Positions 1 through 36,400 of a DNA stretch of 36,400 nt are shown piece by piece. The position numbers and the translations under genes were made by a program. This stretch comes from a virus (taxonomy: Duplodnaviria; Heunggongvirae; Uroviricota; Caudoviricetes), in IMG/VR virus record IMGVR_UViG_2563366874_000010. The stretch is one strand, 5' to 3'. How positions within the stretch are numbered: position 1 is the first letter of the stretch; the number at the start of each line of letters is the position of its first letter. The notes below the pieces were generated by a model. It did no database searches and was not told the DNA's origin. It worked only from the letters and a program-made list of their open reading frames with translations.

Positions 1-1053
1 TTACGGGGTAATGCCAACCGCTGCCGCCACTTTGTCGCCACTTGGCAGCGTTGCCAGAGGATTGAAACGGAGCGCCGTTTCAAGATGATCCGGTGCCAGA
101 TGTGCGTAACGCATAGTCATTTTTATATCGTGATGTCCGAGGAATTTTTGCAAAGCAAGGATATTTCCACCCGACATCATGAAATGCGCCGCAAACGTAT
201 GGCGCAGAACGTGTGTCAGTTGACCGCGAGGGAGCACGATAGACGTTTTTTCCATCACGGATAAAAATTGAAAATAGCAGTCTGTAAAGAAATTGAACCC
301 ATCAAGCGCCATGATCTCTTCGTAAAGCTCTTTACTGATAGGGATGCTCCTGTTTTTCTTCCCCTTCGTTCTTACAAAGGTAATTCGGTATTTGGTCACC
401 TGTGAGCGGGTAAGATTTATTGCTTCTCGCCAGCGTGCGCCTGTGCTTAGGCATATCTTGACTACCAGTGCCAGAATTGGGTTCTGACGTTTGCAGTCAG
501 ACAGTAATTCGATAATCTGCTCATGTGTAAGCCATGCCATTTCCTTTTCTGCGATAGTGAATTTGCGCATCTTCTCTAATGGGTTTGGAAGTGTCCATTC
601 ACCCAGGCGGGAAAGTTCTCTGAAAACGCTGCTTAGATGGCTTTGCTCCAGGTTAACAGTAACTGGGCTTGCTCCTTTCTTCCATTTTTCACTGAAGTAG
701 ATTTCACCAGTAAGGCGTTTATCGCGATAGTGAGCAAACATTTTTGAGGTGAGATCAGTTGCAAGGGGATTTCCCAAGGCGTCAACCATCAACAGCAGCT
801 TGTTGTAGACATTCTGTCCGGCAGTAAGAGATTTGCCATGTAATTTGAACCATAGCTCAACCATATCTTTCAGTGTCCGACGATCCACTGATTCGCCCAG
901 CCAGGGCTTTGCTTCTATTTCCCCCATGGTGTATCGCTCGAAGGCCAGTGCTTCGCCTTTGGTGGCGAATTGTTTACGCACACGACGCCCATTACGTCCG
1001 GCGGGGTAACATTCGCAAAGCCATTTCCCTGTGGTGAGTTTTCGTACTGCCAT
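1..1053 (-). CDS. int: Tyrosine-family integrase, P2/186 type; complete, stop codon at 1-3
   Basis: 350-aa ORF; C-terminal region has R...HxxR...Y catalytic-type motifs (LRHTFAAH, MTMRYAHL); sits at the prophage end next to the repeat at 19-40. Confidence 0.9.
   Translation of the reverse strand: MAVRKLTTGKWLCECYPAGRNGRRVRKQFATKGEALAFERYTMGEIEAKPWLGESVDRRTLKDMVELWFKLHGKSLTAGQNVYNKLLLMVDALGNPLATDLTSKMFAHYRDKRLTGEIYFSEKWKKGASPVTVNLEQSHLSSVFRELSRLGEWTLPNPLEKMRKFTIAEKEMAWLTHEQIIELLSDCKRQNPILALVVKICLSTGARWREAINLTRSQVTKYRITFVRTKGKKNRSIPISKELYEEIMALDGFNFFTDCYFQFLSVMEKTSIVLPRGQLTHVLRHTFAAHFMMSGGNILALQKFLGHHDIKMTMRYAHLAPDHLETALRFNPLATLPSGDKVAAAVGITP
19..40. repeat. Left copy of a 22-bp imperfect direct repeat (CGCTGCCGCCAcTTTGTCGCCA); candidate att core or Int-binding site
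   Basis: 21 of 22 bp identical to 33546-33567; similarity stops abruptly on both sides in both copies. Confidence 0.5.
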
Positions 1054-1077
1054 AAAAAAGCCCTCATATCAGAGGGC
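1054..1077 (-). terminator. Hairpin (GCCCTC/GAGGGC stem, 6-nt loop) followed by a U6 tract on the minus-strand transcript, directly upstream of the int ATG
   Basis: Stem 1060-1065 pairs with 1072-1077; A-run 1054-1059 on + strand gives U-run on the leftward transcript; the GAGGG of the stem is the only Shine-Dalgarno-like sequence for int. Confidence 0.4.
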
Positions 1078-1136
1078 TAAATTTAACTGTATATACAACC
1101 AGCAATCAATGTGTGATTGCTATGAAACATACATTG

Positions 1137-2813
1137 CTAAGCAACATGTAGTTCATCGTTGGCGGAAGTGGCTGCTTTGCGTTCCTGCTCAATAGCTAGT
1201 GACTCTCTATATTCTTTCGCCTCTGCAAACATTGTCCAGTGGGCATTGATGTTCATATCTTCAATAACCGATTTAATTTCTTTAATATTTACGTTAAAAA
1301 ACTCTTTTCGTGAGTTAATTTTATTGACCTGCTTTTCGTTGAAGACTTTATGCAGATGATTTTCTAATGACGGTGCATCATCACTATAAATCATCGCATG
1401 AACATCGAACGAAAAAGGAACACTAGCATCCCCAAGTTCACGAACACGATCAAGTGGTTCAAGGCGGCGTGTCATTCCAATTTTATATACATCTTCGCCA
1501 AATGAGCCAATATTGCTAATTATATAAACATGGCCTGATCTAGTTTGTTGAGCCATAGAAATAGCTCGTTGGTTTTTAGCTTCAGCTTCTTCATATTTTA
1601 ACTGTAGTTCAGCTATTTTTTGCTCTAAAGCTAAGCGTTGTTCTTCATTTGCAAGCATAAGCTCTTTCGTTGCTTTATTTATAGCTTGCTGAATAGCTTT
1701 CTCTTCTTTTTCGGCTTCTTTTATCGCTTTTTCATACTCTCTACGAGCTCTTTCCTCTTCACGAAGCTGTTCTTTAATCCTTCTTTGCTCCTCTTTTTCT
1801 TCGAGCATAATTTCATTAACTGCAACTCCCCATTTTAGCTCGTTGAGTCGTGCCTGAAGATAGATGTCACTTATTTTTGCGGATCTAAAAGCAGAGCCAT
1901 TATAATTTACAAGTTGAAATGCATCTTTTATTTCTTGGGAAAGTTTTCCAAAATTGTTGTGTTTGACTTTTGATAAAATACTGTCAACTCTTCCATTGAA
2001 GGCATCCAAAACAAAGTTGATAGCAGTATTACGCCTGTTTTGCTCAACATAATCACACGAAGCTGCTTTATTAGTTTTTATTAATAATTTTGTTAACTCC
2101 CTGGCTTTTTGTAATTCCTTGCCTGCATCTGTAAACTCATAATTTTCTGCCAATTCATCAAGTACACTACGGTTAGGGATGATCCATTCATCGCCATAAC
2201 CTTCAATTTTATTTTTCATTGATTTGGCAACTGCTTCATATTTTTCTGCAAACTCTTTAGCTTCATATGCTGAACCAGCAATCTCTTTTGCTCTTTCTTC
2301 TGCATCGGAAATAATTTTTACTGCGTTGTCATTAGCATTTGAGATCAACTCATTTGCTTTACTGTTGGCATTATCAAGACGTTCTTTGGCTTTCAGGCGT
2401 GCATCGCGAGCGTCTTTGGTGATTGCTATAGCTTCGCTATTAGCGTTGCTTATTGTTATCTGAGCTTGATAACTTGCTTCGTTTACTGTCTTAGCTGCCT
2501 TTATTTGGGCTTCTTCTATTTTTTGCCTAGCTATTGAGTCTGCATTTTTTATCTTATTCTCTGCCTCCATCACTGCGCTGTGCAATTCTTCGTATTGCCA
2601 TAATGGTGCTGCTCGCCCTTCAAGCTCTGATAGATCTCGTGCAGTCTGTGCTAACTTTTCTTGATTTTCACTCAGTTGGCTGGAAAGGGCTATGTTGTTA
2701 GCCGTCAGGTTATCTATGGCGGCTTTGTGTTCTTTACTTTGCTTAAATAATATTATAGCTAGAACAGGGGCGAGAAATGCTAATAAGAATATAACGATGG
2801 AAAATGAATTCAT
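1137..2813 (-). CDS. Membrane-anchored coiled-coil protein with C-terminal GIY-YIG-like (T5orf172/DUF4041-type) domain; cargo gene
   Basis: 558-aa ORF; N-terminal hydrophobic helix (IVIFLLAFLAPVLAIILF), about 350 aa rich in A/E/K/N/Q heptad-like repeats, C-terminus GHVYIISN...VYKIGMTRR...R...H; RBS AAGGA upstream; visibly AT-rich. Confidence 0.8.
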   Translation of the reverse strand: MNSFSIVIFLLAFLAPVLAIILFKQSKEHKAAIDNLTANNIALSSQLSENQEKLAQTARDLSELEGRAAPLWQYEELHSAVMEAENKIKNADSIARQKIEEAQIKAAKTVNEASYQAQITISNANSEAIAITKDARDARLKAKERLDNANSKANELISNANDNAVKIISDAEERAKEIAGSAYEAKEFAEKYEAVAKSMKNKIEGYGDEWIIPNRSVLDELAENYEFTDAGKELQKARELTKLLIKTNKAASCDYVEQNRRNTAINFVLDAFNGRVDSILSKVKHNNFGKLSQEIKDAFQLVNYNGSAFRSAKISDIYLQARLNELKWGVAVNEIMLEEKEEQRRIKEQLREEERARREYEKAIKEAEKEEKAIQQAINKATKELMLANEEQRLALEQKIAELQLKYEEAEAKNQRAISMAQQTRSGHVYIISNIGSFGEDVYKIGMTRRLEPLDRVRELGDASVPFSFDVHAMIYSDDAPSLENHLHKVFNEKQVNKINSRKEFFNVNIKEIKSVIEDMNINAHWTMFAEAKEYRESLAIEQERKAATSANDELHVA

Positions 2814-2833
2814 TTTTAAATCCTTTTACTATA

Positions 2834-3430
2834 TCAATTTGAAACTATTGTACTTCTTATACAAGCAACCACTTCAATATCAGAAAATGCACATTCAAAG
2901 CTATTCTCTGTAGTTGTAATTTTAATCATACCTTTTGGAAGCTTTGTGATTTTTCGAATGGAATAGGTTCCGTCGATGTTGATTAACCAGTGTCCATCAA
3001 GTACTTCAGAAAATTTTTGATCACAAATGTATGTGACAAGCCCATCCTGAATAACAATTGGTGATGAAAGATTTGCAGGAAGAAATGATGAATCGAATAC
3101 ATATGAACCATCTTCAATCATTTTGCCTGCGGTAAGGCGAAACTTGGGAAGCTCTTCTGTGGCTACTGTCAGCGAGCTTTGCTTAAGTCCTTGCCCGGTG
3201 GTTAACCATTTCAGTGAGGTTCCTGTTTCAAGAGCACATTGGATTATCCAGTCTGCAGGAAACGTATCCCGCAAATACCTGTTCGCCAGAGTGCTTTTTG
3301 ATACTTCCAAGTGATCAGCTAAAGCCTGTCGTGTCGTAAAGCCATAAGCTTCGACTAATCGCTCAATCGCAGCCTTACCACCTTTATTGGGATTTATTTT
3401 GATCTCACTTGGGTACTTTGATGTTGACAT
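2834..3430 (-). CDS. cI: Immunity repressor, phage 186 CI-like (HTH N-domain)
   Basis: 198-aa ORF with HTH segment TTRQALADHLEVSKSTLANRY and CALETG..W.TGQG, matching recalled 186 CI; divergent from apl/cII. Confidence 0.8.
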   Translation of the reverse strand: MSTSKYPSEIKINPNKGGKAAIERLVEAYGFTTRQALADHLEVSKSTLANRYLRDTFPADWIIQCALETGTSLKWLTTGQGLKQSSLTVATEELPKFRLTAGKMIEDGSYVFDSSFLPANLSSPIVIQDGLVTYICDQKFSEVLDGHWLINIDGTYSIRKITKLPKGMIKITTTENSFECAFSDIEVVACIRSTIVSN

Positions 3431-3452
3431 ATCTCTTTTGCGATCCTAGTAT
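3424..3452 (+). promoter_or_regulatory. Candidate rightward lytic promoter (pR-like): TTGACA - 17 bp - TAGTAT
   Basis: -35 TTGACA at 3424-3429, -10 TAGTAT at 3447-3452, upstream of apl; flanked by direct repeats TTGGGTACTT at 3409-3418 and 3469-3478. Confidence 0.45.
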
Positions 3453-3525
3453 CAGTTTTGTCCCCATTTGGGTACTTGTCACGATTACTACAGGCTCACC
3501 ACAAGCCAATAGGAGATGTTGCATC

Positions 3526-3747
3526 ATGACCCCTAACATTTCAATAACTCTGAATACGCCACATGTCACAATTGAGCGTTATAGCGAACTTACTGGTCTT
3601 TCAATCGACACAATTAACGATATGCTGGCTGACGGTCGCATCCCTCGGCATCGCCTTCGGAAAGACAAGAAAAGAGAAAAGGTGATGATCAACCTTGCTG
3701 CTCTTACCGTTGATGCACTTACTGATTGCAATGTTGTATTCAACTAG
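3526..3747 (+). CDS. apl: Apl/Cox-type excisionase and lytic-switch regulator
   Basis: Small basic ORF first in the rightward operon, divergent from cI; RBS AGGAG 10 nt upstream of ATG 3526; HTH-like [24 protein letters not shown]. Confidence 0.7.
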
Positions 3748-3779
3748 TTCCATTTTGGGATACATCAGGGGTGTCGACC

Positions 3780-4289
3780 ATGTTTGATTACCAAGTTTCC
3801 AAACATCCACATTTTGATGAAGCCTGTCGTGCATTCGCATTGCGCCACAACCTGGTGCAACTGGCAGAACGTGCTGGCATGAATGTGCAGATTCTGCGGA
3901 ACAAGCTGAACCCATCTCAACCTCATTTATTAACCGCACCAGAAATCTGGCTGCTTACCGATCTGACTGAAGATTCAACGCTGGTAGATGGTTTTCTGGC
4001 ACAGATTCACTGCCTGCCATGTGTACCGATTAATGAGGTTGCAAAAGAGAAACTGCCGCATTACGTCATGAGCGCAACTGCAGAGATCGGACGTGTTGCA
4101 GCAGGTGCGGTATCTGGTGATGTAAAAACTAGTGCCGGTCGTCGTGATGCTATCAGCAGCATTAACTCTGTAACACGACTGATGGCGCTGGCTGCTGTTT
4201 CATTGCAGGCCCGTTTACAGGCTAATCCTGCGATGGCGAGTGCAGTTGATACCGTGACTGGCCTCGGTGCTTCATTCGGTTTGCTGTGA
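3780..4289 (+). CDS. cII: CII-like transcriptional activator (phage 186 CII-like)
   Basis: ORF from MFDYQVSK, 169 aa, matching recalled size and N-terminus of 186 CII; RBS AGGGG upstream. Confidence 0.75.
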
Positions 4290-4296
4290 GGTGCTT

Positions 4297-4497
4297 ATGC
4301 TGACGAAAGAACCATCATTTGCATCGCTGCTGGTAAAACAAAGCCCGGCAATGCACTACGGTCACGGCTGGATCATGGGTGAGGATGGTAAACGCTGGCA
4401 TCCGTGCCGTTCACAAGATGAATTGCTGGCAGAACTATCTACGAAAAAACGGGGGAACAAATGGCTATTGAAGGCGCTGCGGCGACTGTTCCATTAA
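4297..4497 (+). CDS. Small early protein, hypothetical
   Basis: 66-aa ORF with RBS GAGGTG upstream of ATG 4297, right after the cII stop. Confidence 0.55.
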   Translation: MLTKEPSFASLLVKQSPAMHYGHGWIMGEDGKRWHPCRSQDELLAELSTKKRGNKWLLKALRRLFH

Positions 4498-4802
4498 GCC
4501 CCGGTGAACGCCTGAATGGACTTAATCACATTGCGGAATTAAGGGCGAAAGTATTTGGCCTGAATATTGAGTCAGAGCTTGAGCGGTTTATTAAAGATAT
4601 GCGTGATCCACGGGATATCAATAATGAACAAAATAAACGAGCACTGGCTGCCATATTCTTTATGGCAAAAATTCCAGCTGAACGTCATAGCATCAGCATT
4701 AATGAGCTGACCACTGACGAAAAGCGGGAGTTGATTAAAGCAATGAATCATTTTCGTGCAGTGGTGAGCTTATTTCCCAGACGGCTAACCATGCCGAATT
4801 AA
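4461..4802 (+). CDS. Early protein, hypothetical
   Basis: 113-aa ORF; RBS GGGGGA before ATG 4461; overlaps end of previous gene. Confidence 0.6.
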   Translation: MAIEGAAATVPLSPGERLNGLNHIAELRAKVFGLNIESELERFIKDMRDPRDINNEQNKRALAAIFFMAKIPAERHSISINELTTDEKRELIKAMNHFRAVVSLFPRRLTMPN

Positions 4803-4869
4803 CCAACTAATGAAATTAATGGCGTAAACCCGCCGGGTATCCCTTTATCTAAATTCAGGAGAATTGATT

Positions 4870-5103
4870 ATGCGTAATATTGAAACTCTCACGACTAAAA
4901 CCGGACCGGATGATGCAGGGCTTAATATTTTACTGACAGAGGCTCGTCTGGAAGAACGCCGGGCAAGGGCTGAAGCAATGGCAGCTCGCCTTGATAGCCT
5001 GGCGTGTCATATCACATCCCGCCAGCTAAACCACGTCGAAGCAGCAGAACTGCTGCGTGTAACTGCTGAAGCAATCCAGAACGAAGCGCAGGAGATCCAC
5101 TAA
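4870..5103 (+). CDS. Small early protein, hypothetical
   Basis: RBS CAGGAGA then ATG 4870; stop overlaps next start (TAATG). Confidence 0.6.
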   Translation: MRNIETLTTKTGPDDAGLNILLTEARLEERRARAEAMAARLDSLACHITSRQLNHVEAAELLRVTAEAIQNEAQEIH

Positions 5104-5330
5104 TGGCTGATGCAATGGATCTCGTACAGCAGCGCGTTGAAGAAGAACGCCAGCGCCATATCCGTGCTGCCCGTGCCAAAACGCCGGGCGTGTCCCGCGT
5201 GCTTTGCATTGAGTGTGAAGCGCCAATTCCGCCAGCACGCCGCCGTGCCATTCCGGGTGTGCAGCTTTGCATTACCTGTCAGGAAATCGCAGAGCTGAAA
5301 GGCAAACATTACAACGGAGGTGCTGTATGA
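5103..5330 (+). CDS. TraR/DksA-type C4 zinc-finger protein
   Basis: 75 aa with CIECE...CITCQ four-cysteine motif; RBS GGAGA upstream. Confidence 0.75.
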
Positions 5331-5629
5331 CAAGGGCAGTGCGTATCCATCAATTAAAAATTGCACCTAAGTATTTCAACGCTGTGGTTGCAGGTCAAAA
5401 GACGGCTGAACTTCGTAAAGACGATCGTGGCTATAAAGTTGGTGATGTTCTTTCTCTTTGCGAATGGAAGCATGGCGTATTTACGGGTAGGGAATGGGCC
5501 GCTGTTATCTCTCATGTGCTTCCGGTTAATGACGTCATGGCAGTTTCAGAACAATGGGTGATGCTATCAATTCGCCCATTAACCCCATTAGAAGCTTTAG
5601 GATATGTTATTGCAGGAGGTGCTGTATGA
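5327..5629 (+). CDS. ASCH/PUA-like small protein (DUF3850-like)
   Basis: 100-aa ORF starting in ATGA overlap with previous stop; RBS GGAGG; motif pattern [26 protein letters not shown] typical of ASCH-like domains (from memory). Confidence 0.6.
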
Positions 5630-6483
5630 GCACCATCCTGAAATGGGCGGGAAATAAAACCGCCATTATGTCCGAACTGAAAAAACACCTTCCTGCTGGC
5701 CCGCGACTGGTTGAACCTTTCGCGGGTTCCTGTGCTGTGATGATGGCGACGGATTACCCCAGCTATCTGGTTGCGGATATTAATCCTGATTTAATCAACC
5801 TCTATAAAAAGATTGCCGCTGATTGCGAGGCGTTTATATCTCGCGCCAGAGTTTTATTTGAGATCGCAAACAGGGAGGTGGCTTATTACAACATAAGGCA
5901 GGAGTTTAATTACTCAACTGAAATTACTGATTTCATGAAAGCGGTATATTTCCTGTATCTCAATCGTCATGGTTACCGTGGGTTATGTCGCTATAACAAG
6001 AGCGGGCATTTCAACATTCCCTACGGGAATTATAAAAATCCGTATTTCCCTGAAAAAGAAATTCGCAAATTTGCAGAAAAAGCCCAGCGAGCAACGTTTA
6101 TCTGCGCCAGCTTTGATGAAACGCTGGCGATGCTGCAGGTGGGGGATGTGGTGTATTGCGATCCGCCTTATGACGGTACGTTTTCCGGCTATCACACTGA
6201 CGGCTTCACTGAAGATGACCAGTATCACCTGGCATCTGTTCTTGAATATCGATCATCAGAAGGTCATCCAGTCATTGTTTCTAACAGTGACACATCCCTG
6301 ATCCGTTCGCTGTATCGCAATTTCACTCACCACTACATCAAGGCAAAACGCAGCATCGGCGTGTCGGCTGGCGAGAGTAAATCTGCAACAGAAATCATTG
6401 CTGTTTCCGGGGCGCGCTGCTGGGTGGGATTTGATCCTTCGCGTGGCGTGGATAGTTCTGCTGTGTACGAGGTGCGTGTATGA
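5626..6483 (+). CDS. DNA N6-adenine methyltransferase, Dam family (orphan, no cognate endonuclease seen)
   Basis: 285 aa; N-terminal ILKWAGNK and catalytic DPPY (VYCDPPYDG) motifs; start in ATGA overlap with RBS GGAGG. Confidence 0.9.
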
Positions 6484-8894
6484 GTCATGCCGATATGAGC
6501 GACTCTAGCGGCTTTAACGAGGCCGCTGCAGCATTTTCATGGAACGGCCCGAAAAAGGCCATAAACCCTTATCTGGACCCGGCGGAAGTTGCGCCGGTTT
6601 CTGCGCTTTCAAACCTGATCACTCTGTATGCTGCCGATAACGAGCAGGAACAGCTGCGCCGCGAGGAATTGAGTGAACAGGTCTGGGAGCGTTATTTCTT
6701 TAATGAATCCCGTGATCCTGTCCAGCGCGAAATGGAGCAGGATAAGCTCATTAGTCGGGCAAAGCTGGCGCATGAGCAGCAGCGTTTTAACCCGGACATG
6801 GTCATTCTGGCGGACGTCAGCGCCCAGCCCACCCATATCAGCAAGCCGCTGATGCAACGTATCGAATACTTCAGCAGCCTGGGCAGGCCAAAGGCTTATT
6901 CCCGCTATTTGCGTGAGACGATTAAGCCATGTCTGGAGCGACTGGATTGTGTACGTGACAGTCAGCTATCTGCTTCTTTCCGTTTTATGGCAAGCCATCA
7001 AGGGCTGGAGGGCCTGCTGATCCTGCCTGAAATGAGTCAGGATCAGGTGAAACGCCTGTCCACCCTGGTAGCAGCGCATATGAGCATGTGTCTTGAGGCC
7101 GCTTGTGGTGATTTGTATGCCACCGATGACGTTAAGCCAGAAGAAATCCGCAAGACATGGGAAAAGGTGGCAGCGGAAACCCTGCGTCTGGATGTTATCC
7201 CGCCTGCGTTTGAGAAACTTCGTCGGAAAAGAAACCGCCGCAAACCCGTGCCCTATGAACTCATACCGGGTTCGCTGGCACGTATGCTTTGCGCCGACTG
7301 GTGGTATCGGAAATTGTGGAAGATGCGTTGCGAATGGCGGGAAGAGCAGTTGCGTGCTGTCTGTCTGGTCAGCAAAAAAGCATCTCCCTATGTCAGCTAT
7401 GAAGCAGTGACACATAAACGTGAGCAGCGCCGCAAGTCGCTGGAGTTTTTCCGTTCTCATGAACTGGTGAATGAAGACGGAGACACGCTGGATATGGAGG
7501 ATGTGGTAAACGCCAGCAGCAGCAATCCGGCGCATCGCCGCAATGAGATGATGGCCTGTGTTAAAGGTCTGGAGCTTATCGCAGAAATGCGCGGTGACTG
7601 CGCCGTTTTCTACACTATCACCTGTCCGTCACGTTTCCATTCCACGCTCAACAACGGCAGACCCAACCCGACCTGGACAAATGCGACGGTAAGACAAAGC
7701 AGCGATTATCTGGTCGGCATGTTTGCTGCATTTCGTAAGGCTATGCACAAAGCCGGGTTGCGCTGGTATGGCGTGCGGGTGGCTGAGCCGCACCATGACG
7801 GTACTGTGCACTGGCATCTCATGTGTTTCATGCGCAAAAAAGACCGCCGCGCCATTACTGCATTGTTGCGTAAGTTTGCCATCCGTGAAGACCGTGAGGA
7901 ACTGGGCAATAACACGGGGCCACGCTTTAAGTCTGAGCTGATAAACCCGCGCAAAGGAACGCCGACAAGCTACATCGCGAAATACATCAGTAAGAACATT
8001 GACGGACGTGGTCTGGCTGGCGAGATCAGCAAGGAAACGGGTAAATCCCTGCGTGATAACGCCGAATACGTGAATGCCTGGGCGTCTCTACATCGTGTTC
8101 AGCAGTTCCGCTTCTTTGGTATTCCGGGGCGTCAGGCGTACCGTGAACTTCGCTTGCTGGCTGGTCAGGCGGCAAGGCAACAGGGTGACAAAAAAGCAAG
8201 TACGCCGATACTGGATGACCCGCGCCTTGATGCCATCCTGGCTGCCGCTGATGCTGGCTGTTTTGCCACCTACATCATGAAGCAGGGCGGCGTACTGGTT
8301 CCCCGCAAATATCACCTTATCAGAACAGCTTATGAAATTAACGAAGAGCCGACCGCTTATGGCGATCACGGTATTCGTATTTATGGCATCTGGTCACCCA
8401 TTGTACAGGGCAAGATCTGCACTCATGCAATGAAATGGAAAATGGTTCGTAAGGCCGTTGACGTTCAGGAGGCGGCAGCCGACCAGGGCGCTTGCGCCCC
8501 TTGGACTCGTGGCAATAACTGTCCCCTTGCTGAAAATTTGAACCAACAGGAGAAAGATAAATCAGCTGATGGGGACACCAGAACGGACATTACCCGCATG
8601 GATGACAAGGAGTTGCACGATCACCTGCACAGTATGAGCAAAAAAGAGCGCCGGGAACTGGCTGCAAGGTTACGCCTGGTTAAACCGATACGGCGTAAAG
8701 ACTACAAACAGCGAATTACAGATCATCAGCGACAGCAGCTCGTTTATGAGCTGAAGTCCAGAGGATTTGATGGCAGCGAGAAAGAGGTCGATTTACTCCT
8801 TCGCGGCGGCAGTATTCCGTCAGGAGCAGGCCTGCGTATCTTCTATCGGAACCAGCGTCTGCAGGAGGATGATAAATGGCGGAACCTGTATTAA
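6480..8894 (+). CDS. A: Replication initiation protein, P2 gpA-like rolling-circle endonuclease
   Basis: 804-aa ORF with HxH-type segment ([13 protein letters not shown]) and tyrosine-containing region (YIAKYISKN). Confidence 0.9.
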
Positions 8895-8988
8895 TTACGC
8901 TGGTTAACAATTCGTGCTCTTAATAATACCAGGCATATCAGGCTGATGAGCGTAAAAAAACGTTTTACATCAGTAAGATTATTATATA

Positions 8989-9004
8989 CTGTAAATATAA
9001 ACAG
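8989..9004. promoter_or_regulatory. LexA box (SOS operator) CTGTAAATATAAACAG
   Basis: Exact CTGT-N8-ACAG palindrome with AT-rich spacer, overlapping a -10-like TATACT (8985-8990) upstream of the ORF at 9048. Confidence 0.75.
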
Positions 9005-9047
9005 TGGTTATGTGTACAGTATTGCTTGTGGTGTCATAGGAGGAAAA

Positions 9048-9236
9048 ATGCAGGACTATTTTTTGGAGTCTTTGAAGCTCCAGCGCATTGATTTTTTTCT
9101 TAAGCTTGTAGCGGCTAGTGAGTGTAGTGATGAAGAGAAGGGGCTGGCCCTGCAGTGGGTTTCTGAACTGACAGATGAACTCATGGCAAAAATCAGAACC
9201 CACGAATACAACCGCTCAATGGATGTCATCAGTTGA
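9048..9236 (+). CDS. Small SOS-controlled protein, possibly the N-terminal part of a Tum-like antirepressor
   Basis: 62-aa ORF with RBS AGGAGG before ATG 9048, just downstream of the LexA box. Confidence 0.55.
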   Translation: MQDYFLESLKLQRIDFFLKLVAASECSDEEKGLALQWVSELTDELMAKIRTHEYNRSMDVIS

Positions 9237-9246
9237 GGTGACTTTT

Positions 9247-9480
9247 ATGCGCATTGAAATAATGATCGATAAAGAGCAGAAGATTAGCCAGTCTACCCTG
9301 GACGCCCTTGAATCCGAGCTTTACCGCAATCTGCGCCCCCTGTATCCCAAAACGGTAATTCGTATCCGTAAAGGTAGCTCTAACGGTGTGGAACTGACCG
9401 GACTGCAACTGGATGAAGAAAGAAAACAAGTGATGAAAATTATGCAGAAGGTGTGGGAAGACGACAGCTGGCTGCATTAA
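9247..9480 (+). CDS. DinI-family protein (Tum C-terminal-like)
   Basis: 77 aa starting MRIEI, resembling recalled E. coli DinI (MRIEV...DAL..EL...WE..D.W); RBS GAGGTGA upstream. Confidence 0.8.
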   Translation: MRIEIMIDKEQKISQSTLDALESELYRNLRPLYPKTVIRIRKGSSNGVELTGLQLDEERKQVMKIMQKVWEDDSWLH

Positions 9481-9672
9481 GAAACGTTGCCCCCAGGAGG
9501 ATTCATTCTGATGGGGGCTAGTTTGGGCAACGAGTGAAACGAGGCGTAAGGTGGGTGGGCATTTTGATAAGTGATCGTCCGCTTTGTGTCAGAAGCAGAA
9601 GTGGGAGTGTCTGAGACTCTCTAAAAGTTGATGATTCACTTACAAAACCATTTTCCTGATGAATGCTTACAC

Positions 9673-10008
9673 TTACGAATGATCATTCTGTTTAGTCTTC
9701 ATGAGAAAATCCCGAATCTTTGCCAAGTTTGAATTTTCGGGGATTGAATCCATGTACGGATCACGCTCAAACACTAATTGCTCAGATTCAACGAAAGCCT
9801 GCCACTCTACTGGGTCTAGCTCAAATCCCATTGCTGTCATATCACTTTCATCTTCCCCCTCGATCCAGTGGACTAAATAAAACAATTCATCATCAGGAGA
9901 ATCATCCTCACCATCAACAATATCAACATCGGTTACAGTGATACGTAGGGTGGGATCGATTTTTGAGACATAAATTCCTAACTGTGGTATAGGGGGAATA
10001 TTGTTCAT
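9673..10008 (-). CDS. Small strongly acidic protein, unknown function; cargo
   Basis: 111-aa ORF with strong RBS (AAAAGGAG) before ATG at 10008; D/E-rich runs (DGEDDSPDDE, EGEDESD); convergent with the SOS module. Confidence 0.7.
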   Translation of the reverse strand: MNNIPPIPQLGIYVSKIDPTLRITVTDVDIVDGEDDSPDDELFYLVHWIEGEDESDMTAMGFELDPVEWQAFVESEQLVFERDPYMDSIPENSNLAKIRDFLMKTKQNDHS

Positions 10009-10387
10009 GGAAACTCCTTTTATTGGTGTTTGCTATTTGAATAAAAATACGCCAAACAGAGTGTTAACTGTGAATATGGAAAGAATCGTTGTAAGTACCC
10101 CGCTTAGGTGTCCCATTCTATTTTAGAGGTTCTCGTGCATATGGATTATGTTATCTGAAAGCTAACTTCCGCTTCCCGTTCACAGCGAACATTCATCTTT
10201 GTAAACCCGTATGATCCGTTTTTCAAGTGGCCATTCAGATACGGATTTTCACTTCCTTGACAGTGCATGACTATGCTGCATGAAATCGCATGATCGATTG
10301 AGGATCGTCTTTGCTCAGATCCGCCAGAACTGGCGGGCTTTTGCTCATGTCATGCATGTGCATGAAAACCACTGCATAAAGCGGGCA

Positions 10388-10406
10388 GGCGTGGCGGGGA
10401 TACGAG
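10388..10406. other. Candidate cos cohesive-end sequence (GGCGTGGCGGGGATACGAG)
   Basis: First 13 nt match the recalled P2/186 cos 19-mer family (GGCG[A/T]GGCGGGGA); hairpin plus T-tract (10321-10342) just upstream. Confidence 0.35.
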
Positions 10407-10458
10407 CGCGCGCTATCACCGAAAATAGCCAAAATACTTCTGGAAAACAGAAAGTTGA

Positions 10459-12405
<1,947 letters not shown>

Positions 12406-12409
12406 TGAA

Positions 12410-12444
12410 CAGCCCTAACGTTATGAACGCTAAGGCTGATTTTT
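12410..12444 (+). terminator. Weak hairpin plus T-tract after the RT gene
   Basis: CAGCC (12410-12414) pairs with GGCTG (12434-12438), followed by ATTTTT. Confidence 0.3.
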
Positions 12445-12446
12445 CG

Positions 12447-13475
12447 TTAAAATTTATATGGTTTGAATTGTAATATATTATCTTCAAGCCATTTATTTAA
12501 TTCCTGCATCCTTTTCTGTAAGGGTATTAATTCGTTCCTCACAAACACTAAACTCGCTTTTTCCACATCCCCAAACCCCCCAACATTATTCGGCATAATC
12601 CCCATCATTTGCGGTGGCACACGATGCGCTGCCATCATGTCATCGCGGCTGACATTTTTGATATTCAGAAACTCATCCTTCGCCGCGACTTCTGACAATG
12701 GGATGATCTGAAGTCCGTCCTTTTTGCCGTTAGGCGAGTACATAAACAGATTGCGGAAGTTACCTGGTCCTTTGGCGCTTTTCATCGCATTGCGGAGGTT
12801 GTTCACATCCTCCTGGTTCTGCGCAGCATCGGTCATGTACATGATGAAGCCTGCATGACTGCCGTTAATGTAATACGTGCGGCGGAACAGCGTGGCGGAC
12901 TCGTTGAGCAGAGCTGACGGAATGGCAGAAAGATAACCGGGCAGGCCGTAGATCTCCTGGTTGATGTCCGGTTCCAACAGATGAAAGATGCTGCCTTTCG
13001 TGAACTGATACGGCTGGGTTGTCATACCGTATTGCACAAACCAGTAGGTATCCAGGTCTAACCCGCGTCGGGTGTATTTTGCCAGCGCAGGCTCAAGAGC
13101 GATGACCTCTCCGAAGCGGTTCGTGCGTTTTTCCAGGTAGGCGTTACCAAAAACCAGATAGTCCTGTACAAAACGCGAAAAAGCCTGCTGGCTGAGCAGC
13201 GGGTGAGGGATGTAGGTGCTGGTCAGAATGTTGCATTTCACCGCAATTGGTGAACTGTGATGCACGGCAGCGCGGAAGGTGCGCGCCAGTCCGTCAAAGC
13301 TGACAGGAGGCTCATACCAGCGATCTGTCTGTACGCATTCCACATAGTCCAGCAGTTCGCGGCGGTCAAGTACAGGAACGGGATCACCGAAGCTGAATGC
13401 TTCGGCTGAAGTCTGGCTTTTATGCTTGAGCTGATTCGTCGCCGCAGCGCGGTTTTTCTTACTCTTTCCCATCAA
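12447..13475 (-). CDS. Q: Portal protein, P2 gpQ-like
   Basis: 342-aa ORF, leftward, overlapping the terminase gene; size and position as in P2. Confidence 0.85.
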   Translation of the reverse strand: MMGKSKKNRAAATNQLKHKSQTSAEAFSFGDPVPVLDRRELLDYVECVQTDRWYEPPVSFDGLARTFRAAVHHSSPIAVKCNILTSTYIPHPLLSQQAFSRFVQDYLVFGNAYLEKRTNRFGEVIALEPALAKYTRRGLDLDTYWFVQYGMTTQPYQFTKGSIFHLLEPDINQEIYGLPGYLSAIPSALLNESATLFRRTYYINGSHAGFIMYMTDAAQNQEDVNNLRNAMKSAKGPGNFRNLFMYSPNGKKDGLQIIPLSEVAAKDEFLNIKNVSRDDMMAAHRVPPQMMGIMPNNVGGFGDVEKASLVFVRNELIPLQKRMQELNKWLEDNILQFKPYKF

Positions 13476-15238
13476 AAAATCTCCACAATATTGCTGGTAT
13501 TGGCGGATTCGCCCTGCAGCGGTTCGTTAAACAATGCGTGCATCGTTGCCCAGGCCAGATCGGCGTGGCTGGCTTCTTCGCTGCGGCTGGCTTCATAGGT
13601 CGGGCGGTTGCCGCTGGCGGTGGTGGCGCGACGGATTGCCATGAAGGACTGCGCAATGTCGGTGTGTCCGGCGTCAAATTCTAGGCGGCGGTGACTGATA
13701 ATGTCGTAGGCCTTGAGTACCAGGGCGTTTTTAACGTTGGGGTTGTAGACAAACTCCCGGACGGCAGGAAAGAATGCTTTCACGTTCTCGTAAACCCCGT
13801 GGCCGACGCCAGTTGAGTCGATGCCGATGTATGTCACGTTGTACTGTTCGGTCAGTTTTTTGATGGCGTCAGCCTGGGCGCGGAAGTCCATCCCGCGCCA
13901 CTGGTGACGCTCAAGAATGCGGAACTTACCGCCCGGCACGGCTGGCGGTGCCACCACCACGCACCCGGCGCTGTCGCCGTTTTGCGTACCTTTTGCCGGG
14001 TCATAACCGATCCACACTTCGCGCCAGCCAAACGGGCGCAGGGCCAGTGCATGAAAGTCGGTCCAGACTTCCCAGCTGTCCACCATGCACGCCTGCAGCT
14101 CGCTGAGCGGGAACACGGACGCGAGATCGTCCACGAATTCACACATCAGCAGGTTCTGGTATTCGTCCGGGCTGTATTCCATGCGCAACTGGTCAAGGTC
14201 GAACAGGTTACAGCCGCCGCGCACCGCATCTTCCACGGTGACTATCTGGCGGTATTGCCCGTCTGCACACAGCAGGCCTGGAGCCAGATTGCTGTGGGAC
14301 AGGTCGATGTCCACCTTGTCGGCTTTATTGCGCCCACGGTTGAATAGCGCACCGGACCAGAACGGATAAGCACTGTGTGTCAGGCTGGATGGCGTGGAAA
14401 AATAGGTTTGTCGCCATTTTTTGTGAATAGCCATACCGGAAGCCACTTTGCGCAGCTCCTGGAATTTCGGTATCCAGAAATATTCATCCAGATACAGGTT
14501 GCCGTGATAACTCTGGGCCGTGCGGGCATTGGTGCCGAGGAAGTAAAGCGTGGCCCCGTTAGGAAGCACCATCGGATCGCCTTTCAACTCCACCTCCACT
14601 TCTTTGGCGAAGTCGATGATGTACTGCTTAAAGACGTGGGCCTGTGCCTTGCTGGCGGAAAGGAAAATCTGGTTACGTCCGGTCAGCAGGGCGTCAATCA
14701 GGGCTTCACGGGCAAAGTAAAAGGTCGCGCCGATCTGGCGTGACTTCAGCAGGTTGCGGATGCGGTTGGTTTTTCCGGCTTCCCACCAGTGGCGCTGGTA
14801 GTTGAACATGGAGGAATGGAAGATTTCTTCCAGCTTCTCAATCTGCTCATCGGTGAAAACATTCTTTTCCGACTGACGGCGTGGGCCTTTGTTGCGGTTG
14901 GCGACGTTAGGGTTTAAGTCGGATTCGTTGCCGCCATTGTTAAACTTGCCGATCCGCGCGTGGCGCTCAGACTGGCGCGCCAGCAGGTCAATCTCTTTGA
15001 AATCTTTCCCTTCTTTGTGCTCCTTCATGATGAGCTGGCAGTAGCGTGCGGCGGTGGTGAGCTGCATCTGATCCAGCGGCCCATAGTCACCCCACTTGTC
15101 GCGTTTTTTCCAGCTGTGAACGGTTGCAACTTTCTCGCCCAGCATTTCAGCAATGCGGGCTACGCGGTATCCCTGAAAGTACAGCAGCATGGCCTGCCGA
15201 CGGGGATCGAGATCTGCGGGTGTCAGTGTGGTGTTCAT
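13472..15238 (-). CDS. P: Terminase large (ATPase) subunit, P2 gpP-like
   Basis: 588-aa ORF; position and length as in P2 gpP; start overlaps the Q gene end. Confidence 0.9.
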   Translation of the reverse strand: MNTTLTPADLDPRRQAMLLYFQGYRVARIAEMLGEKVATVHSWKKRDKWGDYGPLDQMQLTTAARYCQLIMKEHKEGKDFKEIDLLARQSERHARIGKFNNGGNESDLNPNVANRNKGPRRQSEKNVFTDEQIEKLEEIFHSSMFNYQRHWWEAGKTNRIRNLLKSRQIGATFYFAREALIDALLTGRNQIFLSASKAQAHVFKQYIIDFAKEVEVELKGDPMVLPNGATLYFLGTNARTAQSYHGNLYLDEYFWIPKFQELRKVASGMAIHKKWRQTYFSTPSSLTHSAYPFWSGALFNRGRNKADKVDIDLSHSNLAPGLLCADGQYRQIVTVEDAVRGGCNLFDLDQLRMEYSPDEYQNLLMCEFVDDLASVFPLSELQACMVDSWEVWTDFHALALRPFGWREVWIGYDPAKGTQNGDSAGCVVVAPPAVPGGKFRILERHQWRGMDFRAQADAIKKLTEQYNVTYIGIDSTGVGHGVYENVKAFFPAVREFVYNPNVKNALVLKAYDIISHRRLEFDAGHTDIAQSFMAIRRATTASGNRPTYEASRSEEASHADLAWATMHALFNEPLQGESANTSNIVEIF

Positions 15239-15284
15239 GGCACAAACCTACAGCCTTGAATGAAGGCTTTCCCCGCCTGCGGTT

Positions 15285-15302
15285 TGTGTGGTTGTCGGTA
15301 CA
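15285..15302. promoter_or_regulatory. Late-promoter activator site TGT-N12-ACA (Ogr/B type) in the divergent P/O region
   Basis: TGTGTGGTTGTCGGTACA, about 80 bp upstream of the O start codon. Confidence 0.5.
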
Positions 15303-15380
15303 AATACCGCGCATTGTTTCACTGCCCCCATCACCGCAACCATAAGGCTCCAGTAAGTTTTTTCTAACGGAGCACGGCTC

Positions 15381-16214
15381 ATGACAGTGAAAGCAAAGCG
15401 TTTTCGCATCGGGGTGGAAGGTGCCACCACCGACGGACGCGAAATCCAGCGTGAATGGCTGGAACAGATGGCAGCCAGCTACAACCCGGCGGTGTATACC
15501 GCGCTGATTAACCTTGAGCACATCAAGTCTTATCTGCCGGACAGCACCTTTAACCGCTACGGCAAGGTGACTGCGCTGTTTGCTGAAGAAATCACGGAAG
15601 GTCCGCTGGCAGGCAAGATGGCGCTGTATGCCGACGTTGAGCCAACGGAGTCCCTGGTGGAACTGGTGAAAAAAGGCCAGAAATTATTCACCTCTATGGA
15701 AGTCAGCCCGAAGTTTGCTGATACGGGCAAAGCCTACCTGGTCGGCCTGGCTGCCACTGATGACCCTGCCAGTCTGGGCACTGAAATGCTGACATTCAGC
15801 GCCAGTGCAGCCCATAACCCGCTGGCAAACCGCAAGCAGAATCCCGCCAATCTTTTTACCGCTGCAGAGGAAACGGTGATCGAACTGGAAGAAATCCAGG
15901 ATGACAAACCGTCCCTGTTTGCCCGTGTCACGGCGCTGTTCACCAAAAAAGAGCAGTCCGATGACGCCCGGTTCTCTGATGTGCATAAGGCCGTGGAACT
16001 GGTCGCCACTGAGCAGCAGAACCTGAGTGCGCGCACCGAAAAATCCCTGTCTGAGCAGGAAGAACACCTGTCTGAGCTGGAGACTGCCCTGCAGGCACAG
16101 CAGACCGCCTTTAACGAACTGGTGGACAAGCTGAGCCATGAAGACAGCCGCCAGGACTACCGCCAGCGTGCAACAGGCGGTAACGCCCCCGCTGACACTC
16201 TGACCAATTGCTGA
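15381..16214 (+). CDS. O: Capsid scaffolding protein, P2 gpO-like
   Basis: 277 aa; N-terminus (FRIGVEG..DGR.I......EQMA..Y.P.VY...INLEH) matches recalled gpO. Confidence 0.9.
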   Translation: MTVKAKRFRIGVEGATTDGREIQREWLEQMAASYNPAVYTALINLEHIKSYLPDSTFNRYGKVTALFAEEITEGPLAGKMALYADVEPTESLVELVKKGQKLFTSMEVSPKFADTGKAYLVGLAATDDPASLGTEMLTFSASAAHNPLANRKQNPANLFTAAEETVIELEEIQDDKPSLFARVTALFTKKEQSDDARFSDVHKAVELVATEQQNLSARTEKSLSEQEEHLSELETALQAQQTAFNELVDKLSHEDSRQDYRQRATGGNAPADTLTNC

Positions 16215-16230
16215 TGGAGCACAAAACCTG

Positions 16231-17289
16231 ATGAAGAAGAATACCCGCTTTGCTTTTAACGCTTACCTGCAGCAACTGGCGCGTCTGAACGGTGTGGCAG
16301 TTGAAGAACTGTCCAGCAAGTTCACCGTAGAGCCGTCCGTGCAGCAGACATTGGAAGACCAGATTCAGCAGTCCGCCGCTTTCCTGACGCTGATTAACGT
16401 CACGCCAGTGACTGAGCAGTCCGGTCAGCTGCTGGGGCTGGGTGTTGGCAGCACCATTGCCGGAACCACTGATACCACAGCTAAAGAGCGTGAGCCTGTC
16501 GATCCGACGCTGATGGTCGATGTGGAATATAAATGCGAGCAGACCAACTTTGACACGGTGCTGACCTACGCGAAGCTGGATCTGTGGGCGAAGTTTCAGG
16601 ATTTCCAGGTGCGCATCCGTGACGCCATCGTGAAACGTCAGGCACTGGACCGCATCATGATCGGCTTTAACGGCGTGAAGCGTGCGAAAACCTCCAACCG
16701 TAGCGAAAACCCGCTGCTGCAGGATGTGAATAAAGGCTGGCTGCAGAAAATCCGTGAGGATGCACCGGATCACGTCATGGGCAGCACCACCACGGGCGGT
16801 GAAACCACACCGGGCGCGGTGAAAGTCGGTAAAGGTGGCGAATATGCCAACCTGGACGCCGTAGTGATGGATGCTGTTAATGAGCTTATCGACGTGGTCT
16901 ACCAGGACGATGACGATCTGGTGGTGATTTGCGGTCGTGAACTGCTGTCTGACAAGTATTTCCCGCTGGTCAACAAAGAGCAGGAAAACAGTGAAAAACT
17001 GGCTGCCGATATGATCATCAGTCAGAAACGCATGGGTGGCCTGCAGGCGGTGCGTGCGCCGTTCTTCCCGCCGAATGCGCTGCTGATCACCCGTCTGGAT
17101 AACCTGTCCATTTACTGGCAGGAAGACACCCGCCGCCGTTCGGTTATCGACAACCCGAAACGTGACCGGATTGAAAATTTTGAATCCGTTAACGAAGCCT
17201 ACGTGGTTGAGGACTACCGCTGCGCCGCACTGGTGGAAAACATCCAGATTGGCGACTTCAGCGCCACCGCAGCAGAAGCCGGAGCGTAA
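16231..17289 (+). CDS. N: Major capsid protein, P2 gpN-like
   Basis: 352-aa ORF following the scaffold gene. Confidence 0.9.
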   Translation: MKKNTRFAFNAYLQQLARLNGVAVEELSSKFTVEPSVQQTLEDQIQQSAAFLTLINVTPVTEQSGQLLGLGVGSTIAGTTDTTAKEREPVDPTLMVDVEYKCEQTNFDTVLTYAKLDLWAKFQDFQVRIRDAIVKRQALDRIMIGFNGVKRAKTSNRSENPLLQDVNKGWLQKIREDAPDHVMGSTTTGGETTPGAVKVGKGGEYANLDAVVMDAVNELIDVVYQDDDDLVVICGRELLSDKYFPLVNKEQENSEKLAADMIISQKRMGGLQAVRAPFFPPNALLITRLDNLSIYWQEDTRRRSVIDNPKRDRIENFESVNEAYVVEDYRCAALVENIQIGDFSATAAEAGA

Positions 17290-17292
17290 ACC

Positions 17293-17943
17293 ATGAGCCT
17301 GAGTCCCGCACGGCAGCATCGCCTGCGCGTTCAGGCTGAACAGGCCGCCCGCGAGGGTGGCAGCGTTCGCCACGCGTCGGGCTATGACCTGATGCTGCTG
17401 CAACTGGCGGAAGACCGCCGCCGTCTCAAGGGCGTTCAGTCCACGGTCAAAAAAGCGGAAATCAAGGTGGAGCTGCTACCGAAATATGCCGCCTGGGCGG
17501 AGGGCGTCCTGGCTGCCGGAGGCGCTCAACAGGATGACGTGCTGATGTACGTGATGCTGTGGCGCATTGATGCCGGAGATTATGCCGGGGCGCTGGAGAT
17601 TGGGCGTCATGCCCTGCGTCATGGCTGGGTGATGCCGCTGGGTAACCGCAATGTGCAGACCGTGCTGGCAGAGGAAATGGCTGACGCGGCACAGAGCGCA
17701 ATGCTTGCCGCCACCGGCTTTGATGCCGATCTGTTGTTGCAGACGCTGGAGCTGACAGACGGTCTGGATATGCCGGACCAGTCACGGGCGCGTCTGCATA
17801 AAGCGATTGGCGCTGTCCTGAGTGAAAGCAATCCGGCTTCCGCCCTTAATCATCTCAACCATGCGTTACAGCTCGATCCCCGCTGTGGCGTGAAAAAAGA
17901 CAAACAGCAGCTGGAGCGCAGACTGCGCAATGACAGCCGCTGA
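17293..17943 (+). CDS. M: Terminase small (endonuclease) subunit, P2 gpM-like
   Basis: 216-aa ORF directly after the capsid gene. Confidence 0.85.
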   Translation: MSLSPARQHRLRVQAEQAAREGGSVRHASGYDLMLLQLAEDRRRLKGVQSTVKKAEIKVELLPKYAAWAEGVLAAGGAQQDDVLMYVMLWRIDAGDYAGALEIGRHALRHGWVMPLGNRNVQTVLAEEMADAAQSAMLAATGFDADLLLQTLELTDGLDMPDQSRARLHKAIGAVLSESNPASALNHLNHALQLDPRCGVKKDKQQLERRLRNDSR

Positions 17944-18038
17944 CAGAACGTGCCCCCGCGCACGGGCGGCACGGGGTGGCGAAAGGCACAGCCACATCAA
18001 AACCCCGTCCACCGCCCTTTATTTCAGGAGAAAGCAGC

Positions 18039-18503
18039 ATGAAGTTTGTTGCGCCAGAACAGGCACCGGAACAGGCGGAAATCATCAGGAATACGCCGTT
18101 CTGGCCTGATGTGGACTTGTCGGAGTTTCGCAGTGTCATGCGTACTGACGGCACGGTGACGCAGCCGCGTTTAAAGCAGGTTGCGCTGTCGGCAATTTCG
18201 GAGGTCAACGCAGAGCTGTATGAGTTTCGCAGACGTCAGCAGATGCTGGGGTATGCGTCGCTGGCTGAGGTTCCGGCGGAACAGCTGGACGGCAAAAGTG
18301 AGCGCATTCATCACTATTTCAACGCGGTTTACTGCTGGGCACGCGCCATGCTCAATGAGCGTTATCAGGACTATGACGCCACGGCGTCCGGTGTGAAGCG
18401 GGGCGAGGAACTGGCGGAAGCAAGCGGTGATTTGTGGCGTGACGCCCGCTGGGCCATCAGCCGGGTACAGGATGCGCCGCACTGCACAGTGGAGCTTATC
18501 TGA
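18039..18503 (+). CDS. L: Head completion/stabilisation protein, P2 gpL-like
   Basis: RBS CAGGAGAAAG before ATG 18039; position between M and X. Confidence 0.8.
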   Translation: MKFVAPEQAPEQAEIIRNTPFWPDVDLSEFRSVMRTDGTVTQPRLKQVALSAISEVNAELYEFRRRQQMLGYASLAEVPAEQLDGKSERIHHYFNAVYCWARAMLNERYQDYDATASGVKRGEELAEASGDLWRDARWAISRVQDAPHCTVELI

Positions 18504-18706
18504 TGAAAGTGCGTGCGCATCAGTATGACACGGTGGACGCGCTTTGCTGGCGTCATTACGGGCGCACGCAGGGTGTCACGGAGCAGGTACTGAAGGCAAA
18601 TCCGGGGCTTGCCGAATACGGCCCCTTTTTACCTCACGGGCTGCAGGTGGAGCTGCCGGACATTCCGACAACCACCACCGTGCAGACCGTCCAGCTATGG
18701 GACTGA
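18503..18706 (+). CDS. X: Tail protein X (LysM-like), P2 gpX-like
   Basis: 67 aa, same size as P2 gpX. Confidence 0.8.
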   Translation: MKVRAHQYDTVDALCWRHYGRTQGVTEQVLKANPGLAEYGPFLPHGLQVELPDIPTTTTVQTVQLWD

Positions 18707-18709
18707 ATT

Positions 18710-18925
18710 ATGACGCTTGAGCGAATCAGCGCCTTTATCACGTATTGCATCGCCGTTGTGCTGGCCTGGCTGGGCGATTTGTCCATCAAGGATATCTCAA
18801 CGCTGGGCGGCCTGATGATTGGTGTGCTGATGCTGGCTATCAACTGGTACTACAAACACAAAGCCTACCAGCTTCTGCGCGACGGGCAGATCTCGCGGGA
18901 GGACTATGAATCCATCAATCGTTAA
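18710..18925 (+). CDS. Holin (two-TMD, pinholin-like)
   Basis: 71 aa with two hydrophobic segments and charged C-terminus; directly precedes the endolysin. Confidence 0.7.
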   Translation: MTLERISAFITYCIAVVLAWLGDLSIKDISTLGGLMIGVLMLAINWYYKHKAYQLLRDGQISREDYESINR

Positions 18926-19421
18926 ACGCTGCCTTGTCGGGGCTGTGCTGGCTATTGCTGCCACGCTGCCGGGTTTTCAGCAGCTTCACACCTCCGTGGA
19001 GGGACTGAAACTGATCGCCGATTACGAAGGCTGTCGTCTGCAGCCGTATCAGTGCAGCGCGGGCGTCTGGACCGACGGAATTGGTAATACGTCGGGCGTC
19101 ATTCCCGGCAAAACTATTACGGAACGACAGGCAGCAGAAGGGCTGATCTCCAACGTGCTGCGTGTGGAGCGGGCGCTGGAAAGGTGTGTGAAGCAACAGC
19201 CGCCGCAGAAGGTGTATGACGCTACGGTGTCGTTTGCCTTCAACGTGGGAACGGGCAATGCCTGCAGTTCCACACTGGTGAAATTGCTCAATCAGCGGCG
19301 CTGGGCAGATGCGTGCCGACAGTTGCCGCGCTGGGTGTATGTAAAAGGTGTGTTTAATCAGGGGCTGGATAACCGCCGCGTGCGGGAGATGGCCTGGTGC
19401 CTTAAAGGAGCTGGACGATGA
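18906..19421 (+). CDS. Endolysin, lysozyme family, with N-terminal signal-anchor-release (SAR)-like segment
   Basis: 171 aa; N-terminal weakly hydrophobic Gly/Ala-rich stretch (LVGAVLAIAATLPGF) followed by a lysozyme-like domain resembling recalled phage P21 R. Confidence 0.8.
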   Translation: MNPSIVKRCLVGAVLAIAATLPGFQQLHTSVEGLKLIADYEGCRLQPYQCSAGVWTDGIGNTSGVIPGKTITERQAAEGLISNVLRVERALERCVKQQPPQKVYDATVSFAFNVGTGNACSSTLVKLLNQRRWADACRQLPRWVYVKGVFNQGLDNRRVREMAWCLKGAGR

Positions 19422-19846
19422 CGCGTGCGCTGGCAGTAGTGGTGGCGCTGGTACTCGTTGCGCTGGGCTGGCAGTCGTGGCGGCTTAACAGCGCCAGCCA
19501 CACCATCGAAACGCAGCGCGCGGCGCTAGAAAGTAAAGCGCAGGAACTAACGAAGAAAAATAGCCAGTTGATCAGTCTGTCCATTCTGGCTGAAACCAAC
19601 AACCGGGAGCAGGCGCGGCTCTATGCCGACGCAGAACAGACCAGCGCACTGCTGAGACAACGACAACGCCGGATTGAGGAACTGAAACGTGAGAACGAGG
19701 ATTTACGCCGCTGGGCTGATACTCCTTTGCCTGCTGACATTATCCGGCTGCGGGAACGCCCCACACTCACCGGAGGTGCAGCTTACCGTCAGTGGTTGTC
19801 CGCGAGTGACGCCGTGCCGGCTGGATCAGGCAGCGCCGCGCACTAA
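19418..19846 (+). CDS. i-spanin (Rz/LysB-like)
   Basis: 142 aa with N-terminal TMD and coiled-coil periplasmic region, after the endolysin. Confidence 0.75.
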   Translation: MTRALAVVVALVLVALGWQSWRLNSASHTIETQRAALESKAQELTKKNSQLISLSILAETNNREQARLYADAEQTSALLRQRQRRIEELKRENEDLRRWADTPLPADIIRLRERPTLTGGAAYRQWLSASDAVPAGSGSAAH

Positions 19847-19979
19847 CGGTGATCTGAACGCATTGCTGGATGAAACGGAGGCCGCCTGGGCGGTCTGTGC
19901 AGACAAAGTGGATATGATTATTGCGTGTCAGGAGCGAAACAGTGAACAAACCACAATCCCTGCGCCACGCCCTCAATAA
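19689..19979 (+). CDS. o-spanin (Rz1/LysC-like lipoprotein), overlapping the i-spanin in another frame
   Basis: Signal peptide with lipobox LTLSGC and proline-rich C-terminus; non-ATG (GTG) start assumed. Confidence 0.55.
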   Translation: MRTRIYAAGLILLCLLTLSGCGNAPHSPEVQLTVSGCPRVTPCRLDQAAPRTNGDLNALLDETEAAWAVCADKVDMIIACQERNSEQTTIPAPRPQ

Positions 19980-20373
19980 AGCAGTGCCTTATGTCCGAAA
20001 TAACCCGGACAAACTGCATCTGTTTGTGGATAACGGTTCGCTGGTTGCCACCGGAGCCAGCTCCATGTCATGGGAGTATCGTTACACCCTGAACGTAGTG
20101 ATAGAGGATTTCAGCGGCGACCAGAATCTGTTGATGGCCCCGGTTTTGCTGTGGCTGCGAGATAACCAGCCCGATGCAATCAATAACCCGGTGTTACGGG
20201 AAAAGTTATTCACCTTTGAGGTGGATATTTTGCGCAACGATGTCTGTGATATCAGCCTTAACCTGCAACTGACGGAACGTGTGCTGGTCAGCACTGACGG
20301 CACTGTGTCCAGCGTTGAAGCTGTAGCGGAACCCGATGAACCTGAAGAAGTGTGGACGGTGAAACGTGGCTGA
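19942..20373 (+). CDS. R: Tail completion protein R, P2 gpR-like
   Basis: RBS AGGAG before GTG 19942; sequence LFVDNGS matches recalled gpR; start uncertain. Confidence 0.75.
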   Translation: MNKPQSLRHALNKAVPYVRNNPDKLHLFVDNGSLVATGASSMSWEYRYTLNVVIEDFSGDQNLLMAPVLLWLRDNQPDAINNPVLREKLFTFEVDILRNDVCDISLNLQLTERVLVSTDGTVSSVEAVAEPDEPEEVWTVKRG

Positions 20374-20815
20374 ACTGCAGAAGGTGGACGACTGGCTGAG
20401 TGCTTTGCTGGCGAATCTGGAACCAGTCGCAAGAAGCCGCATGATGCGCCAGCTGGCGCAGGAACTTCGGCGGACACAGCAGCAGAATATCAGGATGCAG
20501 CGCAACCCTGACGGCAGCAGCTATGAACCGCGACGGGTAACAGCACGCAGTAAAAAAGGCCGTATCAAACGTCAGATGTTTGCAAAGCTGCGCACCACAA
20601 AATACCTGAAAACTGCCGCCAGTGCCGATTCTGCCAGCGTGCAGTTTGAAGGCAAGGTACAGCGCATTGCCCGCGTTCACCATTATGGCCTGCGCGATCG
20701 TGTCAGTCGTAAGGGACCGGAAGTCCGTTACGCAGAGCGTCGCCTGCTGGGTGTAAATGATTATGTTGAAGCAAATATTCGTGATATTTTGCTAAGTTGG
20801 CTAAGCCAATATTAA
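20366..20815 (+). CDS. S: Tail completion protein S, P2 gpS-like
   Basis: 149-aa ORF overlapping the R stop; P2 order. Confidence 0.85.
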   Translation: MAELQKVDDWLSALLANLEPVARSRMMRQLAQELRRTQQQNIRMQRNPDGSSYEPRRVTARSKKGRIKRQMFAKLRTTKYLKTAASADSASVQFEGKVQRIARVHHYGLRDRVSRKGPEVRYAERRLLGVNDYVEANIRDILLSWLSQY

Positions 20816-20816
20816 T

Positions 20817-21512
20817 TCATGTCAAATATTGATAACTTTTATCAATTTTAAGTTTGTGAAATTTGGTTATCTTTGAATCAATGTATAAATCTATGAACAT
20901 TGCTATCCCTATCATAAATATAAATAGAATGCTTAAATAAATAATGGGGGTGGCAATCATTATTGTAAATTTGTTCTTGTCTGTAGTTTTTGCTAACTCT
21001 TCTTGCTTTTCAGGAATTAGCAAGTAGCTACAAATGAAATCTTTTGTGGCTTGTTGGATTGAAGTGATCTTATCAAGCTGTGACTTGTCAACACATACAT
21101 CTGGTGTGATATTCCATTCAGATGTGTATGGTATGTTTTGTGCGTGTTCTGGTTTCATCCAAAAGGAATCTTTTGTTTCTCTATGTGTGATTTCAACCAA
21201 ATTTACGGGTTCTTTGGCGATGAAATAGGTAAATTTATAAAAACAAAATGCTGAGGTCATAATGACTGCAATTCCAAATGAGACGATAAATATTTTATGT
21301 TTTTTAATATGGGGTTTTGTGCTTAACTTATATTTGCAAAGACTAAGTCTAATAATTGGCTTTGATATTCCAATCTTTGATATCAAAAAGTCTTCTTCTG
21401 GATAGGATGTGTTTAACCATGACCAAAAAGCTGAGATGCCACCTATAAGCCATTTAAATATAAGACCACCAATGGCCGTAGCTAAAAATGTATTTATTTT
21501 ATCGATTTCCAT
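20817..21512 (-). CDS. AT-rich multi-pass membrane protein, unknown function; cargo between S and V on the opposite strand
   Basis: 231-aa ORF with RBS AAAGGGGA; hydrophobic segments near residues 8-32, 75-97 and 185-208; composition far more AT-rich than flanking tail genes. Confidence 0.75.
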   Translation of the reverse strand: MEIDKINTFLATAIGGLIFKWLIGGISAFWSWLNTSYPEEDFLISKIGISKPIIRLSLCKYKLSTKPHIKKHKIFIVSFGIAVIMTSAFCFYKFTYFIAKEPVNLVEITHRETKDSFWMKPEHAQNIPYTSEWNITPDVCVDKSQLDKITSIQQATKDFICSYLLIPEKQEELAKTTDKNKFTIMIATPIIYLSILFIFMIGIAMFIDLYIDSKITKFHKLKIDKSYQYLT

Positions 21513-21548
21513 ATAGATCCCCTTTGGGTTGAGCTATCTGGGATTATA

Positions 21549-21566
21549 TGTATGAGAGACAGAACA
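21549..21566. promoter_or_regulatory. Possible late-promoter activator site TGT-N12-ACA upstream of V
   Basis: TGTATGAGAGACAGAACA; spacing to the V ATG is short, so assignment is tentative. Confidence 0.3.
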
Positions 21567-21612
21567 ATGAAGCGAGGTTCGTTAAAATAGGAATCGCGGG
21601 CATTCTTTCTTC

Positions 21613-22191
21613 ATGAATGCACAATTAACCGAAATCATGCGCCTTATCACCAACCTGATCCGCACTGGGGTAGTCACCGAAGTGGACCGGGAAAACTGGC
21701 TTTGTCGGGTGAAAACGGGCGACCTTGAAACCAACTGGATTAACTGGTTGACGCTGCGTGCCGGGAATGCCCGCACATGGTGGCGACCATCGGAAGGTGA
21801 GCAGGTGGTGCTGCTGAGTCTGGGCGGCAATCTGGAGACTGCCTTTGCGCTGCCCGCTGTCTATTCGAATCAGTTCGCGCCACCGTCTACGTCGGCGGAC
21901 GCCTGCGTGACAGAACATCCTGACGGTGGCTGGTTTGAATACGAACCCGCCAGTGGGCGCTGGTATGTCAGGGGCATCAAATCAATGGTCATTGAGGCCG
22001 CTGACAACATCACCATGAAAACCAGTGAGTTTGTACTGGAGGCTGACCGCACGCGCATTAACAGCGAAGTGGTGATCAATGGTGGCGTTGCCCAGGGCGG
22101 CGGAGCGATGAGTTCTAACGGGATCGTGGTTGATGCGCATCAGCATACTGGCGTCCTGAAAGGCGGCGACACAACCGGAGGTCCGGTATGA
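21613..22191 (+). CDS. V: Baseplate spike/assembly protein V, P2 gpV-like
   Basis: 192-aa ORF; N-terminal pattern (IRTG...E.D......V.TG......W..W...RAG..RTWW.PS.GEQV) matches recalled gpV. Confidence 0.9.
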   Translation: MNAQLTEIMRLITNLIRTGVVTEVDRENWLCRVKTGDLETNWINWLTLRAGNARTWWRPSEGEQVVLLSLGGNLETAFALPAVYSNQFAPPSTSADACVTEHPDGGWFEYEPASGRWYVRGIKSMVIEAADNITMKTSEFVLEADRTRINSEVVINGGVAQGGGAMSSNGIVVDAHQHTGVLKGGDTTGGPV

Positions 22192-22547
22192 CGCTTTATA
22201 TCGGGATGAACAATACCAGCGGTAAAGCCATTACTGATATTGACCATCTGCGCCAGTCGGTGCGGGACATTCTGCTGACACCGCAGGGTAGCCGCATTGC
22301 CCGTCGTGAATATGGTTCCCTGCTGTCGGCACTGATAGACCAGCCACAAAATCCGGCATTACGCCTGCAGGTCATGTCGGCAGTGTATGTGGCGCTGAGT
22401 CGCTGGGAGCCACGGCTGACGCTGGATTCCATCACCATCAACAGCAATTTTGACGGTTCAATGGTGGTGGAGCTGACCGGGCGGCGGAATAACGGTGTGC
22501 CTGTTTCCCTTTCCGTATCAACAGGAGCAGAGAATGGCAGTGATTGA
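22188..22547 (+). CDS. W: Baseplate wedge protein W, P2 gpW-like
   Basis: 119-aa ORF in ATGA overlap with V. Confidence 0.85.
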   Translation: MTLYIGMNNTSGKAITDIDHLRQSVRDILLTPQGSRIARREYGSLLSALIDQPQNPALRLQVMSAVYVALSRWEPRLTLDSITINSNFDGSMVVELTGRRNNGVPVSLSVSTGAENGSD

Positions 22548-23442
22548 CCTTTCGCAGTTGCCTGCGCCGCAGATTGTGGATGTGCCGGACTTTGAGACGC
22601 TGCTTGCCGAACGCAAGGCAGAATTTGTGGCGCTTCATCCGAAAGATGAGCAGGAAGCAGTGATCCGCACGCTGGAACTGGAATCTGAACCAGTCACCAA
22701 ATTGTTGCAGGAGAACGCTTACCGTGAGTTGCTTCTGCGCCAGCGTATTAACGAAGCCGCGCAGGCGGTGATGGTGGCTTACGCAATGGGCGGAGATCTT
22801 GACCAGCTCGCCGCTAATTACAATGTGAAACGCCTGACGGTGACACCTGCTGATTATGACGCTGTGCCGCCCGTTGCGGCTGTGATGGAAAGCGATGAAG
22901 CGTTACGCCTGCGTGTGCCTGCGGCTTTTGAAGGGCTTTCGGTTGCGGGGCCAACTGCAGCTTATGAATTTCATGCCCGAAGCGCCGACGGTCGGGTGGC
23001 GGATGCCAGTGCAACCAGTCCGGCACCTGCAGAGGTGGTGCTGACTGTCCTGAGCCGCGAAGGCGATGGAACAGCAGAAAAAGACCTGCTGGACGTGGTG
23101 GAAAAAGCTCTGAACAGTGAGAACGTCCGCCCGGTGGCTGACCGTCTGACGGTTCGCAGCGCAGAAATCATCCCGTACCGCGTGGAAGCTACCATTTTTC
23201 TCTATCCGGGGCCGGAAGCAGAGCCGGTAATGGCAGCGGCAAAAGCCAGTCTGCAGAAGTACATCGCCAGTCAGACGCGGCTTGGTCGGGATATTCGCCG
23301 TAGCGCCATCTTTGCCGCCCTGCATGTTGAGGGAGTGCAGCGTGTGGAGCTGGCTTCACCACTGGCGGATGTGGTCCTGAACAAAACACAGGCCGCATCA
23401 TGTACGCAGTGGAGCGTAACCAACGGAGGAACGGATGAATAG
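22534..23442 (+). CDS. J: Baseplate protein J, P2 gpJ-like
   Basis: 302 aa from ATG 22534 with RBS GGAG. Confidence 0.85.
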   Translation: MAVIDLSQLPAPQIVDVPDFETLLAERKAEFVALHPKDEQEAVIRTLELESEPVTKLLQENAYRELLLRQRINEAAQAVMVAYAMGGDLDQLAANYNVKRLTVTPADYDAVPPVAAVMESDEALRLRVPAAFEGLSVAGPTAAYEFHARSADGRVADASATSPAPAEVVLTVLSREGDGTAEKDLLDVVEKALNSENVRPVADRLTVRSAEIIPYRVEATIFLYPGPEAEPVMAAAKASLQKYIASQTRLGRDIRRSAIFAALHVEGVQRVELASPLADVVLNKTQAASCTQWSVTNGGTDE

Positions 23443-24040
23443 TCTGCTGCCACCGGGTTCAACTTCACTGGAGCGCCGACTGGCGCAGACCTGTAGCGGG
23501 ATTTCTGATCTGCAGGTGCCGCTGCGTGACTTGTGGAATCCGGCAACCTGTCCGGTCAGTTTCCTGCCTTATCTCGCCTGGGCGTTCTCTGTGGATCGCT
23601 GGGACGAGGTCTGGACAGAAAGCGTCAAGCGCCAGGTGGTGAAGGATGCTTTTTATATTCATCAGCATAAAGGGACCACCAGTGCCGTGCGGCGGGTGGT
23701 GGAGCCGTTCGGCTTTCTGATTCGCATTATTGAGTGGTGGCAGACCGGAGAGACACCGGGCACGTTTCGTCTGGATATCGGCGTGCAGGACCAGGGCATC
23801 ACTGAAGATACCTATCTGGAACTTGAGCGACTGATAAGCGATGCCAAACCATGTAGCCGTCACATGATCGGCATGTCCATCAACCTGCAGACCAGCGGCC
23901 CGCATTGGGTGGGAGTCGCCAGCTATCTTGGCGAAGAAATCACGATTTATCCGTATATCAACGAAACGATTATTTCCGGCGGCACCGCGCATGAAGGCGG
24001 GGCGGTCCATGTTATTGACACAATGAGAGTGAATCCATGA
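23435..24040 (+). CDS. I: Baseplate/tail protein I, P2 gpI-like
   Basis: 201-aa ORF between J and the tail fibre gene. Confidence 0.85.
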   Translation: MNSLLPPGSTSLERRLAQTCSGISDLQVPLRDLWNPATCPVSFLPYLAWAFSVDRWDEVWTESVKRQVVKDAFYIHQHKGTTSAVRRVVEPFGFLIRIIEWWQTGETPGTFRLDIGVQDQGITEDTYLELERLISDAKPCSRHMIGMSINLQTSGPHWVGVASYLGEEITIYPYINETIISGGTAHEGGAVHVIDTMRVNP

Positions 24041-25662
24041 GCACAAAATTTTATACCCTGCTGACGGATATTGGCGCGGCGAAACTTGCCAGCGCCGCCG
24101 CGCTCGGTGTGCCGCTAAAAATTACCCATATGGCGGTGGGCGATGGCGGTGGAGCATTGCCGACGCCGGACGCAAAGCAGACTGCACTGGTAAATGAGAA
24201 ACGCCGGGCTGCGCTGAATATGCTCTATATCGACCCGCAGAACAGCAGCCAGATTATTGCTGAACAGGTGATCCCTGAAAACGAGGGCGGTTGGTGGATA
24301 CGTGAAGTGGGCCTGTTTGATGAGTCAGGGGCATTGATTGCCGTGGGCAACTGCCCGGAAAGCTATAAGCCGCAACTGGCTGAAGGCAGCGGGCGCACCC
24401 AGACCGTGCGCATGGTGCTGATTACCAGCAGCACGGACAATATCACCTTGAAAATCGATCCTGCTATAGTGCTGGCAACCCGCAAGTATGTGGATGACAA
24501 GGCACTGGAGCTGAAGGTGTACGTGGATGATCTGATGGCAAAACACCTTGCCGCACCAGATCCACATTCACAGTATGCGCCAAAAGCCAGCCCAACATTT
24601 ACCGGAACCCCCAAAGCGCCAACGCCAGCGGCGGGGAATAATACCACGCAACTTGCGACCACCGCGTTTGTTCAGGCGGCACTGAAGGCCGTTATTAATG
24701 GTGCTCCAGCCACGCTGGACACGCTGAAAGAAATAGCCGCAGCCATAAACAATGACCCGAAATTCAGCACCACCATTAACAATGCGCTGGCACTGAAAGC
24801 GCCGCTGTCGAGTCCGGCACTTACCGGAACGCCAACAGCTCCCACGGCGGCGCAGTCGGTCAACAATACACAGATTGCCACTACCGCTTTTGTGAAATCG
24901 GCAATTGCAGCCATGGTGGGTTCTGCACCTGCGGCACTGGATACGCTGAACGAACTGGCAGCGGCGCTGGGGAATGATCCGAACTTTGCCACGACAATAA
25001 CTAACTCCCTTGCGGGGAAGCAGCCAAAGGATGCTACTTTAACAGCGTTGGCAGGGCTTTCTACATCAAAAGATAAACTCCCTTATTTTACAGGGGAAGA
25101 TCGGGCTGCCTTAACTGCACTGACAAGTGTTGGGCGTGCCATTCTTAGCAAGCCCAGCGCACAGGGCGTTCTTGATTATCTTGGTTTAGGGGATGGCTCT
25201 GCATTACCTGTTGGTGTCCCTGTTCCGTGGCCTTCTGCCACTCCACCGACAGGCTGGCTGAAATGCAACGGAGCGGCTTTTTCGGCTGAAGAATATCCCA
25301 AACTGGCAAAGGTTTATCCGACAAATAAATTGCCTGATTTACGTGGTGAGTTTATTCGTGGCTGGGATGATGGGCGTGGTATTGATGCTGGGCGTGCTTT
25401 ATTGAGCCTTCAGGCTGGAATGCTGGAAAAACACCGCCATATGGTTGTAGCCAACGATGGGTATGATTCAAAAGAGGAATGGGAACTGGCGGCAATCTTC
25501 AGAAAAGCATATACGCAAGGCCGGGGGCTTGATGCTGCCGATGCCGGAGGGACTCTGATTCCATCACCAACGCTACATACACGAGGGAGTATTGGTAACA
25601 CAGGTGGGAGCGAAACCCGTCCACGAAATATTGCATTTAACTATATCGTGAGAGCTGCGTAA
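24037..25662 (+). CDS. H: Tail fibre protein, P2 gpH-like, with internal tandem repeat
   Basis: 541 aa; conserved N-terminal domain, then two tandem ~70-aa units (nt about 24589-25023) each containing NNTQ[L/I]ATTAFV. Confidence 0.9.
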   Translation: MSTKFYTLLTDIGAAKLASAAALGVPLKITHMAVGDGGGALPTPDAKQTALVNEKRRAALNMLYIDPQNSSQIIAEQVIPENEGGWWIREVGLFDESGALIAVGNCPESYKPQLAEGSGRTQTVRMVLITSSTDNITLKIDPAIVLATRKYVDDKALELKVYVDDLMAKHLAAPDPHSQYAPKASPTFTGTPKAPTPAAGNNTTQLATTAFVQAALKAVINGAPATLDTLKEIAAAINNDPKFSTTINNALALKAPLSSPALTGTPTAPTAAQSVNNTQIATTAFVKSAIAAMVGSAPAALDTLNELAAALGNDPNFATTITNSLAGKQPKDATLTALAGLSTSKDKLPYFTGEDRAALTALTSVGRAILSKPSAQGVLDYLGLGDGSALPVGVPVPWPSATPPTGWLKCNGAAFSAEEYPKLAKVYPTNKLPDLRGEFIRGWDDGRGIDAGRALLSLQAGMLEKHRHMVVANDGYDSKEEWELAAIFRKAYTQGRGLDAADAGGTLIPSPTLHTRGSIGNTGGSETRPRNIAFNYIVRAA

Positions 25663-26264
25663 TGGATAAAGCCGTATTAAATAGCGAACTTATTGCCACG
25701 AAGGCGGGGAATATTACCGTCTATAACTATGATGGTGAAACACGGGAATATATTTCTGAATCAACTGAATATCTTGCTGTTGGCGTCGGTATTCCCGCAC
25801 ATTCGTGTTTAGATGCTCCTGGTTCATATAAGTCAGGTTATGTGTCCTGTCGAACTCTGGATTTGAGATCATGGGAATATGTGCCAGACCATCGCGGTGA
25901 AATCGTCTATAACACCGAAACGGGGGACTCAAAAGAAATCACAGTGCCGGGAGATTACCCTGAAAAGACAACCACTATTGCTCCGTTAACACCATACGAT
26001 AAGTGGGATGGTGAGAAATGGGTGACGGATACCAAAGCGCAACATAACGCAGCAGTGGAAGGGGCTGAACTGCAACGCCAGTCACTGATTGATGATGCCA
26101 TGTCTTCCATTGTTCTGATTCAACTAAAATTGCAGGCGGGAAGAAAATTAACTGCGGAAGAAACAGTAAAGCTCGATTCCGTTCTTGACTATATCGACGT
26201 GGTAGCAGCAATAGATATCAGCACAGCCCCTGATATTAACTGGCCCGAACTACCAGAATTTTAA
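25662..26264 (+). CDS. G: Tail fibre assembly chaperone, P2 gpG-like
   Basis: 200-aa ORF immediately after the fibre gene. Confidence 0.85.
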   Translation: MDKAVLNSELIATKAGNITVYNYDGETREYISESTEYLAVGVGIPAHSCLDAPGSYKSGYVSCRTLDLRSWEYVPDHRGEIVYNTETGDSKEITVPGDYPEKTTTIAPLTPYDKWDGEKWVTDTKAQHNAAVEGAELQRQSLIDDAMSSIVLIQLKLQAGRKLTAEETVKLDSVLDYIDVVAAIDISTAPDINWPELPEF

Positions 26265-26271
26265 ATTCCTG

Positions 26272-26294
26272 CCCCGCGCCTGCGGGGATTTTTT
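26272..26294 (+). terminator. Rho-independent terminator after the tail fibre operon
   Basis: CCCCGC-GCCT-GCGGGG hairpin followed by ATTTTTT. Confidence 0.7.
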
Positions 26295-26305
26295 CACCCC
26301 GTCGT

Positions 26306-26323
26306 TGTGCCATTTCCCATACA
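26306..26323. promoter_or_regulatory. Late-promoter activator site TGT-N12-ACA upstream of the sheath gene
   Basis: TGTGCCATTTCCCATACA, centred about 85 bp upstream of the FI ATG. Confidence 0.55.
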
Positions 26324-26398
26324 AACCCCATCGCGTGCACCCTGCGCGTATCAACCAGAACATAGGCAGACCCCCTCTACAACCGGAGAGACTGCCTT

Positions 26399-27571
26399 AT
26401 GGCTCAGGATTACCACCACGGAGTGCGCGTTGTTGAAGTCAACGAAGGCACCCGATCCATTACCACGGTGAGCACCGCCATCGTGGGCATGGTCTGCACG
26501 GGCGATGATGCCGATGCAAAAATGTTTCCTCTTAATAAACCCGTGCTGATCACTGATGTGCTGACTGCCAGCGGTAAAGCGGGTGAGTCCGGCACGCTGG
26601 CCCGTTCGCTGGATGCCATCGCTGACCAGGCAAAACCCGTGACCGTTGTTGTGCGTGTGCCGCAGGGTGAAACGGAAGAAGAAACCACGACCAATATCAT
26701 CGGTGCAGTGACTGCTGAAGGTAAAAAAACAGGTATGAAAGCCCTGTTATCTGCCCAGTCACAGCTCGGCGTTAAACCGCGCATTCTCGGCGTGCCAGGC
26801 CACGACACCAAGGCGGTAGCTACTGAGTTGCTGAGCGTGGCGCAAAGCCTGCGTGGGTTTGCTTACCTGTCAGCGTATGGCTGCAAGACGGTGCAGGAGG
26901 CGATCACTTACCGCGAAAACTTCAGCCAGCGCGAAGGGATGCTGATCTGGCCTGACTTTACTGGCTGGGACACGGTGCTGAATGCCGAAGCAACGGCATA
27001 TGCCACCGCTCGTGCGCTCGGTCTGCGCGCCAAAATTGACGAGCAGACCGGATGGCACAAAAGCCTGTCCAACGTGGGCGTGAACGGTGTCACCGGAATT
27101 TCTGCAGATGTGTTCTGGGATCTGCAGGACCCGGCAACCGATGCAGGTCTGCTGAACCAGAACGACGTCACCACGCTTGTGCGTAAAGACGGTTTCCGCT
27201 TCTGGGGTTCCCGCTGCCTGAGTGATGACCCGCTCTTTGCCTTCGAAAACTACACCCGCACGGCGCAGGTGCTGATGGACACGATGGCAGAAGCGCACAT
27301 GTGGGCGGTGGACAAACCGCTGAACCCGTCGCTGGCCCGCGACATTATCGAAGGTATCCGCGCCAAAATGCGCAGCCTGGTCAGTCAGGGCTATCTCATT
27401 GGTGGTGATTGCTGGCTGGACGAGTCGGTGAACGATAAAGACACTCTGAAAGCCGGGAAGCTCACCATCGACTACGACTACACGCCAGTGCCACCACTTG
27501 AAAACCTGATGCTGCGTCAGCGCATCACCGATCAGTACCTGGTGAATTTCGCCAGCCAGGTCAGCGCGTAA
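26399..27571 (+). CDS. FI: Tail sheath protein, P2 gpFI-like
   Basis: 390-aa ORF, P2 order. Confidence 0.9.
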
Positions 27572-27580
27572 GGGGACAAC

Positions 27581-28096
27581 ATGGCTTTACCACGCAAATT
27601 AAAACACCTGAACCTGTTTAACGACGGGAACAACTGGCAGGGGATCGTTGAGTCGCTGACGCTGCCGAAATTCACCCGCAAATATGAGAAGTATCGCGGC
27701 GGCGGAATGCCGGGTGCAGTGGATGTGGATCTGGGACTGGATGACAGTGCTCTGGACACAGAATTTTCCATTGGTGGTACTGAACTGCTGCTGTTTAAGC
27801 AGATGGGCAAAGCCACGGTGGATGGCATACAGTTGCGCTTTACCGGCTCTATCCAGCGTGACGATACCGGAGAAGTGCAGGCCGTGGAGCTTGTGGTGCG
27901 TGGACGTCACAAAGAAGTGGATTCCGGCGAGTGGAAGACGGGCGAAAGCAACACCACCAAAGTGACCAGTACCAACAGCTACGCGAAGCTGACCATCAAT
28001 GGTGAGGTGCTCTATGAAGTGGACCTTATCAACATGGTGGAAATTGTGGACGGTGTGGACCTGATGGAAGCGCACCGCAACGCCCTCGGCCTCTGA
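27581..28096 (+). CDS. FII: Tail tube protein, P2 gpFII-like
   Basis: 171-aa ORF following the sheath gene. Confidence 0.9.
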   Translation: MALPRKLKHLNLFNDGNNWQGIVESLTLPKFTRKYEKYRGGGMPGAVDVDLGLDDSALDTEFSIGGTELLLFKQMGKATVDGIQLRFTGSIQRDDTGEVQAVELVVRGRHKEVDSGEWKTGESNTTKVTSTNSYAKLTINGEVLYEVDLINMVEIVDGVDLMEAHRNALGL

Positions 28097-28150
28097 TCTA
28101 TCTGAACGGCGCGGGATACCGCGCCAGAACCCAATTTACAGGACAACAAA

Positions 28151-28453
28151 ATGAACGATAAGCAGACTGAAAAGACCATTCAACTGGATACCCCCATCAT
28201 GCGCGGTAAAACAGAAATTACCGAAATTGTGCTGCGTAAACCGCAGTCCGGTGCGCTGCGCGGTACACGCCTGCAGGCCATTATGGATATGGATGTTAAC
28301 GCGATGATGACCGTGATCCCCCGCATTTCCAGTCCGGCACTGACTGCACAGGAAATTGCAGAGATGGACCCGGCAGATCTCACTGCCATGTCGGTTGAGG
28401 TTGTCACTTTTTTGTTGAAGAAGTCGGTGCTTGCCGATTTACCGACAGCCTGA
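28151..28453 (+). CDS. E: Tail assembly chaperone E
   Basis: 100-aa ORF upstream of the tape-measure gene, containing slippery TTTTTTG at 28408-28414. Confidence 0.8.
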   Translation: MNDKQTEKTIQLDTPIMRGKTEITEIVLRKPQSGALRGTRLQAIMDMDVNAMMTVIPRISSPALTAQEIAEMDPADLTAMSVEVVTFLLKKSVLADLPTA

Positions 28454-28587
28454 CGGTTGACGATCTGGTGGCAGATATCGCCACCATCTTTCACTGGCCG
28501 CCATCCGTTACTGACGTTATGCCGCTGACCGAAGTGCTGGAATGGCGGTATAAAGCGATTCAGAGAAGCGGGGCCAACGATGAGTGA
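28151..28587 (+). CDS. Tail assembly chaperone E' (E extended by -1 programmed frameshift at 28408-28414)
   Basis: The -1 frame after the T6G heptamer is open to TGA at 28585-28587, overlapping the tape-measure start; arrangement is standard for P2-like phages. Confidence 0.6.
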
Positions 28588-31500
28588 TAATAACCTGCGC
28601 CTGCAGGTCATTCTTAATGCGGTTGACAAACTCACCCGCCCATTCCGTGCTGCACAGGCCAGTTCGAAAGAGCTGGCTGGCGCAATCAGAAACTCCCGTG
28701 ACGCATTAAAGCAACTCAATCAGGCGGGTAACAGCCTGGAAAAATTTCGCAAGCTGCAGGCCGATAACAAAAAGTTAGGCGACAGGCTGAACTATGCCAG
28801 ACAGAAGGCAAATTTGCTTAGTTCTGAGCTGGAAGCGATGGAACAACCATCACAACGGCACCTTGTGGCTTTAGGTCGGCAAACGCTGGCAGTCCAACGC
28901 CTGGAAGAACAACAAAAATATTTGCAGAAGCAAACGGCGCTTGTGCGTGCAGAACTGTACCGGACGGGAATTTCTGCGAAAGATGATGCGGGAGCAACTG
29001 CCCGTTTAGCCCGTGAAACATCACGTTATAACCAGGAATTGTCGAAACAGGAGGCGCGGCTGAAGCGACTGGGGGAAGCTCAGCGCAGGATGAATGCAGC
29101 GCGTGCCAGTTATGCCCGTTCGCTGGAGGTGCGCGATCGCATCGCAGGAGCCGGAGCCACTACTACGGCTGCAGGGCTGGCAATGGGTGCGCCAGTGATG
29201 GCAGCAGTAAAAAGCTATACCAGCATGGAAGATGCCATGAAAGGTGTGGCAAAGCAGGTCAATGGTCTGCGTGACGATAATGGCAACCGCACTGCACGTT
29301 TTTATGAAATGCAGGATGCCATCAAGGCTGCCAGCGAACAGTTGCCGATGGAAAACGGTGCTGTGGACTTTGCCGCACTGGTTGAAGGTGGTGCGCGCAT
29401 GAACGTCGCAAATCCTGACGACAGCTGGGAAGACCAGAAACGTGATCTGCTGGCCTTCGCCAGTACGGCAGCAAAGGCGGCAACAGCCTTTGAGCTGCCA
29501 GCGGATGAACTGTCAGAAAGTCTGGGGAAAATCGCCCAGCTCTACAAAATCCCTACCCGCAATATTGAACAGCTCGGTGATGCGCTGAACTATCTGGATG
29601 ATAACGCCATGTCGAAAGGGGCGGACATCATTGATGTGATGCAACGCCTGGGCGGTGTGGCTGACCGTCTCGATTATCGTAAAGCGGCGGCGCTGGGTTC
29701 CACCTTCCTGACACTGGGCGCTGCGCCGGAGGTTGCAGCCAGTGCAGCAAACGCGATGGTGCGTGAATTGTCCATTGCCACCATGCAAAGCAAGAGTTTC
29801 TTTGAAGGGATGAATCTGCTGAAACTCAATCCTGAAGTGATTGAAAAGCAGATGACGAAGGATGCGATGGGAACTATCCAGCGTGTGCTGGAGAAGGTGA
29901 ACGCACTGCCGCAGGACAAGCGTCTGTCTGCCATGACCATGTTGTTTGGTAAAGAGTTTGGTGATGACGCGGCGAAACTGGCAAACAACCTTCCGGAACT
30001 GCAGCGCCAGCTAAAACTGACAGCGGGCAATGATGCGCTCGGTTCCATGCAGAAAGAATCCGACATCAACAAAGACTCACTTTCTGCGCAGTGGTTGCTG
30101 GTCAAAACCGGAGCGCAGAACACCTTCAGCAGCCTGGGCGAAACGCTGCGCCAGCCGCTGATGGATATTCTGTACACGGTGAAAAGCATCACGGGAGCGT
30201 TGCGCCGCTGGGTGGAAGCTAACCCGGAACTGACAGGCACACTGATGAAAGTAGCGGCTGTTGTGGCTGCGGTTACCGTAGGCCTCGGCACCTTAGCGGT
30301 GGCGCTGGCTGCAGTGCTGGGGCCGCTGGCAGTCATCCGTCTGGGATTCTCTGTGCTGGGTATCAAAACGTTACCTTCCGTTACGGCAGCAGTAACACGA
30401 ACCAGCAGCGCGTTGTCCTGGTTAGCTGGCGCTCCACTGGCACTGCTGCGACGCGGGCTTGCTTCATCGGGCAACGCAGCGGGTTTACTTACTGCGCCGT
30501 TGTCGTCTTTGCACCGCACGGCATCACTGACGGGGAATGTCCTGAAAACTGTAGCAGGTGTGCCGGTTGCACTGTTGCGGTCTGGATTATCCGGTTTACG
30601 TGCTGTTGCTGTGATGTTTATGAATCCACTGGCAGCACTACGCGGTGGACTGGCTGCCGCAGGCGCGGTGCTTCGTGTGCTTGCATCTGGTCCGCTGGCG
30701 ATGCTGCGCGTTGCCCTGTATGCCATATCTGGTCTGTTAGGTGCTCTGCTCAGTCCGATAGGTCTTGTGGTTACTGCACTGGCGGGCGTGGCGCTGGTTG
30801 TCTGGAAATACTGGCAACCCATCACCGCATTTCTCGGTGGCGTGGTGGAAGGATTCAAAGCGGCGGCAGGTCCCATCAGTGCTGCATTCGAACCACTTAA
30901 GCCTGTGTTTCAGTGGATTGGCGACAAAGTACAGGCGCTGTGGGGCTGGTTTACTGATCTGCTGACGCCCGTTAAGTCGACCTCTACCGAACTGCAGAGC
31001 GCAGCGGCAATGGGGCGGCGATTCGGGGAGGCACTGGCGGAAGGGCTGAATATGGTCATGCATCCGCTGGACTCCCTGAAATCCGGCGTTTCCTGGTTGC
31101 TGGAGAAACTCGGCATTGTCAGTAAAGAGGCCGCAAAGGCAAAACTACCGGAAAGCGTGACGCGTCAGCAACCTGCGACGGTGAATGCAGACGGTAAAGT
31201 GATGATGCCATCGGGTGGTTTTCCATCATGGGGATATGGCTTTGCGGGGATGTATGACAGCGGCGGCTATATCCCGCGCGGGCAGTTTGGCATCGTCGGT
31301 GAAAACGGGCCGGAAATTGTTAACGGCCCGGCAAATGTGACCAGCCGGAGAAATACAGCTGCACTGGCTGCCGTTGTTGCCGGAATGATGGGCGTTGCTG
31401 CCGCGCCTGCAGAGCTTCCACCGTTGCATCCTTTGGCACTTCCCGCGAAAGGCGGCGAAGCGATGGTGAGTCGTGCAGCCACTGTGCCGCCCGTTCACCG

Positions 31501-31657
31501 GATTGAGGCACCGACGCAGATCATCATTCAGACGCAGCCAGGACAAAGTGCGCAGGATATTGCGCGGGAGGTGGCACGCCAGCTTGATGAACGTGAACGC
31601 AGGCTGAAGGCAAAAGCCAGGAGTAACTACAGCGATCAGGGGGGATACGACGCATGA
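28580..31657 (+). CDS. T: Tail tape-measure protein, P2 gpT-like
   Basis: 1025-aa ORF with N-terminal coiled coil and Gly/Ala-rich hydrophobic repeats. Confidence 0.9.
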   Translation: MSDNNLRLQVILNAVDKLTRPFRAAQASSKELAGAIRNSRDALKQLNQAGNSLEKFRKLQADNKKLGDRLNYARQKANLLSSELEAMEQPSQRHLVALGRQTLAVQRLEEQQKYLQKQTALVRAELYRTGISAKDDAGATARLARETSRYNQELSKQEARLKRLGEAQRRMNAARASYARSLEVRDRIAGAGATTTAAGLAMGAPVMAAVKSYTSMEDAMKGVAKQVNGLRDDNGNRTARFYEMQDAIKAASEQLPMENGAVDFAALVEGGARMNVANPDDSWEDQKRDLLAFASTAAKAATAFELPADELSESLGKIAQLYKIPTRNIEQLGDALNYLDDNAMSKGADIIDVMQRLGGVADRLDYRKAAALGSTFLTLGAAPEVAASAANAMVRELSIATMQSKSFFEGMNLLKLNPEVIEKQMTKDAMGTIQRVLEKVNALPQDKRLSAMTMLFGKEFGDDAAKLANNLPELQRQLKLTAGNDALGSMQKESDINKDSLSAQWLLVKTGAQNTFSSLGETLRQPLMDILYTVKSITGALRRWVEANPELTGTLMKVAAVVAAVTVGLGTLAVALAAVLGPLAVIRLGFSVLGIKTLPSVTAAVTRTSSALSWLAGAPLALLRRGLASSGNAAGLLTAPLSSLHRTASLTGNVLKTVAGVPVALLRSGLSGLRAVAVMFMNPLAALRGGLAAAGAVLRVLASGPLAMLRVALYAISGLLGALLSPIGLVVTALAGVALVVWKYWQPITAFLGGVVEGFKAAAGPISAAFEPLKPVFQWIGDKVQALWGWFTDLLTPVKSTSTELQSAAAMGRRFGEALAEGLNMVMHPLDSLKSGVSWLLEKLGIVSKEAAKAKLPESVTRQQPATVNADGKVMMPSGGFPSWGYGFAGMYDSGGYIPRGQFGIVGENGPEIVNGPANVTSRRNTAALAAVVAGMMGVAAAPAELPPLHPLALPAKGGEAMVSRAATVPPVHRIEAPTQIIIQTQPGQSAQDIAREVARQLDERERRLKAKARSNYSDQGGYDA

Positions 31658-32139
31658 TGATGGTGCTGGGATTGTACGTGTTTATGCTGCGCACCGTTCC
31701 GTATCAGGAACTGCAGTATCAACGCAGCTGGCGACATGCGGCAAACAGCCGGGTAAACCGTCGTCCGTCCACGCAGTTTCTGGGACCGGACAACGACATG
31801 CTGACGCTTTCTGGTGTTCTTATGCCGGAGATAACGGGCGGCAGGCTGTCGTTGCTGGCTCTGGAGCAGATGGCAGAACAGGGAAAAGCCTGGCCCCTGA
31901 TTGAAGGCAGCGGCACGATTTACGGCATGTATGTGATTGAGGGACTGAATCAGACTAAAACGGAGTTTTTCCGCGATGGTATGCCGCGCCGGATTGAGTT
32001 TACCCTGTCGCTCAAACGGGTGGATGAATCCCTGTCCGATATGTTCGGTGATCTCAGTGCGCAGCTGAATAATTTGCAGGATACGGCAACGTCTGCCTTA
32101 AGCGATATCAGTAAAACGGTGGGAGGGCTACTGTCGTGA
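31654..32139 (+). CDS. U: Tail protein U, P2 gpU-like
   Basis: 161-aa ORF overlapping the T stop. Confidence 0.85.
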   Translation: MMMVLGLYVFMLRTVPYQELQYQRSWRHAANSRVNRRPSTQFLGPDNDMLTLSGVLMPEITGGRLSLLALEQMAEQGKAWPLIEGSGTIYGMYVIEGLNQTKTEFFRDGMPRRIEFTLSLKRVDESLSDMFGDLSAQLNNLQDTATSALSDISKTVGGLLS

Positions 32140-33236
32140 ATTTCAGCTCTGAACTGCTTAACAAAGGCAACAAAACTCCCGCATTCAGCATCAGTATTGA
32201 GGGGAAGGATATCACCACTGTGCTGGACAAACGCCTGATGGGGCTTACGCTGACGGATAACCGGGGCTTTGAAGCGGACCAGCTTGATCTGGAGCTGGAC
32301 GACGCCGACGGAAAAATCGTGCTGCCGCGCCGTGGTGCGGTCATTACGCTGGCGCTGGGCTGGAAGGGGCAGCCGCTTTTCCCAAAAGGGGCATTCACGG
32401 TGGACGAGATTGAACACACTGGCGCACCGGACCGCCTGACTATCCGGGCGCGAAGTGCTGATTTTCGGGAAACGCTGAATACCCGCCGTGAAAAATCGTG
32501 GCATAACACCACCATCGGGGAAGTGGTGAAGGAAATAGCCGCGCGGCACAAGCTGAAGATGGCACTGGGTAAAGACCTGTCGGATAAGCCCGTGGAGCAT
32601 ATAGACCAGACTAATGAGAGTGACGGCAGTTTTTTGATGCGGCTGGCGCGCCAGTACGGTGCCATTGCATCGGTGAAAAATGGCAATCTGTTATTCATCC
32701 GGCAGGGACAGGGCAAAAGCGCTAGCGGTAAACCACTGCCGGTGATTACTATCACACGTAAGGACGGCGACAGTCACCGCTTTACCCTGGCAGATCGCGG
32801 AGCTTACACGGGCGTAATTGCCAGCTGGTTGCATACCCGCGAACCCGCGAAGAAAGAAAGCACCACGGTGAAGCGTAAGCGCAGGACTAAGAAGCAGAAG
32901 AAAGAGCCGGAAGCGAAGCAGGGCGATTACCTGGTGGGTACGGATGAAAACGTGCTGGTACTTAATCGCACCTATGCCAATCGGAGTAACGCCGAACGGG
33001 CAGCGAAAATGCAGTGGGAACGCCTGCAACGCGGCGTTGCGTCATTCTCGCTACAACTGGCGGAAGGTCGGGCAGATCTCTACACGGAAATGCCAGTGAA
33101 AGTCAGTGGTTTTAAACAGCCGATAGATGATGCGGAATGGACCATTACGACTCTGACACATACCGTCAGCCCGGATAACGGTTTTACAACCAGTCTGGAG
33201 CTTGAAGTGAGGATTGATGATTTCGAAATGGAATGA
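32136..33236 (+). CDS. D: Tail protein D, P2 gpD-like
   Basis: 366-aa ORF, last tail gene before ogr. Confidence 0.85.
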   Translation: MNFSSELLNKGNKTPAFSISIEGKDITTVLDKRLMGLTLTDNRGFEADQLDLELDDADGKIVLPRRGAVITLALGWKGQPLFPKGAFTVDEIEHTGAPDRLTIRARSADFRETLNTRREKSWHNTTIGEVVKEIAARHKLKMALGKDLSDKPVEHIDQTNESDGSFLMRLARQYGAIASVKNGNLLFIRQGQGKSASGKPLPVITITRKDGDSHRFTLADRGAYTGVIASWLHTREPAKKESTTVKRKRRTKKQKKEPEAKQGDYLVGTDENVLVLNRTYANRSNAERAAKMQWERLQRGVASFSLQLAEGRADLYTEMPVKVSGFKQPIDDAEWTITTLTHTVSPDNGFTTSLELEVRIDDFEME

Positions 33237-33326
33237 TTCTTCGCAATGGAGAACTTTTAAGTTTGCAAAATGGAATAATGCGGTATCATTATTGTGAATT
33301 TAGCAAAAATGGGGAGAACTCGAAAA

Positions 33327-33545
33327 ATGATGATTTGCCCACTATGTGGAAGTGCCGCCCATACTCGCAGCAGTTTTCAGGTATCTTCATTGACCAAAGA
33401 GCGTTACAACCAGTGCCAGAACATTAACTGCAGCCATACTTTTGTTACCCATGAAACTTTTGTTCGTTCGATTGCAACGCCAAAAGAGTCAAATCCGGTT
33501 CAGCCGCATCCAATGAAATCAGGACAGGTGGCGCTCTCTCTTTGA
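33327..33545 (+). CDS. ogr: Late-gene transcriptional activator, Ogr/Delta/B zinc-finger family
   Basis: 72 aa with CPLCG...C.NI.NC four-cysteine motif (HTRSSF..S.TKERYNQCQN.NCSHTF) close to recalled P2 Ogr; start 33327 versus 33330 uncertain. Confidence 0.85.
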   Translation: MMICPLCGSAAHTRSSFQVSSLTKERYNQCQNINCSHTFVTHETFVRSIATPKESNPVQPHPMKSGQVALSL

Positions 33546-33567
33546 CGCTGCCGCCATTTTGTCGCCA
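33546..33567. repeat. Right copy of the 22-bp imperfect direct repeat (CGCTGCCGCCAtTTTGTCGCCA); candidate attR core
   Basis: Begins 1 bp after the ogr stop; 21 of 22 bp identical to 19-40; downstream sequence is host-like. Confidence 0.5.
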
Positions 33568-33780
33568 TCGTTAAAAAACAGTGCTTCTAACATCATGATT
33601 TTAAAAGGCATAAATTTTAGACAACAAAAAACCCACCAACCTTGAACCGAAATGGCGGGGTTGATGGGCTCCACAAAATGGGGACATCAAAGAAAAGCAG
33701 TGGCACTAATTAAGACTGATGCCCTGCGGAAAAGTTCTGCGGTTGTGCAAAAAAATTTCATTTTCAGGGCAACTTCAGTT

Positions 33781-35466
33781 TTATCCTAATCCTGGCCATA
33801 CCATGACGATGATTGTCCCTGCCAGCGTCAGCAGGACGTTGGCGATTGCGTAGGTGCCCGCATAGCCCAGCGCCGGGATATTACTGCGAGCTGTATCACT
33901 GATGATCTCCATTGCCGGCGCGCAGGTGCGTGCGCCCATCATTGCGCCGAACAACAGTGCGCGGTTCATTCGCAATACATAAGCACCGAACAAGAAGCAG
34001 ATAACCACTGGCACCAGACTGACAATCAATCCGGCAATCAACATTTGACCGCCAATCGCGCCCAGGCCGTTATTAATACCGCTACCGGCGCTCAGACCAA
34101 CGCCTGCCATAAACACCATCAAGCCGAACTCTTTCACCATGCTTAATGCACCTTGCGGAATGTAACCGAAGGTCGGGTGGTTAGCACGCATAAAGCCCAG
34201 CATAATTCCGGCGAATAACAACCCGGCAGCGTTCCCCATGCCGAAACTGAATGTGCTGAACTGGAAGGTGATCATCCCGATCATCAGCCCAATCACAAAG
34301 AAGGCGCAGAATGCCAGCAAGTCAGTGACCTGGCTGTGAATCGAGATAAAGCCGATGCGATCGGCGATGGTTTTTACCCGGCGGGCATCGCCGCTGACTT
34401 GTAAAACGTCACCTTTGTTAAGCACGACGTTGTCATCAATCGGCATCTCAATCTGGCTACGTATGACGCGGTTAAGGAAGCAACCGTGATCGGTCAACTT
34501 CAGTTGTGCCAGGCGTTTGCCAACAGCGTTATGGTTTTTAACGACCACTTCTTCAGTGACGATACGCATGTCGAGAAGGTCACGATCGAAAACTTCTTTG
34601 CCATTACGGAAACTGGGATCGAGTCGGGCGTGGGCGTCAGGATAGCCTACCAACGCTATTTCATCGCCCATTTGTAGTACGGCATCACCGTCTGGATTTG
34701 CCAGAATCCCGTTACGCCGAATACGTTCAATGTAACAGCCAGTTTGTCGATAAATACCCAGTTCACGCAGATTTTTGCCGTCGGTCCAGGCTACCAGCTC
34801 CGGGCCGACGCGGTAGGCGCGGATCACCGGTAAATAAACCTTACGGTTGGCATCAGTGTCCAGGCCACGTTCGCGGGCGATTTGCTGGGCGCTGGTCTGT
34901 AAGTCCTGATGCTGCAATTTCGGCAAGTAACGCGCACCAACAATCAAACTCACCAGACCGATTAAATAGGTTAAGGCATACCCGAGGCTCAGATTATCCA
35001 GTGCCAGTGAGAGCTGCCTGTTTTCCATGCCGGAATGACGCAGTGTATCGCCAGCACCGACCAGAACCGGTGTCGACGTCATAGAGCCTGCTAACATACC
35101 GGCCGTCAGGCCAATATCCCAGCCAAACAGCTTACCTAACCCTAAGGCGATCACCAGCGCACTGCCAACCATCACCAGTGCTAACATTAGGTAATTTTTC
35201 CCATCGCGAAAAAAAATGGAAAAAAAGTTCGGTCCGGCTTCGACCCCGACGCAGAAAATAAACAGCATAAAGCCAAGATTAAGCGCGTCGGTGTTAATGC
35301 TGAAATGTTGTTGGCCTAATAACAGCGATACGACTAAAACGCCAATGGAATTACCCAGTTGGATCGAACCAAGTCGTAATTTCCCGAGACATAGCCCAAG
35401 CGCGAGGACCACAAATAATAACAGAATGTAATTCCCATTTAACAATTCGGCGACGTTTATATTCAC
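33781..35466 (-). CDS. ybjL: Host putative transporter of the YidE/YbjL family (duplicated AspT-like domains)
   Basis: 561-aa multi-pass membrane protein; neighbourhood with ybjM and grxA matches the E. coli chromosome. Confidence 0.8.
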
Positions 35467-35735
35467 GGAGGCTAACTTCTTGTTTACTAGTAAGCTGTTG
35501 AAAGAAATGGTAATTTACGATAATGTTTTTTACCAGAATTCAGGGCGCAGATTCATTCAGCGCACCTAAACGATAGTAAAGTAACAATATATTTTACTAG
35601 TGTAATCACATTAGGTATCAACGGCTATATGAATTGCGTTGGCCTATATTAGCATGGAATGCGAAGCGGCTTTATCTTACTGAACGCCACACTGGCGAAA
35701 AATGTGTTCGATAGACGCAGTGTCAGGAGGAACGA

Positions 35736-36113
35736 GTGAAACATAAACAACGTTGGGCGGGGGCAATCTGCTGTTTTGTCCTCTTCATTGTGGTGTGCCT
35801 TTTTCTGGCGACGCACATGAAAGGCGCTTTTCGGGCTGCCGGGCATCCTGAAATCGGCTTGCTGTTTTTCATTCTTCCTGGAGCAGTTGCCAGCTTCTTT
35901 TCACAGCGTAGAGAAGTCCTGAAACCTCTGTTTGGCGCAATGCTGGCGGCACCCTGTTCCATGCTTATTATGCGGCTGTTTTTTTCACCGACGCGCTCAT
36001 TCTGGCAAGAGCTGGCATGGTTATTAAGTGCGGTGTTCTGGTGTGCGCTGGGGGCATTGTGTTTCTTATTTATCAGTAGTTTGTTTAAACCACAGCACAG
36101 AAAAAATCAATAA
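35736..36113 (+). CDS. ybjM: Host small inner-membrane protein
   Basis: 125-aa hydrophobic ORF between ybjL and grxA. Confidence 0.7.
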   Translation: MKHKQRWAGAICCFVLFIVVCLFLATHMKGAFRAAGHPEIGLLFFILPGAVASFFSQRREVLKPLFGAMLAAPCSMLIMRLFFSPTRSFWQELAWLLSAVFWCALGALCFLFISSLFKPQHRKNQ

Positions 36114-36114
36114 A

Positions 36115-36131
36115 GCCCTCAACGCGAGGGC
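36115..36131. terminator. Hairpin terminator between convergent ybjM and grxA
   Basis: GCCCTC-AACGC-GAGGGC stem-loop; T-rich run follows on the minus strand. Confidence 0.5.
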
Positions 36132-36142
36132 TTGTCAGACGA

Positions 36143-36400
36143 TCAGGCGTCCAGATTCTCTTTCACCCATGCAGCAAAATCGGTATAGCCGCCGATATGT
36201 TGCTGATCGACAAAAATCTGCGGCACGGTTTCTACGGGTTTACCTGCCTTTTGTTGTAGATCTTCTTTAGTGATCCCTTCCGCACGAATATCTACATACT
36301 GATACTGAAAATCATCGCGTTCATTGCTCAATTTCTCAGCCAGATCTTTTGCACGCACACAGTAAGGGCAACCCGGACGACCAAAAATAACGGTTTGCAT
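36143..36400 (-). CDS. grxA: Glutaredoxin 1; start codon is the last three bases of the window
   Basis: 85 aa with CPYC active site (GRPGCPYCVRAK). Confidence 0.9.
   Translation of the reverse strand: MQTVIFGRPGCPYCVRAKDLAEKLSNERDDFQYQYVDIRAEGITKEDLQQKAGKPVETVPQIFVDQQHIGGYTDFAAWVKENLDA

Follow-up and report, generated by a model that had tools for sequence, protein, structure and literature searches.

The window, meaning the whole 36,400-nucleotide stretch of viral DNA that we analysed, carries a two-gene module close to the right end of a P2/186-like prophage. The module is an ordinary, previously described DNA-damage switch of Fels-2-like (P2/186-family) prophages. Its parts, and the repressor gene that bears on its function, are listed here by window coordinate.

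2834–3430, minus strand: cI, 198 aa, immunity repressor of the 186 family (PF07022 and PF16452), presumed target of ORF1
8964–8969, plus strand: probable -35 hexamer TTTACA, invariant in 7 of 7 aligned relatives and placed as the -35 of 186 p95
8987–8992, plus strand: probable -10 hexamer TACTGT, inside LexA box 1, assigned by analogy with 186 p95
8987–9006 (core 8989–9004), plus strand: LexA box 1, a 20-mer that matches the consensus and is conserved in relatives
9004–9019, plus strand: LexA box 2, GTGGTTATGTGTACAG, sharing one base with box 1 and conserved in all 7 relatives aligned
9038–9043, plus strand: Shine-Dalgarno sequence of ORF1, AGGAGG, seen in the sequence and conserved in relatives
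9048–9236, plus strand: ORF1, 62 aa, small acidic helical-hairpin protein of the TumA type, by profile homology to the N-terminal region of Tum
9235–9240, plus strand: Shine-Dalgarno sequence of ORF2, GAGGTG, seen in the sequence and overlapping the ORF1 stop codon
9247–9480, plus strand: ORF2, 77 aa, DinI-family protein of the TumB type (Pfam PF06183)
9483–9524, plus strand: conserved 17-bp stem-loop immediately 3' of ORF2, identified by paired cells and compensatory changes

The order gpA (6480–8894), module (8964–9480), and cos (10388–10406) is that of a P2/186-like right end, and the position directly downstream of replication gene A is the one occupied by tum in 186 and by tumA/tumB in PsP3. 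The cos sequence is GGCGTGGCGGGGATACGAG, and its left flank matches the right end of 186; a conserved stretch after ORF2 at about 9530–9550, containing CGAGGCG, was considered as a candidate cos and rejected, since the real site lies at 10388–10406. On the 3' side of the module lie the conserved hairpin, an ORF on the reverse strand, cos, and a retron. The window also contains a Cox/Apl-like gene and a cII-like gene, with a type I-C retron and a PD-Lambda-1 homologue among the prophage cargo.

Across 6 phages, 95% of the cells in the stem-loop at 9483–9524 are paired and 7 pairs show compensatory changes, a level of pairing reached by none of 500 shuffles (slid controls were 35 to 50% paired). 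The stem-loop has no U-tract and no Rfam match, and an Rfam search of 8850–10500 and 10350–10750 returned no family. It probably marks where the two-gene transcript ends, as a terminator or stabiliser.

Of 5426 complete E. coli genomes, 1125 contain the module region, and the two-ORF layout recurs in 53 phage records (at least 80% coverage). The module is the standard induction unit of a widespread type of prophage, found in roughly one complete E. coli genome in five.

Probable promoter and double LexA operator

The first-pass annotation had placed a near-consensus LexA box at 8989–9004, and this box is present. Its core is CTGTAAATATAAACAG, and the corresponding 20-mer, TACTGTAAATATAAACAGTG (8987–9006), shares 17 of its 20 bases with the consensus TACTGTATATATATACAGTA; none of 100 shuffles contained a 20-mer within three mismatches of the consensus. 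The bare core CTGT-N8-ACAG is not rare (1 match against 0.36 expected, with at least one match in 31 of 100 shuffles). Box 1 is placed as the annotated LexA site of 186 p95, and its counterpart by alignment in the ColE1 cea and pPCP1 pst promoters is the distal SOS box.

What that reading of the operator overlooked is a second LexA-type box at 9004–9019, which shares the base G9004 with box 1. The box 2 pattern, ACAGTGGTTAT.T.TACAG, is kept in 7 of 7 aligned relatives, and alignment pairs it almost base by base with the proximal SOS boxes of ColE1 cea (GTGGTTATATGTACAG) and the pesticin gene. The operator therefore consists of two 16-bp LexA boxes with a 1-bp overlap, the arrangement of the colicin-type dual SOS operator; the concept of overlapping dual SOS boxes has been described (PMC2994835). 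Matches to the operator were found in 838 plasmid records, at 82 to 90% identity.

The promoter-like -10 that had been said to overlap the box is probably TACTGT, inside box 1. This assignment depends on analogy with 186, and a generic sigma-70 consensus scan found no promoter at the module. Together with TTTACA and the intervening 17 nt, this hexamer likely forms an SOS promoter with a weak architecture like that of 186 p95, which is annotated as TTCACA, 18 nt, and TACTGT, with the -10 within its LexA site. An alternative -10 is TATACT at 8985–8990, with a 15-nt spacer. At the level of sequence, then, the region has the make-up of a LexA-repressed promoter, with a near-consensus 20-mer lying over the -10 and a conserved second box. 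LexA would bind both boxes, and the double box may make induction tighter and later than in 186.

The two proteins and the CI repressor

ORF2 covers the full Pfam DinI domain (PF06183, profile positions 1 to 63 of 63) with an E-value of 6.6e-23 and a score of 81.3 bits, above the curated cut-off of 24.2. It is 78% identical to PsP3 TumB and 41% identical to residues 71 to 145 of 186 Tum, its start coinciding exactly with the annotated internal GTG start (V71) of 186 tum. It also aligns with E. coli DinI (1GHH) over residues 1 to 75 (E = 2.7e-6). Family membership suggests that ORF2 may bind RecA filaments and modulate RecA coprotease activity.

The start of ORF1 is the ATG at 9048 and not the ATG at 8946, because the AGGAGG sequence is conserved while the region upstream has indels. 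The protein matches PHROG 698 (E = 3.6e-38), PHROG 8554 (2.4e-8), and PHROG 1993, the PsP3 TumA family (2.2e-3). Residues 7 to 44 of 186 Tum in turn match PHROG 698 at 2.4e-5, and these PHROG cross-matches are reciprocal. When the ORF1 family was aligned with 186 Tum by hhalign, residues 3 to 44 were colinear with residues 3 to 44 (probability 94.7%, E = 6e-8), which indicates homology over the N-terminal region of about 45 residues at an identity of only about 20%. A 60-aa Yersinia phage protein named "tum" bridges the two by BLASTP (2e-10 to 186 Tum, 9e-8 to ORF1). In direct pairwise BLASTP comparisons, ORF1 showed no similarity to 186 Tum or to PsP3 TumA; therefore ORF1 is not a recent derivative of 186 Tum. 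Profiles connect ORF1 with PsP3 TumA only weakly (E = 0.004, probability 8%). The label "split Tum" consequently needs qualifying, as the homology between ORF1 and 186 Tum appears at the profile level only.

An AlphaFold2 model of ORF1 (pLDDT 87.7) predicts two helices, at residues 2 to 23 and 28 to 61. A Foldseek search of this model against the PDB gave generic helical hairpins only, none at E ≤ 0.001; a sequence search of the PDB found nothing, and ORF1 has no Pfam family. In nearly all records, ORF1 is called "hypothetical protein" or, wrongly, "levan regulatory protein," and gene callers often stretch it upstream across its own promoter, to 87 to 96 aa. The practical value of the present analysis lies in annotation: ORF1 should read TumA-type antirepressor, 62 aa.

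ORF1 is probably an antirepressor of the prophage CI. The same element encodes a presumed cognate repressor of the 186 family, 33% identical to 186 CI (E = 1e-34) and matching the 186 CI structure 2FJR at E = 6e-27. Among 12 phages, which are not independent and 7 of which share one ORF1 type, identity in the ORF1 core correlated with identity in the CI N-terminal domain (Spearman 0.81, Mantel p = 1e-4) and did not correlate with identity in the CI C-terminal domain (0.05, p = 0.35). The divergence of ORF1 thus tracks the N-terminal and not the C-terminal domain of CI, which, like the box pair, goes beyond the earlier reading. In phages with identical ORF1, the CI N-terminal domains are 72 to 85% identical and the rest of CI only 25 to 33%. 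This co-variation lends indirect support to the idea that ORF1 would bind CI, most plausibly at its N-terminal domain, and so prevent operator binding, but the correlation could instead reflect recombination history rather than contact.

One alternative is that ORF1 alone is insufficient and that ORF1 and ORF2 act only jointly, as a non-covalent complex that rebuilds a two-domain Tum-like antirepressor. The two halves are covalently joined in 186, their adjacency is kept across many genera with spacers of 3 to 13 nt, and ORF2 is highly conserved, all of which would fit such a complex. However, in ESSI-2-like and Yersinia enterocolitica phages the ORF1-like gene has no dinI-like neighbour, a separate start is annotated for the DinI half of 186, and deletion of the Gifsy dinI homologue left induction unaffected (PMC3121763). 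The same paper quotes second-hand a personal communication that the upstream gene of PSP3 alone carries antirepressor activity. We therefore regard obligate joint action as unlikely.

Less probable still, and in our judgment distinctly improbable, is that ORF1 is a small SOS-induced accessory protein with some other target, unrelated to prophage induction. Its lack of a Pfam family or a solved relative and its "hypothetical" label in databases leave room for this reading, as does the pairing of identical ORF1 proteins with CI proteins just 42 to 50% identical overall. Against it stand the profile homology of ORF1 to the N-terminal region of Tum, the position and LexA control that it shares with tum, its co-variation with the CI N-terminal domain, and the membership of the window CI in the non-cleavable 186 family, which needs an antirepressor.

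The junction between the two genes

The module comprises, as originally reported, a 62-aa ORF and a 77-aa DinI-family ORF in different frames (9048–9236 and 9247–9480). The spacing had been given as 11 bp and is actually 10 nt (9237–9246): ORF1 stops at 9234–9236, and the spacer is accompanied by a +1 frame change to ORF2. Two interpretations had been offered, a frameshifted tum impaired in SOS induction and a naturally split arrangement. They drew on the statement that 186 Tum is a protein of about 146 aa with a DinI-like C-terminal half, which is accurate, and on the calculation that a single-nucleotide indel would yield a fusion of about 143 aa, which is arithmetically sound given the +1 offset and an ORF2 frame that is open for 25 codons upstream of its own ATG.

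The two-gene arrangement is natural and is not a broken copy of a fused 186 tum. This has been published, since Lemire et al. (2011) report that tum is split in two in Fels-2 and PSP3 (PMC3121763), and the PsP3 genes appear as tumA and tumB in GenBank. In seven phages from at least four genera, ORF1 is constant at 62 aa and ORF2 at 77 aa with a spacer of 10, 11, 12, or 13 nt; therefore, all three relative frames occur (offsets 0, 1, and 2). Relatives carry a purine-rich GGGGA or AGGGA at the position of the ORF2 Shine-Dalgarno sequence. Both ORFs are under purifying selection, with substitutions concentrated at third codon positions in the frame of each (34/24/101 at positions one, two, and three for ORF1 and 48/26/130 for ORF2). 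The tail of ORF1, which would be out of frame in a fusion, shows the same bias in the ORF1 frame (14/18/42). The reading frames of the pair are thus independent.

The Tum N-terminal and DinI regions do not share one ORF here, and they are split in all the relatives. A phmmer search of 1.84 billion representative proteins gave 66 matches, and among those of 22 to 133 aa none has the length and layout of a fusion of ORF1 with DinI, the matching region being N-terminal or after an N-terminal extension only. Two further matches are longer, at 217 aa and at 1218 aa, the latter without an aligned stretch. Fused proteins were likewise absent among the 120 best word-index matches. Just 5 of the 5426 E. 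coli genomes contain a full-length tum of the fused 186 type.

These comparative data refute the reading of an inactive tum, frameshifted by mutation or by an assembly indel, in a prophage no longer inducible by SOS. A 1-nt deletion at about 9172–9233 would indeed produce an ORF of about 143 aa, near the 146 aa of 186 Tum. Yet the identical layout recurs in Fels-2, in the 53 phage records, and in the 1125 E. coli genomes; the spacer varies across genera while the ORFs hold their lengths; each ORF has its own Shine-Dalgarno sequence; and the codon-position bias expected to be lost in a frameshifted pseudogene is kept, down to the tail of ORF1. The split is, moreover, called native in the literature (PMC3121763). 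An indel artefact in the assembly at 9170–9250 is, on the comparative data, very unlikely.

Equally improbable is a fused protein made by programmed frameshifting or stop-codon bypass at the junction, which we rejected: the open ORF2 frame upstream of the ATG and a hairpin-like sequence at 9225–9242 would suit it, but the shift needed would vary among relatives with their differing relative frames, the upstream open stretch falls to 4 to 14 codons in them, there is no slippery heptamer, and the hairpin does not exceed shuffled sequence in stability (z = -0.15) and is not conserved. The last two results also led us to reject this hairpin, which spans the ORF1 stop and the ORF2 Shine-Dalgarno sequence, as a translational-coupling device.

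Proposed induction model and relation to known systems

We consider it highly probable that the module as a whole serves SOS induction in a P2/186-like prophage of the Fels-2 type, with an ORF1 antirepressor and an ORF2 DinI homologue that are separately translated. In the proposed mechanism, LexA dimers in an undamaged cell would sit on the two overlapping SOS boxes, covering the -10 region and the transcription start, and this occupancy of a weak promoter would keep the two-gene transcript off. DNA damage would then lead to RecA-stimulated self-cleavage of LexA, freeing the promoter and allowing both proteins to be made. ORF1, the acidic helical hairpin, would bind the non-cleavable 186-type CI, most likely at its N-terminal DNA-binding domain, and titrate it away from its operators, which would let lytic transcription begin. 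ORF2 would correspond to the internal-GTG product of 186 tum and would probably tune the SOS signal at RecA filaments rather than act on CI. The prophage is predicted to be SOS-inducible, which bears on mobilisation of the type I-C retron and PD-Lambda-1 homologue that it carries. Two secondary features would add detail to the 186 paradigm, namely the double operator of colicin type and the way ORF1 varies together with the N-terminal domain of CI.

The closest known system is that of Salmonella phage Fels-2 (NC_010463; STM2728 and STM2726.1), which is 98.3% identical at the nucleotide level over 599 bases and shares the 62- and 77-aa ORFs, the 10-nt spacer, the double LexA box, and the position after gpA. 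It differs by one ORF1 residue (S62N) and in what comes next, which is an orf97-like gene in Fels-2 in place of the features found downstream here.

PsP3 (NC_005340) has a LexA-controlled two-cistron module after gene A, in which tumA is annotated "similar to 5' end 186 tum; UV induction of prophage." Its TumA belongs to another subfamily than ORF1 (PHROG 1993 rather than PHROG 698), its two genes are in frame with each other and 3 nt apart, and, like 186, it has a single LexA box and lacks box 2. A literature search on "TumA/TumB" returned unrelated papers only.

In 186, Tum is likewise a LexA-repressed antirepressor of a non-cleavable CI, with a -10 TACTGT inside the LexA box. Once p95 is released from LexA repression, Tum sequesters CI and thereby inactivates it (PMC7708051); for 186 Tum, binding to CI, interference with operator binding, and sufficiency for induction are known (PMC3121763, PMC7708051). 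Its N-terminal region of about 44 residues is homologous to ORF1 and its residues 71 to 146 to ORF2. There, however, a single ORF of 146 aa spans both, with a linker of 26 residues between them and internal starts annotated, and orf97 follows.

The operator itself is closest to those of ColE1 cea and pPCP1 pst, which have two 16-bp LexA boxes with a one-base overlap and nearly the sequence found here. The colicin and pesticin promoters drive toxin and lysis genes and not an antirepressor, and in ColE1 the distance from the -35 element down to the boxes is greater than in the window.

The Gifsy-1, -2, and -3 prophages of Salmonella offer a parallel in their dinI-gfoA/gftA modules, where LexA controls a DinI homologue and a small antirepressor directed against a non-cleavable repressor. 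These are lambdoid phages, with dinI placed first and with unrelated families of antirepressor and repressor. Trans-acting cross-talk between Gifsy prophages has been shown (PMC3121763), and we tentatively suggest a counterpart here. The Fels-2-type antirepressor might recognise the N-terminal DNA-binding domain common to many 186-family CI proteins and not an immunity-specific surface, in which case one module could de-repress several co-resident P2-like prophages, and the double SOS operator could keep the module silent and let it fire late or in a subset of cells. Conservation of the CI N-terminal domain extends to its recognition helix, and therefore these phages may not be heteroimmune. 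If the suggestion is true, cross-talk like that of the Gifsy phages would extend across repressors that differ in their C-terminal domains.

Genomic setting of the module

The window carries a P2/186-like (Peduoviridae) prophage. Its left part, up to the probable antirepressor ORF1 (TumA-type) and the DinI-family ORF2 (TumB type), and the region beyond them are arranged as follows:

1-1053, (-): integrase
1137-2813, (-): 558-aa protein, between integrase and cI
2834-3430, (-): cI, 186-family
after cI and before the methylase: Cox/Apl-like and CII-like genes
5554-6483, (+): Dam-like orphan DNA methyltransferase (PADLOC oMTase, E=3.2e-111)
6480-8894: replication gene A, with the module directly 3'
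9048-9236: ORF1, 62 aa, Shine-Dalgarno AGGAGG
9247-9480: ORF2, 77 aa, Shine-Dalgarno GAGGTG overlapping the ORF1 stop
9483-9524, (+): stem-loop of 17 bp, right behind the ORF2 stop codon
9673-10008, (-): acidic ORF of 111 aa (PHROG 17127, E=2e-70)
10388-10406: cos, GGCGTGGCGGGGATACGAG, which agrees with the 186 cohesive end over its first 13 nt; to the left, the flank corresponds to the right end of 186
10465-12405, (+): type I-C retron reverse transcriptase-Toprim (PADLOC E=2.4e-217), flanked by cos and the portal gene
33623-33701, (-): RybB small RNA gene (Rfam, 104 bits), at the right prophage edge

A Dam-like methyltransferase lies just 5' of gene A in both the window and Fels-2. Downstream of the module, the stem-loop is kept in six phages spread over several genera, where 7 pairs show compensatory changes and pairing extends to 95% of cells; none of 500 shuffles reached this pairing, and slid controls were 35 to 50% paired. 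It has no U-tract and no match in Rfam. Fels-2 differs in lacking the stem-loop, with an orf97-like gene in that place, and both 186 and Fels-2 carry orf97 in place of the window's 111-aa ORF, which had no Pfam or PADLOC match.

Two further genes are candidate or recognized cargo. The 558-aa protein, probably encoded as cargo for anti-phage defence, matched PD-Lambda-1 (PADLOC E=1.6e-119) and contains the Pfam domains T5orf172/MUG113 and DUF4041. The retron profile match begins near residue 61, which points to ATG 10645 as the probable true start (586 aa). Upstream of the reverse transcriptase, a 13-nt inverted repeat (10477-10489 and 10595-10607) may be the a1/a2 pair that flanks msr-msd; this upstream region gave no Rfam match. 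At the right edge, the gene next after rybB encodes a host permease (Asp-Al_Ex and TrkA_C domains), and the attachment site is probably the rybB 3' end.

A natural split related to Tum

The module belongs to the Fels-2/PsP3 TumA-TumB type, a natural split that is already known. The first-pass annotation had weighed FRAMESHIFTED against a natural split, and the frameshift reading is refuted. The 681-nt module region is 98.3% identical to Fels-2, where the same two ORFs are annotated as STM2728 and STM2726.1, the latter as "similar to TumB of PsP3". In the window, the ORFs are separated by 10 nt, rather than the 11 bp claimed initially, with a frame difference of +1. We compared six more relatives, which represent the genera Felsduovirus, Elveevirus, Dagavirus, and Gegevirus. 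ORF1 is 62 aa and ORF2 77 aa in every case, whereas spacer length varies (10, 11, 12, or 13 nt, for frame offsets of 1, 2, 0, and 1) and the stop codons differ. Because both halves stay intact while their frame relation drifts, the module is not a fusion disrupted by a frameshift.

Substitutions counted by codon position, with the window as reference, were 34/24/101 in ORF1 and 48/26/130 in ORF2. In the last 20 ORF1 codons, the zone of overlap through which a fusion had been proposed, they were 14/18/42. This codon-position bias indicates purifying selection on both ORFs, each in its own frame. No DinI fusion occurred among the 120 closest ORF1 database homologues (55 to 109 aa). An exhaustive phmmer search of 1.84 billion representatives returned no fusion layout of ~140 aa among 66 hits, leaving out hits of 217 aa and 1218 aa, the latter without an aligned stretch; all but one of the 66 were 22 to 133 aa long, with the match N-terminal or behind a short N-terminal extension.

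In many database entries, ORF1 begins at upstream codons, giving versions of 87 to 96 aa (e.g., ATG 8946; window 8946-9047). ATG 8946 lies upstream of the promoter, and such a start would place the promoter and the LexA boxes within the coding region. Because the upstream region carries indels in relatives, we regard the 87- to 96-aa versions as start-codon miscalls, and lengths above 62 aa among close ORF1 homologues mostly reflect upstream start calls of this type.

At least 80% of the region is present in 53 phage records (Klebsiella, Salmonella, Escherichia, and Yersinia) and in 1,059 complete E. coli genomes, and 1,125 of 5,426 such genomes contain some match. Among the matches listed, the PGAP label was "DinI-like family protein | hypothetical protein" at 15 of 15 places. 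A full-length fused tum of the 186 type was found in only 5 of the same 5,426 genomes, so in E. coli it is the fused tum of textbooks that is rare.

ORF2 clearly belongs to the DinI family (Pfam PF06183, E=6.6e-23; E. coli DinI 1GHH also matched) and is 41% identical to residues 71-145 of Tum, the 186 antirepressor. Its Met1 aligns with Tum V71, a GTG at which the 186 record places the start of a "truncated Tum" modulating SOS induction; thus, the DinI-like half has an annotated start of its own in 186. The 26-residue linker of 186 Tum is absent from the split phages.

ORF1 showed no similarity to 186 Tum in pairwise BLASTP, no family in Pfam, and no relative in the PDB. AlphaFold2 models it as a hairpin of two helices (2-23 and 28-61, pLDDT 87.7), for which Foldseek returned generic hairpins only, and its net charge, counted from sequence, is about -5. 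Profile searches matched ORF1 and 186 Tum residues 7-44 to the same three families: PHROG 698 (E=3.6e-38 and 2.4e-5, respectively), PHROG 8554 (2.4e-8 and 1.4e-11), and PHROG 1993 (2.2e-3 and 1e-22), of which PsP3 TumA is a member. In BLASTP, Yersinia phage vB_YenM_06.16-2 supplies a link between ORF1 and 186 Tum, a 60-aa "tum protein" that matched both (186 Tum, 2e-10; ORF1, 9e-8), and hhalign placed a 32-sequence ORF1-family profile on 186 Tum residues 3-44 at a probability of 94.7% (E=6e-8). Judged by these comparisons, ORF1 is related to Tum at the profile level.

The LexA operator and putative promoter

The control region contains the following elements:

8964-8969: putative -35 TTTACA, 17 nt from the -10, invariant in seven relatives
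8987-8992: putative -10 TACTGT, assigned by likeness to annotated p95, the tum promoter of 186
8989-9004: LexA box 1
9004-9019: LexA box 2, 16-mer GTGGTTATGTGTACAG, sharing one base with box 1

Chance expectation for the bare core CTGT-N8-ACAG in a sequence as long as the window is 0.36 occurrences, so the core alone proves little. The box 1 20-mer TACTGTAAATATAAACAGTG, with three or fewer mismatches to the LexA consensus, was matched by 0 of 100 shuffles. The LexA-boxed two-ORF module noticed at first is real, with small corrections. One of these concerns the operator itself: box 1 stands, and the overlapping box 2 had been missed. In the alignment of relatives, ACAGTGGTTAT.T.TACAG is kept directly 3' of box 1. 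A generic sigma-70 scan of the module found no promoter; the putative elements reproduce the annotated layout of 186 p95 (TTCACA, 18 nt, TACTGT), which has a LexA site in the same position as box 1.

A 56-nt operator query matched 838 plasmid records at 82 to 90% identity. The two examined were the colicin E1 (cea) promoter and the pesticin promoter on Yersinia pestis pPCP1.

Operator comparison
Window: TATACTGTAAATATAAACAGTGGTTATGTGTACAGTATTG
ColE1: TATGCTGTATATAAAACCAGTGGTTATATGTACAGTATTT
pPCP1: TTACTGTACATAAAAACAGTGGTTTTATGTACAGTATTT

The 186 and PsP3 promoters have a single LexA box each, compared to two in the window, and we infer that the double box would make the window module fire more tightly and later.

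The presumed CI target and comparison with known systems

The window's CI, the presumed target of ORF1, is a 186-family repressor (PF07022 and PF16452; 33% identity to 186 CI; structure 2FJR, E=6e-27). Cartapus, Klebsiella phi4.2, 4LV2017, and Kp4847-2 encode a 100% identical ORF1, and their CI proteins are 42 to 50% identical to the window's. This odd pairing is resolved by the conservation of the CI N-terminal domain and the divergence of the rest: among the identical-ORF1 phages and Fels-2, identity is 72 to 85% in the helix-turn-helix domain (residues 17-81) and 25 to 33% outside it. Across 12 phages (66 pairs), ORF1 core identity correlated with CI N-terminal domain identity (Spearman 0.81, Mantel p=1e-4) and not with CI C-terminal domain identity (0.05, p=0.35), which, in a small, non-independent sample dominated by one ORF1 type, supports a putative action of ORF1 on the CI DNA-binding domain. 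A further caveat is that the CI recognition helix is conserved too, so these phages may share immunity. Some 186-family CI proteins carry the N-terminal helix-turn-helix in two tandem copies (286 to 311 aa, versus about 200 aa), namely those of PsP3 (cI 719-1579), Klebsiella phage ST437-OXA245phi4.2, and 4LV2017.

ESSI-2-like and Yersinia enterocolitica phages have ORF1-type genes without a neighboring dinI-like gene, which argues that the small ORF1-type protein would be a self-sufficient effector and the DinI homologue an accessory modulator.

In 186, LexA de-repression of p95 leads to production of Tum, which inactivates CI reversibly by sequestration (PMC7708051). Tum is 146 aa with a DinI-like second half (Lemire, Figueroa-Bossi and Bossi 2011, PMC3121763), in agreement with the first-pass annotation. 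The same paper cites G. E. Christie (personal communication, via Bunny, Liu and Roth 2002) for tum being split in Fels-2 and PSP3 and for antirepressor activity of the upstream PSP3 gene; in GenBank, the PsP3 genes are called tumA ("UV induction of prophage") and tumB. The wording "split by a stop codon" fits PsP3 literally, since its genes are in one frame, 3 nt apart, whereas for Fels-2 and the window it is a simplification. We found no statement of the colicin-type double operator or of the ORF1/CI-N-terminal co-variation in the accessible literature; both are modest refinements of a known module.

Follow-up and report, generated by a model that had tools for sequence, protein, structure and literature searches.

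The small acidic gene on the minus strand at 9673-10008 of the DNA analysed here (a stretch of 36,400 nucleotides, hereafter the window) is independent of the retron Ec67 that lies beside it, and comparison with its relatives indicates that it was carried, together with its 5′ region and the beginning of an integrase gene, out of a lysogeny operon and into an accessory slot of a P2-family prophage. Its product, a protein of family DUF8087, may be an acidic inhibitor made in the resident state and directed against a competing invader, an explanation that, taken whole, is given a probability of about 0.4. Pfam (DUF8087) and PHROG (17127) already list the family, and the gene appears in Table S5A of Rousset et al.; what is new is its separation from the retron, the cassette with its integrase vestige, the origin in a lysogeny operon and the retention of orphan copies beside defence systems.

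The DUF8087 gene and its protein

The orf begins with ATG, encodes 111 amino acids and is preceded by the Shine-Dalgarno sequence AAGGAG (10014-10019, minus strand) with a spacer of 5 nt. The protein has a net charge of -19 and a pI of 4.05, with 15 aspartates and 11 glutamates (23%) against 7 lysines and arginines; a charge of -16 is concentrated in residues 26-65, where two acidic loops are found (residues 32-42 and 51-59). The original prediction of a highly acidic 111-aa protein with a strong ribosome-binding site, encoded on the opposite strand, is therefore upheld.

An identical protein, RefSeq WP_001059831.1, is named 'DUF8087 domain-containing protein' in recent annotations, and phrog_17127 (function unknown) matches residues 1-111 with E=2e-70. 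A search of 5.8 billion proteins returned 61 homologues at E≤1e-3, all of them, the cluster representative 98% identical to the window protein included, bearing precomputed PF26332. Exhaustive profile search of 1.84 billion cluster representatives yielded 35 proteins, including acidic relatives of 70-130 aa that match the first 80 residues. Scans against NCBIfam and a copy of Pfam-A that lacks the PF26332 model matched no family, PADLOC-DB v2 likewise gave none at E≤0.1, and a literature search on DUF8087, PF26332 and WP_001059831 found no paper discussing the protein or its family. Pairwise dN/dS values among nine orthologues are 0.04-0.25 (0.42 for one close pair), indicating a genuine gene under purifying selection.

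Acidity is kept across the family, with net charges typically between -8 and -22, and ten positions are invariant or nearly so among its wide membership (P8, G11, Y13, V25, V28, V46, D56, E63, W69 and L78), while the first acidic loop is missing from several distant homologues. The conserved residues and the dispensability of this loop suggest that binding depends on a specific surface and not on charge alone. Two AlphaFold2 models (pLDDT 78 from 30 sequences and 84 from 59) agree in secondary structure, with strands at residues 11-15, 22-31, 43-50, 60-64 and 78-82 and helices at residues 66-75 and, at the C-terminus, 94-109; this would amount to a generic SH3/Tudor-like small barrel with acidic loops. 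The predicted fold matched no known DNA mimic, anti-defence or defence protein, a profile search of PDB sequences gave no hit at E≤10, and hhalign comparison with the neighbouring DinI-like protein (probability 0.1%) found no relationship.

The charge, the low pI and the conservation of acidity would suit a counter-defence DNA mimic that blocks a host restriction or defence nuclease, RecBCD or H-NS, and so lets the element establish itself or shields it on induction. This is the main rival to a resident-state inhibitor, but it is unlikely: no similarity of sequence or predicted fold was found to Ocr, ArdA, Arn, Gam, anti-CRISPRs or any solved structure, the profiles and solved members of the known DNA-mimic and anti-restriction families (Ocr, ArdA, ArdB/KlcA, Arn and Gam) included, and the distant homologues that dispense with the first acidic loop also speak against it.

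Prophage setting and independence from retron Ec67

From its sequence, the window is a 186/Fels-2-like prophage of the P2 family. On the minus strand are the integrase (1-1053), a 558-aa PD-Lambda-1 defence gene (1137-2813; PADLOC E=1.6e-119, Pfam DUF4041 and T5orf172/MUG113) and the CI repressor (2834-3430); the early operon on the plus strand runs from CII through Dam and gpA (ending at 8894) to a 62-aa orf and a DinI-like gene (9247-9480). The DUF8087 gene is oriented against the early operon and has the DinI-like gene on one side and the conserved P2-family cos region (10262-10414) on the other. The RT-Toprim gene of retron Ec67 is on the plus strand, its PADLOC type I-C match extending from residue 61 (10645) to 12405, and the portal and terminase genes are on the minus strand. 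The PD-Lambda-1 gene is a second defence cargo of this prophage and fills the cI-int slot, the place that DUF8087 orthologues take in other prophages of the P2 type.

Two observations identify the cos region. A block of about 150 bp (10262-10414) is shared by 85 P2-family phage records, and prophages that differ in cargo match exactly as far as about 10413 and have no relationship after it. The assignment agrees with the passage of PMC6868368, citing Dodd and Egan 1996, according to which Ec67 and Ec86 take the place of about 180 bp that separate cos from the terminator of a packaging gene. Inside the cos region, just before the cohesive-end sequence GGCGTGGCGGGG, is a terminator-like GC hairpin with a T-run (10320-10337, plus strand). 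A 64-aa 'hypothetical protein' of RefSeq (WP_071529030, phrog_28685; 10280-10474, plus strand) overlaps cos and crosses the cargo junction at about 10413, and is therefore probably not a real gene. The reverse transcriptase orf as listed (10465-12405, 646 aa) begins 60 codons before both the PADLOC match and the published 586-aa enzyme; msr/msd should lie between the cargo junction and 10645 (10420-10645, plus strand), and a promoter-like site is found at 10525-10552. An Rfam scan of the window at gathering thresholds identified RybB (33623-33701, minus strand, 104 bits), in the host chromosome just past the right end of the prophage, and no retron or leader RNA family.

What occupies the slot between dinI and cos varies: phage vB_EcoM-813R9 has nothing there, and Fels-2 and Klebsiella phages have an unrelated gene of 243 aa. 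The GC content of the DUF8087 gene is 40.5%, compared with 50.4% for the whole window and 33.9% for the retron, and the gene is carried by 214 of 5426 complete E. coli genomes, compared with about 1300 that have the flanking dinI/cos backbone. It thus combines the presence/absence polymorphism and the deviant base composition of a moron, and its earlier placement as cargo in a variable slot of a P2-family prophage, between the gpA/dinI region and cos, was correct.

A functional link to the adjacent retron had also been raised, and here the evidence runs the other way. About 132 of the 214 E. coli carriers have the window allele (≥99% identity), and in only 11 of them is the gene adjacent to Ec67. 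The identical gene, with its 400-bp flank up to cos, is found beside retron Ec86/St85 in BL21(DE3), and elsewhere beside a DprA-like gene (E2348/69 and AMSHJX01), GmrSD (E. coli W and 88-3493), a different Ec67-family reverse transcriptase (13E0725) and two hypothetical proteins (CFSAN064036). Conversely, Ec67 at 98-99% identity is present without the DUF8087 gene in three genomes, and DUF8087 without Ec67 in more than 120. The original prediction proposed a co-occurrence analysis and held that absence of the gene from related retron-bearing prophages, with no loss of function, would tell against it; the three Ec67 genomes without the gene and the other cargos are evidence of this kind. This double dissociation shows, at the level of genome comparison, that DUF8087 is independent of retron Ec67.

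That DUF8087 might nevertheless be an accessory or regulatory partner of Ec67, as physical adjacency in the window and 10 other genomes would suggest, is scarcely tenable. Besides the three genomes that lack the gene and the at least six other cargos that the identical gene adjoins, PADLOC treats RT-Toprim I-C as a single-gene system, and DUF8087 orthologues are found in elements without any retron. Nor is the gene a consistently co-oriented or co-occurring component: it is on the opposite strand, and the cos site lies between it and the retron, placing the two at opposite ends of packaged DNA. In Table S5A of Rousset et al. it is listed as 'hypothetical' with RVT_1, AAA_15/AAA_21 and other cargo (PMC9122126). 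Users of the BL21 retron locus or of the P2 hotspot as a cloning unit should regard the gene as separate from the retron.

The mobile cassette and its relatives

Blastn searches and a seven-way alignment define a mobile cassette with sharp ends (about 9637-10183, minus strand). Its parts are some 170 bp 5′ of the ATG (10009-10183, with a sharp outer boundary), the DUF8087 orf and the first codons of a P2-type integrase gene. Identity is 85-96% between copies in unrelated contexts of insertion, the seven that were aligned being the window, the E. coli ychF island (80 genomes, a 90% allele), Morganella, Proteus, Serratia, Lonsdalea and Symbiopectobacterium. In cassette copies the integrase start codon overlaps the end of the DUF8087 orf, and in the window the remainder of the integrase is a vestige of 16 codons and a stop (9636-9686, minus strand), MIIRKCKHSSGKWFCK, which resembles the N-termini of intact integrases (these start M[AT]VRKL..GKWLCECYP). 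The alignment thereby marks the gene as derived from a lysogeny operon in which DUF8087 precedes int, and comparison of the copies shows that the cassette has been moved into the accessory slot that lies between dinI and cos in a 186/Fels-2-like prophage.

The 5′ region is presumed to be the gene's own promoter and operator. It contains a weak TTCACA-19-TATTTT (10074-10044) and a partial dyad, ACAG-N8-CTGT, that overlaps the weak -35; a LexA box (CTGT-N8-ACAG) was not seen by eye, the dyad being the reverse. Promoter and terminator scans found no convincing sigma-70 promoter in this region and no clear terminator. RNAalifold gave no covariation support (covariation term +0.36), so no RNA structure is claimed. 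Across unrelated insertion sites the region is conserved as strongly as the orf, and two copies of the cassette have a 14-bp deletion within it.

The ancestral arrangement can be seen in more distant relatives. In Klebsiella P2-like prophages the order is repressor, Flk_N-like tail-anchored protein, DUF8087 and integrase, with overlapping stop and start codons, and the same order of genes, again with the overlap, is found in Buttiauxella and around a 41%-identical metagenomic relative. An 82-aa relative at a prophage end follows repressor and integrase, another relative comes after an integrase C-terminus, and in betaproteobacterial Int/AlpA/Phage_GPA elements DUF8087 heads a unit divergent from the replication operon. 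The conserved gene orders show that, historically, DUF8087 was part of a repressor-integrase transcription unit.

Such an operon would be expected of a lysogeny or recombination regulator, translationally coupled to a P2-type integrase, that modulates its own Int or the gpA nuclease. The start/stop overlap with int occurs with both gene orders and in lineages down to about 40% identity, and the primary carriers are all elements with a tyrosine integrase and a Phage_GPA replicase. A regulator of this kind is improbable, however: the gene is missing from most P2-family phages, in the window it is about 9 kb from int and has its own 5′ region, and elsewhere it is kept where int has been destroyed or is absent.

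The Flk_N-like protein (phrog_5825, 210-250 aa, tail-anchored) precedes DUF8087 in three divergent P2-like lineages (L010 5343-5990, L027 7341-7970 and L030 506-1135), weakly resembles Ant antirepressors in their C-terminal domain and may form a two-gene module with DUF8087. It was rejected as a clue to function because phrog_5825 is of unknown function, the Ant-C-like similarity is weak and the protein is absent from the window. A 127-aa orf of phrog_26730 with a hydrophobic N-terminal stretch follows the cassette in Proteus, Lonsdalea and the E. coli ychF island (L026 8538-8921; also L005 and L009), and in Proteus it is followed by PD-T7-1.

The betaproteobacterial loci L036 and L039 (from Nitrosospira and a metagenome contig) are small integrative elements with a tyrosine integrase, an AlpA-like HTH_17 protein and a Phage_GPA replicase, and may represent an undescribed satellite-like element type. 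One carries a TIR-NLR-like gene as cargo, and the other a BglII restriction-modification system and Gabija.

The gene is rare, being found at 5 loci among 185,579 species representatives scanned in a narrow alignment search. By tblastn there was no match in 50,697 deposited phage genomes, and among 72,556 plasmids a match in only one prophage-like record. All carriers are mobile elements or their remains, which would suit a counter-defence mimic, and the CP4-like islands of Morganella and Proteus that have the gene also encode a protein of the Antirestrict family (PF03230). Temperate-phage anti-defence genes, moreover, can be expressed in lysogens. Against such a mimic stand the absence from deposited phage genomes and conjugative plasmids, the position on the lysogeny side of the switch rather than in an early or leading region, and the retention of intact orphans with no element left to protect.

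In Pantoea (L037, 6001-6309) the gene is a lone orphan, 330 bp from tRNA-Leu(taa)/tRNA-Cys and next to pgsA-uvrC, at the attachment site that the Klebsiella P2-like prophage (L010) uses; remnants of integrase, repressor and Flk_N were not found around it. An intact DUF8087 likewise accompanies a truncated integrase, or survives without one, in Serratia, Symbiopectobacterium, Lonsdalea, Proteus, Morganella and the E. coli ychF island, and the identical copy of E. coli BL21(DE3) is intact within a defective prophage. In each of its contexts the cassette has validated or candidate defence genes as neighbours: Mokosh MkoC in Morganella, PD-T7-1 in Proteus and a Tiamat/Mokosh-like helicase in the E. 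coli island, to which Ec67, Ec86, DprA and GmrSD may be added. These contexts show that DUF8087 repeatedly adjoins defence genes and has repeatedly been kept intact after decay of the element.

A small, acidic protein kept as an orphan could also be an antitoxin or immunity protein against a basic toxin that competitors deliver or that is encoded at another locus, and one relative does adjoin a HigB/HigA pair. That pair is complete without DUF8087, though, and the family has no conserved partner gene, its neighbours varying in every context, and no match to PADLOC or to toxin-antitoxin or immunity families of Pfam. This role is decidedly improbable; it and regulation of Int or gpA are both less likely than a counter-defence mimic.

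Proposed function and comparison with known systems

The preferred explanation is that the DUF8087 protein is made while the element is resident. It would be cytoplasmic, since it has neither a signal peptide nor a transmembrane segment, and would fold as an SH3/Tudor-like β-barrel with acidic loops and a C-terminal helix. It would be no enzyme but a stoichiometric inhibitor that fills the basic, nucleic-acid-binding surface of a target protein. The lean is towards a target in a competing invader, for example a superinfecting phage or a satellite; a P2-family replication endonuclease or another DNA-binding protein is one possibility. DUF8087 would then be a lysogenic-conversion or exclusion factor in the manner of P2 tin, old and fun, and not a partner of whichever defence system adjoins it.

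Of the two components of this explanation, the acidic-inhibitor mechanism is slightly favoured, acidity being conserved together with the position-specific residues P8, G11, Y13, D56, E63 and W69. The protective, resident-state direction is more tentative. The lean towards protection or exclusion comes from the position on the lysogeny side, the retention of orphans, and the absence from virulent phages and from plasmids; collections of phage genomes and plasmids are exactly where classic anti-restriction mimics of the entry phase occur. The genomic positions point to expression at residence rather than at entry, and the presence of PD-Lambda-1 in the cI-int slot of the window shows that such slots carry lysogen-expressed protective cargo.

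Several considerations count against a resident-state inhibitor. Adjacency to defence genes and integrases may reflect nothing more than prophage ends and hotspots, which gather accessory genes of all kinds, and intact genes in remnants could mean that decay is recent, not that selection has acted. A small, soluble and acidic protein is what one would sooner expect of a counter-defence inhibitor than of a defence protein, and the lack of a PADLOC match and of a convincing sigma-70 promoter also weigh on the negative side.

The broadest outcomes are doubtful ones: DUF8087 might represent a new family of enzyme-free, lysogen-expressed inhibitors, built on an acidic SH3/Tudor-like barrel, that block a DNA-binding protein of invaders such as the gpA-type replication nuclease or an integrase, or else a broad counter-defence mimic. 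In the former case, a single protein would shield a resident P2-type element, or its remnant, from related invaders; in the latter, the recurrent placement beside unrelated defence systems would be explained. The cos-proximal hotspot of P2 is a proven source of anti-phage systems, and DUF8087 recurs there under the label 'hypothetical' or DUF. As a conserved mobile cassette that is kept when its element decays and is found near defence genes, it is a reasonable candidate for a player in conflicts between phages or between phage and host. The identical copy beside Ec86 (Eco1) in E. coli B and BL21(DE3) makes knockout and over-expression easy.

Among known systems, the lysogenic-conversion genes old, tin and fun(Z) of P2 and the cargo of its cos-proximal hotspot resemble DUF8087 in being accessory, variable and low in GC, in their position between gpA and cos (PMC9122126) and, presumably, in being expressed from the prophage. 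They differ in that there is no sequence relationship and the 111-aa DUF8087 protein has no enzymatic or ATPase domain; DUF8087 is also outside the set of systems cloned by Rousset et al. 2022 (PMC9122126). The DNA mimics T7 Ocr, ArdA, T4 Arn, lambda Gam, T7 gp5.9 and the acidic anti-CRISPRs share with it small size, cytoplasmic location, acidity (pI about 4) and carriage by mobile elements, whereas the niche of DUF8087 is integrated elements and their remnants rather than virulent phages or the leading regions of plasmids.

Three other proteins offer further points of comparison. CarS of Myxococcus xanthus is an acidic antirepressor with an SH3 fold that mimics operator DNA, and by analogy the small β-barrel predicted for DUF8087, also of about 110 aa, might use its acidic surface to block a DNA-binding protein. 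DinI, a small acidic protein of SOS regions, mimics DNA to bind RecA; the DinI-like gene of the window is adjacent and convergent to DUF8087, while the predicted topologies differ. The glo gene of Vibrio phage K139 is a moron in the repressor-integrase operon of P2-like phages. Its product is unrelated to DUF8087 and is secreted, whereas DUF8087 has no signal peptide, but the operon slot of glo matches that of the Klebsiella and Buttiauxella orthologues, for which expression in the lysogen would be expected.

Follow-up and report, generated by a model that had tools for sequence, protein, structure and literature searches.

A predicted P2/186-family cos site between two cargo slots of the retron Ec67 prophage

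We analysed a 36,400-nucleotide stretch of viral DNA (Caudoviricetes; IMG/VR record IMGVR_UViG_2563366874_000010), hereafter referred to as the window. Comparison with phage records indicates that positions 10262-10413 are very probably the cos packaging site of a complete P2/186-family prophage, namely the known retron-Ec67 prophage. We put the probability of this reading at roughly 0.92. Within the block, the 19-mer GGCGTGGCGGGGATACGAG spans exactly 10388-10406 on the plus strand. This is a direct read of the sequence and bears out the initial annotation, which had proposed a cos-like element at this position. The 19-mer is the predicted cohesive end, with the top strand predicted to be nicked at 10387/10388 and the bottom strand at 10406/10407. 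The properties expected of a P2/186-type cos are found together here. These are the overhang sequence, core homology on both flanks, a syntenic position and cognate terminase genes within the element.

As references for alignment, we used the records of phages 186, P2 and P4, with the right end of each joined to the left end to give circularised cos regions. The P2 record opens with GGCGAGGCGGGGAAAGCAC and the 186 record with GGCGTGGCGGGGAAAGCAT; both agree with the cohesive ends given in the initial annotation. In P2, cosL is annotated at 1-19 and is repeated as cosR. The 186 record assigns the cohesive end to bases 1-19 and places the top-strand cut at the 5' end of these. The predicted cohesive end of the window aligns with both of these annotated features and is identical at 15 of 19 positions to 186, and at 14 of 19 to P2 and P4. 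A cos core of ~55 bp in P2 and P4 is credited to Ziermann and Calendar 1990 in the accounts given by PMC5694545 and PMC9594776. Its equivalent in the window is 10358-10413, where 44 of 56 positions match 186 and 43 of 56 match P2 and P4. Across the same 56 positions, P2 and P4 are identical to each other at 52. P2 and P4 are not known to share anything besides this core.

Alignment to the right end and cohesive end of 186, P2 and P4 covers the whole 152-bp block (10262-10413) and so extends far past the 13 nucleotides on which the proposal of a cos had been based. Before the overhang, the shared pattern is (G/C)TGCAT(G/T)AAAACC...AAAG(C/T)GGGC; here, the window reads GTGCATGAAAACCACTGCATAAAGCGGGCA and 186 reads CTGCATTAAAACCGACCCATAAAGTGGGCA. 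The overhang itself starts with GGCG(A/T)GGCGGGGA in all of these sites and is followed by (T/C)GCGCGC. Hence, CGCGCGC at 10407-10413 of the window corresponds to TGCGCGC in 186. These are the last conserved bases on the left-end side, and (T/C)GCGCGC follows the 19-mer in P2, 186, P4, Fels-2 and SEN8. Further upstream, TGCAT repeats and a GC-rich hairpin also line up with the phage cos regions. Unlike in P2, 186 and P4, the upstream hairpin of the window is backed by a T-tract.

The position of the site is likewise that of P2, 186 and P4, between replication or accessory genes and the portal gene. The order in the window is gpA (6480-8894), a DinI-like gene (9247-9480), cos (10388), the portal gene (12447-13475, minus strand) and the gene for the large terminase subunit (13472-15238, minus strand). 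Taken further, the series gpA, DinI, cos, portal, large terminase, scaffold, capsid and small terminase is the P2/186 order.

Relative to 186, the 19-mer diverges at four of its last six bases. The differences are at overhang positions 14, 16, 17 and 19 (ATACGAG here, AAAGCAT in 186). In the initial annotation, the resemblance to P2 and 186 was described as a match through the first 13 nucleotides. The resemblance holds, but the divergent 3' part is the normal form of a Fels-2/SEN8-type variant and not the failing end of a partial match. We also considered, and rejected, the idea that the divergent 3' half marks a damaged or decayed cos. Fels-2 and Escherichia phage vB_EcoM-813R9 carry the 26-mer GGCGTGGCGGGGATACGAGCGCGCGC without change, and it is present in more than 120 viral contigs. 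The record of Salmonella phage SEN8 begins with the same 26-mer, and its positions 1-19 are annotated 'putative cos site'. Because SEN8, Fels-2 and the viral contigs all share the identical 26-mer, the divergence of the last six bases is a variant of this lineage and not decay.

Annotation of relatives points the same way. The last 88 bases of the SEN8 record are the equivalent of window positions 10300-10387, and the SEN8 genome paper prints exactly the 19-mer of the window as the cos site (PMC5427200). In Cartapus, the core is 98.2% identical and is annotated 'putative cos site, homologous to the cos of P2 phage'. We found no experimental end-mapping in the literature for this prophage or for other phages with the exact 19-mer, and the cos sites of SEN8 and Cartapus are annotations. 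Similarly, a physical-end signal was sought among the listed viral contigs with the 26-mer, and none has the match at a contig end. Only the SEN8 record starts and stops at the site, and its ends were set by annotation.

The upstream part of the module is 84-98% identical across SEN8, Fels-2, SopEPhi, RE-2010 and Cartapus. In contrast, the cargo on both sides of cos differs between these five phages and the window. For instance, the stretch from cos to the portal gene encodes a hypothetical protein and an HNH endonuclease in SEN8, and Fels-2 carries a 565-aa hypothetical protein as cargo. The packaging genes follow the same affinity as the cos. Window positions 12447-20400, encoding the portal protein, both terminase subunits and head proteins, have 96.4% DNA identity to Cartapus, whereas the portal, terminase and head genes are about 67% identical to those of 186 and P2. 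The packaging module is therefore closer to the Fels-2/Cartapus type (80-96% DNA identity) than to 186 (about 67%). Since cos and the Cartapus-like packaging genes are both of this type, the site and the enzymes expected to cut it form one packaging module.

We next delimit the cos module, which covers 10262-10413, or -126 to +26 when counted from the predicted top-strand nick. Viral contigs were searched for exact copies of the 26-mer. This returned at least 120 stretches, and 121 occurrences were oriented and compared with the window position by position. Among these listed matches, identity to the window is 0.63-1.0 inside approximately -126 to +26. Outside the block, on both sides, it is 0.21-0.36, which is the random level. 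Positions 0 to +25 are identical by construction, the contigs having been picked with the 26-mer. An independent megablast search against 5426 complete E. coli genomes is free of this circularity. Matches were obtained in 1306 of these genomes. Among 25 hits drawn as a spread sample, the majority are confined to ~10262-10414, and homology stops at 10411-10416 in almost every row. Consistent with this, 10262-10413 is 88-91% identical to Fels-2 and vB_EcoM-813R9, while both flanks are without similarity. Among the 121 listed contig occurrences, about 95 different sequences start right after CGCGCGC. Hence, a sharp conserved island with unrelated flanks separates two variable cargo slots. Conserved through 10413, the module provides a precise landmark with which to delimit cargo on either side in P2-family prophages.

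The leftmost part of the module is rich in TGCAT. Five copies occur in 10262-10387, against 0.15 expected, and this is the densest cluster of the whole window. The motifs line up with the TGCAT repeats of 186 and P2. The left cluster (10263-10294, plus strand), comprising GTGCATGA, CTGCATGA and TCGCATGA, contains candidate binding sites for the small terminase subunit.

The spacing on both sides of the module varies widely. Among contigs in the listed matches, the distance from module to portal gene is 156-3534 bp (n = 88) and that from the DinI-like gene to the module is 76-3318 bp (n = 81). At the short end of the right-hand range (156-188 bp) are 'empty' sites, which, like 186 and P2, contain a spacer and the portal-operon terminator alone. 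In the window, the retron fills a right gap of 2033 bp, and an acidic ORF lies in a left gap of 781 bp. The retron thus replaces ~156-188 bp of the 'empty' relatives and of 186. Immediately right of the module, 10414-10437 (GAAAATAGCCAAAATAC) is short and degenerate. It resembles (A/G)AAATGG(C/T)(C/G)AAAATCC, a motif of 'empty' sites, and also comparable strings of SEN8 and 186. By this likeness, it may be a remnant of the ancestral left-end sequence, with the retron cargo proper probably beginning after it. Conservation of the site past 10413 was considered and rejected. All that is seen there is a weak A-rich motif (10421-10437) in 18 of the 121 listed contigs, mostly 'empty' ones, which we treat as a remnant and not as part of the essential site. 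At the opposite end of the cargo, the last ~3-20 portal codons (12447-12510) are AT-rich, with a GC content of about 0.29. DNA similarity is lost over this segment in comparisons with Cartapus and 813R9, which are otherwise 91-96% identical, and similarity to Fels-2 starts at 12457. Therefore, the variable region appears to extend a little way into the portal gene at its right junction.

A hairpin plus T-tract had been noted ahead of the 19-mer, at 10321-10342. The element is present and spans 10320-10343 on the plus strand, -68 to -45 from the nick. It is not a separate feature but a conserved internal part of the cos module. The GC-rich hairpin is CCGCCAG-AA-CTGGCGG at 10321-10336, followed by GCTTTTGC to 10343, and with its CTTTTGC tract the whole resembles an intrinsic terminator. 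A consensus scan likewise places a terminator-like site on the plus strand at 10320-10337, with the tail CTTTTGCTCA. The hairpin is small, having a 6-7 bp stem and 4 T. Its RNA fold (-13.3 kcal/mol; z = -1.9) is only moderately better than those of shuffled sequences. In the 121 contig occurrences among the matches listed, the stem and T-tract are near-invariant and the two loop bases are variable.

The hairpin and T-tract most likely stop rightward transcription from the replication/DinI operon before it reaches the cut site. This is the least certain point of our interpretation. A terminator is favoured because the T-tract is conserved as is the stem, and because this lineage is without the upstream terminator t95b. 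Thus, in 'empty' relatives, the hairpin is the first terminator-like element past the DinI-like gene. Counting against such a role, the nearest gene upstream of the hairpin in the window is on the opposite strand. We rejected the possibility that the hairpin is t95b of 186 itself; t95b lies further upstream in 186 and is without counterpart in this lineage.

Alternatively, 10320-10343 could be a structural or protein-binding element of packaging, such as a palindrome for terminase or for a host DNA-bending protein. A role of this sort is possible because 186 and P4, at a similar spacing from the nick, carry a GC hairpin that differs in sequence and lacks a T-tract. Invariance of the stem alongside a variable loop would also fit, as would the location of the hairpin inside the conserved module and away from its edge. 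We nevertheless consider this alternative rather doubtful. In the Fels-2-type lineage, among the matches listed, the T-tract is conserved as strongly as the stem, P2 has no clear equivalent of the hairpin, and the absence of t95b leaves 'empty' relatives with no earlier terminator-like element after the DinI-like gene. We thus retain transcription termination as the preferred role.

In the initial annotation, a retron was placed between cos and the portal gene. The mapped features agree with this: the predicted nick at 10387/10388 is followed by the msr-msd (10477-10607), the reverse transcriptase (RT) gene (10645-12405) and the portal stop codon (12447). The msr-msd is the ncRNA gene of retron Ec67. 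It is read from the plus strand and closed by terminal inverted repeats, with 10477-10489 pairing with 10595-10607. The fold of 10474-10612 has an energy of -59.3 kcal/mol (z = -4.75) and the closed form usual for an msr-msd gene. An Rfam scan of 9000-13000 at E <= 1 gave no match, retron RNA included, and is uninformative about cos. The RT gene (plus strand) encodes the 586-aa RT-Toprim fusion of retron Ec67, also called Retron-Eco2, type I-C. Residues 1-586 align with the 'Retron Ec67 protein' of PDB entries 9i2f/9lm3 (1325 bits), and PADLOC returns RT-Toprim_I-C with E = 4e-217. A 586-aa RT-Toprim protein with a structured msr-msd directly upstream identifies the system as retron Ec67, type I-C. 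Between the RT and portal stop codons, a hairpin at 12410-12438 is a probable two-way terminator. Its minus strand folds at -18.3 kcal/mol (z = -6.6), and its plus strand at -10.5 kcal/mol, followed by AUUUUU. Termination in both directions is conceivable because of the strong minus-strand fold and the plus-strand U-run.

Retron-Eco2 forms a trimeric complex in which Toprim nucleases are caged by msDNA (PMC12916289). Decay of the msDNA is started by the phage nuclease DenB, and the freed enzyme cuts tRNAs (PMC12916289). In the packaged genome, the retron would make up the first 2 kb. It would therefore be carried by every virion, if the prophage is active. Annotation of this region by PGAP was taken from NZ_CP134805, which is identical across the queried interval 9480-10700. 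Two gene calls in that record are likely artefacts. A 'hypothetical protein' ORF at 10280-10474 crosses cos, and the RT start is put at 10465 (646 aa), which is 180 nt too early and swallows the msr-msd. We also note that the coordinate offset between the window and NZ_CP134805 shifts by one base within 1053-9480.

The arrangement has been published (Dodd and Egan 1996; Rousset et al. 2022), and the finding is therefore already known. According to PMC6868368 and PMC5694545, Dodd and Egan 1996 (Virology 219:115-124) described insertion of Ec67 and Ec86 in 186-related prophages. PMC5694545 further refers to cosL-to-gpQ as a hotspot for foreign genes, citing the same work. As represented in these accounts, the Ec67 site is like that of the window, with the retron lodged in a 186/P2-family prophage and flanked by cos on one side and the portal-gene terminator on the other. 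The RT of the window is essentially identical to the PDB protein, and we see no difference of substance from the arrangement of Dodd and Egan as so represented. As a discovery, the locus thus carries little weight. What it offers is a correct recognition of cos from sequence alone and confirmation of the classic placement of Ec67.

The left cargo slot extends from the DinI-like gene to the cos module (9491-10261), and neither Fels-2 nor 813R9 is similar to it. Within this slot lies the acidic ORF at 9673-10008 on the minus strand. The encoded protein of 111 aa has 26 D/E residues versus 7 K/R. It matches phrog_17127, a family labelled as of unknown function, and is named DUF8087 by PGAP; there is no Pfam or PADLOC match. 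The initial annotation had put this ORF in the classical tin/old slot. That placement is correct, since a minus-strand gene between the DinI-like gene and cos has the position and orientation of old/tin in P2. The protein has no similarity to Tin or Old and no match to a defence model, and so is not a member of tin/old. An acidic, DNA-mimic-like role for the 9673-10008 protein would be only a guess. In other E. coli genomes, the acidic ORF is found with other right-hand cargos. It is independent of the retron, because of these pairings elsewhere.

Both slots thus turn over separately. In some E. coli genomes, the left cargo and cos are 98.8% identical to the window and similarity is lost at 10413-10416. 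Since left cargo and cos are kept without the right cargo, the two slots assort independently. Retron-type RTs are found in the right slot of 11 of the 121 listed contigs, belong to at least 5 kinds and all read away from cos. Rousset et al. 2022 (PMC9122126) reported that, in P2-like phages, the cos-adjacent region from gpA to gpQ is a hotspot for defence systems, retrons among them. With its variable cargo adjoining cos, the locus in the window is one instance of this hotspot. To this we add that the hotspot is divided by cos into two slots that assort independently.

The prophage as a whole appears to be complete. Based on the PGAP annotation of NZ_CP134805, the order begins with integrase, a defence gene, CI, an Apl-like gene, CII, Dam methylase, gpA, the DinI-like gene and the acidic ORF. 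It continues with cos, the retron, portal, terminase, head, lysis and early tail/baseplate genes, to ~22,700. Tail genes at ~22,700-33,300 were judged by ORF sizes and order alone. A full set of packaging genes is present. The portal gene, the homologue of P2 Q and 186 W, matches Pfam Phage_portal and is named 'phage portal protein' by PGAP. The large (ATPase) subunit of terminase is the homologue of P2 gpP and the expected cos cutter; it matches Pfam Terminase_5, Terminase_6N and Terminase_6C. The small subunit (17293-17943, plus strand), the homologue of P2 gpM, matches Pfam Phage_term_smal (E = 2e-40). Ogr (33294-33545) was identified by a Pfam match. A 27-bp direct repeat, ATAAATTTTAGACAACAAAAAACCCAC, flanks the prophage as attL and attR. 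One copy lies 74-100 bp before the window start and the other at 33610-33636. These repeats bound an element of ~33.7 kb between rcdA and ybjL/ybjM. An Ec67 element of ~34 kb with short flanking repeats was reportedly described by Hsu and colleagues in 1990, and the element in the window fits that description.

Several further genes merit mention. Between integrase and CI, 1137-2813 (minus strand) encodes a 558-aa protein matching PADLOC PD-Lambda-1 (E = 2e-119), with T5orf172/MUG113 nuclease-like domains. PGAP names it 'SNIPE associated domain-containing protein', and it is a second defence cargo in the prophage. At 20817-21512 (minus strand), a gene for a 231-aa DUF6216 protein lies on the opposite strand, with a virion morphogenesis gene on one side and baseplate gene V on the other. 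It resembles another cargo insertion within the tail gene cluster. A Dam-type DNA adenine methylase gene (5554-6483, plus strand) lies just upstream of gpA and is a backbone gene, also found in Fels-2 and 813R9. In databases it is labelled 'retron EC67 DNA adenine methylase', yet it is separated from the retron by 4 kb, with cos in between.

A site that is cos by descent could still have fallen out of use, as the well-preserved relic of a defective prophage. In near-identical NZ_CP134805, PGAP flags a fil-like gene as frameshifted, and the exact combination of features in the window occurs in only 11 of 5426 complete E. coli genomes. We consider a relic very improbable, as fil is not a packaging gene. 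Moreover, no disruption besides fil is flagged from integrase through the early baseplate genes, Ogr and both att repeats are present, the whole 152-bp module retains its 88-91% identity to relatives, and SEN8, a phage isolate, has the identical 26-mer. A fortuitous resemblance of this GC-rich stretch to the cohesive ends of P2 and 186 is a negligible prospect; although only 13 contiguous bases are shared with the consensus given in the initial annotation, it is ruled out because the flanks of the 19-mer align too, over 150 bp and with four phage cos regions, the location is syntenic, and the 13-mer GGCGTGGCGGGGA has a single exact copy in the window (2 further sites appear only at <=2 mismatches). 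Hence, a cos packaging site of a complete prophage remains the preferred reading.

The probable scheme for packaging follows that of P2 and 186. After induction, the prophage's own terminase (small subunit 17293-17943; large subunit 13472-15238) would recognise the module, probably via the TGCAT repeats and the ~55-bp core left of the cut. If cleavage proceeds as in P2 and 186, nicking at 10387/10388 (top) and 10406/10407 (bottom) would generate 19-nt 5' overhangs of GGCGTGGCGGGGATACGAG. With conservation past the overhang limited to 7 bases (CGCGCGC), most recognition elements would lie on the right-end side. For the same reason, foreign DNA can sit almost against the cut. The retron ncRNA gene would then start 90 nt from the predicted left end of the virion DNA, followed by RT-Toprim and then the portal gene.

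More tentatively, the cos module may be a self-contained 152-bp unit. It would combine its own transcription stop against read-through with a fixed anchor for recombination, so that P2-like phages would exchange cargo independently on either side, possibly also with P4-like satellites carrying the same core. We found no statement of a terminator inside cos in the literature searched. The recombination-anchor half of the idea is largely implied by published work on the cos-adjacent hotspot. Finally, one viral contig, IMGVR_UViG_3300011853_000021, has two cos 26-mers in opposite orientation, ~3.2 kb apart, at 3440-3465 (minus strand) and 6704-6729 (plus strand). This pair could reflect misassembly, inversion or two adjacent elements.

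Follow-up and report, generated by a model that had tools for sequence, protein, structure and literature searches.

Genes and regulatory features of the S–V locus

The window, i.e. the whole 36,400-nucleotide stretch of DNA analyzed here, is a P2-like prophage (Peduoviridae, 186-type CI/CII) located beside ybjL and RybB in Escherichia coli, and the region is 99.9% identical to that of E. coli NZ_OZ547117. The gene of the host small RNA RybB flanks the prophage immediately beyond its right end and is situated between ogr and ybjL. The prophage contains three AT-rich islands, which are the cassette between the tail genes S and V described below and two known defence systems. The first of these is a PD-Lambda-1 homologue between int and CI, named 'SNIPE associated domain-containing protein' in RefSeq; PD-Lambda-1 is reportedly one of the anti-phage systems described by Vassallo et al. 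2022. The second is a type I-C retron RT-Toprim (Ec67-like) at the tin/old locus, between a replication gene and the portal gene, with AT-rich flanks at about 9670–12600; Rfam reported no msr/msd RNA at the retron at the gathering threshold. No cargo is apparent at the Z/fun hotspot, which separates the tail-fibre assembly gene from the sheath gene: the RefSeq annotation of an identical prophage has a gap of 134 bp there (window ~26265–26398).

Features of the S–V locus and of the prophage. Positions are those of the window; a dot marks features without a strand.
Feature	Position	Strand	Basis
AT-rich cassette, GC 0.32	20775–21612	.	blastn vs empty-site phage 500465-1
gpS tail-completion gene, last of the O late operon	20366–20815	+	PF05069, E=5.5e-42
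DUF6216-family gene, 231 aa, predicted three-pass inner-membrane protein	20817–21512	-	ATG start
Shine-Dalgarno AAGGGGA of the DUF6216 gene	21518–21524	-	from sequence; about 5–6 nt before ATG
Candidate sigma-70 -10 TATAAT of the DUF6216 gene	21543–21548	-	from sequence
TGT-N12-ACA dyad, putative Ogr/late-activator site of pV	21549–21566	.	all prophage alleles; P2 annotation of the equivalent stretch
-35-like TTCATT (3/6)	21566–21571	-	candidate DUF6216 promoter
gpV baseplate spike gene, first of the V late operon	21613–22191	+	PF04717 and Apex motif; P2 annotation
PD-Lambda-1 homologue, AT-rich	1137–2813	-	PADLOC model, E 1.6e-119
Type I-C retron RT-Toprim	10465–12405	+	PADLOC RT-Toprim_I-C, E 2.4e-217
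RybB host sRNA gene	33623–33701	-	Rfam RF00110, 104 bits

The boundaries of the cassette are sharp. Homology to the empty-site phage 500465-1 ends at position 20774 and returns exactly at 21613 (blastn), and compared with sister phages that have an empty slot, the cassette takes the place of the final 13 codons of S, of the S–V spacer and of the entire upstream region of V. Its GC content is far below that of the whole prophage (0.505; window 1–33500) and of the flanking late genes (~0.57). The exchanged 3' end of S (positions 20775–20815) differs between alleles (ANIRDILLSWLSQY vs TVTLDVLLSWLKSF). Since the C-terminal codons of gpS are inside the exchanged cassette, cargo exchange rewrites the C-terminus of the tail-completion protein.

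The cassette encodes a member of the DUF6216 family on the strand opposite to S and V. One base separates the convergent stops, as the stop codon of the DUF6216 gene occupies 20817–20819 and gpS ends at 20815; at the other end, the ATG is 100 bp from the gpV start. The GC content of the ORF is 0.31 (GC3 0.30) compared to 0.53 in S and 0.57 in V, and it reaches a minimum of 0.28–0.34 in 300-nt windows over the ORF. The Shine-Dalgarno region is purine-rich in all alleles. The sequence-only reading of this locus had described an antisense, AT-rich gene with three transmembrane (TM) segments and a strong ribosome-binding site that stops 1 bp from the S stop, and all of these features were borne out.

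AT-rich insertions are often junk and this gene is rare, as would be expected of functionless hitch-hiking DNA or a mis-called ORF, but this reading has negligible probability. The chance of 231 open codons given the composition of the ORF is 9e-9, and in 2000 shuffles of the cassette the longest open frame was 170 codons, compared to 238 observed. Pairwise dN/dS among the DUF6216 alleles is ~0.1 overall with saturated synonymous sites (pS about 0.7); by region it is lowest in the N-terminal 66 residues (0.05) and higher in the middle domain (0.15) and in TM2 (0.27). The close members keep a constant length of 231 aa across genera, and the ORF is intact in decayed prophages. The open-frame probability and the low dN/dS over saturated synonymous divergence essentially refute the junk reading: the DUF6216 ORF is a real, constrained gene and its chance origin is excluded.

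In the equivalent place, the P2 record contains a terminator of the O operon after S, the minus-strand gene of Orf30 (261 aa, nonessential), an activator-binding site of the V promoter (pV), and a transcription start of the V operon at the V start codon itself. The terminator after S together with the pV site and start before V place the DUF6216 gene at an operon boundary and not within an operon. The gene had previously been described as wedged into the late operon. This description is imprecise: according to the P2 record, the site is the junction of the O and V operons and not the interior of one operon. A weak AT hairpin (20826–20847) was considered as an intrinsic terminator between S and the DUF6216 gene and dropped, as it is not conserved in other alleles. 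With the P2 transcription start located at the start codon of V, the V mRNA would be leaderless. No Shine-Dalgarno sequence is present before V in the window (21549–21613) or in the corresponding regions of two other sequences (L003, 2018–2082; L031, 1740–1809).

The 100 bp between the DUF6216 gene and V could contain two interleaved regulatory elements. In the window as in the empty-site phage, 55.5 nt separate the centre of the TGT-N12-ACA dyad from the V ATG downstream of it. On the opposite strand, a candidate sigma-70 promoter of the DUF6216 gene would use the dyad as its 17-bp spacer. The -10 position reads TATAAT, TATACT or AATACT in other alleles. The candidate promoter is weak by consensus, and a consensus promoter scan did not call it because its -35 element matches at only three of six positions. 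Read from the sequence, a leftward sigma-70 promoter may overlap the late-activator site, and this apparent interleaving of a cargo promoter with pV is new.

Predicted architecture and the DUF6216 family

The 231-aa protein matches the Pfam family DUF6216 (PF19723) at residues 41–203 with 45.9 bits against a gathering cut-off of 27.3 (E 5.8e-12); the N-terminal third does not align to the profile. RefSeq names the identical gene 'DUF6216 family protein', and a PF19723 match is precomputed for 25 of 25 close homologues. Hence the earlier statement that no homolog is recognisable was wrong. Family membership is based on a score above the curated threshold and on the architecture and invariant residues shared with distant members. 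The remote homology search suggested with the original reading thus found a family and no functional match. PHROGs and NCBIfam scans and a profile search against PDB sequences gave no match to the 231-aa protein, and PADLOC-DB v2 models (E limit 10) matched neither it nor a distant 268-aa member. Nothing in the sequence and structure searches attached a function to the protein. They also revealed no homology to a structural or morphogenetic protein; such homology had been named as an observation that would speak against a cargo gene.

Three hydrophobic segments were found by the Kyte-Doolittle method, in agreement with the three TM segments proposed previously, and they coincide with the long helices of an AlphaFold2 model (mean pLDDT 82, pTM 0.61). 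The predicted layout is TM1 (residues 8–29), a basic loop (33–73), TM2 (72–96), a domain of ~85 aa with a beta3+alpha fold (97–182), TM3 (183–207), and a basic tail that is conserved and ends with SYQYLT. The net charge is +6 in the loop, +2 in the tail and -3 in the domain. This charge pattern favours an N-out topology with a periplasmic two-cysteine domain, as judged by the positive-inside rule only. A multi-pass inner-membrane location is predicted from the three helices and the positive-inside pattern, and this architecture fits an envelope-facing role.

In an alignment of 29 sequences with identity down to 16%, the columns that are invariant across the family are A124, W133, C140 and C161, all located in the domain between TM2 and TM3. 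The two cysteines probably form a disulfide bond that would stabilise the predicted periplasmic domain. Distant members have 225–246 aa and the same three-TM layout. The close members are highly diverged alleles (45–63% identity), in which the first 66 residues and the tail at the C-terminus (...KSYQYLT) are near-invariant, and TM2 and the middle domain vary more. TM1 is very conserved and contains an invariant lysine, K20.

DUF6216 is a small and rare family without any attached function. It comprises 25 clusters at 90% identity (5.8 billion clusters searched) or 45 representatives with E < 1e-3 (1.84 billion proteins searched). Relatives were found in 5 of 185,579 species representative genomes and in 10 of 2.9 million IMG/VR contigs; the gene is present in 5 of 5426 complete E. 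coli genomes. Isolated phages (INPHARED, 50,697 records) gave no tblastn match for this protein or for two distant family members. The hosts all belong to Enterobacterales: E. coli, Salmonella, Enterobacter, Klebsiella aerogenes, K. michiganensis, Citrobacter, Cronobacter, Kosakonia, Tatumella and Pantoea. A preprint on silencing of antiviral immunity by H-NS (10.64898/2026.09.05.749240, 'H-NS silences antiviral immunity...') contains one mention of DUF6216 and may be relevant to what is new here.

Cargo turnover and prophage relics

The orf30/S–V locus of P2-like phages was noted earlier as variable (PMC3091744; PMC6823313). A survey of S–V content across P2-like prophages had been proposed for this locus, and we performed it on 78 IMG/VR contigs whose gpV is at least 97% identical to that of the window. 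The slot is polymorphic among these near-identical phages: 59 contigs have an empty slot and 19 have an occupied one. The empty slot is 68 bp long in sister phages with 94–98% identical S, V and W. All occupied slots have a GC content of 0.31–0.36, and the cargo gene is on the minus strand in 18 of 19. DUF6216 genes occupy eight of the 19, with close members in three contigs and a distant 268-aa member in five (Pfam E 5.9e-13), and thus are the commonest cargo of the S–V slot in this lineage.

Other sister phages carry an FRG-domain protein matching the PADLOC candidate PDC-S15 (E 8.5e-32) or a SIR2_2 protein matching LmuA/ThsA models (E about 8e-22 to 1e-21). Of the 19 cargo-bearing slots, 13 encode predicted membrane proteins. 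At least ten cargo types occur in the slot (contigs L032–L111), including a 307-aa protein with four C-terminal TM helices, membrane proteins of 145 and 250 aa, and unknowns. The S–V cargo of Cartapus (176 aa) was considered as a DUF6216 relative and rejected (hhalign P 0.14). Likewise, the 741-bp S–V ORF of phage R18C is not a DUF6216 gene, being a plus-strand gene for an HNH-like protein. Its CxxC...H...CxxC motifs (R18C contig 566–1321, plus strand) suggest an HNH-type nuclease, and it is annotated as 'hypothetical' in R18C's own paper.

The DUF6216 genes themselves are exchanged as cassettes. Between the window and a second E. coli prophage, dS is 2.3 in the DUF6216 gene and 0.145 in V, and the cargo proteins are 61% identical. 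This contrast points to old allelic lineages that are swapped as cassettes, with no fast evolution in place. Co-variation of the cargo allele with gpV was ruled out, since cargo proteins with only 61% identity occur beside V genes with 97% identity. Close homologues in prophages of E. coli, Tatumella, Kosakonia and unclassified Enterobacteriaceae are all located at S–V, antisense and 100 bp from V. More distant members have varied contexts: one with 21% identity is in the S–V slot of a divergent P2-like prophage, another is at the Q-lysis moron site of a lambdoid prophage, and a third adjoins a gene for an Mrr-type nuclease. No conserved partner gene was found in any context examined. The gpS–gpV position, the presence/absence among near-identical phages and the foreign base composition identify the DUF6216 gene as accessory cargo and not a core gene.

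These observations also bear on a role in the phage life cycle, such as modulating when lysis occurs, helping to assemble the tail or baseplate at the membrane, or taking part in DNA injection by virions of the phage itself. The position between lysis/tail-completion and baseplate genes and the promoter region shared with pV could be read in this way. But the gene is absent from most sister phages, which are presumably viable; it is antisense to both late operons; the P2 gene in the same place is annotated as nonessential; DUF6216 members occur in lambdoid prophages as well; and the gene is kept where all structural genes are deleted. This makes a life-cycle role very improbable.

The last point comes from prophage relics, in which the DUF6216 ORF is intact in all cases. 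Pantoea gossypiicola has only fragments of S, V and W but preserves the 231-codon ORF. Further relics are located at the ybjL attachment site in Klebsiella michiganensis (L119) and Enterobacter (L004–L008 and L122–L124). The Enterobacter relics contain no structural genes; only 44 nt of the V 5' end are left upstream of the DUF6216 gene (88.6% identity), and a GIY-YIG gene flanks it. One Enterobacter lineage additionally contains a remnant of the portal gene and an SLFN/AlbA_2-ATPase gene at the former tin/old position. In K. michiganensis, where the DUF6216 protein is encoded on 194 contigs, the gene order is ybjL-ogr-(140 nt of V)-DUF6216-(portal remnant)-GmrSD. The ACA half of the pV dyad is lost in the relics, and the perfect TATAAT is kept in Klebsiella. 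Survival of hotspot cargo after the loss of all virion genes argues for a host benefit that is independent of phage production. The DUF6216 gene appears domesticated in relic islands at ybjL, and these islands look like defence islands made by stripping a prophage to its hotspot cargo.

The benefit to the host could also be unrelated to phages. The protein could be an envelope-level lysogenic conversion factor conferring immunity to a membrane-targeting bacteriocin or to a contact-dependent or type VI secretion toxin, or fitness under stress or during colonisation. Retention in chromosomal relics of several genera points to a host benefit of either kind, and ancient alleles with 45–63% identity would fit immunity specificity classes. 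Immunity genes for pore-forming colicins typically encode small multi-pass inner-membrane proteins and are antisense, which the DUF6216 gene resembles. But no adjacent toxin gene was found in any context examined, Pfam, PDB and NCBIfam searches gave no similarity to known immunity families, and the relic neighbours and sister S–V cargo are anti-phage-type genes. We regard phage-unrelated conversion as fairly improbable, though as the main alternative to an anti-phage function.

Possible anti-phage function and comparison with known systems

We propose that the DUF6216 protein could be an inner-membrane anti-phage protein expressed in the lysogen, and we consider the case for this function to be evenly balanced. 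The gene would be a horizontally exchanged moron in the S–V ('orf30') slot, between the end of the O operon and pV. Its product would act as a stand-alone inner-membrane protein that is N-out and crosses the membrane with three TM helices, its basic loop and tail lying in the cytoplasm and its domain of ~85 residues in the periplasm. Transcription would run leftward in the lysogen from the gene's own sigma-70 promoter, interleaved with the pV activator site; during lytic growth, binding of the late activator and convergent transcription of the O operon would shut the gene off. Protection of the lysogen from incoming phages would take place at the envelope, most likely by a block of genome entry across the inner membrane, like that of P22 SieA, HK97 gp15 and T4 Imm; action as a membrane effector of abortive infection would be less likely.

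One argument for the anti-phage interpretation is location: the sister cargo of the S–V slot includes defence-type genes, and the other two islands of the prophage are defence systems. Hotspots carry non-defence cargo too, and guilt by association is weaker for a slot with mostly unannotated cargo. The rarity of the gene also counts against an anti-phage function. AT-rich cargo such as the DUF6216 gene may be silenced by H-NS. The sequence-only reading had assigned the gene to lysogen-expressed cargo such as superinfection exclusion, abortive infection or membrane toxins. The slot turnover, the defence-type genes in sister slots and in the other islands, and the relic survival agree with this cargo class, for which expression in the lysogen and an anti-phage action are predictions here.

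As an effector of abortive infection or a toxic membrane protein, the DUF6216 protein would detect an infection by means of its periplasmic domain or a signal from the host, depolarise or permeabilise the inner membrane, and kill the cell. Three TM helices, the invariant K20 in TM1 and motifs of small residues, which suggest that helices pack together or oligomerise, could serve such a role, and the gene is single and partnerless in any context. TM proteins are frequent among the suicide effectors of known systems (Rousset et al. 2022, PMC9122126), and membrane proteins are frequent among the S–V cargo. But the protein has no recognisable sensor or enzymatic domain and matched no PADLOC effector model, and a constitutive partnerless pore-former would be toxic. 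We judge the effector mechanism improbable. It is indistinguishable from entry exclusion in silico; we consider entry exclusion more likely than abortive infection.

The gene, the family name and the variability of the orf30/S–V locus are already on record. New are the identification of DUF6216 as the main cargo family of the S–V slot, the finding that defence-type genes share this slot, and the apparent domestication of the gene in the ybjL relics. The DUF6216 gene is a reasonable experimental lead and a good candidate phage-exclusion protein. A broader hypothesis, which we put forward tentatively and hold to be possible rather than probable, is that DUF6216, possibly together with P2 Orf30, could be an unrecognised single-gene entry-exclusion family with a periplasmic two-cysteine domain of no known fold; that S–V could be a third defence hotspot of P2-like phages, in which the cargo promoter is wired into pV; and that the ybjL relics could be domesticated mini defence islands. 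If correct, this would add a new envelope-level anti-phage family that consists of a single gene and differs from known exclusion and defence proteins. The Enterobacter and Klebsiella relics offer a concrete route by which chromosomal defence islands can arise, in which a prophage is stripped to its hotspot cargo. In clinical Enterobacterales, genes of this kind influence how susceptible the bacteria are to therapeutic phages. If the functional assignment fails, DUF6216 is still a conserved, host-retained prophage membrane protein, worth a phenotype screen and unremarkable otherwise.

The closest positional counterpart of the gene is P2 orf30 (NP_046770). It occupies the same slot, is also antisense and AT-rich, and its start codon lies beside the pV activator site. 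Its product has the same order of elements: TM1, a loop, TM2, an ~85-aa two-cysteine domain, TM3 and a basic tail; the cytoplasmic loop is longer than in DUF6216. Orf30 has no hit in Pfam, including DUF6216. In a profile-profile alignment of Orf30 with DUF6216, the cysteine pair, TM3 and the tail are in register, with an hhalign score of 25.7 that was reached by none of 300 shuffles preserving the TM layout (mean 15.0, sd 2.7, max 25.5). The hhalign probability is only 7.8% (P 0.0044), which makes the homology suggestive and not established; the alignment suggests that Orf30 and DUF6216 may be remote homologues.

The nearest functional analogue of the DUF6216 protein would be P22 SieA. [quoted passage not shown] The sieA gene is likewise AT-rich (GC 0.33–0.35), antisense and convergent with the last virion-protein gene. 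It has its own promoter, and that of the DUF6216 gene is a candidate seen in the sequence. In contrast to the DUF6216 protein, SieA has 162–164 aa, lacks the 85-aa two-cysteine domain and belongs to a different phage family. Exclusion is demonstrated for SieA and would be expected for DUF6216 by analogy; sequence homology between the two was rejected (hhalign P 0.14, 14 aligned columns).

The tin/old ('TO') and Z/fun loci of P2-like phages are short and AT-rich and carry validated anti-phage systems (PMC9122126; PMC9519451). In contrast to them, the S–V/orf30 slot was not analyzed as a defence locus in PMC9122126, PMC9519451 or the iLund4u preprint, and no report of a functional test of its cargo was found in the accessible literature. 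Like tin/old and Z/fun, the slot surveyed here combines conserved anchor genes with a high turnover of cargo, and, if the proposed function is correct, it would be a third P2-like locus to mine for defence genes beside these two.
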